From the NCBI GenBank assembly GCA_041658745.1, contig JBAZZP010000001.1:165434-229433 (forward strand): a DNA stretch of 64,000 nucleotides. The letters run 5' to 3'. Position numbers and translations under genes: made by a program. The DNA comes from Candidatus Margulisiibacteriota bacterium (GTDB taxonomy: Bacteria; Margulisbacteria; WOR-1; O2-12-FULL-45-9). Shown one piece after another: positions 1-64,000 of the stretch. Each line of letters starts with the position of its first letter. Position 1 is the first letter of the stretch. The notes below the pieces were generated by a model. That model worked only from the letters and a program-made list of their open reading frames with translations. It was not told the origin of the DNA and did no database searches.

Positions 1-476
1 AGCTTTTTGCGCCCGCCCAGATCCGGCAAATCTACCATAAAAGCAAATTCAACAACGCTGCCCTGCAGCTTTTTTACCAATTTGGCAGCAGCCATGGCGG
101 TACCACCGGTGGCAATTAAATCATCAATAATCAATACCCTCTGCCCTTTATCGATAGCATCTTTATGGATTTCGATTGTGTCTATCCCATACTCCAGAGC
201 ATAATCCTCTTTTTCGGTTTCAGCCGGCAATTTGCCTTTTTTTCGAATGGGGACAAAACCTTTACCTAATAAATAGGCCAAAGCACCACCCAAAATAAAG
301 CCCCTTGAATCAATCCCGACAATGACATCAATTTCCTTGCTTTTATAGCGGCTAACAAAGTCATCAATGCAGATTTTAAATCCAACGGGATCTTTAAGCA
401 AAGTGGTGATATCACGAAACATGATTCCTTTTTTAGGCCAGTGAGGAACGGTCCTGATCCTTGATTTTATGGGCAT
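1..476 (-). CDS. apt: adenine phosphoribosyltransferase (3' end cut by window edge)
   Basis: Minus-strand ORF runs off the window start. My translation reads MPIKSRIRTVPHWPKKG...QRVLIIDDLIATGGTAMAAAKLV, which is the type-I PRTase PRPP-binding motif. Its ATG at 476..474 overlaps the mtnP stop as TAATG. Confidence 0.8.
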   Translation of the reverse strand, partial: MPIKSRIRTVPHWPKKGIMFRDITTLLKDPVGFKICIDDFVSRYKSKEIDVIVGIDSRGFILGGALAYLLGKGFVPIRKKGKLPAETEKEDYALEYGIDTIEIHKDAIDKGQRVLIIDDLIATGGTAMAAAKLVKKLQGSVVEFAFMVDLPDLGGRKK

Positions 477-1222
477 TATTTTCCTCTAATCCTTGGAATA
501 GATTTAATCAACAAAGTTTTTACTTTTTCTGCATTTTCATGCATTCGTTGCATAACCATTTCATAGGTAACAGGAGCTTCATCTTCTTTCCAGCAATCAT
601 AATCGGTTGACATAGCAATCGTCTGATAAGCCATTCCCAGTTCATTGGCCAAGATAACTTCTGGGCAGGTTGACATGTTTATAATATCAGCCCCCCAAGC
701 TCTAAACATATGGCTTTCAGCCTTGGTTGAAAAACGCGGTCCTTCAATGGTTATTACAGTCACATCACGATTATATGTATAACCGCATTCTTTACACACC
801 TGGCACAATTTGTCGGTTAATTGCAGATCATACGGCTGGCTCATTGGCGTATGAACAGCTTTTTCGGTAAAATAAGTAAGGTTTCTATGACGAGTAAAAT
901 CGATAAACTGAGAAGGAAACACCAAATTGCCTGGTTTTATTTCTTCCCGCAAAGAGCCAACAGCTGTAGCAGCTAAGATATGCGTGCATCCCTCTTCTTT
1001 TAAAGCATAGATATTTGCCAGAAAGTTTACTTTGGTGGGCATAATCCCATGATCTTTGCCATGGCGAGCTAAAATGACAACCTCTACACCGTCAATAGAT
1101 CCGCAGGTTAGCGAGGACGAAGGCTGGCCATATTTATTATCAACTTCCTTGATTATAGGATTTTGTAATATTTGTGGGTCATCTAAACCGGACCCGCCGA
1201 TGATGGCTATTTTAGGCATCAC
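476..1222 (-). CDS. mtnP: S-methyl-5'-thioadenosine phosphorylase (purine nucleoside phosphorylase family II)
   Basis: 248 aa. Motifs are IAIIGGSGL, HGKDHGIMP, ITIEGPRFSTKAES and STDYDCW, typical of MTAP/PNP-II. It is adjacent to apt, the enzyme that salvages the adenine it releases. Confidence 0.85.
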   Translation of the reverse strand: MMPKIAIIGGSGLDDPQILQNPIIKEVDNKYGQPSSSLTCGSIDGVEVVILARHGKDHGIMPTKVNFLANIYALKEEGCTHILAATAVGSLREEIKPGNLVFPSQFIDFTRHRNLTYFTEKAVHTPMSQPYDLQLTDKLCQVCKECGYTYNRDVTVITIEGPRFSTKAESHMFRAWGADIINMSTCPEVILANELGMAYQTIAMSTDYDCWKEDEAPVTYEMVMQRMHENAEKVKTLLIKSIPRIRGK

Positions 1223-1232
1223 TTCCTCCTTC

Positions 1233-1652
1233 CTACTTTTTCAACAAATATGTTCCAACAAATATTCTAGATAAATTGGCAAACAATATAGAAATCAACC
1301 AAACAAAAATAATACACTTAAGCGTAAAATAAACCTCTGTTTTTATAACTAAAGCAATTAAAAAGGTAATAATGGCCGATGAAGAAATCACAAAAGAGTT
1401 ACCTAATACTTGCTGGATTGTCGAAACTTCTTTTTCGGGATATTTATACATACCACCCATAAAAAAAACAATCAACCAAATCATAGTAATAGGCGCGATA
1501 ATACTATTGTAGACCTCGAAAGAAAAACCAATTATTCCACCCAAATACATTTTCAGATTAAAAATTAATAAAAAAGAAAAATAAATAGTAACAGCATCGA
1601 ATAGCAATATTGCTATTTCATACAACCAAAATCGCCAGTTTATTTTAATCAC
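1233..1652 (-). CDS. hypothetical small integral membrane protein
   Basis: 139 aa, about 4 hydrophobic segments. It sits between the glycan locus and the housekeeping genes. No recognisable motif. Confidence 0.35.
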   Translation of the reverse strand: MIKINWRFWLYEIAILLFDAVTIYFSFLLIFNLKMYLGGIIGFSFEVYNSIIAPITMIWLIVFFMGGMYKYPEKEVSTIQQVLGNSFVISSSAIITFLIALVIKTEVYFTLKCIIFVWLISILFANLSRIFVGTYLLKK

Positions 1653-1674
1653 CTAAGAAATTGTAGCATAATCT

Positions 1675-3492
1675 TTACGAAGAGGCCAAATGCAATATCC
1701 TTGCCCTTATCTGATCAATTTGCCTTTTTTCAGCTAAATCCGTTAAGACATCAATCTCCGCTTTTAATTTATCATAATTCCTTGTTTCAGGCTTAGCAAT
1801 AAATATCTTTTTATGTTTAGTGGCTCGGGTTCCCTCTGATGAAGTAAAGATTTCTTCGAACAGTTTTTCTCCAGGCCGCAACCCAATGATTTTTATCTCA
1901 ATATCTTGACCAACTTCTAGCCCAGACAATTTAATTAAATCCTTTGCCAAATCCAATATTTTGACTGGTTCTCCCATATCTAAAATAAATATCTCGCCAC
2001 CTTTTCCCATTGCCCCAGCCTGGATCACCAATTGCACCGCTTCTGGAATGGTCATAAAGTAACGAGTAACCCCTGGATGGGTTATTGTTACTGGCCCCCC
2101 AGCCAAAATTTGCTGCTTAAATATAGGAACAACGCTCCCGCGGCTATCCAGCACATTTCCAAAGCGGACTGAAACAAACTTGGTTTCACTCCCGCCTTGG
2201 GCCTGGGCCTGCAATATCATTTCAATTATTCTTTTAGAAGCTCCCATTACACTAGTGGGATTAACAGCCTTATCTGTAGAAATATTAACAAAAATCTTTA
2301 CTCCGTAATGATCAGCAGCACGAATAAGATTCTGTGTACCTAAAATATTATTTAAAATAGCCTCATCAGGATTAGCTTCCATTAAGGAAACATGCTTGTG
2401 AGCGGCAGCGTGAAAAACAACCGTGGGATGATATTTTTTAAAAAGATAATCGACCTTAAGATTATCGCGCATGTCACCAATTACCACTTTTATATTCAAA
2501 AATGGGTATTTTTTGCGCAGTTCCCACTCAATATTAAAGATACTGTTTTCGCCTCGTCCAAACAAAAGAAGCTCCTTTGGTTGAAACAATGCAACTTGCT
2601 TACATATCTCCGAACCAATTGAACCTCCAGCTCCGGTAACTAATATTACTGCATCAGTTAAATACCCCGCAATTTCTTTAAGATCAATTGCTACTGGTTC
2701 TCTCCCGAGTAAATCATCTATCTGAACATTCCTAATCTGACTAATATGAATTGAACCATCGATAAGCTCATAGACTCCGGGAACAATCCTGAATAACACT
2801 TTGCTCTCTTCGCAATAATTCACAATGCGCCGTATTTCTTTCCCCGCGGCTGATGGAATGGCAATAACGATTTCATCTATAGAATATTTGTCAACTAAAG
2901 TCCGAATTTCGTTTGTCTCACCTAAAATTGGAAGACCATGAATATACATCCCCTTCTTTGTATTATCATCATCAACAAAACCAACAGGAGAATAACCTAG
3001 ATGTGGCAGCTTCAACATTTCACGGGATATCATTTCTCCAGCATCGCCAGCACCAACAATCAATATCACTCTTTTCTTTCCCATTTTGTTGCCTTTGTGC
3101 ATATTTTGCATCCAATGTCTAATAAAAAGACGTCCTCCACCTAAAAACGCAAAACAAATAACAGCATCAACAACTAAAACCCTAAAAGGAAAACCAACAA
3201 ATCCAAAGATCAAAATAGAAAAAGCAATAAGCATTGAGCTAATTCCTACCGCTTCGACTAAAGAAATCAGCTCCTTTACACTGGCATATTGCCACGCCCA
3301 ATGATAAATACCAAAATTTCGAAAAGTTCCAATTCTAAAGGCGATACCAAGCAAAATTACCCACCAGAACGATTCAATTAGTATAAAATTGCCAAAAAGC
3401 AGATAAAAGGAGGTAACCAAAGAAAATCCAATAAAAAAAATATCCGCGAGAACTAATAACACAAGAGATCTATAAACTATTATTCGATTCAT
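1675..3492 (-). CDS. membrane-anchored nucleotide-sugar 4,6-dehydratase (CapD/PglF/WbpM family)
   Basis: 605 aa. N-terminal TM helices are followed by two Rossmann regions: VGAGDAGEMISREM, then VLVTGAGGSIGSEI ... STDKAVNPTSVMGASKR (the YxxxK region). This is the typical UDP-GlcNAc 4,6-dehydratase architecture. Confidence 0.85.
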   Translation of the reverse strand: MNRIIVYRSLVLLVLADIFFIGFSLVTSFYLLFGNFILIESFWWVILLGIAFRIGTFRNFGIYHWAWQYASVKELISLVEAVGISSMLIAFSILIFGFVGFPFRVLVVDAVICFAFLGGGRLFIRHWMQNMHKGNKMGKKRVILIVGAGDAGEMISREMLKLPHLGYSPVGFVDDDNTKKGMYIHGLPILGETNEIRTLVDKYSIDEIVIAIPSAAGKEIRRIVNYCEESKVLFRIVPGVYELIDGSIHISQIRNVQIDDLLGREPVAIDLKEIAGYLTDAVILVTGAGGSIGSEICKQVALFQPKELLLFGRGENSIFNIEWELRKKYPFLNIKVVIGDMRDNLKVDYLFKKYHPTVVFHAAAHKHVSLMEANPDEAILNNILGTQNLIRAADHYGVKIFVNISTDKAVNPTSVMGASKRIIEMILQAQAQGGSETKFVSVRFGNVLDSRGSVVPIFKQQILAGGPVTITHPGVTRYFMTIPEAVQLVIQAGAMGKGGEIFILDMGEPVKILDLAKDLIKLSGLEVGQDIEIKIIGLRPGEKLFEEIFTSSEGTRATKHKKIFIAKPETRNYDKLKAEIDVLTDLAEKRQIDQIRARILHLASS

Positions 3493-3494
3493 TT

Positions 3495-4127
3495 TTAAGC
3501 CATATTATCAGGTAATTGTTTAATGCCAAAAATTGGGGCAAAAAAATGGACTTTGAGCGTTAAAAATAAGATTTGTATATCGACCCAGATATTATGTTTT
3601 CGAACATATTTCAATTGCAAACGGATTTTTTCAGGTCTAATTTTTTCTAAATATACTTTTTCTGGATCTATACTGCCTGCGAGCAATGAGCCTTCATCAG
3701 GATTCCAAATACAAGCCCAATCAGTAATGCCAGGAAGGACGCTAAGTATTTGTTTTTCCTCCTCCGTAAACAAATTAACATATATGGGTACCTCAGGCCG
3801 AGGGCCAACTAAACTCATTTCTCCACGTAAAACGCTTATAAGCTGCGCTAGCTCATCAAAATTATACTTTCTAATAATTTTGCCAATGTTGGTCACACGC
3901 ATATCATCGCCAGAAGTTGATGGCCCCCCGATTTTATCAGCATTCTGCACCATTGTTCTGAATTTGAATATTTTAAAGAGTTTGCCGTTTTTCCCAACTC
4001 TAATTTGCCGATAAAACACCGGCCCTGGAGAATCACGCTTTATCAACACGGCTAAAACTATAAATAAAGGAGCAGCCACAATAAGCCCAAATATCGACAA
4101 AATAATATCCATTAAGCGCTTAATCAT
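3495..4127 (-). CDS. small monotopic phosphoglycosyltransferase (PglC/WbaP-C-terminal 'bacterial sugar transferase')
   Basis: 210 aa. One N-terminal TM, then RDSPGPVFYRQIRVGKNGKLFKIFKFRTM and SLVGPRPE motifs. Start/stop coupled to the adjacent CapD-like gene. Confidence 0.85.
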   Translation of the reverse strand: MIKRLMDIILSIFGLIVAAPLFIVLAVLIKRDSPGPVFYRQIRVGKNGKLFKIFKFRTMVQNADKIGGPSTSGDDMRVTNIGKIIRKYNFDELAQLISVLRGEMSLVGPRPEVPIYVNLFTEEEKQILSVLPGITDWACIWNPDEGSLLAGSIDPEKVYLEKIRPEKIRLQLKYVRKHNIWVDIQILFLTLKVHFFAPIFGIKQLPDNMA

Positions 4128-4141
4128 AAATTAGTTGTCCA

Positions 4142-5311
4142 TTAAATTTGCAATAGCTTCTTTAGCCCTTTTTCAACATTTGACATTGTTTCCTCTTTTT
4201 TGCAAAAACAAAATCGCACCTGATTATTGCCCTTGTCTGATTCAGCATAGAAAGAACTCCCAGGCACTGTGGCAACCCCGGTTACCTCAATTAGTTTACG
4301 GCTAAAAGAAAAATCATTACTAACCCCTAGCTTTCTCATTAAATGGTCAGCTTCTGCAATGATATAATAAGCCCCTTTTGGCAAAACTGGACTAAACCCA
4401 ACTTCATTTAGCAATTTATATAGAAATCCCCTAGATTTTTCATATTTTTGTCTCAATTGATCGTAATAAGAATCCGGCATGTGCATGGCCACAACTGCAG
4501 CTTCTTGAAAAGGAGTTGGAGCGCCAACGGTTAAAAAATCATGAACCTTCCTAATTCGTGCCGTAATCTCAGCATTCGCAATTGCCCACCCAACGCGCCA
4601 TCCAGTCACAGAATATGATTTTGAAATAGAATTAATAGTTACGGTTCGATCTGCCATACCCCCTAGGGATGCAATCGAAATGTGTTCCGCACCATCATAC
4701 AAGATATGTTCATAAATTTCATCGGTTATCGCTAAACAATCCCATTTTTCACAAAGGGCAGCAATCTCTTCCAATTCTTTGCGTGAAAAGACCTTTCCGG
4801 ATGGGTTATTAGGGGTATTTATTATTATGGCTTTTGTCTTATCATTGAAAGCAGCGGCAAGCTCTTTTGAATCATAATGCCAGTCGGGAGAATAGATAGT
4901 TACATACCTTGGAGTAGCACCCGAGAGAATGGTATCTGCTCCATAATTTTCATAAAACGGCTCAAAAATAACGACTTCATCTCCAGGATTGATTACAGCC
5001 TTAAGGGTAGCAATCATTGCCTCTGTTGCACCACAGGTAACGGTTATATCTGTGTCAGGAGAACAAATTATTTTATTGTAGCGAGCAACTTTTTCTGCAA
5101 TTGCTTTTCTTAATTGCGGTTCGCCAAAGGTGACCGGATATTGATTGCAATCTCTAAGGATGGCATCAATCGCCGCTTGTTTTATCTCTTTTGGAGCTTC
5201 AAAATCGGGAAACCCCTGGGACAGATTATATCCTCCGGCAGCATCACAAACCCTAGTCATTTCACGAATAACCGATTCGGTAAATTTTTCGGTGATATAT
5301 GAAAGCTTCAT
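4142..5311 (-). CDS. class I/II PLP-dependent aminotransferase (AAT/MalY-like fold)
   Basis: 389 aa. NLSQGFPDF, VTCGATEA, FEPFYENY and the PLP-lysine region SISKSYSVTGWRVGW. Unusual in a glycan operon. Confidence 0.75.
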   Translation of the reverse strand: MKLSYITEKFTESVIREMTRVCDAAGGYNLSQGFPDFEAPKEIKQAAIDAILRDCNQYPVTFGEPQLRKAIAEKVARYNKIICSPDTDITVTCGATEAMIATLKAVINPGDEVVIFEPFYENYGADTILSGATPRYVTIYSPDWHYDSKELAAAFNDKTKAIIINTPNNPSGKVFSRKELEEIAALCEKWDCLAITDEIYEHILYDGAEHISIASLGGMADRTVTINSISKSYSVTGWRVGWAIANAEITARIRKVHDFLTVGAPTPFQEAAVVAMHMPDSYYDQLRQKYEKSRGFLYKLLNEVGFSPVLPKGAYYIIAEADHLMRKLGVSNDFSFSRKLIEVTGVATVPGSSFYAESDKGNNQVRFCFCKKEETMSNVEKGLKKLLQI

Positions 5312-5358
5312 CGTTCCCCTTTCTAATAACTATCGCAATGATTACACAGGTTATTCAA

Positions 5359-6462
5359 TTAGACAAAAAATTTGCGAACAGTTTGAATAACATATTGCAC
5401 TTGTTCTTCTGAAATTTCCACATTCATAGGTAAAGAGATAACTTCTTTAGATATGGACTCAGTCTCAGAGCAATAAGACCCGTCTAAATTTAGCCCATTG
5501 TAACTATAATATGGCTTGGGCCAGTGGATTAAGATTTCAATGCCGTTTTCTTTCAACCAAGCGGAAAGATTGTCTCTTTGTGAGGTGCGGATAACATAGT
5601 TCTGATAAACATCGTCATTTTTGTGATCATCAAAATGCGGAAGACCCAAATCTTTTAGTCCGCTTAGCCCATCAAGATATTGCTTAGCAATTTCTTTTCT
5701 CCGTTTTATCCAATTAGGTAGATGGCGCAATTTAACATCCAAAAAGGCGGCTTGGAGATTGTCTAATAAACAGGTAAAACCATGGTAGTAATAAGCCCCT
5801 GTTGTTCTATCTTCGCCATTATACCGAAGCAGGCGCGCTATACGAGCAGCTTCCGGATCATTTGTGGTTATTGCCCCACCATCGCCATATCCCCCCAAAA
5901 TCTTGAAAGGATAAAAGCTCCAACAACCGGTTAAACCAATTGAACCAGCCTTTCTTCCATTATAACTGGCACCCAAAGATTGGCACGCGTCTTCGATCAC
6001 AATTAACTTATGTTTCTCGGCAATGGATTGAACCGCATCCATATTTGACATTCGCCCATTAAGATGAACAGGGATAATAGCCTTAGTTTTTGGTGTGATC
6101 GCTGCTTCGATTTTTGAAACATCAATATTATAATCCTTACTAACATCAACCAATTTAGGAGTTCCGCCCGCATTGACTACGGCCGAAGCGGTAGCCACAA
6201 AAGTATGTGCGGGAACAATCACTTCATCACCGGATTTTATCCCGGCAATAATCATAGAAACATGTAAAGCATCGTAGCCACTATTTAGTCCAACAGCATA
6301 CTTTGTCCCTACGAAAGCCGCCAAATTATCCTCAAAACCGCTCAACTGACCCCGCATAATTAGATCGCCAGCTGTCATAACCTCGTTATAAGCACTATCA
6401 ATTTCATTTTTTATGAGCTGATAATTTTTTTTAGAATCAACAAACGGCACTTTATAGTTCAT
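5359..6462 (-). CDS. DegT/DnrJ/EryC1/StrS sugar aminotransferase
   Basis: 367 aa. DEVIVPAHTFVAT...; lysine retained in SFYPFKILGGYGDGGAI. Confidence 0.85.
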   Translation of the reverse strand: MNYKVPFVDSKKNYQLIKNEIDSAYNEVMTAGDLIMRGQLSGFEDNLAAFVGTKYAVGLNSGYDALHVSMIIAGIKSGDEVIVPAHTFVATASAVVNAGGTPKLVDVSKDYNIDVSKIEAAITPKTKAIIPVHLNGRMSNMDAVQSIAEKHKLIVIEDACQSLGASYNGRKAGSIGLTGCWSFYPFKILGGYGDGGAITTNDPEAARIARLLRYNGEDRTTGAYYYHGFTCLLDNLQAAFLDVKLRHLPNWIKRRKEIAKQYLDGLSGLKDLGLPHFDDHKNDDVYQNYVIRTSQRDNLSAWLKENGIEILIHWPKPYYSYNGLNLDGSYCSETESISKEVISLPMNVEISEEQVQYVIQTVRKFFV

Positions 6463-6483
6463 TCTTCTTCTCCAATTAATTAT

Positions 6484-7482
6484 TTATTTTTTATTTCTCA
6501 ATAGCTTTTGCGCTTCGATTATTATATCATTTTTATTTGGATAATAACACTTTTCTAAATTGCCATTGGCAGGAGCAGGAATATCTGGCAAGGTGATCCT
6601 TTTAATGGGCGATTTTAAAACTATGGGGCTTTCGGCAACTAAAGCCGCAATTTCAGCAGATATTCCGCCAGTTTTCCATCCCACATCGGCCACAATTAAA
6701 CGTCCAGTCTTTTGCACCGAATCTAAAATAATTTCTTTATCGAGTGGTTTTACGCTTCGCAGGTCAATAATTTCTGCGCTGATACCAAGTTTCTCTAACT
6801 CCTCACCTGCTTTACAGGCTTCATGAGCCATATAAGAAATCGCCGCAATAGTAAGATCGGTCCCTTTTCTTCTAATTACCCCTTTGCCGATGGAAATAGA
6901 GTATCTTTCTCTGGGAACAGCCTCTTCTAGTGAATAGAGCCATCTGTCATCAATAAAAACAACCGGATTATTATCTTCAATGGCAGCAATCATTAATCCT
7001 TTTGCATCATAGGGAGTTGCAGGCATAACAACTTTTAAACCAGGTACATGCGCAAACATGGCATGTAAGGCTTGAGAGTGTTGGGCCCCCTGCTCCCCAC
7101 CTCGATTAATAATCCCCCAGATAACTACAGGGACACTGGCCTTTCCACCATTCATGTAATACCAGTTGGCGGCTTGATTAATGATAGGATCAAAGCCGTA
7201 GATCATAAAATCTAGCCGGGGGTGCACAACAATAGACCTCATCCCAGCAATAGCAGCTCCCACAGCTGCACCGGTAATGGCATTTTCAGATACAGGAGTA
7301 TCAATAACCCTATTTTCACCGAATTTGGCAATTAGCCCCCTAGTTGTATTTCCCACATACCATGGGCTTTTCACCCCTTGGCCAATTAAAAACACTGATT
7401 TGTCCTTTGACATCATTTGATGCAGTGCTTCATTGATTGCTAGACTGTAAGACAATTTTCTTTTTTTATTTTTTGAAGACAT
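6484..7482 (-). CDS. TPP-dependent 2-oxoacid dehydrogenase E1 component beta-like subunit (transketolase C-terminal-like)
   Basis: 332 aa. Pyrimidine-binding and transketolase-C regions (VIDTPVSENAITGAAVGAAIAGMR, VVMPATPYDAKGLM). Overlaps the following E1-alpha gene. Confidence 0.8.
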   Translation of the reverse strand: MSSKNKKRKLSYSLAINEALHQMMSKDKSVFLIGQGVKSPWYVGNTTRGLIAKFGENRVIDTPVSENAITGAAVGAAIAGMRSIVVHPRLDFMIYGFDPIINQAANWYYMNGGKASVPVVIWGIINRGGEQGAQHSQALHAMFAHVPGLKVVMPATPYDAKGLMIAAIEDNNPVVFIDDRWLYSLEEAVPRERYSISIGKGVIRRKGTDLTIAAISYMAHEACKAGEELEKLGISAEIIDLRSVKPLDKEIILDSVQKTGRLIVADVGWKTGGISAEIAALVAESPIVLKSPIKRITLPDIPAPANGNLEKCYYPNKNDIIIEAQKLLRNKK

Positions 7483-8443
7483 ATTTACCCAGATCGCTTT
7501 CTTGCGGACAAGGACTTTTCAATGCAAAATTAAAAGCATCATTAATTTCCGCATCAACCTGTTCTTTTATCTTTAAAAGTTCCGCCTTGCCAAAAACTCC
7601 ATTCAACAAATAGCGCTCGAACCGTCTAATTGGATCTTTTTTAAACCAACCTGCAATTTCTTTTTTGGGTCGAATATCTGTGTGAACTCCTTGGACATTA
7701 TCATCGGCCCCGACATGTCCACGAAACCGATAAGTCATAAATTCGATAAAGACCGGCCCTTTGCCTGAGCGGCAGGCTAGCGCCGCCTTTTTTGCAACAG
7801 CAAAAACAGCTAACACATCATTGCCGTCAACCCTAAAACTCGGTACCGAAAAAGGCAGACCAGACTTGTATATTGTTCCATTGGCTCGACATTCGCGGAT
7901 TGACATATGCGTTGAATAAAGATTGTTTTCACAGGCAAAAATAATTGGGAGCTTCTTTAACGCAGCAAAATTAAAACTTTCATAAAGGACCCCTTCTCCC
8001 GTTGCCCCATCACCAAAAAAAGAAACCGTTACTTTTTTATCCTGGCAAATAGCAGAAGCTAGCGCCGAACCCAATGCTAGAGAAATTGTCCCAGCCACAA
8101 TTGGCGCCGACCCTAGCATTCCGGTCGCCGGTTTGCACAAGTGCATAGAACCTCCTCTTCCGCGAGAACAGCCCGTCTCCTTGCAATATACCTCAGCAAT
8201 TAATTCTTTTATCGTCCCTCCATGCGCCAAAAAGTGCCCATGGGATCTATGATTTCCAAAAACATAATCTGTCGGGCTTAAGGCCGCGCAAACTCCAGCC
8301 GCGACCGCTTCTTGCCCGGTACAAAGATGAACAGGACATTTAACTTCGCCATTTGAGATTGGGGCAATTAAGCTTTCTTCACACAGTCTTATTTGCAATA
8401 ATGTGTAATATATAGATCTTAATATACTCTTCGAATAAATCAT
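7466..8443 (-). CDS. TPP-dependent dehydrogenase E1 component alpha-like subunit
   Basis: 325 aa. TPP motif GDGATGEGVLYESFNFAALKKLPIIFACENN (GDG...NN), HLCTGQEA. No E2 or E3 partner is present. Confidence 0.8.
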   Translation of the reverse strand: MIYSKSILRSIYYTLLQIRLCEESLIAPISNGEVKCPVHLCTGQEAVAAGVCAALSPTDYVFGNHRSHGHFLAHGGTIKELIAEVYCKETGCSRGRGGSMHLCKPATGMLGSAPIVAGTISLALGSALASAICQDKKVTVSFFGDGATGEGVLYESFNFAALKKLPIIFACENNLYSTHMSIRECRANGTIYKSGLPFSVPSFRVDGNDVLAVFAVAKKAALACRSGKGPVFIEFMTYRFRGHVGADDNVQGVHTDIRPKKEIAGWFKKDPIRRFERYLLNGVFGKAELLKIKEQVDAEINDAFNFALKSPCPQESDLGKYVFKK

Positions 8444-8489
8444 GTCGTTATAATTATACAGTAAATAGTCTTAAAATGTTTGGGGAATT

Positions 8490-9503
8490 TTAAATTTCCT
8501 TTTCTTCATCAGTCAGAGAGACATCATAATTATTTTTAATACGTTTTAATACAACCTCGGCCGGAATACTCTCTAGAACGTCCCCTATTTTAAAATCTAA
8601 AATAGAACTATCGCTAAATTTCTTTACAAGTATTGTCCCGTCCAAAGTTTTAACCACAAATTGCTCTAGTGAGATTGAGATATCAACAATAGTCCCGGGT
8701 AAAGTTTTATTGTGGAACAAACAGGGATCAAATGGACATGCATCAAGAATATATATCTTTTTATTATTGTGGGAACAAAACGCCGGAGGATAGGGAGGTA
8801 AGACAGCTCTAATAAGATTGTAGATTTGCATTGACCTTTGATTCCAATCGATAGCGCTGTCTTCGGGGGTTCTTTTGGGATAAAAAGTGGGCTTTTCGGG
8901 CGGCTGCGGCCAGGCAATTTCACGATTTTCTCCAATTAATTGGATATATGTTTTTAAAAGATCTTGCATTGCAATTCGATTCTTCATGTGCAAAGAAGCA
9001 ATCGTATCAAAATCATTGATTTCAAATGAACGAAAACCAATAATATTGCCAGCATCAATCTTGGGATCATATTTAAATAAATAAGTGATAAACTTTTTCT
9101 GGCCAGTTATTAAAGACCAATTTAAAGGGGACCTTCCACGCCCTTTAGGGAGGCCAAAAGCACTGCCGTGCATTCCACAAGCAAATTTGCCTAAAGCGGC
9201 CAATACTGCCTCAGGCACAAGCCTTTCCCAGCCTATAACAATCAATAAATCAATTTTTTCGTTTAAAAAGAACTGAACGTCTTTTGTATCATTAAGATTG
9301 TAAGAATTTGTTAAATATATCGGAATTGAGTTTTTATTGCATAGATTTTCGATCTCAACACCTTTATAAAAAGCTACTTGATTTTTCTGAGCAATTTTTG
9401 CAGGCAACGTTATCACCAAATCCACAGAGAAAACCTCTAATTCCTTAATGAAGCTAATTAAATCTAAGGTGGTCCCTTTACAACCCAAAATTGCTATTTT
9501 CAT
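8490..9503 (-). CDS. formyltransferase-fold protein (Fmt/ArnA-N-like; putative sugar N-formyl/acyl-transferase)
   Basis: 337 aa. HGSAFGLPKGRGRSPLNW resembles the HxSLLPxxRG loop. DPKIDAGNIIG resembles the DxGxI catalytic Asp region. Extra C-terminal domain. Confidence 0.6.
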   Translation of the reverse strand: MKIAILGCKGTTLDLISFIKELEVFSVDLVITLPAKIAQKNQVAFYKGVEIENLCNKNSIPIYLTNSYNLNDTKDVQFFLNEKIDLLIVIGWERLVPEAVLAALGKFACGMHGSAFGLPKGRGRSPLNWSLITGQKKFITYLFKYDPKIDAGNIIGFRSFEINDFDTIASLHMKNRIAMQDLLKTYIQLIGENREIAWPQPPEKPTFYPKRTPEDSAIDWNQRSMQIYNLIRAVLPPYPPAFCSHNNKKIYILDACPFDPCLFHNKTLPGTIVDISISLEQFVVKTLDGTILVKKFSDSSILDFKIGDVLESIPAEVVLKRIKNNYDVSLTDEEKEI

Positions 9504-10233
9504 TTTGAAAAGTCCCCCTAAATGCTTTTGTAAAATTATTTTTTATATAACAGTTTACTTCTGAAATCCTTCTCTTAATTAAAATTTTTTTAAATTTACG
9601 GATATTGTTTTCAGGATACCACCAACACGGGTGCAGCAAAAGCTGAATACTTGGTTCTCGATTCTTCAATAAATTTAATAATTTAGGATAAAATTCCTTG
9701 TTTCGGCGAGAGTCACTTACATAGCAATCTTTACTAAAATATTCTGCTTGATATGAATTTACAAAACCTGTAAACTTTTTACCCAAAACCCTATTTGTCG
9801 GCCGATGAAAACTCACAACAAAGTCGATATCAACAATGCAATCGTTGAACCAATTCAATGTCTTCATAATCTTTTCTTCATCTTCAGAAAGGAGTTGTTC
9901 GTCAATATGCAGACCAACACAATGTCCCAATTTTCGCAATTCTATAATTGTAGCTATATTTTTGGGAGAAAAAATATTATACGTATCAGCCCCAATTTGA
10001 AAAAAAAAGTTTGCTTTTATTCCATTATTATTTTCAATTTGTCCTAATTTTAAAGCGCTTAATGGGGAAATATCCACATCATGCCGAAGATATATAATTT
10101 TATTGCGTTTGTTTTTAAGGGGGAGGTCGAATCGGCAAAAGATATAATCATTTGATGCCACTTCCACAAGCAAACGCTCAAAGGAACGATAATTATATTC
10201 GAACGTATTATTTTTAAAATTTTTTTTATACAT
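9478..10233 (-). CDS. hypothetical protein, possibly divergent polysaccharide deacetylase-like
   Basis: 251 aa. LRHDVDISP and GHCVGLHIDE are loosely reminiscent of CE4 motifs. Contains a 9-nt homopolymer (10000..10008). Weak call. Confidence 0.3.
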   Translation of the reverse strand: MYKKNFKNNTFEYNYRSFERLLVEVASNDYIFCRFDLPLKNKRNKIIYLRHDVDISPLSALKLGQIENNNGIKANFFFQIGADTYNIFSPKNIATIIELRKLGHCVGLHIDEQLLSEDEEKIMKTLNWFNDCIVDIDFVVSFHRPTNRVLGKKFTGFVNSYQAEYFSKDCYVSDSRRNKEFYPKLLNLLKNREPSIQLLLHPCWWYPENNIRKFKKILIKRRISEVNCYIKNNFTKAFRGTFQNENSNFGL

Positions 10234-11251
10234 TCACTATGTTTTCCTTTGACTCCGGCAAAAAGAAAACAGAACAAGCATAAATTGATCCCAACCCATA
10301 CCCAAAATGAAAGGCTGCAAACAAAATGGGCATTACAAAGAGATAACTTATATCTTTTTCCTTAATCGCTATTTGCAGGGAAAAAGCCAGGCTAGTGGCA
10401 AGATATAACCCTAAAATAATTAAAAACAACAACCCCGCCAGCCAATTTACCATTCCCAGGATCCCCAAAACCACTAAACTAAGAACAAAGGTGAGAGGCA
10501 CATAGTGGCGCCAAGATAAGGGAATCGGCACAAATTTAGTGGGATATATGGCCCAAAAACCATTGCGAAAATTGTGTTTGCAGTAGTTAATAAAATCTGA
10601 CCGCACATAATAACAGCTTACGATCTCTGGGTGTAAAAGTATTTTCCCCCCAGCCTTTTTTAATCGGATATTAAATTCCATATCTTGGCTATTTATCAGC
10701 TTTTCATTAAAATACCCAATCTTATCAAAAAGTGTTTTTCTGTAGCACCCACCAAACACTGTATCTACCCATTTCATCTCCTTATAATTTCTGCGAAAGG
10801 TAGAGTTTCCGGCACAAAATGGATGCGAAAAAGCAATTGTTATTGCTTTACCAAGCAAGGTATTGCTTCTGGGAAGCATCTCGACACGCCCGCCAACATT
10901 ATCAGCTTTGTATTCATTGAGATATTTTACGCTTTTAAAGATATAATCTTTATGATAGGTCGAATGCCCCCCTAAAATAATTACTATTTCACCTTTAGCC
11001 GCCTTTATCCCGCGATTAAAAGCACAAGGGGTTATTTTACGAGGATTATCTACCAGTTTTACAAAGGTAAATTTATTCTCATATTCTTTAATAATTTCTC
11101 TTGTCCCATCCGTACTCATCCCATCAACAACCAATATTTCCAATTTATCTTTGGGATAATCATTTGCAATGATTGAATCAAGACAAGTAGTAATAAATTT
11201 GGCTTCATTTCGGCATAAAACAATGGCAGTAACCTGTGGTAAATCATTCAT
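10226..11251 (-). CDS. family 2 glycosyltransferase with C-terminal TM anchor
   Basis: 341 aa. VTAIVLCRNEAKFI, LEILVVDGMSTDGT (DxD-type), then hydrophobic C-terminus. Confidence 0.8.
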   Translation of the reverse strand: MNDLPQVTAIVLCRNEAKFITTCLDSIIANDYPKDKLEILVVDGMSTDGTREIIKEYENKFTFVKLVDNPRKITPCAFNRGIKAAKGEIVIILGGHSTYHKDYIFKSVKYLNEYKADNVGGRVEMLPRSNTLLGKAITIAFSHPFCAGNSTFRRNYKEMKWVDTVFGGCYRKTLFDKIGYFNEKLINSQDMEFNIRLKKAGGKILLHPEIVSCYYVRSDFINYCKHNFRNGFWAIYPTKFVPIPLSWRHYVPLTFVLSLVVLGILGMVNWLAGLLFLIILGLYLATSLAFSLQIAIKEKDISYLFVMPILFAAFHFGYGLGSIYACSVFFLPESKENIVNV

Positions 11252-11781
11252 TAAAAGAATTTCCCTTCATTTTTTAATTTTTCGTAGTGAACTAAATTGC
11301 GGGATTTAAACATTTTGGCTGGACTACCACCAACAATTGCACATTTTGGAACATCGCTAACCACGACACTTCCTGCCTGAATAATTGCACCTTCACCAAT
11401 TGAAACTCCGCCTAACACAATGATCTTTGAGCCAAACCAAACGTTATCTCCAATAATAATATCTTTAGTGATAATGTTTTCGTCATACGGAATTTTGGTC
11501 CCATTATCAAAATTATGATTTTGGGTAATAAACAAAATATCCTCGCCCGAATGAAAATTATCGCCAAAAACTACCTTCCCTCCACCATGAATTTTTAATC
11601 CATTAAAATTGCAGTTTTTACCAAGATAAGTATTTGAAGATAAAGAGGTCCCAGAAAATGGGCGAATGTATGGGGCTTCCTTGTAAGCGGCAATTTTCCT
11701 CAGATTTTTCCTAACAATAATGGACTCGGCAAAGCCCTTGAATATTCTTCTAATAAGTCTAAACAATCCCACATCTCCCAC
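11251..11781 (-). CDS. hexapeptide-repeat (LbH) acetyltransferase
   Basis: 176 aa. Repeated [LIV]G-x4 hexapeptides: [35 protein letters not shown]. Confidence 0.75.
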
Positions 11782-13078
11782 TAATTTGATTAAGCACCGC
11801 AGCCAAATTGCCGGCTAAATTGCGATAGCTGTATTTTTCCACCTTTGAAGCATTTCCGGCAAAATGGACGGAGCCAGTTGATCGATATTCATCATAATAC
11901 CTTTTTAAGGTTTGTTCAATATCAGCGATAGATGCCGCATAGTTGCCTGCTCCAGATTCTTGGCAAATTTTTTCGATATCGTCCCCCGCATGACCACCAG
12001 TAGCCAAAATCGGTCTTTTGGCAGCAAGATATTCAAAAAACTTTAAAGGATAAACCCCCTTCTCATTGGGATCTTCCCAATTAAAGAGAAGTAATACCTG
12101 GGATTCTTTTTGGCGGTTTAAAATATCCTCTCGAGAGATTTTTCCAAACAGCTGAGCCACACCATTTAAACCATGGTTTGAAACCATATTTTGCAACCAA
12201 GTTTGGCGGGCTCCAAAGAAACGCACTTCAACATCTTGAGAACTAATTTGGTTCGATAGAATCAGATTTTTTAAAGCTATTAAGAATTTTTCTGGATCTT
12301 GTTTCCCTGTATAGATATTCCCAGTATAAGTTATGGTAAATTTATTCGTTAGCGGCAGAGAAAAATCGTTTTCTGTAGCCGGATCGTAGCCGTTTGTTAT
12401 AACACTAATCGTTTTATGGTGAATATGAGAAAGTTTATTCGCATAAGCAGGTGAGGCAGCAATAACTGCATCGGCAGGCTTAATGGTTTTGATTTCCAAT
12501 TTCCTTTCAAAAAAACGTCTGATTGGGCCGAAAGGATAGTTATGATTTTGGGTCCAAGGGTCACGAAAATCAGCAACCCAACTTATCCCAAATAGCTTTT
12601 TTAATTGTGAAGCTACAATATGGCTGGTAGGAAAAGGAGAACTGCTTAAAATTAGATCATATTTTTCAGATTGAATCGCTTTTTTTGCCGCCCTTAATGC
12701 CGACGACCGCCAGGTCTTTTCAGTATCAGGATAAGCAAAAAATGTTTGATATACCCGCATCAAAGAGTCAATCAATGACTTTTTCGATGTAATTCCAAGA
12801 CTTTCTTTAATTTGTTCGGGGATACTTTCATTTTTTCTAAATTTAAAAGTGCATAATATCCTCCTTAACAGCCAAAAGACATCTCCATTGTAAGGCGCAG
12901 CAATGATCTTTACCCGTTTTTTAAATTCCCGCGGAAAACCCAAGCGTCTTATTGAATCATCATCAACCGGAGGAGAAATAATAGTTGCTTGCCAATCAAA
13001 ATCTGATAAGTATGTGCTAATTCCTGGGATTCTAGGAAAAGCATGAAACAAATTAGCAATAATTAATACTTTTTTCAT
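11759..13078 (-). CDS. GT-B glycosyltransferase (GT4-like)
   Basis: 439 aa. C-terminal [25 protein letters not shown] resembles the GT4 E-x7-E donor-binding region. Confidence 0.6.
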
Positions 13079-13863
13079 AATTTAAATGCAACAATTGCTC
13101 CATATTTTTCCCACCCCTTGCTACTAAAGGTGCCTGGAGGGTAAGGATTTATTTCAATATCTGGGTTATTAACCAATAAACGATAATTGTACACCCAATG
13201 CATTTCATCAAAGAAAACCGGAATTTTATTGTTTGTCGATTTTTCAATATTCCATTCGCTAAATATTATAGCTTTACGAGCAATCCGTAACATATTTTTA
13301 ATTAGCCTAGCTATTTTATCGGGCCCAATATAAATAACTGTTGCATCAGAAAAAACGACATCAAAACTTTTATCTGGCAAATATTCAAGCTCGTCACCCA
13401 ACCCGCACTTAAGCTCAACATTGTTAACTCGTTCCTTCTCAAGCCAATTCTTTCCTTCCTTTATAGCTTGCGGGTTGATATCAATTCCAAGCGCATTAAA
13501 AGTAGAATTTGCGTTTTTAGCAAGTAAAAACAAATTGGGCCCAGTATTACAACCGATTTCTAAAACATTTTTAGGTTGATAAGAAAATATTTTATCAATT
13601 AATAATTTTCTATGCGGATGGCTAATTGACCTTGAATACGCTTCCCAGTACGTATTTGTTTTCTTTCCGTGTAAATGCCTCGTTGCCCAATACCACTCTC
13701 TCCCTCTTGTCCCCAAAAATTTAGCTTCAATAAATCCCAACACTTTTTGAATCCACGCATGTAAGTGTGGATGCTTTAATAAAAACGATCTAATACTATC
13801 TACAAACACTAAAAACCACCTCATATAGTTTATCCATTTTTTCCATTTCCGTCCAATAATCAT
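13075..13863 (-). CDS. class I SAM-dependent methyltransferase
   Basis: 262 aa. VLEIGCNTGPN (motif I), FDVVFSD. 5' end overlaps the preceding GT4 gene; the true start may be an internal Met. Confidence 0.7.
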   Translation of the reverse strand: MIIGRKWKKWINYMRWFLVFVDSIRSFLLKHPHLHAWIQKVLGFIEAKFLGTRGREWYWATRHLHGKKTNTYWEAYSRSISHPHRKLLIDKIFSYQPKNVLEIGCNTGPNLFLLAKNANSTFNALGIDINPQAIKEGKNWLEKERVNNVELKCGLGDELEYLPDKSFDVVFSDATVIYIGPDKIARLIKNMLRIARKAIIFSEWNIEKSTNNKIPVFFDEMHWVYNYRLLVNNPDIEINPYPPGTFSSKGWEKYGAIVAFKL

Positions 13864-14893
13864 TTTTCATTTTAATAATTTCTCTGCTTCTAGCAGACAT
13901 TCTATCTCGCAACTCCTTATTTCGCAACAAATGGATAATTCTTTCCGCGAGTATCACTGGATTGCTAACCGGCACAATATAGCCATCAGTCCCATCCTTA
14001 ACCCACAAATTATTTTCTCCGGAATCGGTAATAACAACCGGCAAGCCACAGGCCATGGCTTCGGCCGTACTGGCAGCAATGCCAGCATCAGAAAGCGAGG
14101 TCGAAACATAAAGATCAGCGGCCTGAAGATAGGCAGGCAGTTCATCATTTTTCAACATACCGATAAATCTAACGTTTTGTCCCACCATTAGCTTTCCAAC
14201 CAATGCCTTTAAGGATTGATCTAGTGAACCAGTCCCAGCCAAAACAAATGCTGCGTCCGGAAATTCTTTCAGCACAAACGGGATAGCGCCAATTAACGAA
14301 GAAACATCATAGATTGGCTCAAAACTTCTCAGACTTATTATCATTGGGGCCGCAAGGATTTTTAATTTTTCTCTCACATGACCACAGTTATTACCTACAC
14401 AAAACTTATGAGTATCAATTCCAAAATTTATAATCCGTATTTTCTTTTTACTTATTCCTAATTTCAACATGGTTTTTAACATATGCTCAGCATCACAGGT
14501 CACCAAAGCAGCTCGGGATAAAATAAATTTGAGCATTAGCTTCCTTAGCCAGTACTTAATTCCCAAAATCACATCTGACCCCCAAACGGTAATAACCTGT
14601 GGATAGCCCCATCCCGCAATTGAACCCACTACCCCATAAGTTCCAGCCGAATGGATATGAATAATATCAGGATTAATTTCTTTTATTAGCTTTCTGGTTT
14701 TTACAATGGCATGCAATACGGTTTTAATATTTACCGGAGAGGTTATAATTTCATGATAATTTGCAAATTCAATCTTACCAAAGTTTGATGGGGCTAAAGA
14801 TATCCATGACACAGCATGCCCTTTATTTGCAAAAAAATTAATCCATTTGTAACTATGAATTGAATTTGAACCGGCTAAAAAACAAATCTTCAT
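13796..14893 (-). CDS. GT4 family glycosyltransferase
   Basis: 365 aa. STSLSDAGIAASTAEAMACGLPVVITDSGEN is the classic GT4 EX7E region. Confidence 0.8.
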   Translation of the reverse strand: MKICFLAGSNSIHSYKWINFFANKGHAVSWISLAPSNFGKIEFANYHEIITSPVNIKTVLHAIVKTRKLIKEINPDIIHIHSAGTYGVVGSIAGWGYPQVITVWGSDVILGIKYWLRKLMLKFILSRAALVTCDAEHMLKTMLKLGISKKKIRIINFGIDTHKFCVGNNCGHVREKLKILAAPMIISLRSFEPIYDVSSLIGAIPFVLKEFPDAAFVLAGTGSLDQSLKALVGKLMVGQNVRFIGMLKNDELPAYLQAADLYVSTSLSDAGIAASTAEAMACGLPVVITDSGENNLWVKDGTDGYIVPVSNPVILAERIIHLLRNKELRDRMSARSREIIKMKNDYWTEMEKMDKLYEVVFSVCR

Positions 14894-16155
14894 TATTTAT
14901 CTACCTCATCGACAACCATATTATTGCTTAATTGGTTGATTAATCCAAAAGGCATAATCATTATATATAAAAGCACAATATCTAAAATCGGAGCAACCAT
15001 TAGCCAGGCAAAAGACATAAAAATGGTTAACATAAGTAATATTGAATATTTACTTCTGGAAATTAACACCTTAATAAAGGCAAAAAGAAAACACACTGTT
15101 GTAAGCAGCATACCGATCAAGCCTGTATCAATCATTAAAGCCGCAAAAGCCGTACTTCTCTGTCCTAAAATCAGTTTATGGGAATACCACCCCTCTCCCA
15201 CTAAGGCTGAAACAATGTTATTATCCAACAGAACAAAGGCTCGCTTAAAATGTGAACCACGATCTTTATCCTGTTGCCCCGAAACAGCTTCGGTAGCTTG
15301 AATGCCAACCAAAAAATAATCAGTAAATGAATATTTTGAATACACTGTTAAAGTATTATTCCAACTAACAAGTATTATCGCCATTAAAAGGATTATGAGA
15401 ATTTCGCGCAGACGAATGCGGGGAAGATAAATAAACATAAGCCCAACAACTGCCAATATAACCATTCGGGAATCATAATAAAAACCAACGATTAAAGAGA
15501 TAAATGCAACTAAAAATACTAGTAATCTTGAAAACCAATTTTTTGCATTTTCGTTATAACATAAGACGGCTGTTATTGACATCAATACTGGAAAAACGGC
15601 AGCAGCAGAACCGGACCATTCGCTTCCTTGCGGCAGAAACCTATTTATCTTAAGAACAAATTCTGAATAGAACCCGTGAAAAAAATAGGTCAACATATAT
15701 AACAATCCAGAAATGGCAGTTATCATTGCTGCTTTATTACTAGATAAAACCATAAAATAGCGATTTGAGAGGATAAAGGGCATAATTCCTAATAGAAGGT
15801 AGTAGATAACAAAACGCATCATTCGAATATCTTCACTTATTATCACTCCCCGAATGCATTGAAACACCATATAAAAAGACATTAACAAAAAGATTATTAG
15901 GTGCAATTTATCAAAATTGCTTATTTTCTCTCTGATAAATGGAATGGCTCCAATAGAAAAAGCAAAAAGAATACCAAAAAAAATACAATCAACCAAGTAT
16001 TCATCGATAAGTGCGTATCCACCCAACATAATGCCTGAACCCAAAATACAAGCTGGAATAAGCATGTACCATAACATTTTAGGTTTCATTGCTCCAACAA
16101 AAAACAAGATTGGACCAAGAATAATAAACAAAAACACCAAAAAGGAATAAACCAT
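14893..16155 (-). CDS. polytopic membrane protein, Wzy-like O-antigen polymerase/ligase candidate
   Basis: 420 aa, 10 or more predicted TM segments with a larger loop near residues 290-330. Located between the GTs and the Wzx flippase. Confidence 0.45.
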   Translation of the reverse strand: MVYSFLVFLFIILGPILFFVGAMKPKMLWYMLIPACILGSGIMLGGYALIDEYLVDCIFFGILFAFSIGAIPFIREKISNFDKLHLIIFLLMSFYMVFQCIRGVIISEDIRMMRFVIYYLLLGIMPFILSNRYFMVLSSNKAAMITAISGLLYMLTYFFHGFYSEFVLKINRFLPQGSEWSGSAAAVFPVLMSITAVLCYNENAKNWFSRLLVFLVAFISLIVGFYYDSRMVILAVVGLMFIYLPRIRLREILIILLMAIILVSWNNTLTVYSKYSFTDYFLVGIQATEAVSGQQDKDRGSHFKRAFVLLDNNIVSALVGEGWYSHKLILGQRSTAFAALMIDTGLIGMLLTTVCFLFAFIKVLISRSKYSILLMLTIFMSFAWLMVAPILDIVLLYIMIMPFGLINQLSNNMVVDEVDK

Positions 16156-16168
16156 TTAAAATAAATCC

Positions 16169-17839
16169 TTACTTATTTGTTACTTCATCAATTAATGCAA
16201 CTATTCTTTCGGTCGATCTTCCATCCAATTTATAACAATGATCCTGTACAAATTTCTCACGATTAGATTTCAACCTTTTTATAACTTCTTTATCACAAAA
16301 AACACTCTCAACCGCAACAATTAAGCCATTCTCATTATAGACCCCTAAAGCCACCCCTTCATCAACATAAGAGGCAAGATCTTTTTCCCCGCTTAAGTTT
16401 AGAATAATTAATGGTTTATTTAGAACGACAGCTTCTGTCCCTGTTGTTGAATATCGGGTAATAACTAGATCGGCAACAGCTATCAATTCAAAACTATTAG
16501 AATCTTTTACAATTGTAACCTTAACTTTATATTTTTTTGCATAACTTTCATAGATTGCCCCATCCTTTTCCCCGGGATGCAATTTTATTAATAATTGAAA
16601 ACTATCTTTTAAGGCAGCTAGTGTTTTAAAGACTTCCTTAATGTTTCTTTCATTTTCAACTTGTGATAAAGCATGGGTTTGGGTTGTCCAAACAACCAAT
16701 TTTTTTCCACACATCAATTTATATCGGATAAATATTTCTTTTCTTTTAGATTCTGGGTCTAATAAAGAGATGAAATCATAGCCCGCATTTCCCGTAACAA
16801 CAATACATTTTTCTGGATAATCACTAGTTTTTGTTAGATAATCCTTTTCAATCGGCCCATAAACAGCCGTAACGTCTGGAATAGGATAGTATGGAGAATA
16901 AACACTCCCATCAACCGAGATATCACCTGGATTGAATGTATATGCCTCATGAAAAGGGGCAATATTGCCATGCTGGATTGACAAAACCGGAACAGATTTT
17001 TGTTTGGCCGCAATCGTCAAGGCACTGGGCAATCCACCGTATTCACATTCAATTAAAACCAGATCAGGCTTTTCTACATCTATAATCTTTTCTGCTTGTC
17101 CGATATATTGCGCTATCCTTGAAAAACGACAGATAAAATAATATTCCAACTCTTTCTCAATGATTGGGAATAGATCTCTCCCCTTATACATCCACATCTT
17201 AGCAAATTGTTCATCAACTCTTAATTCTTTCCAAATATTACTAAAATACTTCTGTGCCTTATTCCTTTTCCACCAGATTTTCCAAGACCAATAGCTTTCA
17301 AATGCCCGATGAACAAAGAAAGCCCGAAAAATTCTTTTTTCTAACAAGACTTTTATGCCTGCATAATTTGGCCCAATTTGCCCACAAGTAGTTACGTTAT
17401 ATCGTTGATCGTTAAATAATCTACGTAAGATTGGGTGCAAAGCCATATTTTCCTTAACCATTTTTCGATTTGAAAGGGTCGTCACCTTTCCCCAGCGAAT
17501 ATTATAATCAGTGATTAAGACCTTCTTTTGCTTTGAAGATGATTGGTTGATATACGAAGCTCCAAAGATTCTCCCAATAAGGCACATTAGGACATCGTAA
17601 AACATACACATTAGATTAAAAATCCGTAGGTCGAAACGCAAATATATAGGTTGCGTTATTTTGTCAGTAGAAATTGCGGATTTTATACAATGGAATAGAT
17701 TAAAGCGGATAAACCACCAAAAACAAATCTCTTTATACGTAGTTTTTTGAATAATATTCTTACCATCACTAAATTTAATATGAGAAATACCTGATAATAA
17801 CTCAATAATATCCTTTGATATGGTATTTGATTCCTTCAC
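16169..17839 (-). CDS. HP-motif GT-B enzyme (TagF / KpsC-KpsS / bacterial sialyltransferase-like superfamily), paralog 1
   Basis: 556 aa. LIKLHPGEKD (HP motif) and DLVITRYSTTGTEAVVLNKP. Clear paralog of the adjacent gene (WWFIRFNLFH, SPYYPIPDVTAVYGP blocks shared). Confidence 0.5.
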   Translation of the reverse strand: MKESNTISKDIIELLSGISHIKFSDGKNIIQKTTYKEICFWWFIRFNLFHCIKSAISTDKITQPIYLRFDLRIFNLMCMFYDVLMCLIGRIFGASYINQSSSKQKKVLITDYNIRWGKVTTLSNRKMVKENMALHPILRRLFNDQRYNVTTCGQIGPNYAGIKVLLEKRIFRAFFVHRAFESYWSWKIWWKRNKAQKYFSNIWKELRVDEQFAKMWMYKGRDLFPIIEKELEYYFICRFSRIAQYIGQAEKIIDVEKPDLVLIECEYGGLPSALTIAAKQKSVPVLSIQHGNIAPFHEAYTFNPGDISVDGSVYSPYYPIPDVTAVYGPIEKDYLTKTSDYPEKCIVVTGNAGYDFISLLDPESKRKEIFIRYKLMCGKKLVVWTTQTHALSQVENERNIKEVFKTLAALKDSFQLLIKLHPGEKDGAIYESYAKKYKVKVTIVKDSNSFELIAVADLVITRYSTTGTEAVVLNKPLIILNLSGEKDLASYVDEGVALGVYNENGLIVAVESVFCDKEVIKRLKSNREKFVQDHCYKLDGRSTERIVALIDEVTNK

Positions 17840-17841
17840 TT

Positions 17842-19539
17842 TCAGACTCCTTGCCGACTTAACCCCAGCATTTCCTTTAACACCCCCACGACCCGCTGCG
17901 CTGCCAAACCATCAATTTTATAGCAATGGTTAAAAACAAATTGCCTGCGATGATCCTGCAATAATTGCCTGGTTCCGTTATCCCAAAGAGCGGATTTTAT
18001 TGCCGGTAAGAGGGCTTGGGGGACCTTAACTCCGATGGCAACTTTTTCATCCACATAAGAAGTCAAATCGTTTTCCCCGCTCAAATTAAGAATCAAGATG
18101 GGCTTATTTAAAATTAATGCTTCTGTACCAGTAGTTGAATGTTTGGTAACAACCAAATCAGCAGCATAAAGGACCTCAAATATATTGCGATTCTGAGTAA
18201 CAGCCGCTTTTACCCCATATTCTTGACAGGCATTTTGATAAAGAGCCATACTTTTTTCATGCGGGTGCATCTTTATTAACAATTCTACTTCACCTTGTAG
18301 AGATTGAACAGCTTCCATTACTGCGCGCAAAGTCGCTTTTTGTTCGCTAAGGGGGACAAAATGCATTTGGGTTGTCCAGACAATTATTTTTTTGTTGGAG
18401 GATAGATTAAAATCTCGCAAAATAGTTTCTCTGCAATAAATTTCCCCAACTTTGGCCAAAAAGTCGTAACGCGGATGGCCAGTAACCACCACTCTGTTTT
18501 CCGGGTAGACACTTACCTTGGTTAAGAATTCTTTTTCACAAGGCCCATAAACAGCCGTTATCTCTGGAATAGGATAAAAAGGGGATTTTACATCAGCATT
18601 TGGAGCAATGTCACCAGTCAAAAACATGTAGGCCTCATGAAAAGGGCTGATATTGCCATGCTGGATAGCTAAGGTAGAAATGCCCATCAGTTTGGCATTT
18701 ATAATTAACGAATGCGGAAAGCCTCCATACTCACAATCGATTAATATAGCAGCTGGGTTTTCGGCCAATAACAGATTTTTCGTCATAGCCAAATATTTCT
18801 TTACCCGTGGAAAACGATAATTGAAGCAAAACTCCAGTTCATCTTTTATATACGGCCATAGATTGAATCCATTAAACTGCCATAAATTAATAAAATTGGG
18901 ATCTTGGCATAGTTTAGCCCAAATATTAGAGAAATGTTTCTTTGCTTCTTGCCCTTCTTGCCAAACCCTATTTGACCAAAACGCTTCTAGCGGCCGATGC
19001 ACGATCTCCTTTCGCCCAAACAACTTTTCAAACAAAACCCTAAACCCAAGAGCATGCATACCCACCTGACTACAGGTAACGACTTCAAACTCATTTTGTT
19101 TGATCAATTCCATAAAAACGGGATGTAAAAAGACATTCGATTTTACGGTTTGATTTGTCCCACTATCAAAAACATCGCCCCACCGCGAATTATAATCGGT
19201 AACTAATACTTTTGTTTTCTTTGATAAATTTTTTCTTTTTCTTCCAATAACTAATAAATTACACATCAAAGCAAAAGAAACATCATATATAAGACTAAAA
19301 GGCTCACGTAATTTAGCCAGCATTCTCTGTTTTAAAGTTATCTTAGAAGGCTTATCAGTGGAAACTATTGATTTAATGGCATGGAACAAATTAAAGCGAA
19401 TAAACCACCAATAGGAAATCTGTTGAAAAGTAGTTATTTCAATCAAAGATTGGCCATTTTCTAATTTAGTTTTGGCTATTTTATCCAATAGACCAATCAA
19501 ATCTTGTGACAAAGCAGCCCTATTTATAGTACTGTTCAT
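17842..19539 (-). CDS. HP-motif GT-B enzyme (TagF / KpsC-KpsS / sialyltransferase-like), paralog 2
   Basis: 565 aa. LIKMHPHEKS, DLVVTKHSTTGTEALILNKP. Shares the WWFIRFNLFH and SPFYPIPEITAVYGP blocks with paralog 1. Confidence 0.5.
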   Translation of the reverse strand: MNSTINRAALSQDLIGLLDKIAKTKLENGQSLIEITTFQQISYWWFIRFNLFHAIKSIVSTDKPSKITLKQRMLAKLREPFSLIYDVSFALMCNLLVIGRKRKNLSKKTKVLVTDYNSRWGDVFDSGTNQTVKSNVFLHPVFMELIKQNEFEVVTCSQVGMHALGFRVLFEKLFGRKEIVHRPLEAFWSNRVWQEGQEAKKHFSNIWAKLCQDPNFINLWQFNGFNLWPYIKDELEFCFNYRFPRVKKYLAMTKNLLLAENPAAILIDCEYGGFPHSLIINAKLMGISTLAIQHGNISPFHEAYMFLTGDIAPNADVKSPFYPIPEITAVYGPCEKEFLTKVSVYPENRVVVTGHPRYDFLAKVGEIYCRETILRDFNLSSNKKIIVWTTQMHFVPLSEQKATLRAVMEAVQSLQGEVELLIKMHPHEKSMALYQNACQEYGVKAAVTQNRNIFEVLYAADLVVTKHSTTGTEALILNKPILILNLSGENDLTSYVDEKVAIGVKVPQALLPAIKSALWDNGTRQLLQDHRRQFVFNHCYKIDGLAAQRVVGVLKEMLGLSRQGV

Positions 19540-21014
19540 ACAGATGATCCTGCTTTTCTAATAAACCCTCTTAACACAGCCAGATATTTTTGCGGAGAAA
19601 AATAAGGAAAAGAGATAAAACAGAGAAACAACAAAAACAATAGTATCTTACACACGAAATACAGCAGCATACTAAGTTTGATCCCGATAAAAATATAATA
19701 TAGACCCGCGAAAAGAAAGAAAATGCTAAACGTATAAGTGAGATATTTTAGTGGGGTAACATGCATTTTCAAAACATGTTTGACTACAAACCAAGTTAAT
19801 AAAAACATTATTAAATATGAAAGGGTTGAGGTATAAGCAGCTGCCATGTACCCATACAGCGGAATAAAAAATATATTCAAAACAATACTTATTAAGCCGC
19901 AAGCAATAGAGATGACCGAACCGTAAATCATTTGTTTTGAATAACCGATATATCTAGCGTAAATTGTAAACATGGCAAAAAAAATATTGCCCATTACAAT
20001 CCAAGGTATAATTGGGATACCGGCACAATATTTTCTACCAGCCAAAACCATTACGATTTCAGGAGAAAAGATCATTAGTAAAAACGCAAATACAACGATT
20101 AAAATAAATGCTTTTTTTACCAATCGGTCTAAACGGACGTTTTCCCCAATATTTAAAAAATGAAAAAAATCAGGGATCAAAGCTGAGTTAACGGAAAGGA
20201 TAAATGACTGCAGAATCATACCAATGTTGCTACCAAGACTGTAAATGCCAGCCGATGCAGCGCCCTGCACGTTGTTGATAATTATTCTATCCGCCTGCGC
20301 CAATATGACCCCACTTAAAGTGTAAGGGATTAGAGGTAATCCCAAATACAAAGCATATTTTAGATATTCAAATTTAAATTCAAAAGAAACATATTTCTTA
20401 AGGAGTTTCAAGCAATATGTCGAAACAATAATCCCACCAATAATCTGCCCCCAAATAAGCCCTAAATAACGCGCTTGCACAAAGACAAAAACCAATGCAA
20501 TACTACAACTAACTGCCAAAAAGGCCTTTGAGAAATCAAGCGCCACTAACAATTGGCTCTTGCGCTCTGCCTCAAGAATTTGCCGATTAATCGAATCAAT
20601 TAACGTCAATAAAATAAAAACCATCAAAGGGAAAAAGAGACCAACTGGAATTCCCAACCAACTTGACAAGTTATCTCGAAATATATAGGCGATAATTGCA
20701 TTGATTACAAACAATGGGAAAAAGGCAATGACAATACTGCTGATAAACCCGCCAATGTCCTTTTTGTCTTCATAATAATACCTGCCGACCGAAGTAAACA
20801 AATTAAAGGTCATTAAGACTGAAAGAATGCTTGCGGCTGAACCATACAAATTAACTATTCCATATTCATTTAAGGTTAACATCCTAGTAAAAATTGGAAT
20901 AGAAATAACACTTAAGGCTTTGATCGCCAAGTTGCCACCAAAATAATTTCTAGAATGTTTCAGCGTTGAGCCGATATCATCGGATTTTATTTTATTCAGG
21001 AAGCGTTTGATCAT
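19536..21014 (-). CDS. wzx: Wzx-type oligosaccharide flippase (MOP superfamily)
   Basis: About 12 TM segments, typical Wzx N-terminus (GGNLAIKALSVISIPIFTRMLTLNEYG). The ORF track starts at 21092. I place the start at the ATG 21014..21012, which forms an ATGA overlap with the upstream stop. Confidence 0.7.
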   Translation of the reverse strand: MIKRFLNKIKSDDIGSTLKHSRNYFGGNLAIKALSVISIPIFTRMLTLNEYGIVNLYGSAASILSVLMTFNLFTSVGRYYYEDKKDIGGFISSIVIAFFPLFVINAIIAYIFRDNLSSWLGIPVGLFFPLMVFILLTLIDSINRQILEAERKSQLLVALDFSKAFLAVSCSIALVFVFVQARYLGLIWGQIIGGIIVSTYCLKLLKKYVSFEFKFEYLKYALYLGLPLIPYTLSGVILAQADRIIINNVQGAASAGIYSLGSNIGMILQSFILSVNSALIPDFFHFLNIGENVRLDRLVKKAFILIVVFAFLLMIFSPEIVMVLAGRKYCAGIPIIPWIVMGNIFFAMFTIYARYIGYSKQMIYGSVISIACGLISIVLNIFFIPLYGYMAAAYTSTLSYLIMFLLTWFVVKHVLKMHVTPLKYLTYTFSIFFLFAGLYYIFIGIKLSMLLYFVCKILLFLLFLCFISFPYFSPQKYLAVLRGFIRKAGSSV

Positions 21015-23083
21015 GCAGTTATATCTTTGGATGGGAAAAATAGATCTGTATATCTTTGAGTAACTACAGCTTCGCCCTTTTTGGCACAACATATTTTCAA
21101 ATAACCGTTGCCATCATCTTCAATTTTCAATTCTTTTCCGCCTTGCGTGCAATGAAGACCAAAATCAAAACTATATTTGATGATATGATCTCCATCACTA
21201 GCAAAAGTAATCTTCAGTGAACTTGTCCCAGCTTCAACCTTGGCAAAGGGGAAAGACTTTTCGTTGATAAAGGGTATAGCATAAAGAACAACTTTAAAAT
21301 CAGCCAATTTACTCTCATAATCTTCAATGAATGGCTCTTCACCTAATGCAATAAATCCAAATTCATCTAATTTTTTCTTGAATGGCTCTGTAAAAGCAAC
21401 TATATGGGTTATGCCCGAAGCAAGAATTGCTTGTTTTAGTTCGTCATAAGAAGAAGCACAATTAAAATAGGCACAAGTTTTTTCATACAAATCAAATTTA
21501 ATAAGTTCAACCATGGCGGAATTAAATATTTCACAGTTTTTATCAGCCAGATACAATGAAAAATACTCCGACAAAGTCTCAGAATGGATATTTCTCCCAC
21601 TTTTAACTGATCCTAGCTCAAAACCAACCCGATCAACCGCGGATAATTTGCCAAACAAATTATTTGCCTTTTTGATCAAGTCTTCTCGGGTGTTTAATTT
21701 GAACTTATAATAATAGTTATCCTCATGATTTTCCCAGCTTAGAAGATATGGAGGTAAAAACAAAAAGAATAATAACAATACGAGCGAAATCATATTAAAA
21801 GCATAAGCTAAGCATAAAATACCAACAACTGTCTGAAACATTCTGACAGTGTAAAGCGAGAAAAGCACTTTAATTTTAGCATTAATGTAACTTATGATCA
21901 CCGGACACATCGCCATGGCCAATACAACCAGGCTTCTAGAATAAAAAAATAGTGATAGTACAAATAACAAATAAAGCAAAAACTGCAGTAGGCGCAAATA
22001 GCCAAAACTATATTTGGAAGACCAGCCTTTATTAATCATTTTCATTCTGGTCATTTTTCTTATCTGCATTACAAATGGAACGATCCAACAACTAGCAACA
22101 AAAAAAGCAATAATTCCTGCTGGAAATAGATCAAAAAACTTTCCATGCAAAAGCGCATAGACGGCTATAAAAAAAACAAGTAAGCTCGCTACTCCAACAT
22201 GAGAAAGAACAAGTAAGCCCCAAAAAAGACCAGCAATATAGATATTTCCATATATAAATAAAACAAAACCGGAAAGGCCAAGCCCCCATGCTAAAATCTC
22301 ATAAACTCCTAATGAGGCATGTTCCCAGATAGTATTAGCTAACATAAAAAAGAAAAAGCAAGCGGCAATTTGCCATGGGGATATCAAGGCTATCTTATAG
22401 TATAGGGCAAACAAGCTAACAAACAGCAAAAGAGCTCCGAATAAAAAAGTAAGCCTGAATTTAAATTGCTTTATCATAAAGATTGAGAATGGAAAATGAT
22501 ATAACGAAACCGGAAAACCCATATATTCATTAAATGCATAGCCAAACAAACCATGCCTTTTTGCCCTATTTGCATATAAATACCAATAAATTACCCCAGA
22601 GAGACGGCCATTCATTCCAAAGCCAATAAAAGGCTTATCATCCTTTTCTCGTGGAAGGATAAAATTAGATAAAACCTCTCTTATTAAAAAAAGTGGTGTT
22701 AACAAGATAGCAATAAACGGGGAAAGCAACAAAGAAAAGGTATCCCAAAGCGCATTTAAAAAGCCATAAGACACATTGCCAATCTTAAAAGAAGTAAAGC
22801 ATAAAACAGATAAAAAATATAAGGCCAATTTAAATAACTTCGACAAAGGCTGATCTACCACACACAGCATTGATTTGGTTTTTAATTTACGGGCATTAAT
22901 TATTATAGATTTAAATTTGTTAATAGCATTTCCACCAGCCAGAGAAAAGATATTGTCAGGGCTGAATGCATCAGTGGAAAAGGAGGTTTTCCCGCAAATC
23001 AAGAGATCATCTCGAGAAAATTGCCCCTCATTCAACTTGTTTAAAAAATAAGAATCGGAAGCTAATTTAATTACGATATTCAT
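21011..23083 (-). CDS. large polytopic membrane protein with about 230-aa C-terminal soluble domain (candidate GT-C-type transferase)
   Basis: 690 aa. More than 10 hydrophobic helices across residues 90-450, then a hydrophilic C-terminal domain. No motif I can name with confidence. Confidence 0.35.
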   Translation of the reverse strand: MNIVIKLASDSYFLNKLNEGQFSRDDLLICGKTSFSTDAFSPDNIFSLAGGNAINKFKSIIINARKLKTKSMLCVVDQPLSKLFKLALYFLSVLCFTSFKIGNVSYGFLNALWDTFSLLLSPFIAILLTPLFLIREVLSNFILPREKDDKPFIGFGMNGRLSGVIYWYLYANRAKRHGLFGYAFNEYMGFPVSLYHFPFSIFMIKQFKFRLTFLFGALLLFVSLFALYYKIALISPWQIAACFFFFMLANTIWEHASLGVYEILAWGLGLSGFVLFIYGNIYIAGLFWGLLVLSHVGVASLLVFFIAVYALLHGKFFDLFPAGIIAFFVASCWIVPFVMQIRKMTRMKMINKGWSSKYSFGYLRLLQFLLYLLFVLSLFFYSRSLVVLAMAMCPVIISYINAKIKVLFSLYTVRMFQTVVGILCLAYAFNMISLVLLLFFLFLPPYLLSWENHEDNYYYKFKLNTREDLIKKANNLFGKLSAVDRVGFELGSVKSGRNIHSETLSEYFSLYLADKNCEIFNSAMVELIKFDLYEKTCAYFNCASSYDELKQAILASGITHIVAFTEPFKKKLDEFGFIALGEEPFIEDYESKLADFKVVLYAIPFINEKSFPFAKVEAGTSSLKITFASDGDHIIKYSFDFGLHCTQGGKELKIEDDGNGYLKICCAKKGEAVVTQRYTDLFFPSKDITA

Positions 23084-23104
23084 GTATTTTCACTATAAGG
23101 GAAT

Positions 23105-23902
23105 CTATTGTTTGGATAGAGCGAAAAATATAATCCCACCTTTGCCTTTTCCTTCAAATTTATTAACCAGCACTTCTGCCAGCCAAACAAACAGGCCAAT
23201 ATACTTGTTTCTAATTTGCGGCAAAACTATCCAGCGGTTTAACAATTTTTTACAAATAAAAGACAAAAAAGCAAAAGGAGCCATAAAATCATTCATTAAG
23301 CAAACGAATTTTGAATCATATTCAATTGCTTCTTTAACTTTAAACCCGTTTTTTTCAAACAAGGCAGTCCATTCTTCCCTGTTATGAAAATTATAGTGCC
23401 TCCAAAATCGATTAAAAAACCGTCGATATTTTTCCGCCAGTTCTGTTAGTCGCAATGATGAGAGAAACTGATATATAACACTATAATTATCAAACATATC
23501 GGTCGGCACTGTAACGTAAAACACCCCTTGGTCAGAAAGCAACCGATGAGCTTCTTGTAACACCGGTTCTAATGAAGGGATATGCTCCAAAACACTGTTA
23601 CTCATGATTGTATTAAAAAAATTAGATGGTTTTGTGATTTTATCCCCATAACACTCAATTAATTCAGCATACATTCCATATTCTTTAGCACGCTGTAATT
23701 CGGATTTGTTGGGATCAATGCCCACATCAATTTTTTCCGCAAACAATATAAAAGCAAACATACCTTCTCCGCAGCCAATATCCAAAATCGGACGATTAAA
23801 AGCGTGCTTTGAAAGTATCCTACATTCCAAATAACGCTCAATGGCAAGCGGAATCGGGGCTTCCTTCATATAGTTATCAAGGAAGTTGGTTTTAAAATTC
23901 AT
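23105..23902 (-). CDS. class I SAM-dependent methyltransferase
   Basis: 265 aa. ILDIGCGEGMF (motif I), NSVLEHIPS, GVFYVTVP. Confidence 0.75.
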   Translation of the reverse strand: MNFKTNFLDNYMKEAPIPLAIERYLECRILSKHAFNRPILDIGCGEGMFAFILFAEKIDVGIDPNKSELQRAKEYGMYAELIECYGDKITKPSNFFNTIMSNSVLEHIPSLEPVLQEAHRLLSDQGVFYVTVPTDMFDNYSVIYQFLSSLRLTELAEKYRRFFNRFWRHYNFHNREEWTALFEKNGFKVKEAIEYDSKFVCLMNDFMAPFAFLSFICKKLLNRWIVLPQIRNKYIGLFVWLAEVLVNKFEGKGKGGIIFFALSKQ

Positions 23903-23904
23903 TT

Positions 23905-25002
23905 TTATCTCCTTAGTTTTTTTAAATTTTCGCAGATAAATGCGATTTCTTCTTCTGACAGCGAAGGGAATGAAGGCAAACTCAACACATTTGCCCCAAC
24001 TTCTTCCGAAACAGGAAGCGCTGGTGCATGATATAAGGGCATAACACTAAAAGGATAAAAGCCTGGCCGCGTTTCAATCCCTTTTTCTTGCATTTGATTA
24101 ATTATTGCGTCCCTATTAAACTTAAAAGCTAAAGGATCAACTTTTACAGCGATTGCCCAAACAACCGGATCAACCGGCTTGGAAAAATGTTGCATTGTTA
24201 CGCCTGCAATATCGCTCAAAAATTTAGTATATAACAAGAAAACTCTTTTCTTTTCTGCAATTATTGCTGAGACGTTCTCCAACTGGCCACAACCTACCGC
24301 TGCTTGCATATTAGTAAGGCGGAAATTGTAACCAATAACATCATGCCAATAACGCTTGCCTATGCGCATACCATGATCGCGAATTAGTCGCATAGCTTTA
24401 TAGAGCTGTTCATTCTCCGTTAAAACACAGCCGCCTTCTCCCATTGTAATCGTCTTGGTTGCCTGAAAGCTAAAACAGCCAATATCGCCAAGTGTTCCGG
24501 CATATTTATTGCCATATTTCGAAAAAGCTGCTTCAGCAGTATCTTCAATTACGGCACGGTTGTGCTTTTTAGCGATCGAATTTATTGTATCCATTTCACA
24601 TACATTTCCGTAAATGTGAACTGGAACAACCGCCTTGGTCTTCCCAGTAATACAACTTTCTATCGCAACTGGGTCAATACACCAAGTAGCGGGATCAATA
24701 TCGGCATAAATTGGGGTTGCTCCGGATTCAATTACCATGTTAATGGGAGCAACAAAAGTAAACCCAGGGACAATGACCTCATCTCCTGGTTGAAGATTTA
24801 GAGCCCAAATGGCTAATTGCAAGGCAGTTGTGCCATTTGAAGTGGTTATTCCAAAATGGGCCCTATTGTATTGCGTAAATTCCTTCTCAAATTTTTCAAT
24901 ATACTGCCCACCGGAAATCCAGGTAGACGCCAAAGCATCAGCCAAGTATTTTTGTTCTTGTTCGAAAAATAGCGGTTTTGCCCAAGGAATGTTTGCTTTC
25001 AT
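23905..25002 (-). CDS. DegT-family sugar aminotransferase (ArnB/PglE-like)
   Basis: 365 aa. DEVIVPGFTFVAP; PLP lysine in SFQATKTITMGEGGCV. Confidence 0.85.
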   Translation of the reverse strand: MKANIPWAKPLFFEQEQKYLADALASTWISGGQYIEKFEKEFTQYNRAHFGITTSNGTTALQLAIWALNLQPGDEVIVPGFTFVAPINMVIESGATPIYADIDPATWCIDPVAIESCITGKTKAVVPVHIYGNVCEMDTINSIAKKHNRAVIEDTAEAAFSKYGNKYAGTLGDIGCFSFQATKTITMGEGGCVLTENEQLYKAMRLIRDHGMRIGKRYWHDVIGYNFRLTNMQAAVGCGQLENVSAIIAEKKRVFLLYTKFLSDIAGVTMQHFSKPVDPVVWAIAVKVDPLAFKFNRDAIINQMQEKGIETRPGFYPFSVMPLYHAPALPVSEEVGANVLSLPSFPSLSEEEIAFICENLKKLRR

Positions 25003-25009
25003 TTTGTGT

Positions 25010-25762
25010 TTACCGCCATTTGCCCTTTTTAGCTATAAATTGCCGATAAGCATCTCTAGTTGGCATTGGATAGTAACTACCTTTCCCAGAAGAAGGGAAG
25101 ATTTCAAATTTATCACCCAACTTGAATTTTTCAATTGTTGTAACCATTAATCGAGCGGTAATCCTAGTCAGTTTTCTATAAAGAGAGTCGACACTTTCAT
25201 CGGGAGTAATATCAAATTTTTCCTGCATAATCACATTGCCAGCATCAATTTTTTCTGCCATATAAAATATGCTAACTCCAGATGAAGTCTCTTTATTAAC
25301 AAGCTGCCAAAAAAAGACTTCAAGCCCTCGATAATCCGGCAAAATGGAAGGATGACAACCAATTGTAGCAACCCGAGCAAGTTTAATCGTGGCTTCTTTA
25401 TAGATATGCATAGTAAAGGTAGAGACGATAAGATCAGGAGAAAAATCCTTGATATATTCATGTGCCTTAGATCCATTAATATCTTCTGTAAAATACACTT
25501 CTATTTTCCATTTCTTAGATCGAGAATATAAGGTGTCACCTTTAAATTTATAAATTAATCCGTCCCAAAAACGATTAAGACAGAAAACGAAACTGGCTTC
25601 ACGCAACATCTTAATGATGGAAGCAAAAAATGACTTCTTATAATATAATCCAGTCGTGATTATTATACAAAAATCTATGTGGGGATGATTCTTAACGATT
25701 TCGGAAATAATCTCACGCGCACCAAAGTTATCGTGACCGACAAGAATTATTTTTTTTATCAT
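25010..25762 (-). CDS. sugar N-formyltransferase (formyl_trans_N fold, ArnA-N/WbkC/VioF-like)
   Basis: HPSILPDYRGL (HxSLLPxxRG motif) and KIDAGNVI (catalytic Asp region). The track ORF begins with TTG at 25795; the ATG at 25762 (MIKKIILVGHD...) is the likelier start. Confidence 0.7.
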   Translation of the reverse strand: MIKKIILVGHDNFGAREIISEIVKNHPHIDFCIIITTGLYYKKSFFASIIKMLREASFVFCLNRFWDGLIYKFKGDTLYSRSKKWKIEVYFTEDINGSKAHEYIKDFSPDLIVSTFTMHIYKEATIKLARVATIGCHPSILPDYRGLEVFFWQLVNKETSSGVSIFYMAEKIDAGNVIMQEKFDITPDESVDSLYRKLTRITARLMVTTIEKFKLGDKFEIFPSSGKGSYYPMPTRDAYRQFIAKKGKWR

Positions 25763-25911
25763 TTCATTGATTCCCCATAGATGAAACAAACTCAATTTCC
25801 GGCAACGACATCAATAATTTACCACTTTGCATTAAATAATCTATTTTGTCTGCCTTTGCATCTGTTTCTGATATTATCGGAATTACTGACTCCGAAGTAA
25901 TGCAACCTGAT

Positions 25912-26364
25912 TTATCCATGTTTATACTGCTCTAATACGCGCAAAATAAACTCATTATCAATCTCATCCAACCATTCAAGTGGCGTTTTCCACATATAGT
26001 CAGAGGACTGATCATCCAACCGCACATTACTCCCACTAACATTGATCTCAAAAACTGTTGTGATCGCATGAGATATATGGGGAGCTAAGTGTTCTTCTAG
26101 AAGTACATCATACGTACCCAATTCTTTTAATGAAGACAAAGTTAAACCACATTCTTCTTTTAACTTCCTAATTGCTGCTTTTTTTCTTAATTCACCAAAA
26201 TGTACACGTCCACCCGGAAACCACCACTGTCCCTTAGCCGGTGGATTTCTTCGTTTTATCATCAATACTCGCTTTTCCATATTTATCACTAATAGATCCA
26301 CGCAAGATATAGGCATAGATTTAAGCACTTGACGGTAAAACTTATCATCAATATACATAAGCAT
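25912..26364 (-). CDS. NUDIX hydrolase (GDP-sugar/mannosyl hydrolase-like)
   Basis: 150 aa. Canonical Nudix box GGRVHFGELRKKAAIRKLKEECGL (Gx5Ex7REUxEExGU). Confidence 0.75.
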   Translation of the reverse strand: MLMYIDDKFYRQVLKSMPISCVDLLVINMEKRVLMIKRRNPPAKGQWWFPGGRVHFGELRKKAAIRKLKEECGLTLSSLKELGTYDVLLEEHLAPHISHAITTVFEINVSGSNVRLDDQSSDYMWKTPLEWLDEIDNEFILRVLEQYKHG

Positions 26365-26377
26365 CCTTCTTATATTA

Positions 26378-27637
26378 TTAATTATGCGTTATTGTCTCAA
26401 TATTAGGCAAAGGAAAAACCAATCCTCTCCCTCGGCTCATAAAATTCTTCTCTTTTAAGATGATGCTATCTTTGAAATGCCAAAGCAGAACCATGAAATA
26501 ATCGGGATTCAATCTCCTGGCATCATCTTCGGAAATAATTGGAATTAATGTTCCAGGGGTATAGCAGCCAAATTTATCAATATTAACTTCCGCAATAAAC
26601 GGAATGTCTTTTTCAGTCAAATTGCAAAATTGCAAAATCACGTTCCCTTTGGTTGAAGCTCCGTAGCCAAAAACCTTCTCCCCTCTTTTGTTGGCAGCCT
26701 CGACAAATGCCCGTAATTGGTCGCGATGAGCAAAAACTCGAGCTTTAAATTCAGAATAAGGCTTTAAGATATTTAAGCCAAGAGCTTCTTCTTTTAGTAA
26801 AATTTCATTAACAAGCGACACGTTTTCTGCATATTGCGATTGCTTTTTAGCCAACATGACAGAAAAACTTCCGCCATTAATCTTATTAAATTCTATATCA
26901 AGAATCTTAAAACCAACTCGATCAGCCATCCATTTAATTTGTTTTAGGCGATAGTATTCTAAATGTTCATGGCAAGCAGTATCATAGGAATTCATCTCTA
27001 GCATCGTTGGCATATAACTTTGCTCAAAGACCCATACTCCATCATCTGCTAAGACATCGTAAACCTGTCGCATAAAATCTAGCGGCGCTTCTAAATCATA
27101 AAACATGGCAATCGAAGTAATAATTTTTGCTTTTTTCTCACCCCAATTTTTTTTAACCGCAGCGGCAGAAAAGAAGTCAGGAACCAATTGAACGTGAGAA
27201 GGATAATATTGTTTAAATTTAATCCCAGTTGGATCAATTCCGGCCAATACATATCCTTTATTGGGATAAGCTTGCAAAAGAGTGCTGTCATTACTACCAA
27301 TATCGATTACTAAATCATTTGCTTTAAGCTCTACGGCTGCAAGAATTCGTTTCACCTTGGCATTTAAATGCTGTACCATGGAATGATTCAGTCCCGATCG
27401 ATAGCCATAGTTATCCCCGTACATTTCACCCAAATCGTATGAATGCTTGAGCTGTAATAAGCCACAGTGTTTACCTTCTTCATCTTCTTGGCACTTAACT
27501 AATATTAAAGGGCCAGAAGTAACCAGCTGATCTTTTGTCTTCGGAAAGACTCCGGTCAAAGCCTGCACTCCCAAGTCAAGCACTGGAACAAGATCAGAAT
27601 TCCCACAAATTCGGCACTTACTTATTTCTTTGTACAT
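26378..27637 (-). CDS. NDP-hexose C-methyltransferase (TylCIII-like: Zn-ribbon + SAM MTase + C-methyltransferase C-terminal domain)
   Basis: 419 aa. N-terminal CRICG...C pair, DLVIDIGSNDSTLL (motif I), long C-terminal domain. Confidence 0.65.
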   Translation of the reverse strand: MYKEISKCRICGNSDLVPVLDLGVQALTGVFPKTKDQLVTSGPLILVKCQEDEEGKHCGLLQLKHSYDLGEMYGDNYGYRSGLNHSMVQHLNAKVKRILAAVELKANDLVIDIGSNDSTLLQAYPNKGYVLAGIDPTGIKFKQYYPSHVQLVPDFFSAAAVKKNWGEKKAKIITSIAMFYDLEAPLDFMRQVYDVLADDGVWVFEQSYMPTMLEMNSYDTACHEHLEYYRLKQIKWMADRVGFKILDIEFNKINGGSFSVMLAKKQSQYAENVSLVNEILLKEEALGLNILKPYSEFKARVFAHRDQLRAFVEAANKRGEKVFGYGASTKGNVILQFCNLTEKDIPFIAEVNIDKFGCYTPGTLIPIISEDDARRLNPDYFMVLLWHFKDSIILKEKNFMSRGRGLVFPLPNIETITHN

Positions 27638-28365
27638 CTGTTTTTGATCCTTTCTTTATAAGCCAATTTTAGCGACTCATAAAAATACTGCAGAAAAACT
27701 TTAATAAACTTTTGATTTCCTTCCCCCGTTGTTCGCTTACCATTTAAGGCAGGAAACTGCAAAATATTAGCCCCATTTTTCTGTAAATAAAACATTAAGC
27801 GAATACAATAATCACCGTATCCCCAAAAAATAGCATCGTAATCGCATTGCTGGATAACTTCTTTTTTTATGGCAAAAAAACCATATAAGCTATCTGTCAC
27901 CATTCCTTTGGTTATAATCCGAACAAAGATATTAAAAATCCAGCTCAAAAGATGGCGGGATCGGCTATCCATTCCACCACCATAAACAAAACGGGAAGCC
28001 GCGACACAATCGTAATGCGAAAGGGCTTGAACCATAAAAGGGAGATATTGGGGTTGGTGGTTAAAATCGGAATCCATAACCACAAAAACTTCGCCGGTAG
28101 CCTTTTCTAAACCGCAACGAATTGAATTGGCAAAGCCGCGATTTTTGGTCCGCAGAATCGGTTTTGCATAGGGCAAATTAAGCGCCAAGATAGCTTCATA
28201 AGTACCATCCGGACTATTATCATCAACCACGATTATTTCATGCTCGTTTTCGGTTAACTGCGCATGAATAACCTCAATTAGCCGAAGAACATTTTGTTTT
28301 TCGTTGTAAGTTGGCAAAATAACAGAAACTTTTACGTTTTTCATAAAACCAACATATCTCCTCAA
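27622..28365 (-). CDS. GT2 polyprenyl-phosphate sugar synthase (ArnC/DPM1-like)
   Basis: 247 aa. VSVILPTYNEKQNV, IIVVDDNSPDGT, VVMDSDFNHQP. Soluble, with no TM, like ArnC/GtrB-type enzymes. Confidence 0.7.
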   Translation of the reverse strand: MRRYVGFMKNVKVSVILPTYNEKQNVLRLIEVIHAQLTENEHEIIVVDDNSPDGTYEAILALNLPYAKPILRTKNRGFANSIRCGLEKATGEVFVVMDSDFNHQPQYLPFMVQALSHYDCVAASRFVYGGGMDSRSRHLLSWIFNIFVRIITKGMVTDSLYGFFAIKKEVIQQCDYDAIFWGYGDYCIRLMFYLQKNGANILQFPALNGKRTTGEGNQKFIKVFLQYFYESLKLAYKERIKNRCTKK

Positions 28366-28377
28366 TCGTGCTTTAAG

Positions 28378-29421
28378 TTATTGCGCATAGATAGAAGGGT
28401 CATTAATTGCATCCCAAGGGAAAACTTTACCTTTTAAATGACTTTGCCAACGATCAAGATCGCCTTGAACCATTAACTTCACTAATTCCTTTAATTTTGT
28501 TTTTGGCTCCCAGCCAATAACTTTTCTAATTTTTGAAGCATCCCCTATTAAGCAATTAACATCCAGGGGCCTTAGATGTTTTTTATCTTGCGAAACAACG
28601 TCTTTTGGATCCACTCCAGCATTTTCACATGCCAGCTCAAAGAATTCTCTTACTGTATGACTTTCACCGGTAGCAACCACATAATCATCAGGGGTATTGT
28701 GCTGCAACATTTTCCACATGGCTTCGACATATTCTGGCGCATATCCCCAATCACGTTTAGCATCTAAGTTGCCAAGTACAATCTTTTTCTGCAATCCCAG
28801 CTTAATTCTGGCAACTGCATTAGAAATTTTTCTGGTTACAAATTCAAGTCCGCGCAACGGTGATTCATGGTTAAACAATATCCCATTAACTGCAAAAATT
28901 CCATAAGCTTCTCGATAAATTCTAATTTGATGATATGAATAGAGTTTAGCTGACGCGTAGGGAGAGGAAGGCCAAAAAACATGGTGCTCATTTAGCTCAA
29001 CATTATTCACCAAATTCGCTGCTTTTCCGTTACCATATAATTCAGATGTAGAGGCTTGATAGATTTTTATCTTTGGATTAATTTGTTTGGCGGATTCTAG
29101 CAGCATTACAACCCCAATACCGTCAACCTGAGCCGTGACTAATGGCTGGTCAAAGGAAGTTCCAACAAAACTCTGCGCCGCCAAATTATAAATTTCATCA
29201 GGTTCTGACTGGATAATTGCATTACTAATTGAAGCCATGTCTGTCATATCTCCAGGAATTAATTGCACCTGATCATTAACACCTAGGCTAAGCAGTCTCC
29301 AGATATTGGTACTCGACGTCCTACGATATAGACCAAAAACAGAATACCCCTTTTCTAAGAGTAATTTGGCTAAATAGGCCCCATCTTGACCTGTTATACC
29401 AGTAATTAATGCTCTTTTCAT
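28378..29421 (-). CDS. gmd: GDP-mannose 4,6-dehydratase
   Basis: 347 aa. GITGQDGAYLAKLLLEKGY, YASAKLYSY, LFNHESPLRG, all hallmark GMD motifs. Confidence 0.9.
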   Translation of the reverse strand: MKRALITGITGQDGAYLAKLLLEKGYSVFGLYRRTSSTNIWRLLSLGVNDQVQLIPGDMTDMASISNAIIQSEPDEIYNLAAQSFVGTSFDQPLVTAQVDGIGVVMLLESAKQINPKIKIYQASTSELYGNGKAANLVNNVELNEHHVFWPSSPYASAKLYSYHQIRIYREAYGIFAVNGILFNHESPLRGLEFVTRKISNAVARIKLGLQKKIVLGNLDAKRDWGYAPEYVEAMWKMLQHNTPDDYVVATGESHTVREFFELACENAGVDPKDVVSQDKKHLRPLDVNCLIGDASKIRKVIGWEPKTKLKELVKLMVQGDLDRWQSHLKGKVFPWDAINDPSIYAQ

Positions 29422-29448
29422 GCAAAATTCCTCCTAAACCAGCTAGAA

Positions 29449-30516
29449 TTAATCACAAGAAATATTTTTTAACACTTTTTGGTATTCCCCCCATTGCCCA
29501 ATATCCACCCAAGCACCCTCGCTTACCGGATATACTCCAATCTGCCCCTTTTCTTCCTTCACCTTTGAAATTAAGTCCGTGATGTGAAAGAGTTTGCCTT
29601 CCGGGATTAAATCAATCACCCTTTTATTTATAACATAAAGTCCCGTATTAACCAAAAAGTCAAATTCGGGTTTTTCCACTAATTCCTCCAGTTTTCCGCC
29701 ATTGCTTACTTTCATTACACCATAAGGAACCTTATAGTTCTGAACAGAACCAACCAAGGTAATATCGTTTTTATCTTTTTGATGAAAATTTAGTAAATCA
29801 TCATAATGGGCGTCAATCATAATATCACAATTTGAAACAAAAAAATCATCAGAAAGAATTTTATTTATCAATTTAACACCGCCTACTGTTCCCAGCGGAT
29901 CTTTTTCCCAATAATAGGTAAATATATACCCAGTATCAATATTATCGAGAAAAGATTTAATCATTTCGCCTTTATAATTTAGAATTAAATCAAACTCCCT
30001 GAAACCATATTTGGCAAATTTGTCCATTATTATTTCAATTATGGCTTTCTCCCCAATGGGGACAAGTGCTTTAGGAAATATTTTGGTAAAAGGGGATAAG
30101 CGGGTACCTTTGCCACCCGTCATAATCACGACCGAAATTGCCTTCTTGGCTACTGCACGTTTGTGGCTTCCGTCAAACACTACATCCCAAAATAATATAT
30201 CTTTTATACATTGCTGTTCATCAACAACTGGAATAGATTCGATTTCACCTTCAAACATCTTGTCCTTAACTGCTGAGAGGTCATAATTTTGCTTAAAACT
30301 TGTCGGCGTTCTATTCATAATAGACGCAACACTGCAGTTCAAATCGCCATTATTTAAGATCCATCTTCTAATGTCCCCATCCGAAACCGAACCCAAAAGC
30401 TGGTTTTCTTTCCCAACAATAAAAACAATTTTCTTAGAATTCTTATCCATGAGGCGCATGGCCTCTTTTACGCTAATATCATCCTTTGCAAGATATTTAT
30501 CAAGATTATCTATCAT
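29449..30516 (-). CDS. CBS-domain sugar-phosphate nucleotidyltransferase (PtmE-like, putative GlcN/GlcNAc-1-P guanylyl/cytidylyl-transferase)
   Basis: 355 aa. N-terminal CBS pair, then VVIMTGGKGTRLSPFTKIFPKALVPIG (GxGTRL nucleotidyltransferase motif). Confidence 0.75.
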   Translation of the reverse strand: MIDNLDKYLAKDDISVKEAMRLMDKNSKKIVFIVGKENQLLGSVSDGDIRRWILNNGDLNCSVASIMNRTPTSFKQNYDLSAVKDKMFEGEIESIPVVDEQQCIKDILFWDVVFDGSHKRAVAKKAISVVIMTGGKGTRLSPFTKIFPKALVPIGEKAIIEIIMDKFAKYGFREFDLILNYKGEMIKSFLDNIDTGYIFTYYWEKDPLGTVGGVKLINKILSDDFFVSNCDIMIDAHYDDLLNFHQKDKNDITLVGSVQNYKVPYGVMKVSNGGKLEELVEKPEFDFLVNTGLYVINKRVIDLIPEGKLFHITDLISKVKEEKGQIGVYPVSEGAWVDIGQWGEYQKVLKNISCD

Positions 30517-31150
30517 TCGTTATTCTCCTGGCAGGAACGCCAGCAACTCGAAAATTTTCAGCAACATCCTTAATTACTACAGAACCGGCACCAATTAGGG
30601 CATTTTCCCCAATTTTAATTCCCTGGATGATATGTGTCCCCAAACCGACAAAAGCATTAGCACCAATTTGCACCCTGCCTCCCAAAACAACTCCCGGAGA
30701 AACGATAGCATTCTGAGAAACTAGGCAATCATGCTCAATAATGGCTCCGGTATTAATTATGACATTATCCTTTATTTGTGCGGAAGGATTTATAATTGCT
30801 CCTGCACCAACAAAAATCCCTTTTCCAAGAGTAGAATTTTGGGCAATAATGGCTGTTGGATGAATAATATTTACAAGTTCCAGCCCGGCACTTTTCATCT
30901 TTTCAATAACGCTTAATCTAACACTCATTTCGCCCGTACTCCCCACAGTACAAATAGCTTTACAAATCCCCTTTTTTATTAGGTCTGAAAAATCAACATC
31001 TTTTCCTAAAAAAGGTATTTTCCCAAAGATTAATCCACGGTCTTCAATATCAACATATCCGGCCAAATGATACTCGCCAGACATTTCCGCCGTATCAGCC
31101 ACCACCCTTGCATGATCTCCCCCCCCAACTAATATAATTTTTTCTTTCAT
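30506..31150 (-). CDS. NeuD/PglD/LegH-family sugar N-acetyltransferase
   Basis: 214 aa. Rossmann-like N-terminal domain (KIILVGGGDHARVV) plus C-terminal hexapeptide repeats. Confidence 0.75.
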   Translation of the reverse strand: MKEKIILVGGGDHARVVADTAEMSGEYHLAGYVDIEDRGLIFGKIPFLGKDVDFSDLIKKGICKAICTVGSTGEMSVRLSVIEKMKSAGLELVNIIHPTAIIAQNSTLGKGIFVGAGAIINPSAQIKDNVIINTGAIIEHDCLVSQNAIVSPGVVLGGRVQIGANAFVGLGTHIIQGIKIGENALIGAGSVVIKDVAENFRVAGVPARRITNDR

Positions 31151-32328
31151 TTTAAATCAATAAACCTCTTTTTAATATTTGAAAAATCATAAGTTTTAAG
31201 CTTATTTTTAATTTTACTGCTCACATTGCCATGCCAAAAAGGATTGGTAAGACCAGCTATTGATTTAATAAACTGCGGTGATTGGGCTTTTGCAACGCCT
31301 TTTAAAATTGACTCCCATGAAGCAGCAACATCGATAACATTGGCTGGTTTTAACCGTCCTTTTTGCCGATCTCCTACATTTACGACCGGGAGGCGAAAAG
31401 ATGCCGCCTCAATAATGCCAGAAGAAGAATTTCCCACCATCATGCCGACATGTTGCATTAGAGAAAAATAGCGCAATTGGCCAAGGGATTGGAAGCCTTT
31501 TGCTAAACCATGCGATGATTGAATATATTTATCAATCGCTCTAATGATACTATCATTCTCATTATCCGCATTGGGCATGGTAAAAATAATTCTCATCCCA
31601 CTCTTTGAGAGTGCCAAAAGCAGGTTATCAATTTGGACCTTCGCACTTCCCTTTTCCAAAGTAACAGGATGAAAAGTGACTAAAGCCACATCTTGCCCCA
31701 AAGTAAAACCTAATTGATTTTCAAGCTCCGTTTTTGACAATAGTTTTAACTTTTTGAGATTATCAAGGCCGGGCGCCCCAAAGTTAAATACCCTGGTCGG
31801 ATCTTCCCCCATTTGGATCACTCGTTGGCCATATTCTGCATGCGAAACAAAATGGAGATAGGCCATTTTTGTAATGGCATGGCGAATAGAATCGTCATAA
31901 GCCCCTTCGGTAATTTCGCCGCCGTGAATATGGACAATCGGGATTCTAAAAAGCATAGCAGCAACCGAAGCAGCTAAAATCTCAAAGCGATCACCCAAAA
32001 CTACCACCACGTCAGGCTTCAGCTTTTTAAATACCTTCCCAAAACCAGAAACGGCTAGACCGACCGAATGGGTAATAGCTTCATCGCTATCCGAATTTAA
32101 TGCCATCGGCACTTTCGCGCTAATTTTGATTCCGTCCTTTAATATTTCCTTATATGTCAGTCCAAATTTAGGCTCAAGATGCATTCCGGCAACCACCGCC
32201 TGCAAAATTAATTCCCGGTCATTTTTGATCGCATGCATTAAGCCGGATAATATCCCATATTCTGCCCGAGAACCAGTAACCACACATATTTTTCTATTGC
32301 TTTTTAGCATATTTTTGGATAACTCCAA
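31147..32328 (-). CDS. UDP/GDP-N-acetylglucosamine 2-epimerase (hydrolysing), NeuC/LegG-like
   Basis: 393 aa. KICVVTGSRAEYG, VVVLGDRFEILAA, IVHIHGGE. Confidence 0.85.
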   Translation of the reverse strand: MELSKNMLKSNRKICVVTGSRAEYGILSGLMHAIKNDRELILQAVVAGMHLEPKFGLTYKEILKDGIKISAKVPMALNSDSDEAITHSVGLAVSGFGKVFKKLKPDVVVVLGDRFEILAASVAAMLFRIPIVHIHGGEITEGAYDDSIRHAITKMAYLHFVSHAEYGQRVIQMGEDPTRVFNFGAPGLDNLKKLKLLSKTELENQLGFTLGQDVALVTFHPVTLEKGSAKVQIDNLLLALSKSGMRIIFTMPNADNENDSIIRAIDKYIQSSHGLAKGFQSLGQLRYFSLMQHVGMMVGNSSSGIIEAASFRLPVVNVGDRQKGRLKPANVIDVAASWESILKGVAKAQSPQFIKSIAGLTNPFWHGNVSSKIKNKLKTYDFSNIKKRFIDLK

Positions 32329-33472
32329 CCACCCTTTTAATATCTTTTTCGCTCAAATTAATGCTGCATGGCAAATTTAACACTTGATTGTAATATTTTT
32401 CTGCTTTTTCAATTTTATAAGATTGATTCTTTTTATAGGGCTTTTGTTTATGGTTTAAATACCACAGAGGTCGAGCTTGAATACCATGATTATTCAATGC
32501 TTTCATAAGCTCAAAATTGGTTTTTCCGTAAATCTTTGCATCGATTATTAAAGAATAAAACCAAAAATTGCTGGAAGCATAATCTGGCTCATTAATCATT
32601 TGAAGACCATCAATTTCCCCAAGCATTTGCTCATACAATTTGAAGTTTTTTCTTTTAATTTTAATATAAGCAGATAACCTTTCTAGTTGTGCAACGCCCA
32701 TAGCCGCTTGGACATTGGTTAAGCGATAATTATAGCCAATTTCATTATGGATATATTTGATTGCACTATCTTTGGCTTGTGTAGTTAGATAGCGCGCCTT
32801 TTTAGCTAATTGGGGATCATTAGTTACCAGCATTCCTCCTCCACCAGTAGTAATAATCTTATTGCCATTAAAAGAAAAACAACCAATCTGCCCAACAGCT
32901 CCAGTCATTTTGTTTTTAAACTTGCCATTTACAAAAAATGACCCGAGAGATTCAGTAGCATCTTCAATAATAGTTAAATTGTATTTCTTTGCTAGCCCAA
33001 TTAAAGCATTCATATCAACCGGAGAGCCAAAGATATGCACAGGAATAATAGCTTTAACCGATCTTTTGCTTCTTTTATTAATTAGCTGGCCTTTTTTAAA
33101 GACACACTCGTTTTTGATAAATTGTTCAACTTTTCCAACATCAATATTCAAGTAATCATCGCAATCCATAAATACGGGTTCAGCTCCAACATATTTAATA
33201 GTATTAACAGGTGCAATAAAGGTTAATGTTGGGACAAGCACTTCATCGTGCAGGCCAACACCAGAAATAAGCAAGCTAATATGAAGGGCGGCAGTCCCAT
33301 TAACACATGCCACGGCATATTTGGTTCCAACATAAGCCGCCAGCTGATCTTCAAATTTATCGACATATTTTCCAACCGACGACACCCAGCCGCTGTCTAG
33401 ACAATCTTTAATATAGCGCCATTCATTGCCGCCGATGCAAGGCTCGGATAAAGGAATTTTAATATCAGACAT
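32294..33472 (-). CDS. DegT-family sugar aminotransferase (LegC/PseC-like)
   Basis: 392 aa. PLP lysine in SFNGNKIITTGGGGML. Confidence 0.85.
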   Translation of the reverse strand: MSDIKIPLSEPCIGGNEWRYIKDCLDSGWVSSVGKYVDKFEDQLAAYVGTKYAVACVNGTAALHISLLISGVGLHDEVLVPTLTFIAPVNTIKYVGAEPVFMDCDDYLNIDVGKVEQFIKNECVFKKGQLINKRSKRSVKAIIPVHIFGSPVDMNALIGLAKKYNLTIIEDATESLGSFFVNGKFKNKMTGAVGQIGCFSFNGNKIITTGGGGMLVTNDPQLAKKARYLTTQAKDSAIKYIHNEIGYNYRLTNVQAAMGVAQLERLSAYIKIKRKNFKLYEQMLGEIDGLQMINEPDYASSNFWFYSLIIDAKIYGKTNFELMKALNNHGIQARPLWYLNHKQKPYKKNQSYKIEKAEKYYNQVLNLPCSINLSEKDIKRVVGVIQKYAKKQ

Positions 33473-34463
33473 TATAGATTCCTGCCTTATAGCAATGCTG
33501 ATTATTTTTCATCCAGTTTATGGTTTCAATTAATCCTTGCTCTAAGTTATAATTCGGGCTCCATTTAGTCATAGCGATGAGCTTTTTGTTACAGCCAAGA
33601 AGCCTTTTTACTTCACTTTTTGATGGGCGAATTCTTTGCTTATCAGTAATAATTTTGATATTGGCCTTGGGAGAAATTAAAGCAATTAGTTTTTGCGCTA
33701 GTTCGCCAATACTTATATCTTGCCCAGAGCATATATTAATTTCTTCCCCTATCGTATTTTTTGATTTTGCAATTTCAATAAAGCCCAAACAAGTATCCTT
33801 AACATAATTCAGGTCTCTCCTGGGAGAAAGATCTCCCAACTTTATTGTTCTTTGACCGGATAATATTTGACTAATTATCGTCGGGATAACCGCCCGAGCC
33901 GATTGTCTTGGACCATAGGTATTAAAAGGACGAACAATTGTAACCGGAAGATTGAACGAACGATAAAAGGACTCTGCAATCCGATCTGCTCCTATTTTGG
34001 TCGCACTATAAGGGGACTGAGCCTGCATGGGATGTTTTTCGTCTATTGGAACGTACAATGCCGTTCCATAGACCTCGGAAGTCGAAGTAACAAGCACTCT
34101 TTCAATGGATAAATCTCTGGCTGCCTGAAGGACATTCAACGTTCCTTTAATATTTGTATCAACGTAATTGTCTGGCGAATGGTATGAATATGGAATTCCA
34201 ATCAAAGCAGCTAGATGAAAAACAACATCTACTCCCTTGATTGCCTCTCTTACTCCGTTATGATCTCGCACGTCTCCTGTGAAAACTTCAATTTGATTGA
34301 GCTTTTCTTTTGGGAGGGTATCAAGCCAACCCCAACTATTAAAAGAATTATAATAACAAAAGGCCTTCACTTTGGCTTTAGCATCTACTAAAGCTTCAAC
34401 CAAATGACTGCCAATAAATCCATCTGCGCCAGTTACTAACACAGTTTTATTTTTTAAATTCAT
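33465..34463 (-). CDS. extended-SDR NDP-sugar 4,6-dehydratase/epimerase (LegB/FnlA-like)
   Basis: 332 aa. VLVTGADGFIGSHL, YSATKIGAD (YxxxK). Confidence 0.75.
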   Translation of the reverse strand: MNLKNKTVLVTGADGFIGSHLVEALVDAKAKVKAFCYYNSFNSWGWLDTLPKEKLNQIEVFTGDVRDHNGVREAIKGVDVVFHLAALIGIPYSYHSPDNYVDTNIKGTLNVLQAARDLSIERVLVTSTSEVYGTALYVPIDEKHPMQAQSPYSATKIGADRIAESFYRSFNLPVTIVRPFNTYGPRQSARAVIPTIISQILSGQRTIKLGDLSPRRDLNYVKDTCLGFIEIAKSKNTIGEEINICSGQDISIGELAQKLIALISPKANIKIITDKQRIRPSKSEVKRLLGCNKKLIAMTKWSPNYNLEQGLIETINWMKNNQHCYKAGIYNV

Positions 34464-34465
34464 AA

Positions 34466-34927
34466 TTAATTAAGCCCCTCATTAAAAATCCAAGCGTGGT
34501 CACAAAAGGCATCCCCTTTTACGATTTCATGCGATCTTATAAATTCAACTCCCGGCAATACTTTTTCCGTAAAAGCCTTGTCGGACAAACAAAATGCAGA
34601 TGCATATGCTGCAAGGCCGTATTGGGTCATAAGCTCAGCAAAAGGACACCGGTCATAGCGCACCTCTAATATATCCTTTTTTGAATTAATAATCTTTATA
34701 TAATCGGTTTTGCCGGCATAATCCAAATAGTGCTTTCTAAATTTATCAAAGCGCGCTTGCGATTTAGGAGCGGTAGCTGATAAGACCAACTTGTAATATT
34801 CAATCATATAATTGGCAAAGCCATCTGCAGCAATCCGAAGGGCTTCTTCCTGACCAAATGATTGTTGCAAGGCTTTTATGAAACCAACACTAATTAAATG
34901 CTTGTTCGTTGTTATATCAGCTACCAC
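34466..34927 (-). CDS. hypothetical small protein (conserved-cysteine region CPFAELM...AFCLSD)
   Basis: 153 aa. Translationally coupled between the dehydratase and the amidotransferase. Function unknown. Confidence 0.3.
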   Translation of the reverse strand: MVADITTNKHLISVGFIKALQQSFGQEEALRIAADGFANYMIEYYKLVLSATAPKSQARFDKFRKHYLDYAGKTDYIKIINSKKDILEVRYDRCPFAELMTQYGLAAYASAFCLSDKAFTEKVLPGVEFIRSHEIVKGDAFCDHAWIFNEGLN

Positions 34928-34948
34928 TTCTCACTCCTAATTAATCAA

Positions 34949-36064
34949 TCATCGGCATGGTTCTTTTAAGCGCCAAACCCCATTTCTCTTCTCTACGATA
35001 TCTCGATTAGCAAATTTTTCGGCAATGGCCCAAAATTCGGCTTCGCTATATCCGCAGAAATCAATAAAATCCTTCAGCATTTTCTTATCTAGCTTATATT
35101 CTTCTTCGTTAACTATTTTAACGGCTTCGTCCCTTGTCATTTTACCTTCTCGAATATAAATGCTTAGATAATCTGTGGCTAACCAATGCCCAAATTTTAA
35201 GAATTTCATCCAGGTATGGGTCAAATAGCCAATCGTATCTATCTGATCATACTGATTCCAGGTTCCTTCCCGATGCCATTCACCAGTATCGTCCAGATCC
35301 TTAAAACCAACGGAGCGGGCAAACTCCCAATTTTTGATACTGCTCCATTGAACAAAGTAACTCAAAAAGGTGGGATCAAGTTTTGCCTTAGAAATTGCTT
35401 CGGCGTTGGGATAAATTGCTGATTGGACATCCTTCCATTCCAGATCATTGTCAAACCATTCTTCCCAAGCCACAGGTTTTACCACATCGTTTTTAATTTG
35501 ATCTAGGGCACTGGGGGTTTCTTTTGAACCTAGGGCTCCGCCCCTTTCGTAATTTGTATTCTCCCCATAAATAATAAACGGGATGTTTAGTTTGATGGCC
35601 GCTTGCAAAGGATATGCATAGATTGCCATGTCAAAATACCAAGTAGGCGATCCCAACTTTTCAAAAGCCTTCCTAAACATTTTTTTACAGACCTGGGGAT
35701 TAAGCGACAAAGAATGGGCATCAAGACCAAAATGCGACCTAATATTGTCCCAATTGTACCTTCCCGTTTGGGTCCAACTTACGTTATCAACCATGACAAT
35801 CAATGGATTCATCTTCATTTTTTCTTTGAAGACATAGGCCTGATAATGACTGTCTTTGCCGGCGCTAGCAGTAATGATACAATCATAGTAATTACCATTT
35901 GAACCGCGATATTTATTGCATAATTCTTCTAATTCCTGCCATCTTTTTTTCCAATCAGTTAACTTTTTTTTCTCATGGTTGAGGCAGGGAAAGCAAATCC
36001 CTTCATCATTAAACTTGATCCCCGGTCGAGTGTCCGGCGTAACACATTTTTTACAATAACGCAT
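34949..36064 (-). CDS. N-acetyl sugar amidotransferase (WbpG/PseA/WbuX family, PP-loop)
   Basis: The ATG at 36064 gives an N-terminus MRYCKKCVTPDTRPGI, typical of this family, and is preceded by AAGGAGG with a 5-nt spacer. PP-loop ITASAGKDS. The track ORF extends 14 codons upstream. Confidence 0.7.
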   Translation of the reverse strand: MRYCKKCVTPDTRPGIKFNDEGICFPCLNHEKKKLTDWKKRWQELEELCNKYRGSNGNYYDCIITASAGKDSHYQAYVFKEKMKMNPLIVMVDNVSWTQTGRYNWDNIRSHFGLDAHSLSLNPQVCKKMFRKAFEKLGSPTWYFDMAIYAYPLQAAIKLNIPFIIYGENTNYERGGALGSKETPSALDQIKNDVVKPVAWEEWFDNDLEWKDVQSAIYPNAEAISKAKLDPTFLSYFVQWSSIKNWEFARSVGFKDLDDTGEWHREGTWNQYDQIDTIGYLTHTWMKFLKFGHWLATDYLSIYIREGKMTRDEAVKIVNEEEYKLDKKMLKDFIDFCGYSEAEFWAIAEKFANRDIVEKRNGVWRLKEPCR

Positions 36065-36069
36065 AAAAA

Positions 36070-36076
36070 CCTCCTT
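36070..36076 (-). promoter_or_regulatory. Shine-Dalgarno AAGGAGG for amidotransferase start at 36064
   Basis: Minus-strand AAGGAGGTTTTTATG, with perfect 5-nt spacing. Confidence 0.55.
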
Positions 36077-36189
36077 AAATTCATCTAAAATATATCTATT
36101 TGACAAAATGAGAGAAAATTATTTCGCCAAACAGCAACACCTTAGCTAAACGGGAACGCCTATTCATTCCTAAAATCACCTCCTTCTTC

Positions 36190-37215
36190 TTAAGCAATCT
36201 TCTCATGAATACAATCATCAATAGAATAATGGCGACTGGCCTTTTTTTCAATAATTAAGGGCCATTGCATGGGAGATATTCCTGTCCCTGGTCTTTTTGT
36301 GGTGATATTATTTTCGGTAAAGAGTTCCCCCTTATTAATCACTTTTAAAGCAACAATACTTTTCCTAGCTATAAACATATTGTTTCTTTCCGATTTTGTA
36401 GTCTTTTTTTCATTAGATCCAAGCGCTTTTTCAATATTTCGAATCGCTTTTACCATATCATTTAACTCAATTGGATTCAAAGAAGCTTTTTGGTCTGGGC
36501 CATCCATTTTACGATCAAGTGTAAAATGTTTCTCAACAACTTTAGCCCCCAAAGCAACGGCAGCAATTGCCACTTCAATGCCCAAAGTATGGTCAGAATA
36601 ACCGACATTTACTCCGAAACGCTCTTTAATAGTTTGCATGGCATTTAAATTAACGTCTTCCATAGGAGTTGGATATTGGGTGTTACAATGCAAAAGAATA
36701 ATATTGCTTTTTTTAGTCCCCGCCTTTATTAACACTTTAAGAGCAGCCCCAATTTCTTGCATATTAGACATTCCAGTAGACAAGATTACTTTCTTTTTTA
36801 GAGAACCAATCATTTTTAGATAGGGATAATTGGTTATTTCCCCAGAGGGGATCTTAAAGATGGGAAGGCCTAGCGCCAAAAGCAACTTAACACTTTCAAG
36901 GTCAAAGGGAGTAGATAAAAATAAAATATGCCTTTTTGGGCAGTAAGCTTGCAAAATTTTAAATTCTTCATACGTTAAAACATATTGCCGTAGCATTTCT
37001 AATTGGGATTCATTACAGTTTGTATTGCGCAGCTGGTATTGGGCTTTGGGAGCCTGCCTGCTTACCATACTTTCGGGATTGAAAGTCTGGAACTTTACCG
37101 CATCAGCTCCGGCAGCCGCCGCCACATCAACCATTTTTTTAGCAACCGCAAGGCTCCCATTATGGTTTATTCCTGCTTCCGCGATAATAAAACAAGACTT
37201 TGAAGACCTTTTCAT
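36190..37215 (-). CDS. nonulosonic-acid synthase (NeuB/LegI/PseI family, with C-terminal SAF/antifreeze-like domain)
   Basis: 341 aa. FIIAEAGINHNGSL, KFQTF, KIPSGE, HCNTQYPTP, GYSDHTLG. Confidence 0.85.
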   Translation of the reverse strand: MKRSSKSCFIIAEAGINHNGSLAVAKKMVDVAAAAGADAVKFQTFNPESMVSRQAPKAQYQLRNTNCNESQLEMLRQYVLTYEEFKILQAYCPKRHILFLSTPFDLESVKLLLALGLPIFKIPSGEITNYPYLKMIGSLKKKVILSTGMSNMQEIGAALKVLIKAGTKKSNIILLHCNTQYPTPMEDVNLNAMQTIKERFGVNVGYSDHTLGIEVAIAAVALGAKVVEKHFTLDRKMDGPDQKASLNPIELNDMVKAIRNIEKALGSNEKKTTKSERNNMFIARKSIVALKVINKGELFTENNITTKRPGTGISPMQWPLIIEKKASRHYSIDDCIHEKIA

Positions 37216-37249
37216 ATTATTTAAAACAACCTTTTCCAGCTTATAATCA

Positions 37250-37984
37250 TTATATTTTTATCGGTAGCGCCTGTTTTTGGCTAACTCCTGAATTGATCGC
37301 CACTAAATCCGGTCTTTTATGCAACAATTCAACAATTTGCTTAAGGGGAAAAACTTTTCCTGGCTCATATAGCTCCTTAAATATTTGGGTTACTAATTCA
37401 AAATCATCGGCAGTATCTACCGTCAACCTGAGCTCTGGCCAACGCAGCTCTGGATCATCCACCGGCATTACCCCCCAAACAAATTTTCCAGTCATAGTAA
37501 AATAACCACCCCAAACCTCGGTATCAATTTCTTTCTTCAACTTACAGGCTTGCACCATGGCGGGATAAGAAAGCGCATATGAAAATGTGCCAAATGGCAG
37601 ATCCTCTATTTTAGTAAAATCATGCTTCTTTACTTGGTGATAACTAACCAGTTTATCAATATAAGTTGGATCAACAAAAGGATTATCGGCAGTACAACTA
37701 ATAACCGTATCTATTCCAAAATGCTCAGCCGCGCTGGTTAATCGCAGCAAAACATCATCCGGGTGGCCACGATAACAATATATCCCATTTTTCTTAGCAA
37801 CTTCTTCTAATGGGTCGTCCTGTGCAACGGTAGAAGTACAAAGGATAATTACTTCCGGTTTTTGGGCTAATTTTAACCGCTCGATCATATGCTCAATCAT
37901 TGGGCGTCCACATATTTCTTTTAGTGCCTTCACCGGCAAGCGAGTCGACTTTAAGCGGGCAGTAATTAATATCGCTTTCTTCAC
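37250..37984 (-). CDS. CMP-nonulosonate / acylneuraminate cytidylyltransferase (SpsF/PseF/LegF-like)
   Basis: 244 aa. N-terminal KKAILITARLKSTRLPVKALKEICGRPMI is the cytidylyltransferase P-loop. Confidence 0.8.
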   Translation of the reverse strand: MKKAILITARLKSTRLPVKALKEICGRPMIEHMIERLKLAQKPEVIILCTSTVAQDDPLEEVAKKNGIYCYRGHPDDVLLRLTSAAEHFGIDTVISCTADNPFVDPTYIDKLVSYHQVKKHDFTKIEDLPFGTFSYALSYPAMVQACKLKKEIDTEVWGGYFTMTGKFVWGVMPVDDPELRWPELRLTVDTADDFELVTQIFKELYEPGKVFPLKQIVELLHKRPDLVAINSGVSQKQALPIKI

Positions 37985-39000
37985 TTTACTTGCTCCTCCC
38001 GCATTAAACTATATTTTGGAATCGGCAAAAGCGTAGTTTTTCCGATTAATCTCCATTTCTGATCTGGCGGCAGTCCTAAATCATCCGCTCGCATAAAAAG
38101 TAGATCTTGCTCACCGATAATATTTCCTACAGGAATATCTCGACTAGCAACCAGACTCTTTTTGGAATATTTTCGGTATTTTATTTCTTCAGCCGAAAAT
38201 GGCTTTCTAACCGATGATCCCATAGCAATTGCAATTTCTCTCACCATTTTGGTAAATTCAGCAAATTCCTTGGGATTTAATGCTGACTCATGATCGATAC
38301 CCTTAAAAGACCGATCATGCGTTATGTGTTTTTCAATTACATTCATCCCCATTCCCAAAGCAACAGCAGGAAGATAGAAAGCCAATGGGGCCTCCGCATC
38401 ACTATGATCCTGATAGCCAACGGGCAGATTAAAAGTGTTTTTTATGGTATTCATCAATTGCATATTTAAGCTGTCGATTGGGGTCGGAAAGTTCTGATAA
38501 CCATACATTAACCAGATTGCAGATTGTGAATTATTCTTAATATATGAGATTGCAGCACTAATTTCTTCCATGGTTGAGGCACCAACACTTAGATCAATCC
38601 GTTTTCCGGTTTTGGCCACATATTCTAATAAAAAAGGATTGGAAAGGTCGGAAGAATGCAACTTATAAGCATCTACCTTTATTTTTTCGGCAAAATCAAC
38701 ACTGCTGCGCTCATAGACACAGGCAATAATATGCATTTGAGGAAATTGTTTTCGGACATAATCCGCCAATTCTATCCAATTGTCACGTGAAAGCTCAATA
38801 TTTTGTAACTTAGCAAAATCGGGGTGATGGGGAACAACCATATCTTTTAGCGACCAAATTTGAAATTGAATGGCGCTAGCTCCCGCTCGACCGGCTCCAT
38901 CAATGATTTTTTTTGCTAACTCAAGCTTGCCTTCGTGCGAACAAGCCATCTCCGCAATTACATAGACTGGTCCAAAATCTGCATTCATTTTATTATCCAT
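37981..39000 (-). CDS. second NeuB-family nonulosonic-acid synthase paralog (with SAF domain)
   Basis: 339 aa. VYVIAEMACSHEG, GYQDHSD; divergent from 36190..37215. Confidence 0.8.
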   Translation of the reverse strand: MDNKMNADFGPVYVIAEMACSHEGKLELAKKIIDGAGRAGASAIQFQIWSLKDMVVPHHPDFAKLQNIELSRDNWIELADYVRKQFPQMHIIACVYERSSVDFAEKIKVDAYKLHSSDLSNPFLLEYVAKTGKRIDLSVGASTMEEISAAISYIKNNSQSAIWLMYGYQNFPTPIDSLNMQLMNTIKNTFNLPVGYQDHSDAEAPLAFYLPAVALGMGMNVIEKHITHDRSFKGIDHESALNPKEFAEFTKMVREIAIAMGSSVRKPFSAEEIKYRKYSKKSLVASRDIPVGNIIGEQDLLFMRADDLGLPPDQKWRLIGKTTLLPIPKYSLMREEQVK

Positions 39001-39005
39001 AATAC

Positions 39006-40115
39006 TTAAAACAAGGCTTGGGCCAGAGTTTCAACAACTTCTTTAATTTGCCCTTCAGACAACTCCGCAAACATGGGTAAAGAAAGGGTCTCATCCTGCA
39101 TGCGCTCTGCTTCAGGAAAATCCCCCTTCCCATAGCCCAAATGTTGATAAACTTCCTGCAAATGCAAACAAAGCGGATAATAGATCATATTCCCAATTTT
39201 GGCTAAAGAAAGTTTTTCCATAATTTTTGCCCGTTCTTTAACTCGAAGGGTATAGTAATTAAAAGAATGTTTTACGTTTTCCCCAACAAAAGGCGCAGAT
39301 ATTTTAGCCTGCAAATTATTCGCATTTAGGCATTGTGCATAAAATGCCGCATTTTTCCTGCGCAGTTCGTTCCATTTATCTAAGTATTTTAATTTTACCC
39401 GTAGAATAGCGGCTTGAAGGGTATCTAACCGGCTATTAAAGCCATTCACCGCATGAAAATACTTTTTCTTTGAGCCATGCTGTCTTAGCATTTTGGCATT
39501 TTCGTAGGCTTTTTCATCGTTCGTTACCATCATTCCCCCATCACCAAAACATCCCAAATTTTTACCCGGGAAAAAGCTTAAGCAGCCAACATTACCAATC
39601 GATCCAACCTTTTTAGCAGCATATTCGGCCCCAAAAGATTGGGCACAATCTTCTACTACCAATAATGAATGTTTCCTGGCAATAGCAACAATTTTATCCA
39701 TTTCTGCCGGATGCCCATATAAATGAACCGGTAAAATGGCTTTTGTTTTTTTAGTTATTTTGCTTTCAACGAGATCTGGATTGAGACAATAGGTTTTAGG
39801 ATCAATATCAACAAAAACCGGTTTTGCTCCCACATTTACAATGGCTTCGGTTGTGGCAATAAAAGTAAAAGGAGTCGTAACAACCTCATCTCCATCGCCC
39901 ACTCCTAAAGATAGGAGGGCAATTTCCAGGGCGTCTGTCCCAGATGATACGCCAACTGCAAATTTCACTCCAAGGTAAGCTGCAATTTCTTCTTCCAGGG
40001 CTTTAACATCTGGCCCCATAATAAAAGCTGCCTTATCAATCACCTGCTGAATTGCTTGGTCAACCTCTTCTTTAATGCTTTGGTATTGCAGTTTTAAATC
40101 AATTAAGGGGATCAT
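39006..40115 (-). CDS. DegT-family aminotransferase (WbpE/WlbC-like)
   Basis: PLP lysine in SFFPGKNLGCFGDGGMM. I place the start at ATG 40115 (MIPLIDLK...), giving an ATGA overlap with the upstream stop. Confidence 0.8.
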   Translation of the reverse strand: MIPLIDLKLQYQSIKEEVDQAIQQVIDKAAFIMGPDVKALEEEIAAYLGVKFAVGVSSGTDALEIALLSLGVGDGDEVVTTPFTFIATTEAIVNVGAKPVFVDIDPKTYCLNPDLVESKITKKTKAILPVHLYGHPAEMDKIVAIARKHSLLVVEDCAQSFGAEYAAKKVGSIGNVGCLSFFPGKNLGCFGDGGMMVTNDEKAYENAKMLRQHGSKKKYFHAVNGFNSRLDTLQAAILRVKLKYLDKWNELRRKNAAFYAQCLNANNLQAKISAPFVGENVKHSFNYYTLRVKERAKIMEKLSLAKIGNMIYYPLCLHLQEVYQHLGYGKGDFPEAERMQDETLSLPMFAELSEGQIKEVVETLAQALF

Positions 40116-40684
40116 ATTGTTTTTACCACTTGCCCTTCCATAGAATATTTTAAGCCGCACTTTGCACATTTACTCTGGTTGCCGGCAAAATCAAGTTTGG
40201 TACCACATTCGCACATCCATCCTTTGATACTGGCCGGATTGCCATAAACCAATGCATAATCAGGAACATTCTTGGTTACAACCGCGCCAGCCCCTACAAA
40301 AGAGTGCTTCCCAACCGTTGTCCCACAGACAATCGTACAATTGGCCCCCAAAGATGCCCCCTCTTTGATCAAAGTTTTATAGTATTTATCCGCAGTCTCT
40401 TGTGGATACTTGCAACGCGGATTAACGATATTGGTAAAGACCATAGATGGGCCACAAAATACATAATCCTCTAGCTCAACTCCACCATAAATGGAGACAT
40501 TATTTTGGATCTTGCAGTGGTTGCCAATTTTTACATGGTTTTGGACAAAAACATTTTGCCCCAGCTTACAACTTATTCCAATTTGAACCCCCGAGGATAT
40601 GTGCGAAAAATGCCAAATTTTTGTCCCTTCGCCAATTTCCACGGGTTCATCAATAATCGCGGTTTCGTGTTTAAAGTATTTCAT
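40112..40684 (-). CDS. hexapeptide N-acetyltransferase (WbpD/WlbB-like) with C-terminal Cys4 ribbon
   Basis: 190 aa. LbH repeats, then CECGTKLDFAGNQSKCAKCG. Confidence 0.8.
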   Translation of the reverse strand: MKYFKHETAIIDEPVEIGEGTKIWHFSHISSGVQIGISCKLGQNVFVQNHVKIGNHCKIQNNVSIYGGVELEDYVFCGPSMVFTNIVNPRCKYPQETADKYYKTLIKEGASLGANCTIVCGTTVGKHSFVGAGAVVTKNVPDYALVYGNPASIKGWMCECGTKLDFAGNQSKCAKCGLKYSMEGQVVKTI

Positions 40685-41690
40685 TGCTTCCTCCGTTTTT
40701 TAATGAACGCTCGGCCGCCGCTAGCACTTTTAAAACGGCAAGGCCATTTTCTCCGGAACTTAAAGGCTCTTTTTCATTTTTGATACAATCAATAAAATGC
40801 TGGCATTCGATTTTAAGTGGCTCTTTTTGCTCATACTCTATCACCTGTTCTGGGCCATTTCTAAGGGTAAAGGACTTAGCCTTGGTTAATGGATCTTGCT
40901 TGCTATCTACGCCTTTGTCAACAAGAACAAGATTATTTTTGGCCAATAGCTCATCAAAGATTGCCATTTTCTTGTCCCCCACGATTACTGTTCTCCTCGT
41001 TTTTGTAGGGTCCAACCAGCTGACATGGACATGCCCTATTGCCCCATCATCAAATCTAATGCTGACAAAAGTCAAATCTTCGATTTCCGGCTGAAGAAAA
41101 GCAGCTCCCAGGGCAGAAACACTTTGCGGGGATCGTCCCAATAAATGTAAAACCACCGAAATATCATGGGGAGCAAGGCTCCACAATGCATTTTCAGCAT
41201 TCCGTATTGTTCCTAAATTTAATCTTTGCGTATAAATATATTGGATCATTCCTAATTCACCGGCAGTAATTAACTTTTTAAGTTTTGTAATTGCTGGATG
41301 ATAAAGAAGCAAATGACCAACCATAATTTTTTTATTCGCCCTTTTAGCAACTAATAATAATTCACTTGCTTCGGCAACCGATAAAGTGATCGGTTTTTCA
41401 ATAAAAACATGTTTGCCATTTTCTAAACACTGCTTTGCTACGGCATAATGAGTTGGAGCGGAAGTGGCAATAACAACCGCCTTGACTTCATTGTCACCAA
41501 GAACAACTGCTAAATCAGGAGTAAAAATTGTTTGCGGATATTCGAGCTTATACTTTTCCAGGGAAGGGCCGAAAAGATCACAGCCATATTTTAGATAACA
41601 TTCACTCAAAGCACTAAAATTTAGCAGCAGGTTTTTTCCCCAATTTCCTAAACCAATTTGCGCTATTACAATTTTTTCTTTCGGCTGCAT
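40671..41690 (-). CDS. Gfo/Idh/MocA NAD-dependent oxidoreductase (WbpB/WlbA-like)
   Basis: 339 aa. IAQIGLGNWGKN, EKPITL (the EKP motif). Confidence 0.8.
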   Translation of the reverse strand: MQPKEKIVIAQIGLGNWGKNLLLNFSALSECYLKYGCDLFGPSLEKYKLEYPQTIFTPDLAVVLGDNEVKAVVIATSAPTHYAVAKQCLENGKHVFIEKPITLSVAEASELLLVAKRANKKIMVGHLLLYHPAITKLKKLITAGELGMIQYIYTQRLNLGTIRNAENALWSLAPHDISVVLHLLGRSPQSVSALGAAFLQPEIEDLTFVSIRFDDGAIGHVHVSWLDPTKTRRTVIVGDKKMAIFDELLAKNNLVLVDKGVDSKQDPLTKAKSFTLRNGPEQVIEYEQKEPLKIECQHFIDCIKNEKEPLSSGENGLAVLKVLAAAERSLKNGGSNEIL

Positions 41691-41693
41691 GAC

Positions 41694-43025
41694 TTATATT
41701 TTAACTATTTTAGCCTTTGATCCCTTACCGGCAGTAAGAGTCGCATTCCTTGTATCAACAATTAAGCTGGCATTATCAACAATCATTTTATAATCGTATA
41801 CAGAATGGTCTGTCGCTACAACCACACAGTCATATTGTTTTAACATTTTAGCATTCAACGAAACAGAAGACTGGAGCGCGCCTGCAATTTTAATTGACTT
41901 TACAAAAGGATCATTGTATTTTACTTTTGCACCTTTTTTATCTAACAAATCAAATATTTTAATGGAGGGGGACTCGCGCCAATCATTTATATCTTTTTTA
42001 TAAGCCATTCCCAGCACAAGCACATTAGAATTTTTAATGCTTTTATTGTATTCATTTAACCCATCTTGAATTAATTGAACCACATATTCGGGCATCTTGT
42101 CATTGATTTCGCCCGCAAGCTCAATGAAACGGGTGACTAGATCATATTCTTTGGCTTTCCAAGAAAGATAAAAAGGATCAAGTGGGATGCAATGGCCACC
42201 AATTCCAGGGCCTGGATAAAACGCCATATAACCATAGGGTTTTGTTTTAGCGGCGGCAATTACTTCCCAAACATCAATTTCCATTTTCTTACATAAAATA
42301 GCCATTTCATTAACCAAAGCAATATTAACACTACGAAAGACATTTTCTAGTAATTTTTCCATTTCAGCAACACGAGGGGAAGAGACAACGAAGGTTTCTT
42401 TTATAATTTGGGAATACAACAACTTTGCCACATAGGTGCACTGCGGAGTTACCCCGCCAATGACTTTTGGAATATCACCGGTTTTAAATTTTTCATTGCC
42501 TGGATCTACTCTTTCGGGAGAAAAAGCTAGATAAAAATTAGTGCCTACTTTTAATCCAGAGTTGGAAAGCTTAGGCAAAATGATTTCTTCGGTTGTACCA
42601 GGATACGTAGTACTTTCAAGGACGATTAATTGTCCATTATGAACAATTTTTGTAATTTGCTCGGTTACGGATTTAACATATGAAATGTCTGGCTGTTTAT
42701 TCTTATCCAGGGGCGTTGGGACACAAATAATAATAACATCAACATTTTTTAAGGTTAAAAAATCTCCAGAAGCCCTCAACAAATCTTTTCTAACAATTTC
42801 TTTTAGATCCGCATCAGATACGTCAGCGATATAATTCTCGCCATTATTAATCATTTTCATGCGGGTTAAATTTTGTTCAATCCCGAGCACCTCAAAACCT
42901 ACCTTTGAAAATGCCACCGCCAGAGGCAACCCAACATATCCCAAACCAACAATGCCAATCTTGGCACTTTTAGCAATTATTTTATCGGCTAAATCCAGTT
43001 TAGATAAAACATGTTTCTTTTTCAC
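41694..43025 (-). CDS. nucleotide-sugar 6-dehydrogenase (WbpA/WecC/TviB-like UDP-GlcNAc/ManNAc dehydrogenase)
   Basis: 443 aa. IGIVGLGYVGLPLA, GGHCIPLDP (catalytic Cys). Confidence 0.85.
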   Translation of the reverse strand: MKKKHVLSKLDLADKIIAKSAKIGIVGLGYVGLPLAVAFSKVGFEVLGIEQNLTRMKMINNGENYIADVSDADLKEIVRKDLLRASGDFLTLKNVDVIIICVPTPLDKNKQPDISYVKSVTEQITKIVHNGQLIVLESTTYPGTTEEIILPKLSNSGLKVGTNFYLAFSPERVDPGNEKFKTGDIPKVIGGVTPQCTYVAKLLYSQIIKETFVVSSPRVAEMEKLLENVFRSVNIALVNEMAILCKKMEIDVWEVIAAAKTKPYGYMAFYPGPGIGGHCIPLDPFYLSWKAKEYDLVTRFIELAGEINDKMPEYVVQLIQDGLNEYNKSIKNSNVLVLGMAYKKDINDWRESPSIKIFDLLDKKGAKVKYNDPFVKSIKIAGALQSSVSLNAKMLKQYDCVVVATDHSVYDYKMIVDNASLIVDTRNATLTAGKGSKAKIVKI

Positions 43026-43259
43026 TTATTCTTCCTCCTCAAATTTTTCTATCACACTATGGTAGGCCTTTTTTACCTTTGACGGTAAAGAAGGGCTCAA
43101 AAGCTTTAAGATTTCCTTGCCAAGCACACGATATTGGCCACCAATTTTTGCAGCCCGCAAAATTCCCTTTTTTACCAGACGACGAAAGGTAGAATCGCTT
43201 ATTTTTAGAAACTTTTTGGCTTCGTTGGGGGTATAAACCTCAAATTCATTTAATTGCAT
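43026..43259 (-). CDS. small helix-turn-helix DNA-binding protein (excisionase/MerR-type HTH)
   Basis: About 77 aa from the ATG at 43259: MQLNEFEVYTPNEAKKFLKISDSTFRRLVKKGILRAAKIGGQYRV. The ORF-track start at 43283 would lie inside the putative promoter. Confidence 0.5.
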   Translation of the reverse strand: MQLNEFEVYTPNEAKKFLKISDSTFRRLVKKGILRAAKIGGQYRVLGKEILKLLSPSLPSKVKKAYHSVIEKFEEEE

Positions 43260-43273
43260 AAGTATTGAATGTA

Positions 43274-43302
43274 ATAATAACAAAATATTTCATACCTGTC
43301 AA
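43274..43302 (-). promoter_or_regulatory. putative sigma70-like promoter (TTGACA-17nt-TATTAT) upstream of the HTH gene
   Basis: Minus-strand TTGACA (plus 43297..43302) and TATTAT (plus 43274..43279) with a 17-nt spacer, in the 56-nt gap after wzz. Confidence 0.25.
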
Positions 43303-43338
43303 CAACATCCAATTCATGTCAATTTATGCCAAAACTTA

Positions 43339-43995
43339 TCATAAGCGCCGGGGCTTTTGTGAGGAAAATTTAACTTTAGACTTTTCAACAAAATTTAGAA
43401 AAAAAGAAAGAGAAACAGCAAAAAACAATCCGGCAATACAGGCAATTATGAAATCTTGTTTGATTTTTGGTTTAAAAATATTTTTTGGGGCAATTGCCTG
43501 GTCAATAGCTAAATAATTAATATTCAGTGACCTATTATTTAAAAATTTGCCCAACTGTTCAACATAGGCATTGGCAATAATGGCTGCTTCATTCGGATTT
43601 GGCCATTCTACAAAAATAGTTAAAAGACCAGAGATATCTCGCTCAGCATCAACCGCGGACATAAGCTTTTCATAACTTTTAATGTTTGTAGCTGTTGAAA
43701 CCGACTTAGCTAAGGTAGCACTTTTTAGGATGGGGATAATCTTAAGGTCACTGCCCGCACCACTCATCCCTCCACTCAAAAATGGGACAGCCGCCAATGC
43801 CGAAGCTAATCCCCCCGTTCCCGTATCCACTAATAAAATGGTTGAGGAGGCTTTATACAACTTGGGTTGCAAATAGCTGTAAATAAGAGAAAATAACCCA
43901 AAAATAATTACAATGGAAAGGATCATCTTTCGGTAGTTTTGTATCACCCGCCAATAATCCAATAAATTTATCTCATCTTCCATGTTGGTCTCCAC
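43339..43995 (-). CDS. Wzz-like polysaccharide co-polymerase / chain-length determinant (short PCP)
   Basis: 218 aa. N-terminal INLLDYWRVIQNYRKMIL plus a TM, and a C-terminal TM. Confidence 0.6.
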   Translation of the reverse strand: METNMEDEINLLDYWRVIQNYRKMILSIVIIFGLFSLIYSYLQPKLYKASSTILLVDTGTGGLASALAAVPFLSGGMSGAGSDLKIIPILKSATLAKSVSTATNIKSYEKLMSAVDAERDISGLLTIFVEWPNPNEAAIIANAYVEQLGKFLNNRSLNINYLAIDQAIAPKNIFKPKIKQDFIIACIAGLFFAVSLSFFLNFVEKSKVKFSSQKPRRL

Positions 43996-46130
43996 TATTT
44001 AAGATACGTCGCAATCACCGCAAACGCAAGAACTCCCTGATAAACAAATTGGGTCCAATCGCGCACCCCAGCCCAAAAATCAGTGCGAGTTACTATTTGC
44101 GGAACAAAAATCACATCCCCGGGATCAAGTGTGCCAGAAAAAGCCTTTCCAGCACTAAAGACCGATCCATCAGCTTTCACCACGTAGGTACTATCTTTAT
44201 CCGCATTAGTAGTTACCCCCCCAACCTTTGACACATAATAATTACCATTTGCTTTGGTCTTGTAAACCACCGAACTCGGACTATAGACTTCACCCAAAAC
44301 AGTTATGATATTGGGAATTTTCCCAATTTCTAGAACATCTCCATCTTCTAGGGAAATGTCATCCGCAGAACCAGCAAAGGTGTTAAGACTTGTTAGTTTT
44401 AAGATTACCCTTCCCTTGTAAAAAGCCATTATTTTTAATTTTTCTATCTGTTGTTTTTGTTTTTCTAAGGCCGACATCTGTTTAGCCGCAGTAGTATCCC
44501 CCACCATACCTGAAGTCAAATTAATTTCTTGCTGGGCGATTTTATTCTCTAAGTCAGATATATAACGCGAAAGAGCTGTTTCCTCAACCTGCGCTGCCGA
44601 TTTGCGAGTAAAAACAGCACCAAACAAATAGGCATCATCGGTAAATCCGCCAGCTCTCTCAATCACCGAACTCAAAGTCTCATCTTTTCGAACCATATAG
44701 GTACCAGGTAGTCTAAATTCTCCCTTAAGGGTAACTGACCCATGCGCTTTAAAGTCTGAAGAAACCAGGATTTTATCCCCAGCTTGCAATTGGAGATTTT
44801 GGCTTTCATCTCCCGAAAATAACTTTTCTAAATCAATAGCATAAATAGTGGATTGAAAAGTTTGTTTATCCATTCTTGCCACTTCTGCTTTGGGTAAGTA
44901 TGAATATGGCTTTAAAACATCTTTGGAGGAAATAACATCCTTTAATTTCATCCCCGCCTTCCATTCATACGGACCAACATATTTAAAATTACCTTGCACA
45001 TAAACCACGTTTTGCACATCATCTAAAATAGGGTAAACTTTAACCATGTCCATATCTTGAACCATGAAATTGGCTCTCTCGGAAGACGATGAAAAGTTTT
45101 TGTCCAGAGTGATCCTTTTCTGGTGAGCAACTACCCGATCAATCTGGATGCGGTTAAGATAACCTAAAGAAGTAAAGCCCCCTGCTAATTGGAGCAATTC
45201 AGACAAATCGGCTTTCCCTTTAATTTCATAGATAGCCGGGCGTTTAATGTTACCAGTGATGGCAACAACCGCCCCCCTGGTTGGGACAAAAATAGTATCG
45301 CCAGAATCCAAAACCCGATCCTGCGATTTATCGCCATTGATCAAGAACTTATAGAGATCAACCGTTGCCACCGTCCTTCCGTCACGCAGTAATTTGATAT
45401 TACGCAACGAACCTTGCTTAGATGGACCACCCGCCTGAAACAAAGCCGAGTAAAGAGTGCTAAGTGAAGAAACCGTAAAACTACCTGGCTGGTTAACCTC
45501 CCCCACCACATAAATTCGGATTGATTTAATTTTAGACATGGCAACGCTCACATTGATTTGTTCGTAATAACGGTTTAACTGCTTAGTAATATAATCTTGC
45601 AGTCCCCCATAGCGGATTCCAACCACAGAAACCACTCCAACCTTAGGAAGAACAATTTCCCCTGCCTGATTCACAGTAACATCAAAAATTCCTTCACTTA
45701 TACCCCACAGAGTGACTTTGAATGAATCACCAGGGCCAACCACATAATCAGATGGAACTTGTGAATCGGTGTCTGGCATAAAAGAGGCAGTTGAACGCTT
45801 AAAAGCGGTATAACCAAATAATTTTAGAGTAGGCAACCCCTCAATTGAGGCGGCTTTAGAAAACTGATTTTCTATATCAGCCATTTCATCCGGTATATTT
45901 TCGTTGGATGAAGGCTGGTTAATTGCCCCATTACTCCCAAAAGACACTTCTTGTCCCGGTTTGGCATTTTTTAGCATTGACATGCCTTGCGGAGTATTTA
46001 AAAATGATTGGTAATCGGTAGGGGAAACCGCAGCAAACACAGACTCGAACAAAAAGCTACTAACAATCAAACCTACCAGCAAACGACGAAAATGCATGAT
46101 GTTTTTTACCTCCAAGTAACTGGGAATCAT
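43995..46130 (-). CDS. wza: Wza-type outer-membrane polysaccharide export protein (Poly_export + multiple SLBB domains)
   Basis: 711 aa. Signal-like N-terminus, PGDSFKVTLWG (Poly_export motif), repeated SLBB-like blocks (GEIVLPKVGVVSVVG, GDTIFVP, GDVIFVP). Confidence 0.75.
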   Translation of the reverse strand: MIPSYLEVKNIMHFRRLLVGLIVSSFLFESVFAAVSPTDYQSFLNTPQGMSMLKNAKPGQEVSFGSNGAINQPSSNENIPDEMADIENQFSKAASIEGLPTLKLFGYTAFKRSTASFMPDTDSQVPSDYVVGPGDSFKVTLWGISEGIFDVTVNQAGEIVLPKVGVVSVVGIRYGGLQDYITKQLNRYYEQINVSVAMSKIKSIRIYVVGEVNQPGSFTVSSLSTLYSALFQAGGPSKQGSLRNIKLLRDGRTVATVDLYKFLINGDKSQDRVLDSGDTIFVPTRGAVVAITGNIKRPAIYEIKGKADLSELLQLAGGFTSLGYLNRIQIDRVVAHQKRITLDKNFSSSSERANFMVQDMDMVKVYPILDDVQNVVYVQGNFKYVGPYEWKAGMKLKDVISSKDVLKPYSYLPKAEVARMDKQTFQSTIYAIDLEKLFSGDESQNLQLQAGDKILVSSDFKAHGSVTLKGEFRLPGTYMVRKDETLSSVIERAGGFTDDAYLFGAVFTRKSAAQVEETALSRYISDLENKIAQQEINLTSGMVGDTTAAKQMSALEKQKQQIEKLKIMAFYKGRVILKLTSLNTFAGSADDISLEDGDVLEIGKIPNIITVLGEVYSPSSVVYKTKANGNYYVSKVGGVTTNADKDSTYVVKADGSVFSAGKAFSGTLDPGDVIFVPQIVTRTDFWAGVRDWTQFVYQGVLAFAVIATYLK

Positions 46131-47101
46131 ATTATATCATTTTTTATCTTCTGCCACCACTCCCGATTATTCTTATACCATTCAACGGTTTGCTTTAGTC
46201 CAGCCTCAAAGTCAGTTTTTGGCTGCCAGCCAAGAGTTTTAACTTTCGAACAATCAACCGAATAGCGGCGATCGTGCCCGGGTCGGTCTTTGACAGGTTC
46301 AATCATATTCTCGGCTAAGCCAAGTAGTTTTAAGATTGCTTTTGTAACTACAATATTTTCACGCTCATTTTCTCCGCCAATATTGTAAACTTCCCCTAAT
46401 TGCCCTTTTCTTAAAACCAAATCAACAGCCGCACAATTATCTTCAACATAAAGCCAATCCCGCACATTCCTTCCATCTCCATATAGGGGAAGCTTCCTGC
46501 CTTGCAAAGCGTTAGTTATAAATAGCGACATGATCTTTTCGGGATACTGATAAGGACCATAATTATTGGAAGAACGGGTAATTATTGCCGGCAGATTAAA
46601 GGTTTTTACATAAGAGCGGACAATTAAATCCCCCCCCGCCTTTGACGCGGCATAAGGAGAATTAGGTGCCAGAGTAGATTCCTCGGTAAAAGAGCCCTTT
46701 TCAATGCTTCCATAAACCTCATCGGTCGAAATATGGACATATCTCTTTATCTGATGCTTTTTAACTGCTTCGAGCAATGTATAAGTTCCGTATACATCTG
46801 ATAAAACAAAAGACCCGGCAGAAACAATCGAGCGGTCAACATGGGTTTCGGCCGCAAAATTGACAATCGCATCTGTGCCCGAAAGTAATCCAATGGCATT
46901 TTCAACTGCTTTGGAGTCGCAGATATCTCCCTTGTAAAAGCGATGGCGGGGATTGCCTTCAAATTCAACCAAATTATCAAGATTCCCTGCGTAAGTTAAT
47001 TTGTCAAAATTAACGATTTCGTCTTGCGGATAATTACTCAGAACATAGCGGATAAAATTACTGCCAATAAAGCCGGCTCCGCCGGTAACGATTAACTTCA
47101 T
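46127..47101 (-). CDS. rfbB: dTDP-glucose 4,6-dehydratase
   Basis: 324 aa. KLIVTGGAGFIGSNF, HVDRS, YAASKAGGD, GDGRNVRDWLYVEDN. Confidence 0.9.
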   Translation of the reverse strand: MKLIVTGGAGFIGSNFIRYVLSNYPQDEIVNFDKLTYAGNLDNLVEFEGNPRHRFYKGDICDSKAVENAIGLLSGTDAIVNFAAETHVDRSIVSAGSFVLSDVYGTYTLLEAVKKHQIKRYVHISTDEVYGSIEKGSFTEESTLAPNSPYAASKAGGDLIVRSYVKTFNLPAIITRSSNNYGPYQYPEKIMSLFITNALQGRKLPLYGDGRNVRDWLYVEDNCAAVDLVLRKGQLGEVYNIGGENERENIVVTKAILKLLGLAENMIEPVKDRPGHDRRYSVDCSKVKTLGWQPKTDFEAGLKQTVEWYKNNREWWQKIKNDII

Positions 47102-47833
47102 TTATATTTTAACCTTCCCTTCAACTAGCAAAGTAGCCTTGGCAAGGGACTCAAAGGTACCAGCATCGCTCCACCAACCGCTTAAAACATCATAAGTCAA
47201 TAAACCATTCCGCAGATAGGCCTGATTTACATCTGATATTTCCATTTCCCCCCGAGCAGACGGCTTTAGTTTTCGGATAACGTCAAAAACCCTGTTATCA
47301 TAAAAATAAGCACCAGTAACGCTCAAATTGCTTTTGGGTTTTTTGGGTTTTTCAACAATTGACACAATTTTATTCCCAACAATTTCGGCCACTCCAAAGC
47401 GCTGAGAATCAGAAACTTCCTTCAAGAGGACCTTAGCCCCTTTCTTTTGTTTGCGGAACTTATCGGCAAAAGGCTTAAGGCTATCTTGAAAAATATTATC
47501 CCCCAAAATTACCATGACTTGGTCATTGCCAACAAAGTTTTCAGCCAGAAACAAAGCCTGGGCAATGCCGCCAGCTTCATCCTGCACTTTATAAGTAAAG
47601 CGACAATCAAAGCCCTTCCCACTACCCAGTAAGTTAACAATATCCCCCATATGTTCAACCCCAGTAACAATTAAGATCTCTTCAATACCAGCATCTATCA
47701 ATTTTCTGATGGGATAATAGATCATTGGCTCTTTGCCAACTGGCAAAAGATGCTTATTGGTAACCTTGGTTAAGGGATATAAGCGGGAACCAGTACCACC
47801 GGCTAAGATTATACCTTTCATATCTCCTTGCAT
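47102..47833 (-). CDS. glucose-1-phosphate thymidylyltransferase-like nucleotidyltransferase (short form)
   Basis: GIILAGGTGSRLYPLTKVTNKHLLPV. The start could instead be M5 at 47821. Confidence 0.8.
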   Translation of the reverse strand: MQGDMKGIILAGGTGSRLYPLTKVTNKHLLPVGKEPMIYYPIRKLIDAGIEEILIVTGVEHMGDIVNLLGSGKGFDCRFTYKVQDEAGGIAQALFLAENFVGNDQVMVILGDNIFQDSLKPFADKFRKQKKGAKVLLKEVSDSQRFGVAEIVGNKIVSIVEKPKKPKSNLSVTGAYFYDNRVFDVIRKLKPSARGEMEISDVNQAYLRNGLLTYDVLSGWWSDAGTFESLAKATLLVEGKVKI

Positions 47834-47841
47834 GACAGTAT

Positions 47842-47850
47842 ATTATAGCA
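47842..47850 (-). promoter_or_regulatory. putative extended -10 element (TGcTATAAT) just upstream of the thymidylyltransferase gene
   Basis: Minus-strand TGCTATAAT lies 9 nt 5' of the ATG at 47833, with a weak -35 (GTCACA). This would imply a very short leader or a leaderless transcript. Confidence 0.25.
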
Positions 47851-47874
47851 TTTTATCGAAAGATGTGACCCATA

Positions 47875-48606
47875 TCATGATTTTTTCTTAGCAATAACTT
47901 CTATATTGGTGCTTAACAGGTTAATGCCCGGAATTGCGGCCAAAAATTCATCCAAAAACTCATTCACCACATCAAGGCTATGGTACAGCTGAACAATTTT
48001 ATTTGGAAAGCCTTTTAAATTATATGGCAAAAAACCTCTGTAACGAACACTTTTTACATTAAATCCAGCAGAGATCAGCAATTGGCGGATATCGCTTGTC
48101 GAATACCTAATCGGATGGTCACTACGCTTTAGTAAATCAGACAAATGTTCAATATAGGAGAATTTATTGGGAAGCATATAGATAAAAAAGAAACCATCCG
48201 TTTTTAATACACGATGAATTTCCTTAAGAGATTCCCTATCATTAGCCACATGTTCTAATACTCCACAAGACAAAACAGCATCAAAACTTTGGTCTGGGAA
48301 AGGCAATTTAATTGGATCAGCCGGAACAATCAGCCTCTGGTTAATCTTTGAATAAAACGGACTATTAGCTGCAGTAAGATCAAGGCTCGTCACCTCAAAA
48401 CCACGTCTTGTCAACAAATAGGTCATTTGGCCAAGACCGCTCCCCCAATCAAGAATTTTGCCGGATTTCATCATTGCTTTTATTTGATCTGCCTTTTTAA
48501 TATAGCGGCGTAGGCCCAGGTCTGAAGCAATATGGGGCATTGAGTCATTCAGATAAGCAGAAAGCATGTTTTTTATTTGTGTCAGTTCGTCTAATTTATT
48601 AGTCAT
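47875..48606 (-). CDS. class I SAM-dependent methyltransferase
   Basis: 243 aa. ILDWGSGLGQMT (motif I), FDAVLSCGVLEHV, GFFFI. Confidence 0.75.
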   Translation of the reverse strand: MTNKLDELTQIKNMLSAYLNDSMPHIASDLGLRRYIKKADQIKAMMKSGKILDWGSGLGQMTYLLTRRGFEVTSLDLTAANSPFYSKINQRLIVPADPIKLPFPDQSFDAVLSCGVLEHVANDRESLKEIHRVLKTDGFFFIYMLPNKFSYIEHLSDLLKRSDHPIRYSTSDIRQLLISAGFNVKSVRYRGFLPYNLKGFPNKIVQLYHSLDVVNEFLDEFLAAIPGINLLSTNIEVIAKKKS

Positions 48607-48607
48607 T

Positions 48608-49642
48608 TCAACAGCTACACGCCTCTCTTAAGCCAATTGTTTCCCTTTTTATGATTATTCTATACAAGCCACGTGCTATTTTTAAGACTGTGCCAGGGAC
48701 AAAAAGCAATGGAAATATTTTAAACCAGAAAATGGGCAAACTCCAATAATGCGAGAATAAAAATGGAAAATCTACAAAATAAAATTTATTTATATCCTGC
48801 ACCCTTGCCCTAACCGCCCAGGAAAAAACATCATTTTTAATTGATAATTTGTTTACATAACGAACTATTTTAGGATCCTTTAATATTTCCTGGGAAAAAC
48901 CATAATAGGTATTTACATCATGGTGCAGCCGCTCACTCATCCCAGCAGTAAGATCATTCCCCCATCTTCTTTTTACCAGCACAGCCGGCAAATATTTCAA
49001 TCTGCCCTTCCTGCCCCATAATATCGACATGACCATATAAATATGAATATACTTACTCTCGAGATGCTTTTCGTAGTTTTTGACCGCCATCCACGCCTCA
49101 CGCCTAATAACTAAGATTGAAATAAAATTAAAAAGACCAATTAAATACCTATTCATTTGCAAATAATCAATTATCGCCTGGGGGCCAGTAAAATTAAATA
49201 TTTTGGTTTCTGACAGGTCGAGTATTTTTTTTGATTTCATTGATTGAGATGGGACACAATAAAAATCTTCTTTATTTCCCAGATATACATCAACATTTTC
49301 GTTTTTCCTGATTTCATCTAAAAGGGTAACAATAGAATTCGGCGTGGGAAGATCATCATCTCCCAATAACCAGCAATATTGTCCAGAAGAGCACTGCATC
49401 ACTTGCATGCAATTTCGATCATAACCAACATTTTCTTGAATTTTAAAATAATTAATGGCTATTGGGGAGGTTTTGATTAGCTCATTAACTATAGCTTCGG
49501 TATGATCCGTTGATCCATTATCTGATATTACAATTTCCACCTTTCCGGCTTCACTTTTTGGGATAACAGAAAGTAAACAGACTAAAGTCTCTTTTAAAAG
49601 AACTGCTCGGTTATAAGTTGGGATACAAACAGATAAAATCAC
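48608..49642 (-). CDS. family 2 glycosyltransferase
   Basis: 344 aa. LSVCIPTYNRAVLL, VISDNGSTDHT, LLGDDDL. Confidence 0.8.
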   Translation of the reverse strand: MILSVCIPTYNRAVLLKETLVCLLSVIPKSEAGKVEIVISDNGSTDHTEAIVNELIKTSPIAINYFKIQENVGYDRNCMQVMQCSSGQYCWLLGDDDLPTPNSIVTLLDEIRKNENVDVYLGNKEDFYCVPSQSMKSKKILDLSETKIFNFTGPQAIIDYLQMNRYLIGLFNFISILVIRREAWMAVKNYEKHLESKYIHIYMVMSILWGRKGRLKYLPAVLVKRRWGNDLTAGMSERLHHDVNTYYGFSQEILKDPKIVRYVNKLSIKNDVFSWAVRARVQDINKFYFVDFPFLFSHYWSLPIFWFKIFPLLFVPGTVLKIARGLYRIIIKRETIGLREACSC

Positions 49643-49685
49643 TTAGCCGCTCCTATAACATCACATCAAAACGCTGGCAATACCA

Positions 49686-50447
49686 TTAAACAAATAATAC
49701 TTGGTCATCAATGGCAGCAAACGAACTTTTAAAGATCCCTTTAACACATTTGTCAGCTAATTTTCGCTCTTTCATACTGGGATATTCGGCAGCATCAAAA
49801 TGCACCAAAGCCAACTTTTTGGCTCCCGCCTGCTTTGCAATTAAGGCGCCATCTTCCGGATTAAGGTGCGGCCAATCAATATTATGCTGGCCTGGGCGAA
49901 AAGCCGATTCGGCAATTAATAGATCAGCCTTTTGCGCCAAAGCCACCGCATTTTCACACAACCCAGTGTCCGGGATAAAACTAATTATTTTTCCGTTAAA
50001 ATTAAAGCGCAAACCAAGGCATGGCTCTTTATGCCGCAACAATAAACTATTTTCTAGGAAAGGGAATTGTCCTTTTTTACCATTAATTTCGATAAAGTTG
50101 ATTTTATACTTAAGTTCATCTGGAGATGCGGTTAATGGACTATTGACAAAAGAGCGAATAAATTTCTTCCCGCCGCGTTGCACACAGATATTAAGCCCCT
50201 GTTTAAATGAAAACTTGGCCAAAATATGCAACCCAACAATATGATCGAGATGAAAATGGCTTATGAACAAATAAATTGGTTTATCACTTTTAATATATTT
50301 GTCAATTTTATAGATTCCATTGCCAGCATCAAGGATCACATATTCTTTTGGTGTTTCAATCAAGACACAAAGAGTATTTCCTGTCTTTGTATCATACCAA
50401 CCATTCGTACCTAAAAAAACAATTTTAATTTTTTGCATATTCCCCAC
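49686..50447 (-). CDS. MBL-fold metallo-hydrolase
   Basis: 253 aa. ISHFHLDHIVGL (HxHxDH zinc motif). Confidence 0.65.
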   Translation of the reverse strand: MGNMQKIKIVFLGTNGWYDTKTGNTLCVLIETPKEYVILDAGNGIYKIDKYIKSDKPIYLFISHFHLDHIVGLHILAKFSFKQGLNICVQRGGKKFIRSFVNSPLTASPDELKYKINFIEINGKKGQFPFLENSLLLRHKEPCLGLRFNFNGKIISFIPDTGLCENAVALAQKADLLIAESAFRPGQHNIDWPHLNPEDGALIAKQAGAKKLALVHFDAAEYPSMKERKLADKCVKGIFKSSFAAIDDQVLFV

Positions 50448-50454
50448 TTCTACC

Positions 50455-51555
50455 CTATTTGCGATAAAGTTGTCTTTGGTCAGTTGTTATAAAGTCGTCC
50501 TTTGCAAAAACTTCGTTATAAGGAACCGGCAATGGCTTTCCATAGATTTTATTTGCCACAACATTATTGATAAAGTCTCGATCTTCGGCAATTAAACAAG
50601 TATCAACATATTTGCCAAAATACTTATTATTTAAGCCTCTTTCGATTATATCTTTGAGCGGTTCATTAAAGAAATTGCCCATCGAGACATGAATATACGG
50701 ACAAGGCAAGACATCTCCATATTTTGTTATAGAAACCATCCTTTTTACTGCGATACAACCCAAATCCATACCATAAGAAGGAGACAAATGGGTGAAAACA
50801 TTATATTTCTTCTCAAGTTGTCTCATATAGTCCATATCTTCTCTATCAACTAAACAACTATAATTACCTTCCCAGGCGCCCACCGGTTTCGCATAACTGA
50901 CAAATACCCCAACCCCCATCTTGTTATTTAAATACTCAAGAAAATCGATGAATTCTTGCGATCTAACTCGTTGTTTAGTCACCACTGTCTGCACAATAAT
51001 ATTTAGGCCAGCCTTATGAGCCGCATCAATTGCTCGAAGACAACGCTCATGTGATCCGGGTTTTCTCCTAAAGGCATCGTGGTCATCAACCGAAAGGCTG
51101 TCAAGACTCAGTTGAATCTTATCCACTCCAATTTTTTTTAGATGCTTGGCCCGTTCATCGTCGAATAGCCATCCATTTGTATCACAAGAGATATAAAACT
51201 TTTGCGGATCAATGGCTTCAATTATCTCGTCAAAATCAGGAAAAACAAGAGGCTCTCCCCCCGTTAATACAATATTAGCTAAGCCCATTTCATCAGCTTG
51301 CCGAGAGAGCTCTTTGACATCTTTAGGAGTAAAATAACGGCCGTCTTTTCTGCCTTGAAATCTTTTTATACAACAATGCTCACAAGCAAAATTACAGCGA
51401 TAATCGTATTGGAGCTGAATAATGGCAATACTCTCACCCTTTTTTATTTTTTCGTCAAACTTTTGAACTTTATGATATACCAATGGTTTTTCTTTGAGCA
51501 AAGAATTTCGCTTTTCATTCTCCAATTTGCTTAAGTGCGTATCGCCTTCAGACAT
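50455..51555 (-). CDS. radical SAM enzyme (with C-terminal Cys-rich auxiliary region)
   Basis: 366 aa. CNFACEHC (CxxxCxxC) and NIVLTGGEPLV. Additional Cys residues in the C-terminal third (CIAV...CPY...C). Confidence 0.75.
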   Translation of the reverse strand: MSEGDTHLSKLENEKRNSLLKEKPLVYHKVQKFDEKIKKGESIAIIQLQYDYRCNFACEHCCIKRFQGRKDGRYFTPKDVKELSRQADEMGLANIVLTGGEPLVFPDFDEIIEAIDPQKFYISCDTNGWLFDDERAKHLKKIGVDKIQLSLDSLSVDDHDAFRRKPGSHERCLRAIDAAHKAGLNIIVQTVVTKQRVRSQEFIDFLEYLNNKMGVGVFVSYAKPVGAWEGNYSCLVDREDMDYMRQLEKKYNVFTHLSPSYGMDLGCIAVKRMVSITKYGDVLPCPYIHVSMGNFFNEPLKDIIERGLNNKYFGKYVDTCLIAEDRDFINNVVANKIYGKPLPVPYNEVFAKDDFITTDQRQLYRK

Positions 51556-51566
51556 GTTTTTCCTCC

Positions 51567-52697
51567 CTAAATAATCTCTAGCCCATGACTCCTCAGCACA
51601 GCGACATTTTTGATCAGACTATGTTTTTGCTTTATTGTTCTGGCAACTTCATCAGAATATCCACCGGCTATTATAATTATAGCATCCGGTGGGTCCAGGT
51701 TAAGTGTTTCGGGATCTACTATGGGAAGATGAGAGGCCGGAGTATATTTGCCCTGTTTGAAAGGAGCCGAATCAACCACATACCGTACTTGCTTGGATAA
51801 TTCCATCAATGAAATCAGGGCAAAGGCCTGGTGCCCAGCACCCCATATAGCCACTTTTTGAAACTTACTAATGTAATCCGATAAGGCGTTTTTTAGTTTG
51901 CTTTGATGAAGACAAAAATCGGCAAGTTCCACCTTTTTTCGTTTTCTAACAATCATAGAAATAATATAGTCATGCCAGATTTCTTTACTTTCTAAAATAT
52001 CAAAACCATTGATCTTTAAAGCCGTTTCTAAAGTATCCTCGGTAAAATAAGACAAATGATCGGGAATAAATTCAGAAAATAATTTATTGCGCAATATCAT
52101 ATCAAAGTTTGGCACCTCAATTAATCCAATCCCATCTTCAGCCAGATTGTGTTTAATCCCAGCCAAGATTAAGTTTGGATTAGGCAAATGCTCAAAATAA
52201 TTCAACATAATAAATGCCGCAAAAGGACCACCAACAACAGCCTGGTCTTCTTGTTCAATAAAACCAGCGGAAACTTTTAAGCCATTTTTTACACAGAACT
52301 CAACTGACGTATTTAAATTTTCAATGCCATAGGCATCAACCCCACTCTGCTTAATTAAGGACAAATACTCACCTCGACCACACCCAATTTCGATTACCTT
52401 TTTATTTCTAAGTGAATACTTATCAATTATTTCAGCAAATTGTTTGATACGAAAAGCTCGCATATCATCAGAGAAAGCCGCTGCGCGGATTACGTTCTTA
52501 TAATAAGAGACCGGTTCATTAATTAATTGGACTAAACCACAGCCGGAACACTGATACACATCTAAAGCTACCCCTTTATCTCTTTTTAATCCGATTTTAT
52601 CCGGCAAATCTTGCGCCGATTTTGGCATATTCTCATAACGAAGCAGTGGATCTTGCAACAAACTGTGTCCGCAAATTCGACAAAAGTATTTTTTCAT
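51567..52697 (-). CDS. NDP-hexose C-methyltransferase-like (Zn-ribbon + SAM MTase + C-terminal domain)
   Basis: 376 aa. CRICGH...CSGCG, VIEIGCGRGEY (motif I). Same architecture as 26378..27637. Confidence 0.6.
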   Translation of the reverse strand: MKKYFCRICGHSLLQDPLLRYENMPKSAQDLPDKIGLKRDKGVALDVYQCSGCGLVQLINEPVSYYKNVIRAAAFSDDMRAFRIKQFAEIIDKYSLRNKKVIEIGCGRGEYLSLIKQSGVDAYGIENLNTSVEFCVKNGLKVSAGFIEQEDQAVVGGPFAAFIMLNYFEHLPNPNLILAGIKHNLAEDGIGLIEVPNFDMILRNKLFSEFIPDHLSYFTEDTLETALKINGFDILESKEIWHDYIISMIVRKRKKVELADFCLHQSKLKNALSDYISKFQKVAIWGAGHQAFALISLMELSKQVRYVVDSAPFKQGKYTPASHLPIVDPETLNLDPPDAIIIIAGGYSDEVARTIKQKHSLIKNVAVLRSHGLEII

Positions 52698-52701
52698 TTA
52701 A

Positions 52702-53202
52702 TTAAAGATATTTGCCATAGATTTCATCATGCACGGGAATTATGTTTTTGGGACATCCTTTATGCCACAACCACTCATTGTTTTTGGGGGAATCAACATT
52801 GAGACAGTGTTGCTTCTCATCTAAAGGGGTCACCAACTGGCAACCATACAACAAAGAAATAAAATGACCACGATCTTTTCGCTCAAGAATTATTTCATTG
52901 ATCGCCAAAGGCAATGGAGCATATTTCACCTCGACGTTTAATTCGTTTTTGGCAACGGCAGTAATTCTTTCTTTCATAGTTTCTTTATATCTTATAATTC
53001 CACCAGGGATATGCCATCCCGGGGGTCCGTAATTATCGGCTCTCCAGGTTAACAAAGTCTCTCCCTGGGAGTTTTTTATCAACAAATCTACATTAATCAA
53101 TGGCGTTATTCTACTGACAAAATAAAACACCTCTTCCGGCAAACCTGCAGTAGGGTTAACAATGCTTTTTTCTATTTGATTAATTGCATCCCTTATTTTC
53201 AT
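52702..53202 (-). CDS. NUDIX-fold hydrolase-like protein (degenerate Nudix box; GDP-mannose mannosyl hydrolase-like)
   Basis: 166 aa. GGIIRYKETMKERITAVAKNELNV is a partial Nudix signature. Confidence 0.45.
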   Translation of the reverse strand: MKIRDAINQIEKSIVNPTAGLPEEVFYFVSRITPLINVDLLIKNSQGETLLTWRADNYGPPGWHIPGGIIRYKETMKERITAVAKNELNVEVKYAPLPLAINEIILERKDRGHFISLLYGCQLVTPLDEKQHCLNVDSPKNNEWLWHKGCPKNIIPVHDEIYGKYL

Positions 53203-54080
53203 AATAATTCTTCTTTATTGATGATTTGTTTATTTGCACTATACCAATTATATAAATCCAAAATAGCCTCATCAAGCGGAGTAAACCTAAACTTTTCTAA
53301 TTCCTTTAAAAGCTGCATATTATTTCCACTATATTCGCGGCAAGGGCTATCAGAATTATCGATTATTTCGATATCTTTTCCAGCTATTTTCTTAACAATT
53401 TTTGCCAATTCAGCCGCTTTGATCTCCAGGCCAGAACAAACATTATATACCTGTTGCAAAGGAGAATTATTAACAAACCATCTTACAATCGCAACCAAAT
53501 CGTTAATATATAAGTAATCGTAATAAGTATTTTGCCTTATCATTATTGGAAGATCAAATAACGCTGAGCAACAAGCCCTTGAAATAAACCGATAGCGCCA
53601 ATCCTCGTATTTACCAAAGACAGAAAACACCCTGAGGTTATAAATATTTTTGCTTTGCAGAGCATGCTTTGTCATAACATATTTAGAAAAACCATACTGC
53701 TCCGTAGGCACATGTTGATCATAATAACCTTCATCCATTTTTAACCGCCAATTCTCTCTCCCAAATTCTGCCCCCGAACCAAAATACAACAACTTTCCAT
53801 AATGATCATTACATCGCGCGACATTAAAAAACATTCTTAAGTTGTTTTCTAATACTTTAGCAGGATCTTTGATGGAATATTTGGGTGCCGGATCATGGGT
53901 AGCTGCATGAATAACAACGTCAAATCGGCCATTTTTTATGAGGTCTAAAACCTTATTGGAATCTAAAAGATCAAGCTCAGAATGATTGCAGGCGATTACC
54001 TCAAAATCATGACATAATTGCTCAAATAGATTACGAGCAATAAAACCTTTTCCTCCAGTAATTAATAATTTCTTCGCCAT
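53199..54080 (-). CDS. SDR-family NAD(P)-dependent sugar epimerase/reductase
   Basis: 293 aa. LLITGGKGFIARNL, YGFSKYVMT (YxxxK). Confidence 0.75.
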   Translation of the reverse strand: MAKKLLITGGKGFIARNLFEQLCHDFEVIACNHSELDLLDSNKVLDLIKNGRFDVVIHAATHDPAPKYSIKDPAKVLENNLRMFFNVARCNDHYGKLLYFGSGAEFGRENWRLKMDEGYYDQHVPTEQYGFSKYVMTKHALQSKNIYNLRVFSVFGKYEDWRYRFISRACCSALFDLPIMIRQNTYYDYLYINDLVAIVRWFVNNSPLQQVYNVCSGLEIKAAELAKIVKKIAGKDIEIIDNSDSPCREYSGNNMQLLKELEKFRFTPLDEAILDLYNWYSANKQIINKEELL

Positions 54081-54095
54081 TGGTCTCCTAGCCCC

Positions 54096-55178
54096 TTAAT
54101 GCTTAGCAATTGGGGGATGTCCCTTCAAATACTCCCCAACCAAATGCATATCACACTCATCAGAACATTTTAACCCTTTTGACAAATTAAAGTGAGCTTC
54201 CCTAAATGCTTTATATTTATCTCCATTCCAAATAGCATATAATGACTCTTCTTTTGCATTCCCCAAAATGATTTCATTATTATAATCTTCCATGCACATT
54301 ACCACTTCGGCATTAGATTTTACGGTCATAGACATCCACGGATGCTTACAGATTTCTGACCAGTGGACCGATTTTGTTCCGTGGTAGTTCTGCCGATACC
54401 ATTGCTGATCTTCACTTTTTAAATACAAATAGACATCCAAATCTTTAAAGGCAGCTTTTAGTTTTTGATATTCTTCTTCTTGCCAAGAGTTGTTTAGATC
54501 CAACATTGTAATAACAATTCTGGTGGTAAGCCCGCGCTGTTTTTTGAGATTTATAAGTTCTAATATTTTATTATAGCTTTGGGTAAAATTGGACTGATCA
54601 CCCCTAATCTCCTTATGCCTTGCGTCATCAACGCTTTCGATCGAATACTTGATATAACTCAAACCATTTTCAAACATTCTAACTGTAGTAGCAAGATCTA
54701 TATTCGCAGGATTACAACTAAAGTATGAATGAAAACCCCTCTCAGTTAGCAATTTAACATATTCGCTCATGTTTTTATCAAGCAATGGATCGCCATAACC
54801 ATGCAGTTGAATTACTTTAGGAATAATATATAAGAAAAAATTATTCTCGCTCTGCTCTTCTTTTTCAATGTTATATTGTTCTTTAACAAATTTTTCCCAG
54901 GTTGACCATTCATCCTTTGACCAGGGACGCAATTGATCAATAATATGAATAAAGGTGTCTTTATCAATTGTTTCAACTTTTCTCGTCATCCGAGTGGTTC
55001 TGGGACACATTTTACATTTCATATTACAGGCATTCGTAGTCTCTATGTTATAAACAACCGGCTCTTTTCTACGCATACCTTCAAATTGCCCGACAATGAA
55101 ATCATGATCAAAGGTTTCCCCATTCAACATCCTGTTCACCAAATCATGTGATTGCATATAAAAGTGAATATCAAACAT
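54096..55178 (-). CDS. radical SAM enzyme (second; Cys-rich C-terminus)
   Basis: 360 aa. CNMKCKMC (CxxxCxxC); C-terminal CMEDYN...C..C cluster. Confidence 0.75.
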   Translation of the reverse strand: MFDIHFYMQSHDLVNRMLNGETFDHDFIVGQFEGMRRKEPVVYNIETTNACNMKCKMCPRTTRMTRKVETIDKDTFIHIIDQLRPWSKDEWSTWEKFVKEQYNIEKEEQSENNFFLYIIPKVIQLHGYGDPLLDKNMSEYVKLLTERGFHSYFSCNPANIDLATTVRMFENGLSYIKYSIESVDDARHKEIRGDQSNFTQSYNKILELINLKKQRGLTTRIVITMLDLNNSWQEEEYQKLKAAFKDLDVYLYLKSEDQQWYRQNYHGTKSVHWSEICKHPWMSMTVKSNAEVVMCMEDYNNEIILGNAKEESLYAIWNGDKYKAFREAHFNLSKGLKCSDECDMHLVGEYLKGHPPIAKH

Positions 55179-55202
55179 TTTATACCTCCAAATATAGATA
55201 GA

Positions 55203-56171
55203 TTACTTTGTTTTAAAAGCCAATACTTTTAAGGCCAAGGAAAGCGCATTAATCCCATCTTCCAGTGAACAAAGTGGGAGCTCTTTTCCATTAACGATAG
55301 AAATAAAATGGCGCATTTCTTCAACAAACAGACTATTTCTTTCAAATTCATGGGAAGGAGAAAAATGCTCCCAATTTAATAATTTGTTCCTATAAATTGA
55401 AAGTTTACCATCCGTATTATTCCAACCGATTGTCCCCTCGGTGCCAACAATCTCTAAAGTGTGTGTGGGTGGCTTCTGCAAATAATTGAGTTGTAATACC
55501 CCTAAGGCTCCATTTGGAAAACGTAAAATAGCTTCCGCAGTATCTTCCACTGCAATGCCCAAATCCCCTCTGTTTTCAGCACAAGCCCACTCTACCGTTG
55601 GTTTACCAAGCAACCAATTTAAATAATCAAATGGATGGCACAGGGTTAAAACAACTCCCCCTCCCAAATCGGGCCTAGCGGCATAACTACTTTTATAATC
55701 TTCCCAGGGGTGCATATCCGGCAAATATTCTCCCCAACGCGCACAAATTGATACTGGCCGACCTATTTCTCCATTTAAAATTAGTTGGGAAGCAATTTTT
55801 AGTGTGGGATGAAACCTAAATTGAAAACCAACTAAGAGTTTTCCCTGGCCCTGCAGCAAAGCAGCTTGCAATTTATCGATCTTTTCAAGTGAATTAGAAA
55901 TAGGTTTCTCTAGCAAAATATGGCATCCAGCTTTGGCCGCCGGAATTGCGACATCAAGGTGCAATGCCGATGGATTGGAGATAATAAATGCATCTGGATT
56001 AAGCGCCAAGGCCGCTTCGATACTTGTTACTACCGGATATTGTTGCAACTCTTCGGCAGGTAATGAGCTCAAGTTGTTGCGCAGCAAAACAATGTCACTT
56101 TCTCCAAGCACAACCAAGTTTTTTAAATGGCGCCGACCAATTGACCCAAGTCCAGCAATAACATATTTCAT
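55203..56171 (-). CDS. Gfo/Idh/MocA family oxidoreductase
   Basis: 322 aa. VIAGLGSIGRRH, LLEKPIS. Confidence 0.8.
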   Translation of the reverse strand: MKYVIAGLGSIGRRHLKNLVVLGESDIVLLRNNLSSLPAEELQQYPVVTSIEAALALNPDAFIISNPSALHLDVAIPAAKAGCHILLEKPISNSLEKIDKLQAALLQGQGKLLVGFQFRFHPTLKIASQLILNGEIGRPVSICARWGEYLPDMHPWEDYKSSYAARPDLGGGVVLTLCHPFDYLNWLLGKPTVEWACAENRGDLGIAVEDTAEAILRFPNGALGVLQLNYLQKPPTHTLEIVGTEGTIGWNNTDGKLSIYRNKLLNWEHFSPSHEFERNSLFVEEMRHFISIVNGKELPLCSLEDGINALSLALKVLAFKTK

Positions 56172-56174
56172 ACT

Positions 56175-57983
56175 TTATTCTTCTATGGGGGGAATAATCA
56201 TGTTTGATAAAAATTCCTGGCGATCAAGGAAAGGCCAAAGGTCCTCCAATGGTTTTGAGATCATAGTCCCATCCGGTTTTTGCATGGTCATCATACTGGG
56301 AGCCCTAGGCTCGTCAGGAGGATTAATAACCTCACAAACAATTGGTCCCGGCATATTTATAACTTCCCTTATTTTTTCGGTTAATCCATTTTGATCGCTA
56401 ATTTTTAGAGTGGGCAAGCCGTATGCTTCGGCTATCTTGCAGATATCGGGCAAACCTAAACCACTACCATTATCTGCCCCAGTTAATCTCCCAAAATAGC
56501 GTAGCTGAGATGTCCTAATAGAGGAATAACCTTGATTGTTAAGTACAAAGATCTTAATCGGTAATTTGAGGCGAGCAATGGTGGCAAGTTCCTGAATATT
56601 AAATTGGATGCCACCATCGGCCTCAATACAAATTGTCCGTTTTCCACCACTAGCCAGACAAGCTCCAATACTCGCTGGCAAACCATTCCCCATCGAACCG
56701 AGGGCGGTGGTATTTAAAACCCTTTGCCCCCTTTTCGCTCTAAAAGCCAGTAGAAAGATCTCAATTCCTGCCCCCGAACTGGTAGGGATGATAATATCAT
56801 CTGAATTAAGTTCCTCCGAAAGAACATCAGTAAAAGCATAGACGCTAACCAATTTTTCTTGTAAATATTTAGGCAAAACCACTGGATACTTCGCCTTCCA
56901 CTCCCGACATCTAGCCATCCATCCATCTCGCTTATTGGGCAATAGCTTGTCGCATTGAAAAAGCATTTCTTGAATAACAGCCTTGGCATCAAAACAAATA
57001 GGAATATCAATTTTAGTCTGCATTTTACTTATTTCTGTCTGGTCAATATCCACCATAACTTTTTTTGCGGCCCTGGCAAACTTTTCATGAGAATAACCGG
57101 TGATCACAGTATCTAAACGAGCCCCAAGGCTAATTAACAAATCTGAATTTTGCAGTGCAAAATTTGCCCCACGGGGAGCAACGGGCCCGGGCCGGCCAAC
57201 CAGCAAAGGATGAGTGTCGGGCAATAAATCCAGCGCCGGCCAAGTCAGTAAAACTGGGATTTGCAATCGCTCGACCAAAGACAAAACATCATTGATCGCA
57301 TTAGATAATCGCACCCCATTTCCAATCAATAAGATTGGCCGTACCGACTCATTTAGCAATTTGAATATTTTTGCAACAGAAGCTTTCATTTCTTTTTCTT
57401 GCTCTTCATTTACCAATTCGATTTGATCAAACAAAGACAACGAATCAGTTTCAATTATGGCCGCTTGAACATCGAGCGGAATATCAAGCCAAACCGGGCC
57501 AGGTCGGCCAGTTTGTGCAAGATAAATCGCTTTTTCAAGATGATAACGGATAGAATTAGGATCCATAATGGTAACCGAGTATTTTGTGATCGATTTAATA
57601 ATTGTAACAATATCCAGCTCTTGTACCCCATTTTGCCGGACACCCAGATTGCCAATAAGGTCAGAACACTTCACTTGTCCCGAAATAAACAAACAAGGAG
57701 TAGAATCTAACCACGCCCCTGCTACTCCAGTAATTGCATTGGTTCCGCCGGGGCCGGTTGTCACCATCGCAACTCCTAAAGAATTATTAACAATTCTAGA
57801 ATACGTTTCCGCGGCCATGGCACTAGCTTGCTCATGCTGATTACAGATAAATTCAATGCCCTTCTGGTGGCCAATAGAATCGTTGAGATGCATTGCTCCT
57901 CCGCCTGGAACCATAAAAACATGCTTAACCCCATGATCCATAAGAAACTGCGCAATGTAATCAGAAAGTTTTATTTTCATCAA
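56175..57983 (-). CDS. TPP-dependent acetolactate-synthase-like enzyme (YerE-like candidate)
   Basis: 602 aa. All three AHAS domains are visible: N-terminal VKHVFMVPGGGAMHL...TTGPGGTN, a central domain, and a C-terminal TPP domain. Confidence 0.8.
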   Translation of the reverse strand: MMKIKLSDYIAQFLMDHGVKHVFMVPGGGAMHLNDSIGHQKGIEFICNQHEQASAMAAETYSRIVNNSLGVAMVTTGPGGTNAITGVAGAWLDSTPCLFISGQVKCSDLIGNLGVRQNGVQELDIVTIIKSITKYSVTIMDPNSIRYHLEKAIYLAQTGRPGPVWLDIPLDVQAAIIETDSLSLFDQIELVNEEQEKEMKASVAKIFKLLNESVRPILLIGNGVRLSNAINDVLSLVERLQIPVLLTWPALDLLPDTHPLLVGRPGPVAPRGANFALQNSDLLISLGARLDTVITGYSHEKFARAAKKVMVDIDQTEISKMQTKIDIPICFDAKAVIQEMLFQCDKLLPNKRDGWMARCREWKAKYPVVLPKYLQEKLVSVYAFTDVLSEELNSDDIIIPTSSGAGIEIFLLAFRAKRGQRVLNTTALGSMGNGLPASIGACLASGGKRTICIEADGGIQFNIQELATIARLKLPIKIFVLNNQGYSSIRTSQLRYFGRLTGADNGSGLGLPDICKIAEAYGLPTLKISDQNGLTEKIREVINMPGPIVCEVINPPDEPRAPSMMTMQKPDGTMISKPLEDLWPFLDRQEFLSNMIIPPIEE

Positions 57984-58484
57984 TTAGCCTTTTACAGACA
58001 GTAACAAATCTAATAATTCTCTTACTGCACCAGCCCCGCCAGAACGTTTGGTAACGATGTTAGATACTTTGACTATAGTTGAGTGAGCATCTTTTGGACA
58101 GACAGACAAGCCAACTATTTTTAGCGCCGGCAGATCAATAATATCATCACCTATAAAACAAATTTCGGATAAACCAAAATTATATTTTTTAGCATATTCG
58201 ATAACCGCCTTAGCCTTATCATGGCATCCCTTATAAACATCATTTATCTTCAACTTTTTTGCGTAACGAGAGACAATTGCCATCCCGGAAGGACTACTTT
58301 CACCAGAAACTAAACCAATTTTAATCCCCGCCTTCTGGGCCAGGGAAATTCCCGTCCTATCGGCAAAACAAAATCTCTTCATCTCTAAGCTATCAGAATC
58401 CAACCAAAAAGACCCATCAGTTAAAACACCATCAACGTCCATTAAAACTGCTTTTATTCTTTTTATTTCTTTTCGCACTATCAA
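57984..58484 (-). CDS. HAD-superfamily KdsC-family phosphatase (Kdo-8-P / nonulosonate-9-P phosphatase-like)
   Basis: 166 aa. LMDVDGVLTDG (DxDG), FIGDDIIDLP. Confidence 0.8.
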   Translation of the reverse strand: MIVRKEIKRIKAVLMDVDGVLTDGSFWLDSDSLEMKRFCFADRTGISLAQKAGIKIGLVSGESSPSGMAIVSRYAKKLKINDVYKGCHDKAKAVIEYAKKYNFGLSEICFIGDDIIDLPALKIVGLSVCPKDAHSTIVKVSNIVTKRSGGAGAVRELLDLLLSVKG

Positions 58485-58506
58485 GATGGCCTCCTAAATA
58501 ATAATT

Positions 58507-59376
58507 TTATACATTTCTAAGTCTTTTAATAATAGGCTCTTCACATGCCAATATTTTTTTGACTCCATTCCCCATAGATGTTTCAACCAGACGAATATCC
58601 CTAATTAATCGATTTAAGCCATTTGGTTCTAGAGAGGCGGCATGATCAGATCCCCACATAGCTCGATCCAAAGTAATATGGCGTTCTATAACACACGCTC
58701 CCATCGCCCGAGCAGCAACTGAAGAGGGTAAGCCCGTTTCGTGACCAGAATATCCAACCAAAACCTTATATCTGTTTTTTAAAAAAGGGATCAAACGCAA
58801 ATTGAGATCTTCGTATCGAGCGGGATAAGCACTGCAACAATGCAGCAAAATTAAATTGTCCTTTTGTAAAACTTCAACCGCATGATCCAGTTGTTCTAAA
58901 GATGACATGCCGGTGGATAATATTACTGTTTTACCCTGTTTTCTTACGTGTTTTAGCAAAACATCATCCGTTAATTTTGCGGCCGGGATCTTAATGCAAG
59001 GGGTGTTATATTGAGCAATAAAATCAACTGAATCAATATCCCACACCGAAACCAACCATGTAATACCAATTTCTTTGCAATACTTATTGATTTCATCATA
59101 CTCTTTCTTGCCAAATTCTATTTTATTGCGGTAATCGAAATAGGTCATATTTCCCCAGGGGGTCTCTCGCAGAATATCTCGTTGACTTAAAGGTACGCAT
59201 AATTCTGGATTGCGTTTTTGAAATTTAACGGCATTACAGCCCGCATCAGCAGCGACCGCAATCAGCTTCTTCGCAATATCTATCTCCCCATTGTGATTTA
59301 TCCCTATCTCCGCAATAAAATACGAAGGGCAATCATCACCAACTTGAACATTACCAATCTCTAAATTACTTGTCAT
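58507..59376 (-). CDS. third NeuB-family synthase paralog (short form, no SAF domain)
   Basis: 289 aa. YFIAEIGINHNGE, KFQKR, KIPAAK, GYSGHETG. Confidence 0.8.
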   Translation of the reverse strand: MTSNLEIGNVQVGDDCPSYFIAEIGINHNGEIDIAKKLIAVAADAGCNAVKFQKRNPELCVPLSQRDILRETPWGNMTYFDYRNKIEFGKKEYDEINKYCKEIGITWLVSVWDIDSVDFIAQYNTPCIKIPAAKLTDDVLLKHVRKQGKTVILSTGMSSLEQLDHAVEVLQKDNLILLHCCSAYPARYEDLNLRLIPFLKNRYKVLVGYSGHETGLPSSVAARAMGACVIERHITLDRAMWGSDHAASLEPNGLNRLIRDIRLVETSMGNGVKKILACEEPIIKRLRNV

Positions 59377-59396
59377 GCTTCCCCTCCTATAATTTG

Positions 59397-60734
59397 TTAA
59401 GCGAACTTTTTAATCGTACTTATAATAAAGTCAATCATTTTTCCTGTCATCCCGGGATAAACCCCAACCCAAAAAGTTTGATTCATTACAATATCGGTAT
59501 TTATTAATTTTCCAACAACACGAAAGCCCTTTCTTTTTTTTCTCATTTCATCAAAACAAGGATGTTTTATCATATTGCCAGCAAAGAGCATGCGGGTTTG
59601 TATCCCTTTTGATTCAAGATATTGCACAATTTGATCCCGCGTGTAGCCAGAGGATTTCTTTACCGTCAGCAAAAAACCAAACCAGCTCGGATCAGAATAT
59701 TCCGCAATCTCAGGCAAAACAAAAACATCTTGCATTTGATTGAGGCCAGATCGCAATATTTGCCAGTTTTTTTTCCTAGCTTCAACAAAAGCAGGCAGTT
59801 TTTCTAATTGAGCGCAACCAATGGCTGCCTGCAGATCGGTAGCTTTTAAATTGTATCCAAAATGCGAATAAACATATTTATGATCATAACCAAAAGGAAG
59901 TTCACCAAATTGCTGGGTAAAACGTCGTCCACAGCTATTATCTATTCCGGATGGACACCAACAGTCTCTCCCCCAATCACGCAGAGAGTTAACTATTTTA
60001 TTTAGCTGCCTATCATTAGTATAAACGGCACCACCTTCTCCCATCGTCATATGGTGAGGAGGATAAAAGCTAGAAGTTGCAACGTGGCCAAAGGTCCCAG
60101 TTTGATGCCAGCTCCCCTTATACTTATACCTAGATCCCAAAGAATCACAATTATCTTCAATTAACCAGAGGTTATGTTTATCACAAAAGTTTTTTACCGC
60201 ACTAATATCGAAAGGATTTCCCAAAGTATGGGCCAAGATAACCGCCTTGGTTTTCTTGGAAAGGGCCTTCTTTAATTGGGAACAATCAATATTATATGAG
60301 GGAAGAGAAACATCTACAAAGACCGGAATTGCTCCATATTGTACAATGGGAGCGATGGTGGTGGGGAAACCAGCCGCAACAGTTATGACTTCATCCCCTT
60401 TCTTTATCCTTTTATTTCCCAACTTAGGCGAAGTTAAAGCCATAAAAGCCAAAAGGTTAGCAGAAGAACCAGAATTTACAAGCGAACAGAACTTTATCCC
60501 CAAATACGCAGCAAATTCTTTTTCAAATCTTTCAGCATAACGACCTGTGGTCAACCAAAAATCCAGAGAAGCATCAATCAAATTGGCAATTTCTTTCTCA
60601 TCAAAAACCCTGCCGGCATATGAAATACGATCACCTGGAACAAATTCATGCTGTGTAGACAAATGTTTAAATTCATAATGGTTGATGGCTGCTTGGATAG
60701 CTTTTTTTCTTAGTACTTTATCTTTACTTTTCAT
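59397..60734 (-). CDS. rfbH: CDP-4-keto-6-deoxyglucose 3-dehydrase (E1; RfbH/DdhC-like PMP + [2Fe-2S] enzyme)
   Basis: 445 aa, DegT fold, but the PLP-lysine position reads SFYPPHHMTMGEGG (His in place of Lys). It also has DCWCPSGIDNSCG (C-x-C-x7-C iron-sulfur motif). Confidence 0.8.
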   Translation of the reverse strand: MKSKDKVLRKKAIQAAINHYEFKHLSTQHEFVPGDRISYAGRVFDEKEIANLIDASLDFWLTTGRYAERFEKEFAAYLGIKFCSLVNSGSSANLLAFMALTSPKLGNKRIKKGDEVITVAAGFPTTIAPIVQYGAIPVFVDVSLPSYNIDCSQLKKALSKKTKAVILAHTLGNPFDISAVKNFCDKHNLWLIEDNCDSLGSRYKYKGSWHQTGTFGHVATSSFYPPHHMTMGEGGAVYTNDRQLNKIVNSLRDWGRDCWCPSGIDNSCGRRFTQQFGELPFGYDHKYVYSHFGYNLKATDLQAAIGCAQLEKLPAFVEARKKNWQILRSGLNQMQDVFVLPEIAEYSDPSWFGFLLTVKKSSGYTRDQIVQYLESKGIQTRMLFAGNMIKHPCFDEMRKKRKGFRVVGKLINTDIVMNQTFWVGVYPGMTGKMIDFIISTIKKFA

Positions 60735-60773
60735 AATTTAATACCGGTTTACCCTATATGGATAACCCATAAA

Positions 60774-61652
60774 CTACCTCCAATATAATATTACTATTAC
60801 AGCAAACAGCCAGCCAAACATCGCACCTATTAATGGGATATCTGACAGCATCAAGTTTTCTGCGCTGCCACCCTCATCTTTTTTATAAACCAAATATAGA
60901 TAACGGAACAATCCAAAAATGACAAAAGGAACCGTATATATCAGGTTAGAAGTATTAAATTTTTGCACCGTCTCAGAGGATAATGTATAGAGAGAATAGG
61001 TTAGGATTATTGCCGCAGTAACCACAGAGATCAATTGGTCAAGATATTGAAGGTTATATTCTTGAAAAACAAGGCGATGAATAACCGCATTTTCACCTAA
61101 AACCAAAATTTCGTTCCGGCGTTTACAAAAAACAATAAACAGAGCCAGAAGAAAGGCACAGACAAGAAACCAAGGAGTAAAAACAACCCCAATTACTTCT
61201 ACCCCGGCAACCGCACGAATGACATAGCCAGCTGCAATTATAAAAGCATCAAGAATAACTATTTTTTTCAAACCAAAAGTATAACCAAGCATTATTATGA
61301 TATATGCCACAACAAGATAACAAAAGTTAACATTTAATTGATAAGAAAAAAACAAGGAAAAAGGCAAAGCCACAATAACAAACAATTTAGCGATAATCGG
61401 AGACAAGGCTCCACTAGCAAGCGGACGCAGCTTCTTAGAAGAATGCAGTTTATCATTTTGCATATCTTTCAAATCATTAATTAAATAAATACAACTGGTT
61501 ACAGCACAAAACAAGAGAAAGGCATAAACAGTATTGATGAATAAAGGCAGATTAGATAATTTTAAAGCAAATAAAATCCCGGCAAAAATGATTAGGTTTT
61601 TGAGCCATTGCTTGGGGCGTAGGGATATCCACAAATAATAAAACTGCTTCAT
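60774..61652 (-). CDS. UbiA-family prenyl-phosphate phosphoribosyltransferase (DPPR-synthase-like)
   Basis: 292 aa, about 8 TM segments. N-terminal LRPKQWLKNLIIFAG and the aspartate motif INDLKDMQNDK (NDxxDxxxD). Confidence 0.65.
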   Translation of the reverse strand: MKQFYYLWISLRPKQWLKNLIIFAGILFALKLSNLPLFINTVYAFLLFCAVTSCIYLINDLKDMQNDKLHSSKKLRPLASGALSPIIAKLFVIVALPFSLFFSYQLNVNFCYLVVAYIIIMLGYTFGLKKIVILDAFIIAAGYVIRAVAGVEVIGVVFTPWFLVCAFLLALFIVFCKRRNEILVLGENAVIHRLVFQEYNLQYLDQLISVVTAAIILTYSLYTLSSETVQKFNTSNLIYTVPFVIFGLFRYLYLVYKKDEGGSAENLMLSDIPLIGAMFGWLFAVIVILYWR

Positions 61653-62707
61653 TGCATGTAATCCTTAATTTGACCGATACAAACCTCTCGCAAATCCTGC
61701 CTATTTTTGTATGCTAGTGTCCAGTCCATCACTTTTTGCAAGGCCATATCAAGATCCCACTGCGGTTTCCAACCTAGTTCTTTTTTGGCCTTGGCAATAT
61801 TTAAACGCAAATAATGGGTTTCGTGCGGATGTTTTCCACGGTCAATAGCATACGAAGCTCCCTGCCCCCATTTTTGGCAGAGTCGCTTTACAATCCAATC
61901 AACCGTCTTAGCATCACTTTTTTCCGGACCAAAGTTCCAGGCACCTGCATATTTCTCCCCATCAAGACAAAGTTTTTGCGCCAATAATAGATAGCCCGTT
62001 AATGGTTCTAACACATGCTGCCAGGGACGAACCGCTTTGGGACAGCGAACCATAATTTTTTCGTTTTTCAAAATCGCCCGCACAAAATCGGGAATTAAGC
62101 GATCGGCCGCCCAATCTCCACCCCCAATAACGTTACCGGCTCGAGCCGTAGCCACTGCCACCCTAGGGCTCAAAAAGGAACGGCGATAAGCCGCGGTAAC
62201 TATTTCACTGCAAGCCTTACTGCTGGAATACGGATCATAACCACCCAGTGGATCCCCCTCCAAATAACCCTGCCCCCTACTCCCTATCCCCTTCACCTCG
62301 TAACATTTATCCGTAGTAATATTGACAATGGCTTTTACCGCTTTGCAGCTGCGGGCCGCCTCTAACAAATTAACGGTTCCAAGAACATTGATTGTGTAGG
62401 TTTCAACCGGATTCTTGTATGATTCTCTAACCAGCGGCTGGGCAGCCATATGGATTATGATTTCTGGTTTTGCTTTGTGTATTACTTTTATTAGGTTGTC
62501 GCTATCTCGAATATCACCGATATGTGAATCAACCAGTTGGTCGACCCGACAGAGCTTAAAAAGGCTTGGGCTAGTGGGCGGATTCAAGGCATACCCCGTA
62601 ACTTCAGCTCCCAAATAATTTAGATAAATTGAGAGCCAGGTGCCTTTAAATCCGGTCTGTCCGGTAATAAATACCTTGCGGCCCTTCCAAAAACTACTTT
62701 TTTTCAA
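61649..62707 (-). CDS. rfbG: CDP-glucose 4,6-dehydratase
   Basis: 352 aa. FWKGRKVFITGQTGFKGTWL, HMAAQPLV, YSSSKACSE, RAGNVIGGGDWAADRLIPD. Near-collinear with enterobacterial RfbG. Confidence 0.9.
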   Translation of the reverse strand: MKKSSFWKGRKVFITGQTGFKGTWLSIYLNYLGAEVTGYALNPPTSPSLFKLCRVDQLVDSHIGDIRDSDNLIKVIHKAKPEIIIHMAAQPLVRESYKNPVETYTINVLGTVNLLEAARSCKAVKAIVNITTDKCYEVKGIGSRGQGYLEGDPLGGYDPYSSSKACSEIVTAAYRRSFLSPRVAVATARAGNVIGGGDWAADRLIPDFVRAILKNEKIMVRCPKAVRPWQHVLEPLTGYLLLAQKLCLDGEKYAGAWNFGPEKSDAKTVDWIVKRLCQKWGQGASYAIDRGKHPHETHYLRLNIAKAKKELGWKPQWDLDMALQKVMDWTLAYKNRQDLREVCIGQIKDYMQ

Positions 62708-63947
62708 TACGAGACCTCTTTACATATTTCTTAATACTATTATCTGGGCTTTTCCCAATAAAGGTATAGTCCGAACGTAAATATTGTTCAATTTCTGGAT
62801 GATCATAAGCCACATCATAAAAAACAATAGTTCCACTCGGGGAATTTTTAATAAATGCAATTAATTGATTGAAATCCTTTTTAAACATAAGCTCCTGGGG
62901 ACCTGGCATATTTACAGGATAAGACTTGCCTGCCGCTAAAGAATATATTCCTGAGTGCATTGAAATAATCAACACCATATTAATTGATCTATAATCCTTT
63001 GAAATAAAATTAACATTCTTGATTATTGCCGAATTAGGCTGGATAACGCTAAGCTTCCAACGCTGATAAATGACATTATATGCAAAGGGCAAGGAGGAAA
63101 CGCAAAACAACAGGGAAAAAATAAGCCCAAAACTAATGCAATAGTTAAACAGTTGATAGATTGAGTTTTTATTTTGTTTTAGATATTCATTTAGCTGATC
63201 TAGATAAATGATTAGCAATAATATGGCCGGATAGGAAACAGTCACCAGAACAAAATCATGACTTCGTCCTTGATAGTATACAAATATCCCAAATCCCACA
63301 AAAGACACAAATTGAATCAACATGCTTTTTTCATTTGCTTGACGATCGATTAATGCTTTTATGCCTAGAAAAGCACCAATTAAATAAAGAAAATAAACAA
63401 TTATCCAAGGATGAAAGAACTTCATTGGGATCATCTTATAACCATAAGAATAATATGCCTGCTGGTAAATAAAATTAGACGCATAATTGGGAATGTTCCC
63501 GCTAAATGAAAAAATATACAGTGAATATAATGTTAATACGCCTATAAAAAAAGCCAGAGCAACCATAAGATGCTTCAACACAAGCCAATAGTTTCGAGTT
63601 AGCAAAGATTGATAAATCAATAGTATTATCCAAGATAATAAAACTACAATTCCGGTATCAAAATTCCAGAATAGGGCTATTGTTGCAACAAAAAAAGATA
63701 GATAATAAATTAATTTGCTTTTACTTGATATATACCTGCCTGCCAAATAACAAATACAAGCAGGGAAAAAGAACCTTATAGGAAAATACTGAAAATAGCA
63801 GTCATGATTGTTCGAATATATACGTGAAAATAGATAGCACCAAAAAACAATTACCACATATCCAGCAGAGGCGATAAGCTTATCATTAATATATTCTTTG
63901 ATAAACAAGTAAAGAAAGACCAACGACAACAACATTATAATAGACAT
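62694..63947 (-). CDS. polytopic integral membrane protein (candidate GT-C glycosyltransferase or polymerase)
   Basis: 417 aa, about 11 hydrophobic segments. TAATG overlap with an upstream partial gene at the window edge. Confidence 0.35.
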   Translation of the reverse strand: MSIIMLLSLVFLYLFIKEYINDKLIASAGYVVIVFWCYLFSRIYSNNHDCYFQYFPIRFFFPACICYLAGRYISSKSKLIYYLSFFVATIALFWNFDTGIVVLLSWIILLIYQSLLTRNYWLVLKHLMVALAFFIGVLTLYSLYIFSFSGNIPNYASNFIYQQAYYSYGYKMIPMKFFHPWIIVYFLYLIGAFLGIKALIDRQANEKSMLIQFVSFVGFGIFVYYQGRSHDFVLVTVSYPAILLLIIYLDQLNEYLKQNKNSIYQLFNYCISFGLIFSLLFCVSSLPFAYNVIYQRWKLSVIQPNSAIIKNVNFISKDYRSINMVLIISMHSGIYSLAAGKSYPVNMPGPQELMFKKDFNQLIAFIKNSPSGTIVFYDVAYDHPEIEQYLRSDYTFIGKSPDNSIKKYVKRSRIEKK

Positions 63948-64000
63948 TACAATGGTGAATTTAAGGACAGATAAGCCAATAACCCAAAATATCGGCTTTA

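Follow-up and report, generated by a model that had tools for sequence, protein, structure and literature searches.

A gene for a NeuB-family synthase, followed by a gene for a KdsC-family phosphatase, was found in a Margulisiibacteriota metagenome-assembled genome (MAG), which raises the question of what keto-deoxy acid this pair makes and what becomes of the product. The window, i.e., the whole stretch of DNA that was analysed, comprises 64,000 nucleotides. An earlier note had described the synthase as a third NeuB paralog lacking a SAF domain, had placed the pair in a route that depends on sugar phosphates, and had suggested a third, distinct Kdn- or Kdo-like acid as the outcome. The product is probably not displayed as a third surface keto-deoxy acid. 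The reading favoured here, which rests on homology and gene context and is considered moderately probable, is that the NeuB and HAD proteins belong to an acyl-branched-sugar pathway, where they would provide a ThDP-dependent enzyme with its donor, a Kdn-like 2-keto acid.

Both open reading frames are located on the minus strand in one tight operon, where the earlier note had placed them (Table 1). The Pfam NeuB domain covers residues 38-273 of the synthase (E 4.9e-79), the protein stops 16 residues past this domain, and no SAF match is obtained even at E<=1. The synthase also scores below the equivalog cut-offs of NeuB_NnaB and PseI. The synthase is indeed a third paralog that lacks SAF, although this domain is only weakly detected in the second one. 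The phosphatase reaches 134.7 bits with TIGR01670, the model of the KdsC/YrbI subfamily (cut-off 106.95), and its motifs I-IV are intact (MDVDGVLTDG, SGE, K, and GDDIID). Its start codon, TTG, lies 22 nt past the NeuB stop and is preceded by a ribosome-binding site, AGGAGG, 5 nt upstream. The gene for the ThDP enzyme starts 0-3 nt after the HAD stop, and 20 nt separate the end of the RfbH gene from the NeuB start. A scan for promoters and terminators gave matches at chance level.

Table 1. Genes of the cassette, its surroundings and the related genes elsewhere in the window (positions in the window unless stated otherwise).
Feature	Coordinates	Strand	Size, evidence and remarks
NeuB paralog	36190-37215		NeuB_NnaB equivalog 497.7 bits (cut-off 399.65); SAF 23.4 bits
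CTP_transf_3 protein	37250-37984		inside legionaminic-acid set
Divergent NeuB paralog	37981-39000		SAF-like, 17.4 bits, below cut-off
Second radical SAM enzyme	50455-51555	-	Pfam; extended tailoring block
Sugar C-methyltransferase	51567-52697	-	Pfam; extended tailoring block
NUDIX-like protein	52702-53202	-	Pfam; extended tailoring block
Extended SDR	53199-54080	-	293 aa; Pfam Epimerase; candidate YerF-like 1'-keto reductase
Radical SAM/SPASM enzyme	54096-55178	-	Pfam; putative tailoring role
Gfo/Idh/MocA oxidoreductase	55203-56171	-	Pfam; tailoring or reductase candidate
YerE-like ThDP-dependent carboligase	56175-57983	-	about 601 aa; three TPP-enzyme domains
KdsC-subfamily HAD phosphatase, capless (C0)	57984-58484	-	166 aa; TIGR01670
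Short NeuB-family synthase	58507-59376	-	289 aa; Pfam NeuB, no SAF
RfbH/E1-type CDP-6-deoxy-4-hexulose 3-dehydrase	59397-60734	-	NF011936 729.9 bits (cut-off 423)
UbiA-family, decaprenyl-phosphate phosphoribosyltransferase-like protein	60774-61652	-	NF008977 258 bits (cut-off 234)
CDP-glucose 4,6-dehydratase (RfbG)	61649-62707	-	TIGR02622 478 bits (cut-off 278)
Glucose-1-phosphate cytidylyltransferase (RfbF)	L001 3906-4691, just beyond window end		TIGR02623 325 bits (cut-off 300)

The relationships of the synthase point to a phosphorylated sugar as its substrate. It shares 39% identity with human NANS (208 bits) and 36% (1e-52) with the Kdn-9-P synthetase of Prymnesium parvum, an enzyme specific for Man-6-P (PMC6200933). 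In a neighbour-joining (NJ) tree, the short family forms a clade with these two enzymes in 100 of 100 bootstraps, and this NANS-type clade leaves out the two other paralogs of the window as well as SpsE (1VLI) and the Leptospira protein 6NCS. In a tree without bootstrap, its sister group consists of NeuB-AP_endonuc_2 fusions. Residues E23, K51, Q53, K129, H212, E231, H233, and D244 are invariant across the short-NeuB family. The position equivalent to E134 of NmeNeuB, lysine in the 289-aa synthase, is not conserved, and neither is it in the P. parvum enzyme, which is active. The KFQK, GYSGHETG, and ERHITLD..GSDH.ASLEP motifs of animal NANS are present, as is its extended WG..TY loop past strand β2. 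A loop of similar length is common to the synthase, NANS, and the P. parvum enzyme, and the free-sugar paralogs lack it. According to a passage in PMC8208679 that cites Cotton et al. 2014, the extended β2-α2 loop is implicated in phosphate binding by human NANS. Of two candidate markers of the phosphate route, the absence of SAF was rejected, as Leptospira 6NCS is SAF-less yet groups with the free-sugar enzymes, and the SGH and ERH motifs were weakened, as they also occur in the HAD-less NeuB-AP_endonuc_2 fusions.

The fate of the product was approached through the gene neighbourhoods, taken as the region within 10 kb, of 87 short-NeuB loci. Class A comprises the 24 loci (21 non-redundant) that are linked to a ThDP enzyme, and the other short-NeuB loci number 63. 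In 81 of the 87 loci, spread over many phyla, the short NeuB has a gene for a KdsC-like HAD no more than 10 kb away, so the NeuB-HAD pairing reported for this window, with its gap of 22 nt, is confirmed and not due to chance. In all 24 class A loci the gene order NeuB-HAD-ThDP is fixed. These loci derive from nine phyla, with carriers among Margulisiibacteriota, Elusimicrobia, Smithella, Verrucomicrobiota, Acidobacteriota, Planctomycetota, Thermodesulfovibrionales, Hydrogenedentota, and Actinomycetota. RfbF, RfbG, and RfbH are encoded nearby in 13-14 of the 21 non-redundant class A loci, directly before the trio in most complete loci, and roughly one in three class A loci lacks them within 10 kb. 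The proposal of a separately displayed third sugar had overlooked both the next gene, which encodes the YerE-like ThDP carboligase, and the genes for a CDP-3,6-dideoxy-4-ketohexose, which are conserved with the pair in nine phyla. It is also left without support by the distribution of the CMP-ulosonate synthetase: the CTP_transf_3 HMM matches within 10 kb in none of the 24 ThDP-linked loci, compared with 56 of the 63 other short-NeuB loci, in which a CTP_transf_3-HAD fusion is located directly upstream of NeuB. Likewise, the family is missing from all 80 metagenome ThDP loci and from the five looked-up ones.

A reciprocal check from the ThDP side gave the same association, as all five looked-up homologues adjoin a NeuB-family gene. 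Among 53 informative metagenome loci, a NeuB-type gene lies beside the ThDP enzyme in 40, namely 24 with a short NeuB and a HAD, 4 with a short NeuB and no detected HAD, 9 with a NeuB of about 500 aa (a NeuB-cupin protein in three of three checked), and 3 with NeuB-AP_endonuc_2 fusions. The HAD accompanies only NANS-type short NeuBs (24 of 28 ThDP-linked) and is missing from all 13 loci whose NeuB is fused. One fused variant (L088) comes from an assembly labelled Nostoc sp. One NeuB-less locus (L162) carries an HMGL-like pyruvate aldolase gene directly upstream of the ThDP gene; pyruvate-aldolase Pfam families (HpcH/HpaI, HMGL-like) are not listed in L001-L007 and L088-L092. Because NeuB variants or an aldolase adjoin the same ThDP enzyme, they appear to be interchangeable keto-acid-making modules.

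The best surviving alternative, although rather unlikely, is that NeuB and HAD constitute a self-contained pathway of the BT1713-1715 or NANS/NANP type leading to a CMP-activated third ulosonic acid, while the ThDP enzyme separately makes a yersiniose-type sugar from pyruvate. Such an arrangement would agree with a synthase and phosphatase of the Kdn-9-P type and with pyruvate as the canonical donor of YerE (PMC9306805). It would also agree with the closest non-ThDP relatives, which are clearly CMP-linked; among them are those of Streptomyces, a genus with Kdn teichulosonic acid in its walls (PMC11481543). These class B loci (Streptomyces, Anaerolineae, Chloroflexus) encode the same short-NeuB family, with 52-60% identity and 52 invariant positions, and the same HAD subfamily, and the Streptomyces locus probably represents the Kdn teichulosonic-acid route. 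Only one residue, L249 versus valine, is diagnostic between ThDP-linked and CMP-linked short NeuBs; the two groups are almost indistinguishable, and product fate is therefore not readable from the sequence alone. Class B loci have the HAD fused to a cytidylyltransferase and placed upstream of NeuB, and they lack ThDP and CDP-sugar genes. A CTP_transf_3 gene does exist in the window, but it is the only one, lies 20 kb from the cassette, and belongs to a legionaminic-acid set beside another NeuB. The distribution of this family, the contiguity of NeuB, HAD, and ThDP genes across nine phyla, and the presence of other keto-acid modules in the same place beside orthologous ThDP enzymes all argue against a self-contained pathway.

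The ThDP enzyme has JanthE as its best solved relative (8RPH/8RPI/8RPJ; 2.3e-115, 390 bits, residues 3-591 aligned), a YerE-like enzyme (PMC12188165), and the YerE-like assignment was made through this comparison with JanthE. A different chemistry is improbable: the enzyme could be a simple decarboxylase yielding a 2-deoxy-aldose, or act like an acetolactate synthase with the keto group of the ulosonate accepting a pyruvate-derived unit, and the CDP-sugar genes would then serve a separate sugar. The acetolactate synthase-like fold is compatible with this, as are loci such as L009, L035, L071, L082, and L091, where NeuB and ThDP genes adjoin without RfbF/G/H within 10 kb. Nevertheless, the closest characterised relatives are ketone-accepting YerE-like carboligases, with the best acetolactate synthase reaching 277 bits, RfbF/G/H directly precede the trio in most complete loci, and genes for extended NDP-sugar SDRs and GT2 enzymes co-occur.

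The specificity of the phosphatase could not be assigned by overall score. It falls below the cut-offs of both the KDN-9-P phosphatase equivalog NF058599 (128.9 bits, cut-off 180) and the KdsC equivalog NF007019 (127.1 bits, cut-off 208), and its PDB and NCBIfam scores for Kdn-9-P and Kdo-8-P phosphatases are nearly equal. Residue positions were therefore compared. Glu56, Arg64, and Lys67 of BT1713 are presumably substrate-binding specificity markers, a role reportedly described in work by Lu et al. in 2009 and Daughtry et al. in 2013. The HAD of the window has Glu and Lys at positions 56 and 67, together with Tyr at 64 and Arg at 63. The Glu56 and Lys67 pair is present in 22 of 23 class A and all 57 class B HADs; at position 64, class A HADs have Tyr or Phe with Arg at 63, and class B HADs retain Arg64. 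In three solved KdsC structures, position 56 is Arg and position 67 is Thr, Ala, or Glu. The phosphatase is not a housekeeping KdsC. That it is an ordinary KdsC for LPS Kdo, placed beside NeuB incidentally, is hardly credible: it passes the KdsC/YrbI subfamily model and scores similarly against solved KdsC and BT1713, but it fails the KdsC equivalog cut-off, differs from the three solved KdsC at positions 56 and 67, recurs with short NeuBs even in monoderm Streptomyces and in Chloroflexota, and no kdsA, kdsB, kdsD, or lpt family occurs among the annotations of the scanned window ORFs. The position of the synthase in the NANS/Kdn-9-P clade, the near-constant HAD partner, and the Glu56 and Lys67 residues support the earlier suggestion of a sugar-phosphate-dependent synthase, and the short NeuB and its phosphatase probably do use a phosphorylated sugar.

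In the proposed donor-supply pathway, RfbF, RfbG, and RfbH would form CDP-4-keto-3,6-dideoxy-D-glucose, the RfbH product being the predicted 3,6-dideoxy-4-keto acceptor. The short NeuB is predicted to condense PEP with an aldose phosphate from central metabolism to a 3-deoxy-2-ulosonate phosphate; Man-6-P as substrate and Kdn-9-P as product are most likely. Hexoses are known substrates of NeuB enzymes, and a C4 or C5 aldose phosphate is possible as well. The HAD is predicted to remove the phosphate from the synthase product, although it could act after the ThDP step instead of before. The ThDP enzyme is then predicted to decarboxylate the ulosonic acid and to attach the acyl anion so formed at C4 of the CDP-keto-sugar, which, with Kdn as donor, would create a 2'-deoxy-polyhydroxy-octanoyl branch. 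To our knowledge, no natural sugar with a C8 branch has been described. Kdn exists mostly as a pyranose hemiketal and may be a poor ThDP donor. Reduction of the 1'-keto group may then fall to the SDR, the Gfo/Idh/MocA enzyme, or both. Tailoring would be the task of the radical SAM enzymes and the C-methyltransferase, and glycosyltransferases would place the product in an envelope glycan.

The candidate tailoring genes vary in their conservation. The radical SAM/SPASM gene of the extended cassette is kept in L002 (73%), L004 (62%), and L048, and the NUDIX-like protein, C-methyltransferase, and second radical SAM enzyme recur as a trio in L002 (51-73% identity) and, in part, in L048. The 293-aa SDR has a homologue with 56% identity in L002, while an SDR of about 355 aa, which is only 24% identical to it, precedes NeuB in 11 of the 21 non-redundant class A loci. 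A gene for a Gfo/Idh/MocA enzyme is located 3' of the ThDP gene in L002, L004, L089, and L092, is fused to the HAD in the Smithella locus L004, and has homologues in ThDP-less, sulfotransferase-rich Anaerolineae loci. Together, these contexts point to no single branch of the pathway for this enzyme. An E3 (RfbI/AscD) reductase was not seen in the window, and a NAD_binding_1 candidate was detected in L090 only. The UbiA-family gene, which sits between the dehydratase and RfbH genes and is present in only one of the 87 loci, is probably outside the core cassette.

The proposed pathway follows the 'unifying scheme' of Steitz et al. 2022 (PMC9306805) for acyl-branched sugars, which covers yersiniose (YerE/YerF), erwiniose (ErwE/ErwF with the aldolase ErwI), caryophyllose (MMAR_2332 with the aldolase MMAR_2331), and gastriose (MyGE/MygI). 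Like these clusters, the present locus brings together genes for CDP-4-keto-3,6-dideoxyglucose and a YerE-like carboligase with candidate NAD(P)H oxidoreductases and an enzyme that forms a C-C bond and could yield a hydroxylated 2-keto acid, and the 2'-deoxy position expected in the branch corresponds to C3 of a 3-deoxy-ulosonic acid. ErwE rejects pyruvate and takes aldolase-made γ-hydroxy-2-keto acids, MMAR_2332 and MyGE use C4-C8 donors, and a C8 3-deoxy acid has been proposed for gastriose (PMC9306805). The difference lies in the donor supply: a PEP-dependent NeuB acting on a sugar phosphate, with a KdsC-type phosphatase, would take the slot of the pyruvate aldolase (BphI/HpaI/citrate-lyase-like) of the erwiniose, caryophyllose, and gastriose clusters. 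Further differences are the predicted donor, which would be longer (up to C9), and the two radical SAM enzymes, the C-methyltransferase, and the NUDIX-like protein of the extended cassette.

With the Kdn pathways of Bacteroides thetaiotaomicron (synthase BT1714, phosphatase BT1713, CMP-Kdn synthetase BT1715) and P. parvum (PMC6200933), the cassette shares a SAF-less NeuB synthase, compared here with the P. parvum enzyme, and a C0 HAD with Glu56 and Lys67. Unlike in B. thetaiotaomicron, the cassette lacks a CMP-Kdn synthetase and has the ThDP enzyme next instead, and the HAD departs from BT1713 in its NF058599 score and in having Tyr at the Arg64 position, with Arg one residue earlier. The logic of phosphorylation, condensation, and dephosphorylation would be that of animal NANS/NANP, but NANS carries a SAF/AFP domain at its C-terminus, NANP belongs to another type of HAD, and the animal product is CMP-activated. 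Similarly, the KdsA/KdsC pathway to Kdo joins PEP and an aldose phosphate to an ulosonate phosphate that is dephosphorylated by a KdsC-family enzyme, whereas the present synthase belongs to the NeuB family and not to KdsA, and its HAD, which has no KdsC-type Arg at position 56 of BT1713, scores below the KdsC equivalog cut-off.

More tentatively, a wider proposal may be put forward. Kdn or a close homologue would be a C9 acyl donor and not a glycan residue. The resulting 3,6-dideoxy-4-C-(polyhydroxyoctyl)hexoses, with about 14 carbons each, would be a new class of very large branched monosaccharides in the cell envelopes of numerous phyla, most of them uncultured; in this organism, C-methylation and deoxygenation would follow. 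NeuB-based modules (the phospho-route with HAD, the cupin fusion, and the AP_endonuc_2 fusion) would then be the main source of donors for this YerE-like clade. A literature search, whose scope did not extend to Krug et al. 2024, found no co-mention of 'YerE-like' with sialic or Kdn synthase terms. The acyl-branched-sugar scheme itself is known; what would be new, if true, is a NeuB-type synthase with a phosphatase as its donor supply.

If the proposed pathway is true, the annotation of such loci is a trap, since adjoining genes labelled 'N-acetylneuraminate synthase', 'KdsC', and 'acetolactate synthase' would pass for genes of sialic acid, Kdo, and branched-chain amino-acid metabolism, and surveys that take NeuB homologues as a sign of nonulosonic-acid display would overcount. 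In addition, biocatalysis would gain ThDP carboligases with polyhydroxylated C8-C9 donors, and the series of acyl-branched envelope sugars, C2-C7 so far, would gain a longer and more polar branch. Unknown higher-carbon monosaccharides would be predicted in Margulisiibacteriota, Elusimicrobia, Acidobacteriota, Verrucomicrobiota, Planctomycetota, and other phyla. Synthases of the sialic-acid family would thereby have a second metabolic role, the building of side chains and not of terminal sugars.

The genes of the window are glycan biosynthesis genes in an unbroken minus-strand run, and the same stretch is found on a Logan contig (L001). The DNA belongs to a Candidatus Margulisiibacteriota MAG; an NCBI protein recorded for that taxon matches the short NeuB synthase with 100% identity. 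A short NeuB synthase followed by a KdsC-type HAD phosphatase had been reported here in an earlier note, and the coordinates of both ORFs proved exact. The synthase was also rightly said to lack the SAF domain of the other NeuB paralogs: a Pfam search found no SAF match even at E ≤ 1, while one paralog has the domain and the other a weak signal. The synthase scores under the curated cut-offs of both the NeuB_NnaB and PseI equivalogs. The HAD likewise remains below the equivalog cut-offs for KdsC (127.1 vs 208) and for KDN-9-P phosphatase (128.9 vs 180). NeuB starts 20 nt after the end of RfbH; the HAD gene starts with TTG, 22 nt past the NeuB stop and preceded by AGGAGG, and its stop abuts the start codon of the next gene.

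Coordinates of the synthase-phosphatase pair, its neighbour and the NeuB paralogs in the window, and of NeuB variants in related loci
Feature	Position	Strand	Remarks
Short NeuB synthase	58507-59376	-	289 aa, NeuB domain alone, Pfam 4.9e-79
HAD phosphatase	57984-58484	-	166 aa, KdsC/YrbI subfamily model 134.7 vs cut-off 106.95
YerE-like ThDP enzyme	56175-57983	-	abuts phosphatase gene; homology annotation acetolactate-synthase-like
NeuB paralog, bona fide NeuB/LegI type with SAF	36190-37215		within legionaminic-acid gene set
NeuB paralog, divergent	37981-39000		SAF signal weak
NeuB beside related ThDP enzyme, locus L088	11853-14105		AP_endonuc_2 or Cupin_2 fusion
NeuB beside related ThDP enzyme, locus L089	7688-9985		AP_endonuc_2 or Cupin_2 fusion
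NeuB beside related ThDP enzyme, locus L092	5659-8004		AP_endonuc_2 or Cupin_2 fusion
NeuB beside related ThDP enzyme, locus L133	4451-5980		AP_endonuc_2 or Cupin_2 fusion

Several other sugar gene sets are present in the window. The complete legionaminic-acid-type set (29449-37984, minus strand) encodes a CBS-nucleotidyltransferase, NeuD-like and NeuC-like proteins, LegC, LegB, a WbuX amidotransferase, the NeuB with SAF, and the only CTP_transf_3 of the window. The divergent NeuB (in 37981-43025, minus strand) falls below both equivalog cut-offs, and carries the unusual metal-site motif YQDHSDAE. After it come genes for DegT, a hexapeptide acetyltransferase, Gfo/Idh/MocA, and a UDP-sugar dehydrogenase (WbpA/B/D/E-like). 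At 4142-9503 (minus strand), an E1_dh alpha (7466-8443) and Transket_pyr/Transketolase_C beta (6484-7482) pair is flanked by a DegT aminotransferase, a class I/II aminotransferase and a formyltransferase-like gene. This pair resembles ThDP sugar-branching enzymes of the alpha-keto-acid-dehydrogenase-2 type (reviewed in PMC12247030) and is possibly a second, unrelated branching system. Another sugar C-methyltransferase, whose N-terminus is a zinc ribbon, is encoded with NUDIX, formyltransferase, DegT aminotransferase and GDP-mannose 4,6-dehydratase genes (23905-29421, minus strand); the set probably forms a separate pathway to a C-methylated formamido sugar.

The top solved relative of the ThDP enzyme is 8RPH/8RPI/8RPJ, with 390 bits vs 277 for the best ALS; 8RPH is the structure of JanthE, a YerE-like enzyme (PMC12188165). 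Upstream of the pair lie RfbH (729.9 bits, cut-off 423) and CDP-glucose 4,6-dehydratase (478, cut-off 278), with a glucose-1-phosphate cytidylyltransferase just past the window end. These three enzymes are predicted to supply the compound that YerE uses as acceptor, CDP-4-keto-3,6-dideoxyglucose. The locus had been read as a possible source of a third, distinct Kdn- or Kdo-like keto-deoxy acid; the pair on which that reading was built stands, but the abutting YerE-like gene and the CDP-sugar genes had been overlooked. A UbiA gene resembling decaprenyl-phosphate phosphoribosyltransferase (60774-61652, minus strand) is inserted in the CDP-sugar operon, as seen in 1 of 87 related loci among the matches listed. 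Alongside a 660-aa membrane protein, GtrA and GT2 encoded upstream on L001, its presence hints that glycosylation may be lipid-linked and periplasmic.

Erwiniose, caryophyllose and gastriose are proposed to arise when a ThDP enzyme adds gamma-hydroxy-2-keto acids to CDP-4-keto-3,6-dideoxyglucose and the adduct is then reduced (Steitz et al., PMC9306805). In that work, ErwE rejected pyruvate and used an aldolase-made gamma-hydroxy-2-keto acid, MMAR_2332 and MyGE accepted C4-C8 donors, and a BphI-type aldolase was compared with ErwI. By our reading of the structures, the 2'-deoxy position of these branches is C3 of a 3-deoxy-2-keto acid. The identified and linked genes of the window match this scheme one to one, with a single substitution: NeuB and HAD take the place of the pyruvate aldolase. 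Because of this fit, a ulosonate-donor route is proposed from sequence and gene context. The predicted substrates, timing of the HAD step and product are as follows: the short NeuB would convert an aldose phosphate and PEP to a ulosonate phosphate, from which the HAD would release the free ulosonate. The ThDP enzyme would then decarboxylate the ulosonate and add it to the CDP-keto-sugar, with reduction, tailoring and transfer onto a glycan to follow.

The same cassette surrounds homologues in Elusimicrobia, Smithella and Verrucomicrobiota, and the short-NeuB loci of the census split into two classes. Class A, which has the ThDP enzyme, comprises 24 loci (21 non-redundant, nine phyla, window included) among the matches listed, with the invariable order NeuB, HAD, ThDP enzyme; a purpose-built HMM detected CTP_transf_3 in none of these 24. 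ORF clustering of the 21 (again among the matches listed) gives a core of NeuB (21), ThDP enzyme (21), HAD (19 and one fused), RfbF (14), dehydratase (13), RfbH (13), GT2 (12), an FkbM-type methyltransferase (12) and a ~355-aa extended SDR (11). RfbF/RfbG/RfbH lie near the trio in 13-14 of them, mostly directly upstream. The CMP-linked class B, found in Streptomyces, Anaerolineae, Chloroflexus, Gemmatimonadaceae and others, lacks the ThDP enzyme and encodes its HAD as the C-terminal half of a ~410-aa CTP_transf_3-HAD fusion directly upstream of NeuB. CTP_transf_3 was matched in 56 of 63 non-class-A loci among the matches listed; most of the remainder are class A loci that are truncated or variant. 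In the tree, class A NeuBs cluster with moderate support (70/100 bootstraps when the related locus L013 is counted in); nested among them is a small CMP-linked group from Chloroflexi.

Individual loci show further variation. The window's ThDP enzyme has ADGG in place of GDGG in its ThDP-binding motif (residue 455), a minority variant found in 2/22 class A enzymes and 6/120 homologues; JanthE has CDGG. In Smithella (L004, 12938-14431), a Gfo/Idh/MocA oxidoreductase carries the KdsC-like HAD as a C-terminal fusion (497 aa), which suggests that both act on one common intermediate. An Anaerolineales locus (L054, 2213-13526) holds CTP_transf_3-HAD and short NeuB amid a bifunctional ATP-sulfurylase/APS kinase and three sulfotransferases, suggesting a sulfated ulosonic acid.

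Viewed from the ThDP enzyme, a NeuB-family gene adjoins all five homologues looked up (61-69% identity). One has short NeuB and HAD, three a NeuB-AP_endonuc_2 fusion (750-781 aa; weak SAF match in two, CBS match in two; one from an assembly labelled Nostoc sp.), and one the same pieces as two genes. The AP_endonuc_2 or Cupin_2 fusions of L088, L089, L092 and L133 have no HAD partner. When metagenomes were scanned with aligned homologues of the ThDP enzyme, 80 loci were obtained, none with CTP_transf_3. In the 53 whose upstream sequence spans 1.6 kb or more, the ThDP gene is accompanied by short NeuB and HAD (24), short NeuB with HAD not detected (4), a ~500-aa NeuB (9), a NeuB-AP_endonuc_2 fusion (3) or no NeuB (13). 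The ~500-aa form was a NeuB-cupin (Cupin_2) fusion in all three scanned with Pfam, one of which (L098) also matches the D-lyxose isomerase family. Pfam spot checks of six of the 13 NeuB-less loci revealed a stand-alone AP_endonuc_2 gene adjoining the ThDP gene in five. In the sixth, the gene directly upstream encodes an HMGL-like pyruvate aldolase, and RfbF/G/H are present as well; HMGL-like is the family of the BphI-type aldolase likened to ErwI. HAD was found in 0/13 loci with fused NeuB. This distribution indicates that keto-acid-making modules alternate beside the same ThDP enzyme, and that the phosphatase travels with the NANS-type synthase only.

A self-contained CMP-Kdn-type route is unlikely, given the strict absence of the cytidylyltransferase wherever the ThDP enzyme occurs. 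Loci without RfbF/G/H nearby would suit a ThDP enzyme that uses the ulosonate in another way, which is considered rather improbable. For the ulosonate-donor route, a literature search whose scope did not extend to Krug et al. found no link between YerE-like enzymes and sialic or Kdn synthases; SAF-less NeuBs were previously noted only as an 'environmental' group with no function assigned (PMC8208679).

Four lines of evidence identify the short NeuB as a predicted phospho-sugar synthase, in agreement with the earlier note. It shares 36% identity (1e-52) with the P. parvum Kdn-9-P synthetase (sequence from the PMC6200933 supplement), which is SAF-less and converts Man-6-P but not free mannose (PMC6200933), and 39% (208 bits) with human NANS (sequence confirmed by exact look-up). 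An NJ tree unites the short family, the P. parvum enzyme and NANS in one clade (100/100 bootstraps) and leaves outside it both other NeuB paralogs of the window, SpsE of B. subtilis and the short enzyme 6NCS of Leptospira; thus, clade membership and not the absent SAF is informative. Of 87 short-NeuB loci among the matches listed (80 from a genome-collection scan and 7 by protein look-up, including the window's), 81 have a KdsC-type HAD no more than 10 kb away. The catalytic motifs of the HAD are intact. In the numbering of BT1713, the KDN-9-P phosphatase of Bacteroides thetaiotaomicron, it shares Glu56 and Lys67 with that enzyme, whereas in three solved KdsC proteins position 56 is Arg and position 67 is Thr, Ala or Glu. 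The motifs SGH and ERH, which the synthase shares with NANS, are also present in HAD-less NeuB-AP_endonuc_2 fusions and are thus alone no proof of phosphate dependence. A housekeeping KdsC, the case named earlier as refuting, is contradicted by residues, cut-offs and distribution alike and is highly improbable.

The keto acid is assigned only tentatively: the BT1713 Arg64 position is Tyr or Phe in class A HADs, with an Arg one residue off, and class B HADs keep Arg64; a shorter aldose phosphate is conceivable as synthase substrate. Four relationships speak for Kdn. Both characterised synthase relatives, NANS and the P. parvum enzyme, use hexose 6-phosphates. This NeuB family is encoded by Streptomyces class B loci, and Kdn teichulosonic acid occurs in Streptomyces walls (PMC11481543). 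Class A and class B NeuBs have 52 invariant positions in common and one diagnostic difference (L249 vs V). In some variants, NeuB is fused to a cupin similar to D-lyxose isomerase, a family that also interconverts fructose and mannose. Together, these four relationships tentatively favour Kdn-9-P formed from Man-6-P as the synthase product, from which a sugar of ~14 carbons with a C8 branch would result.
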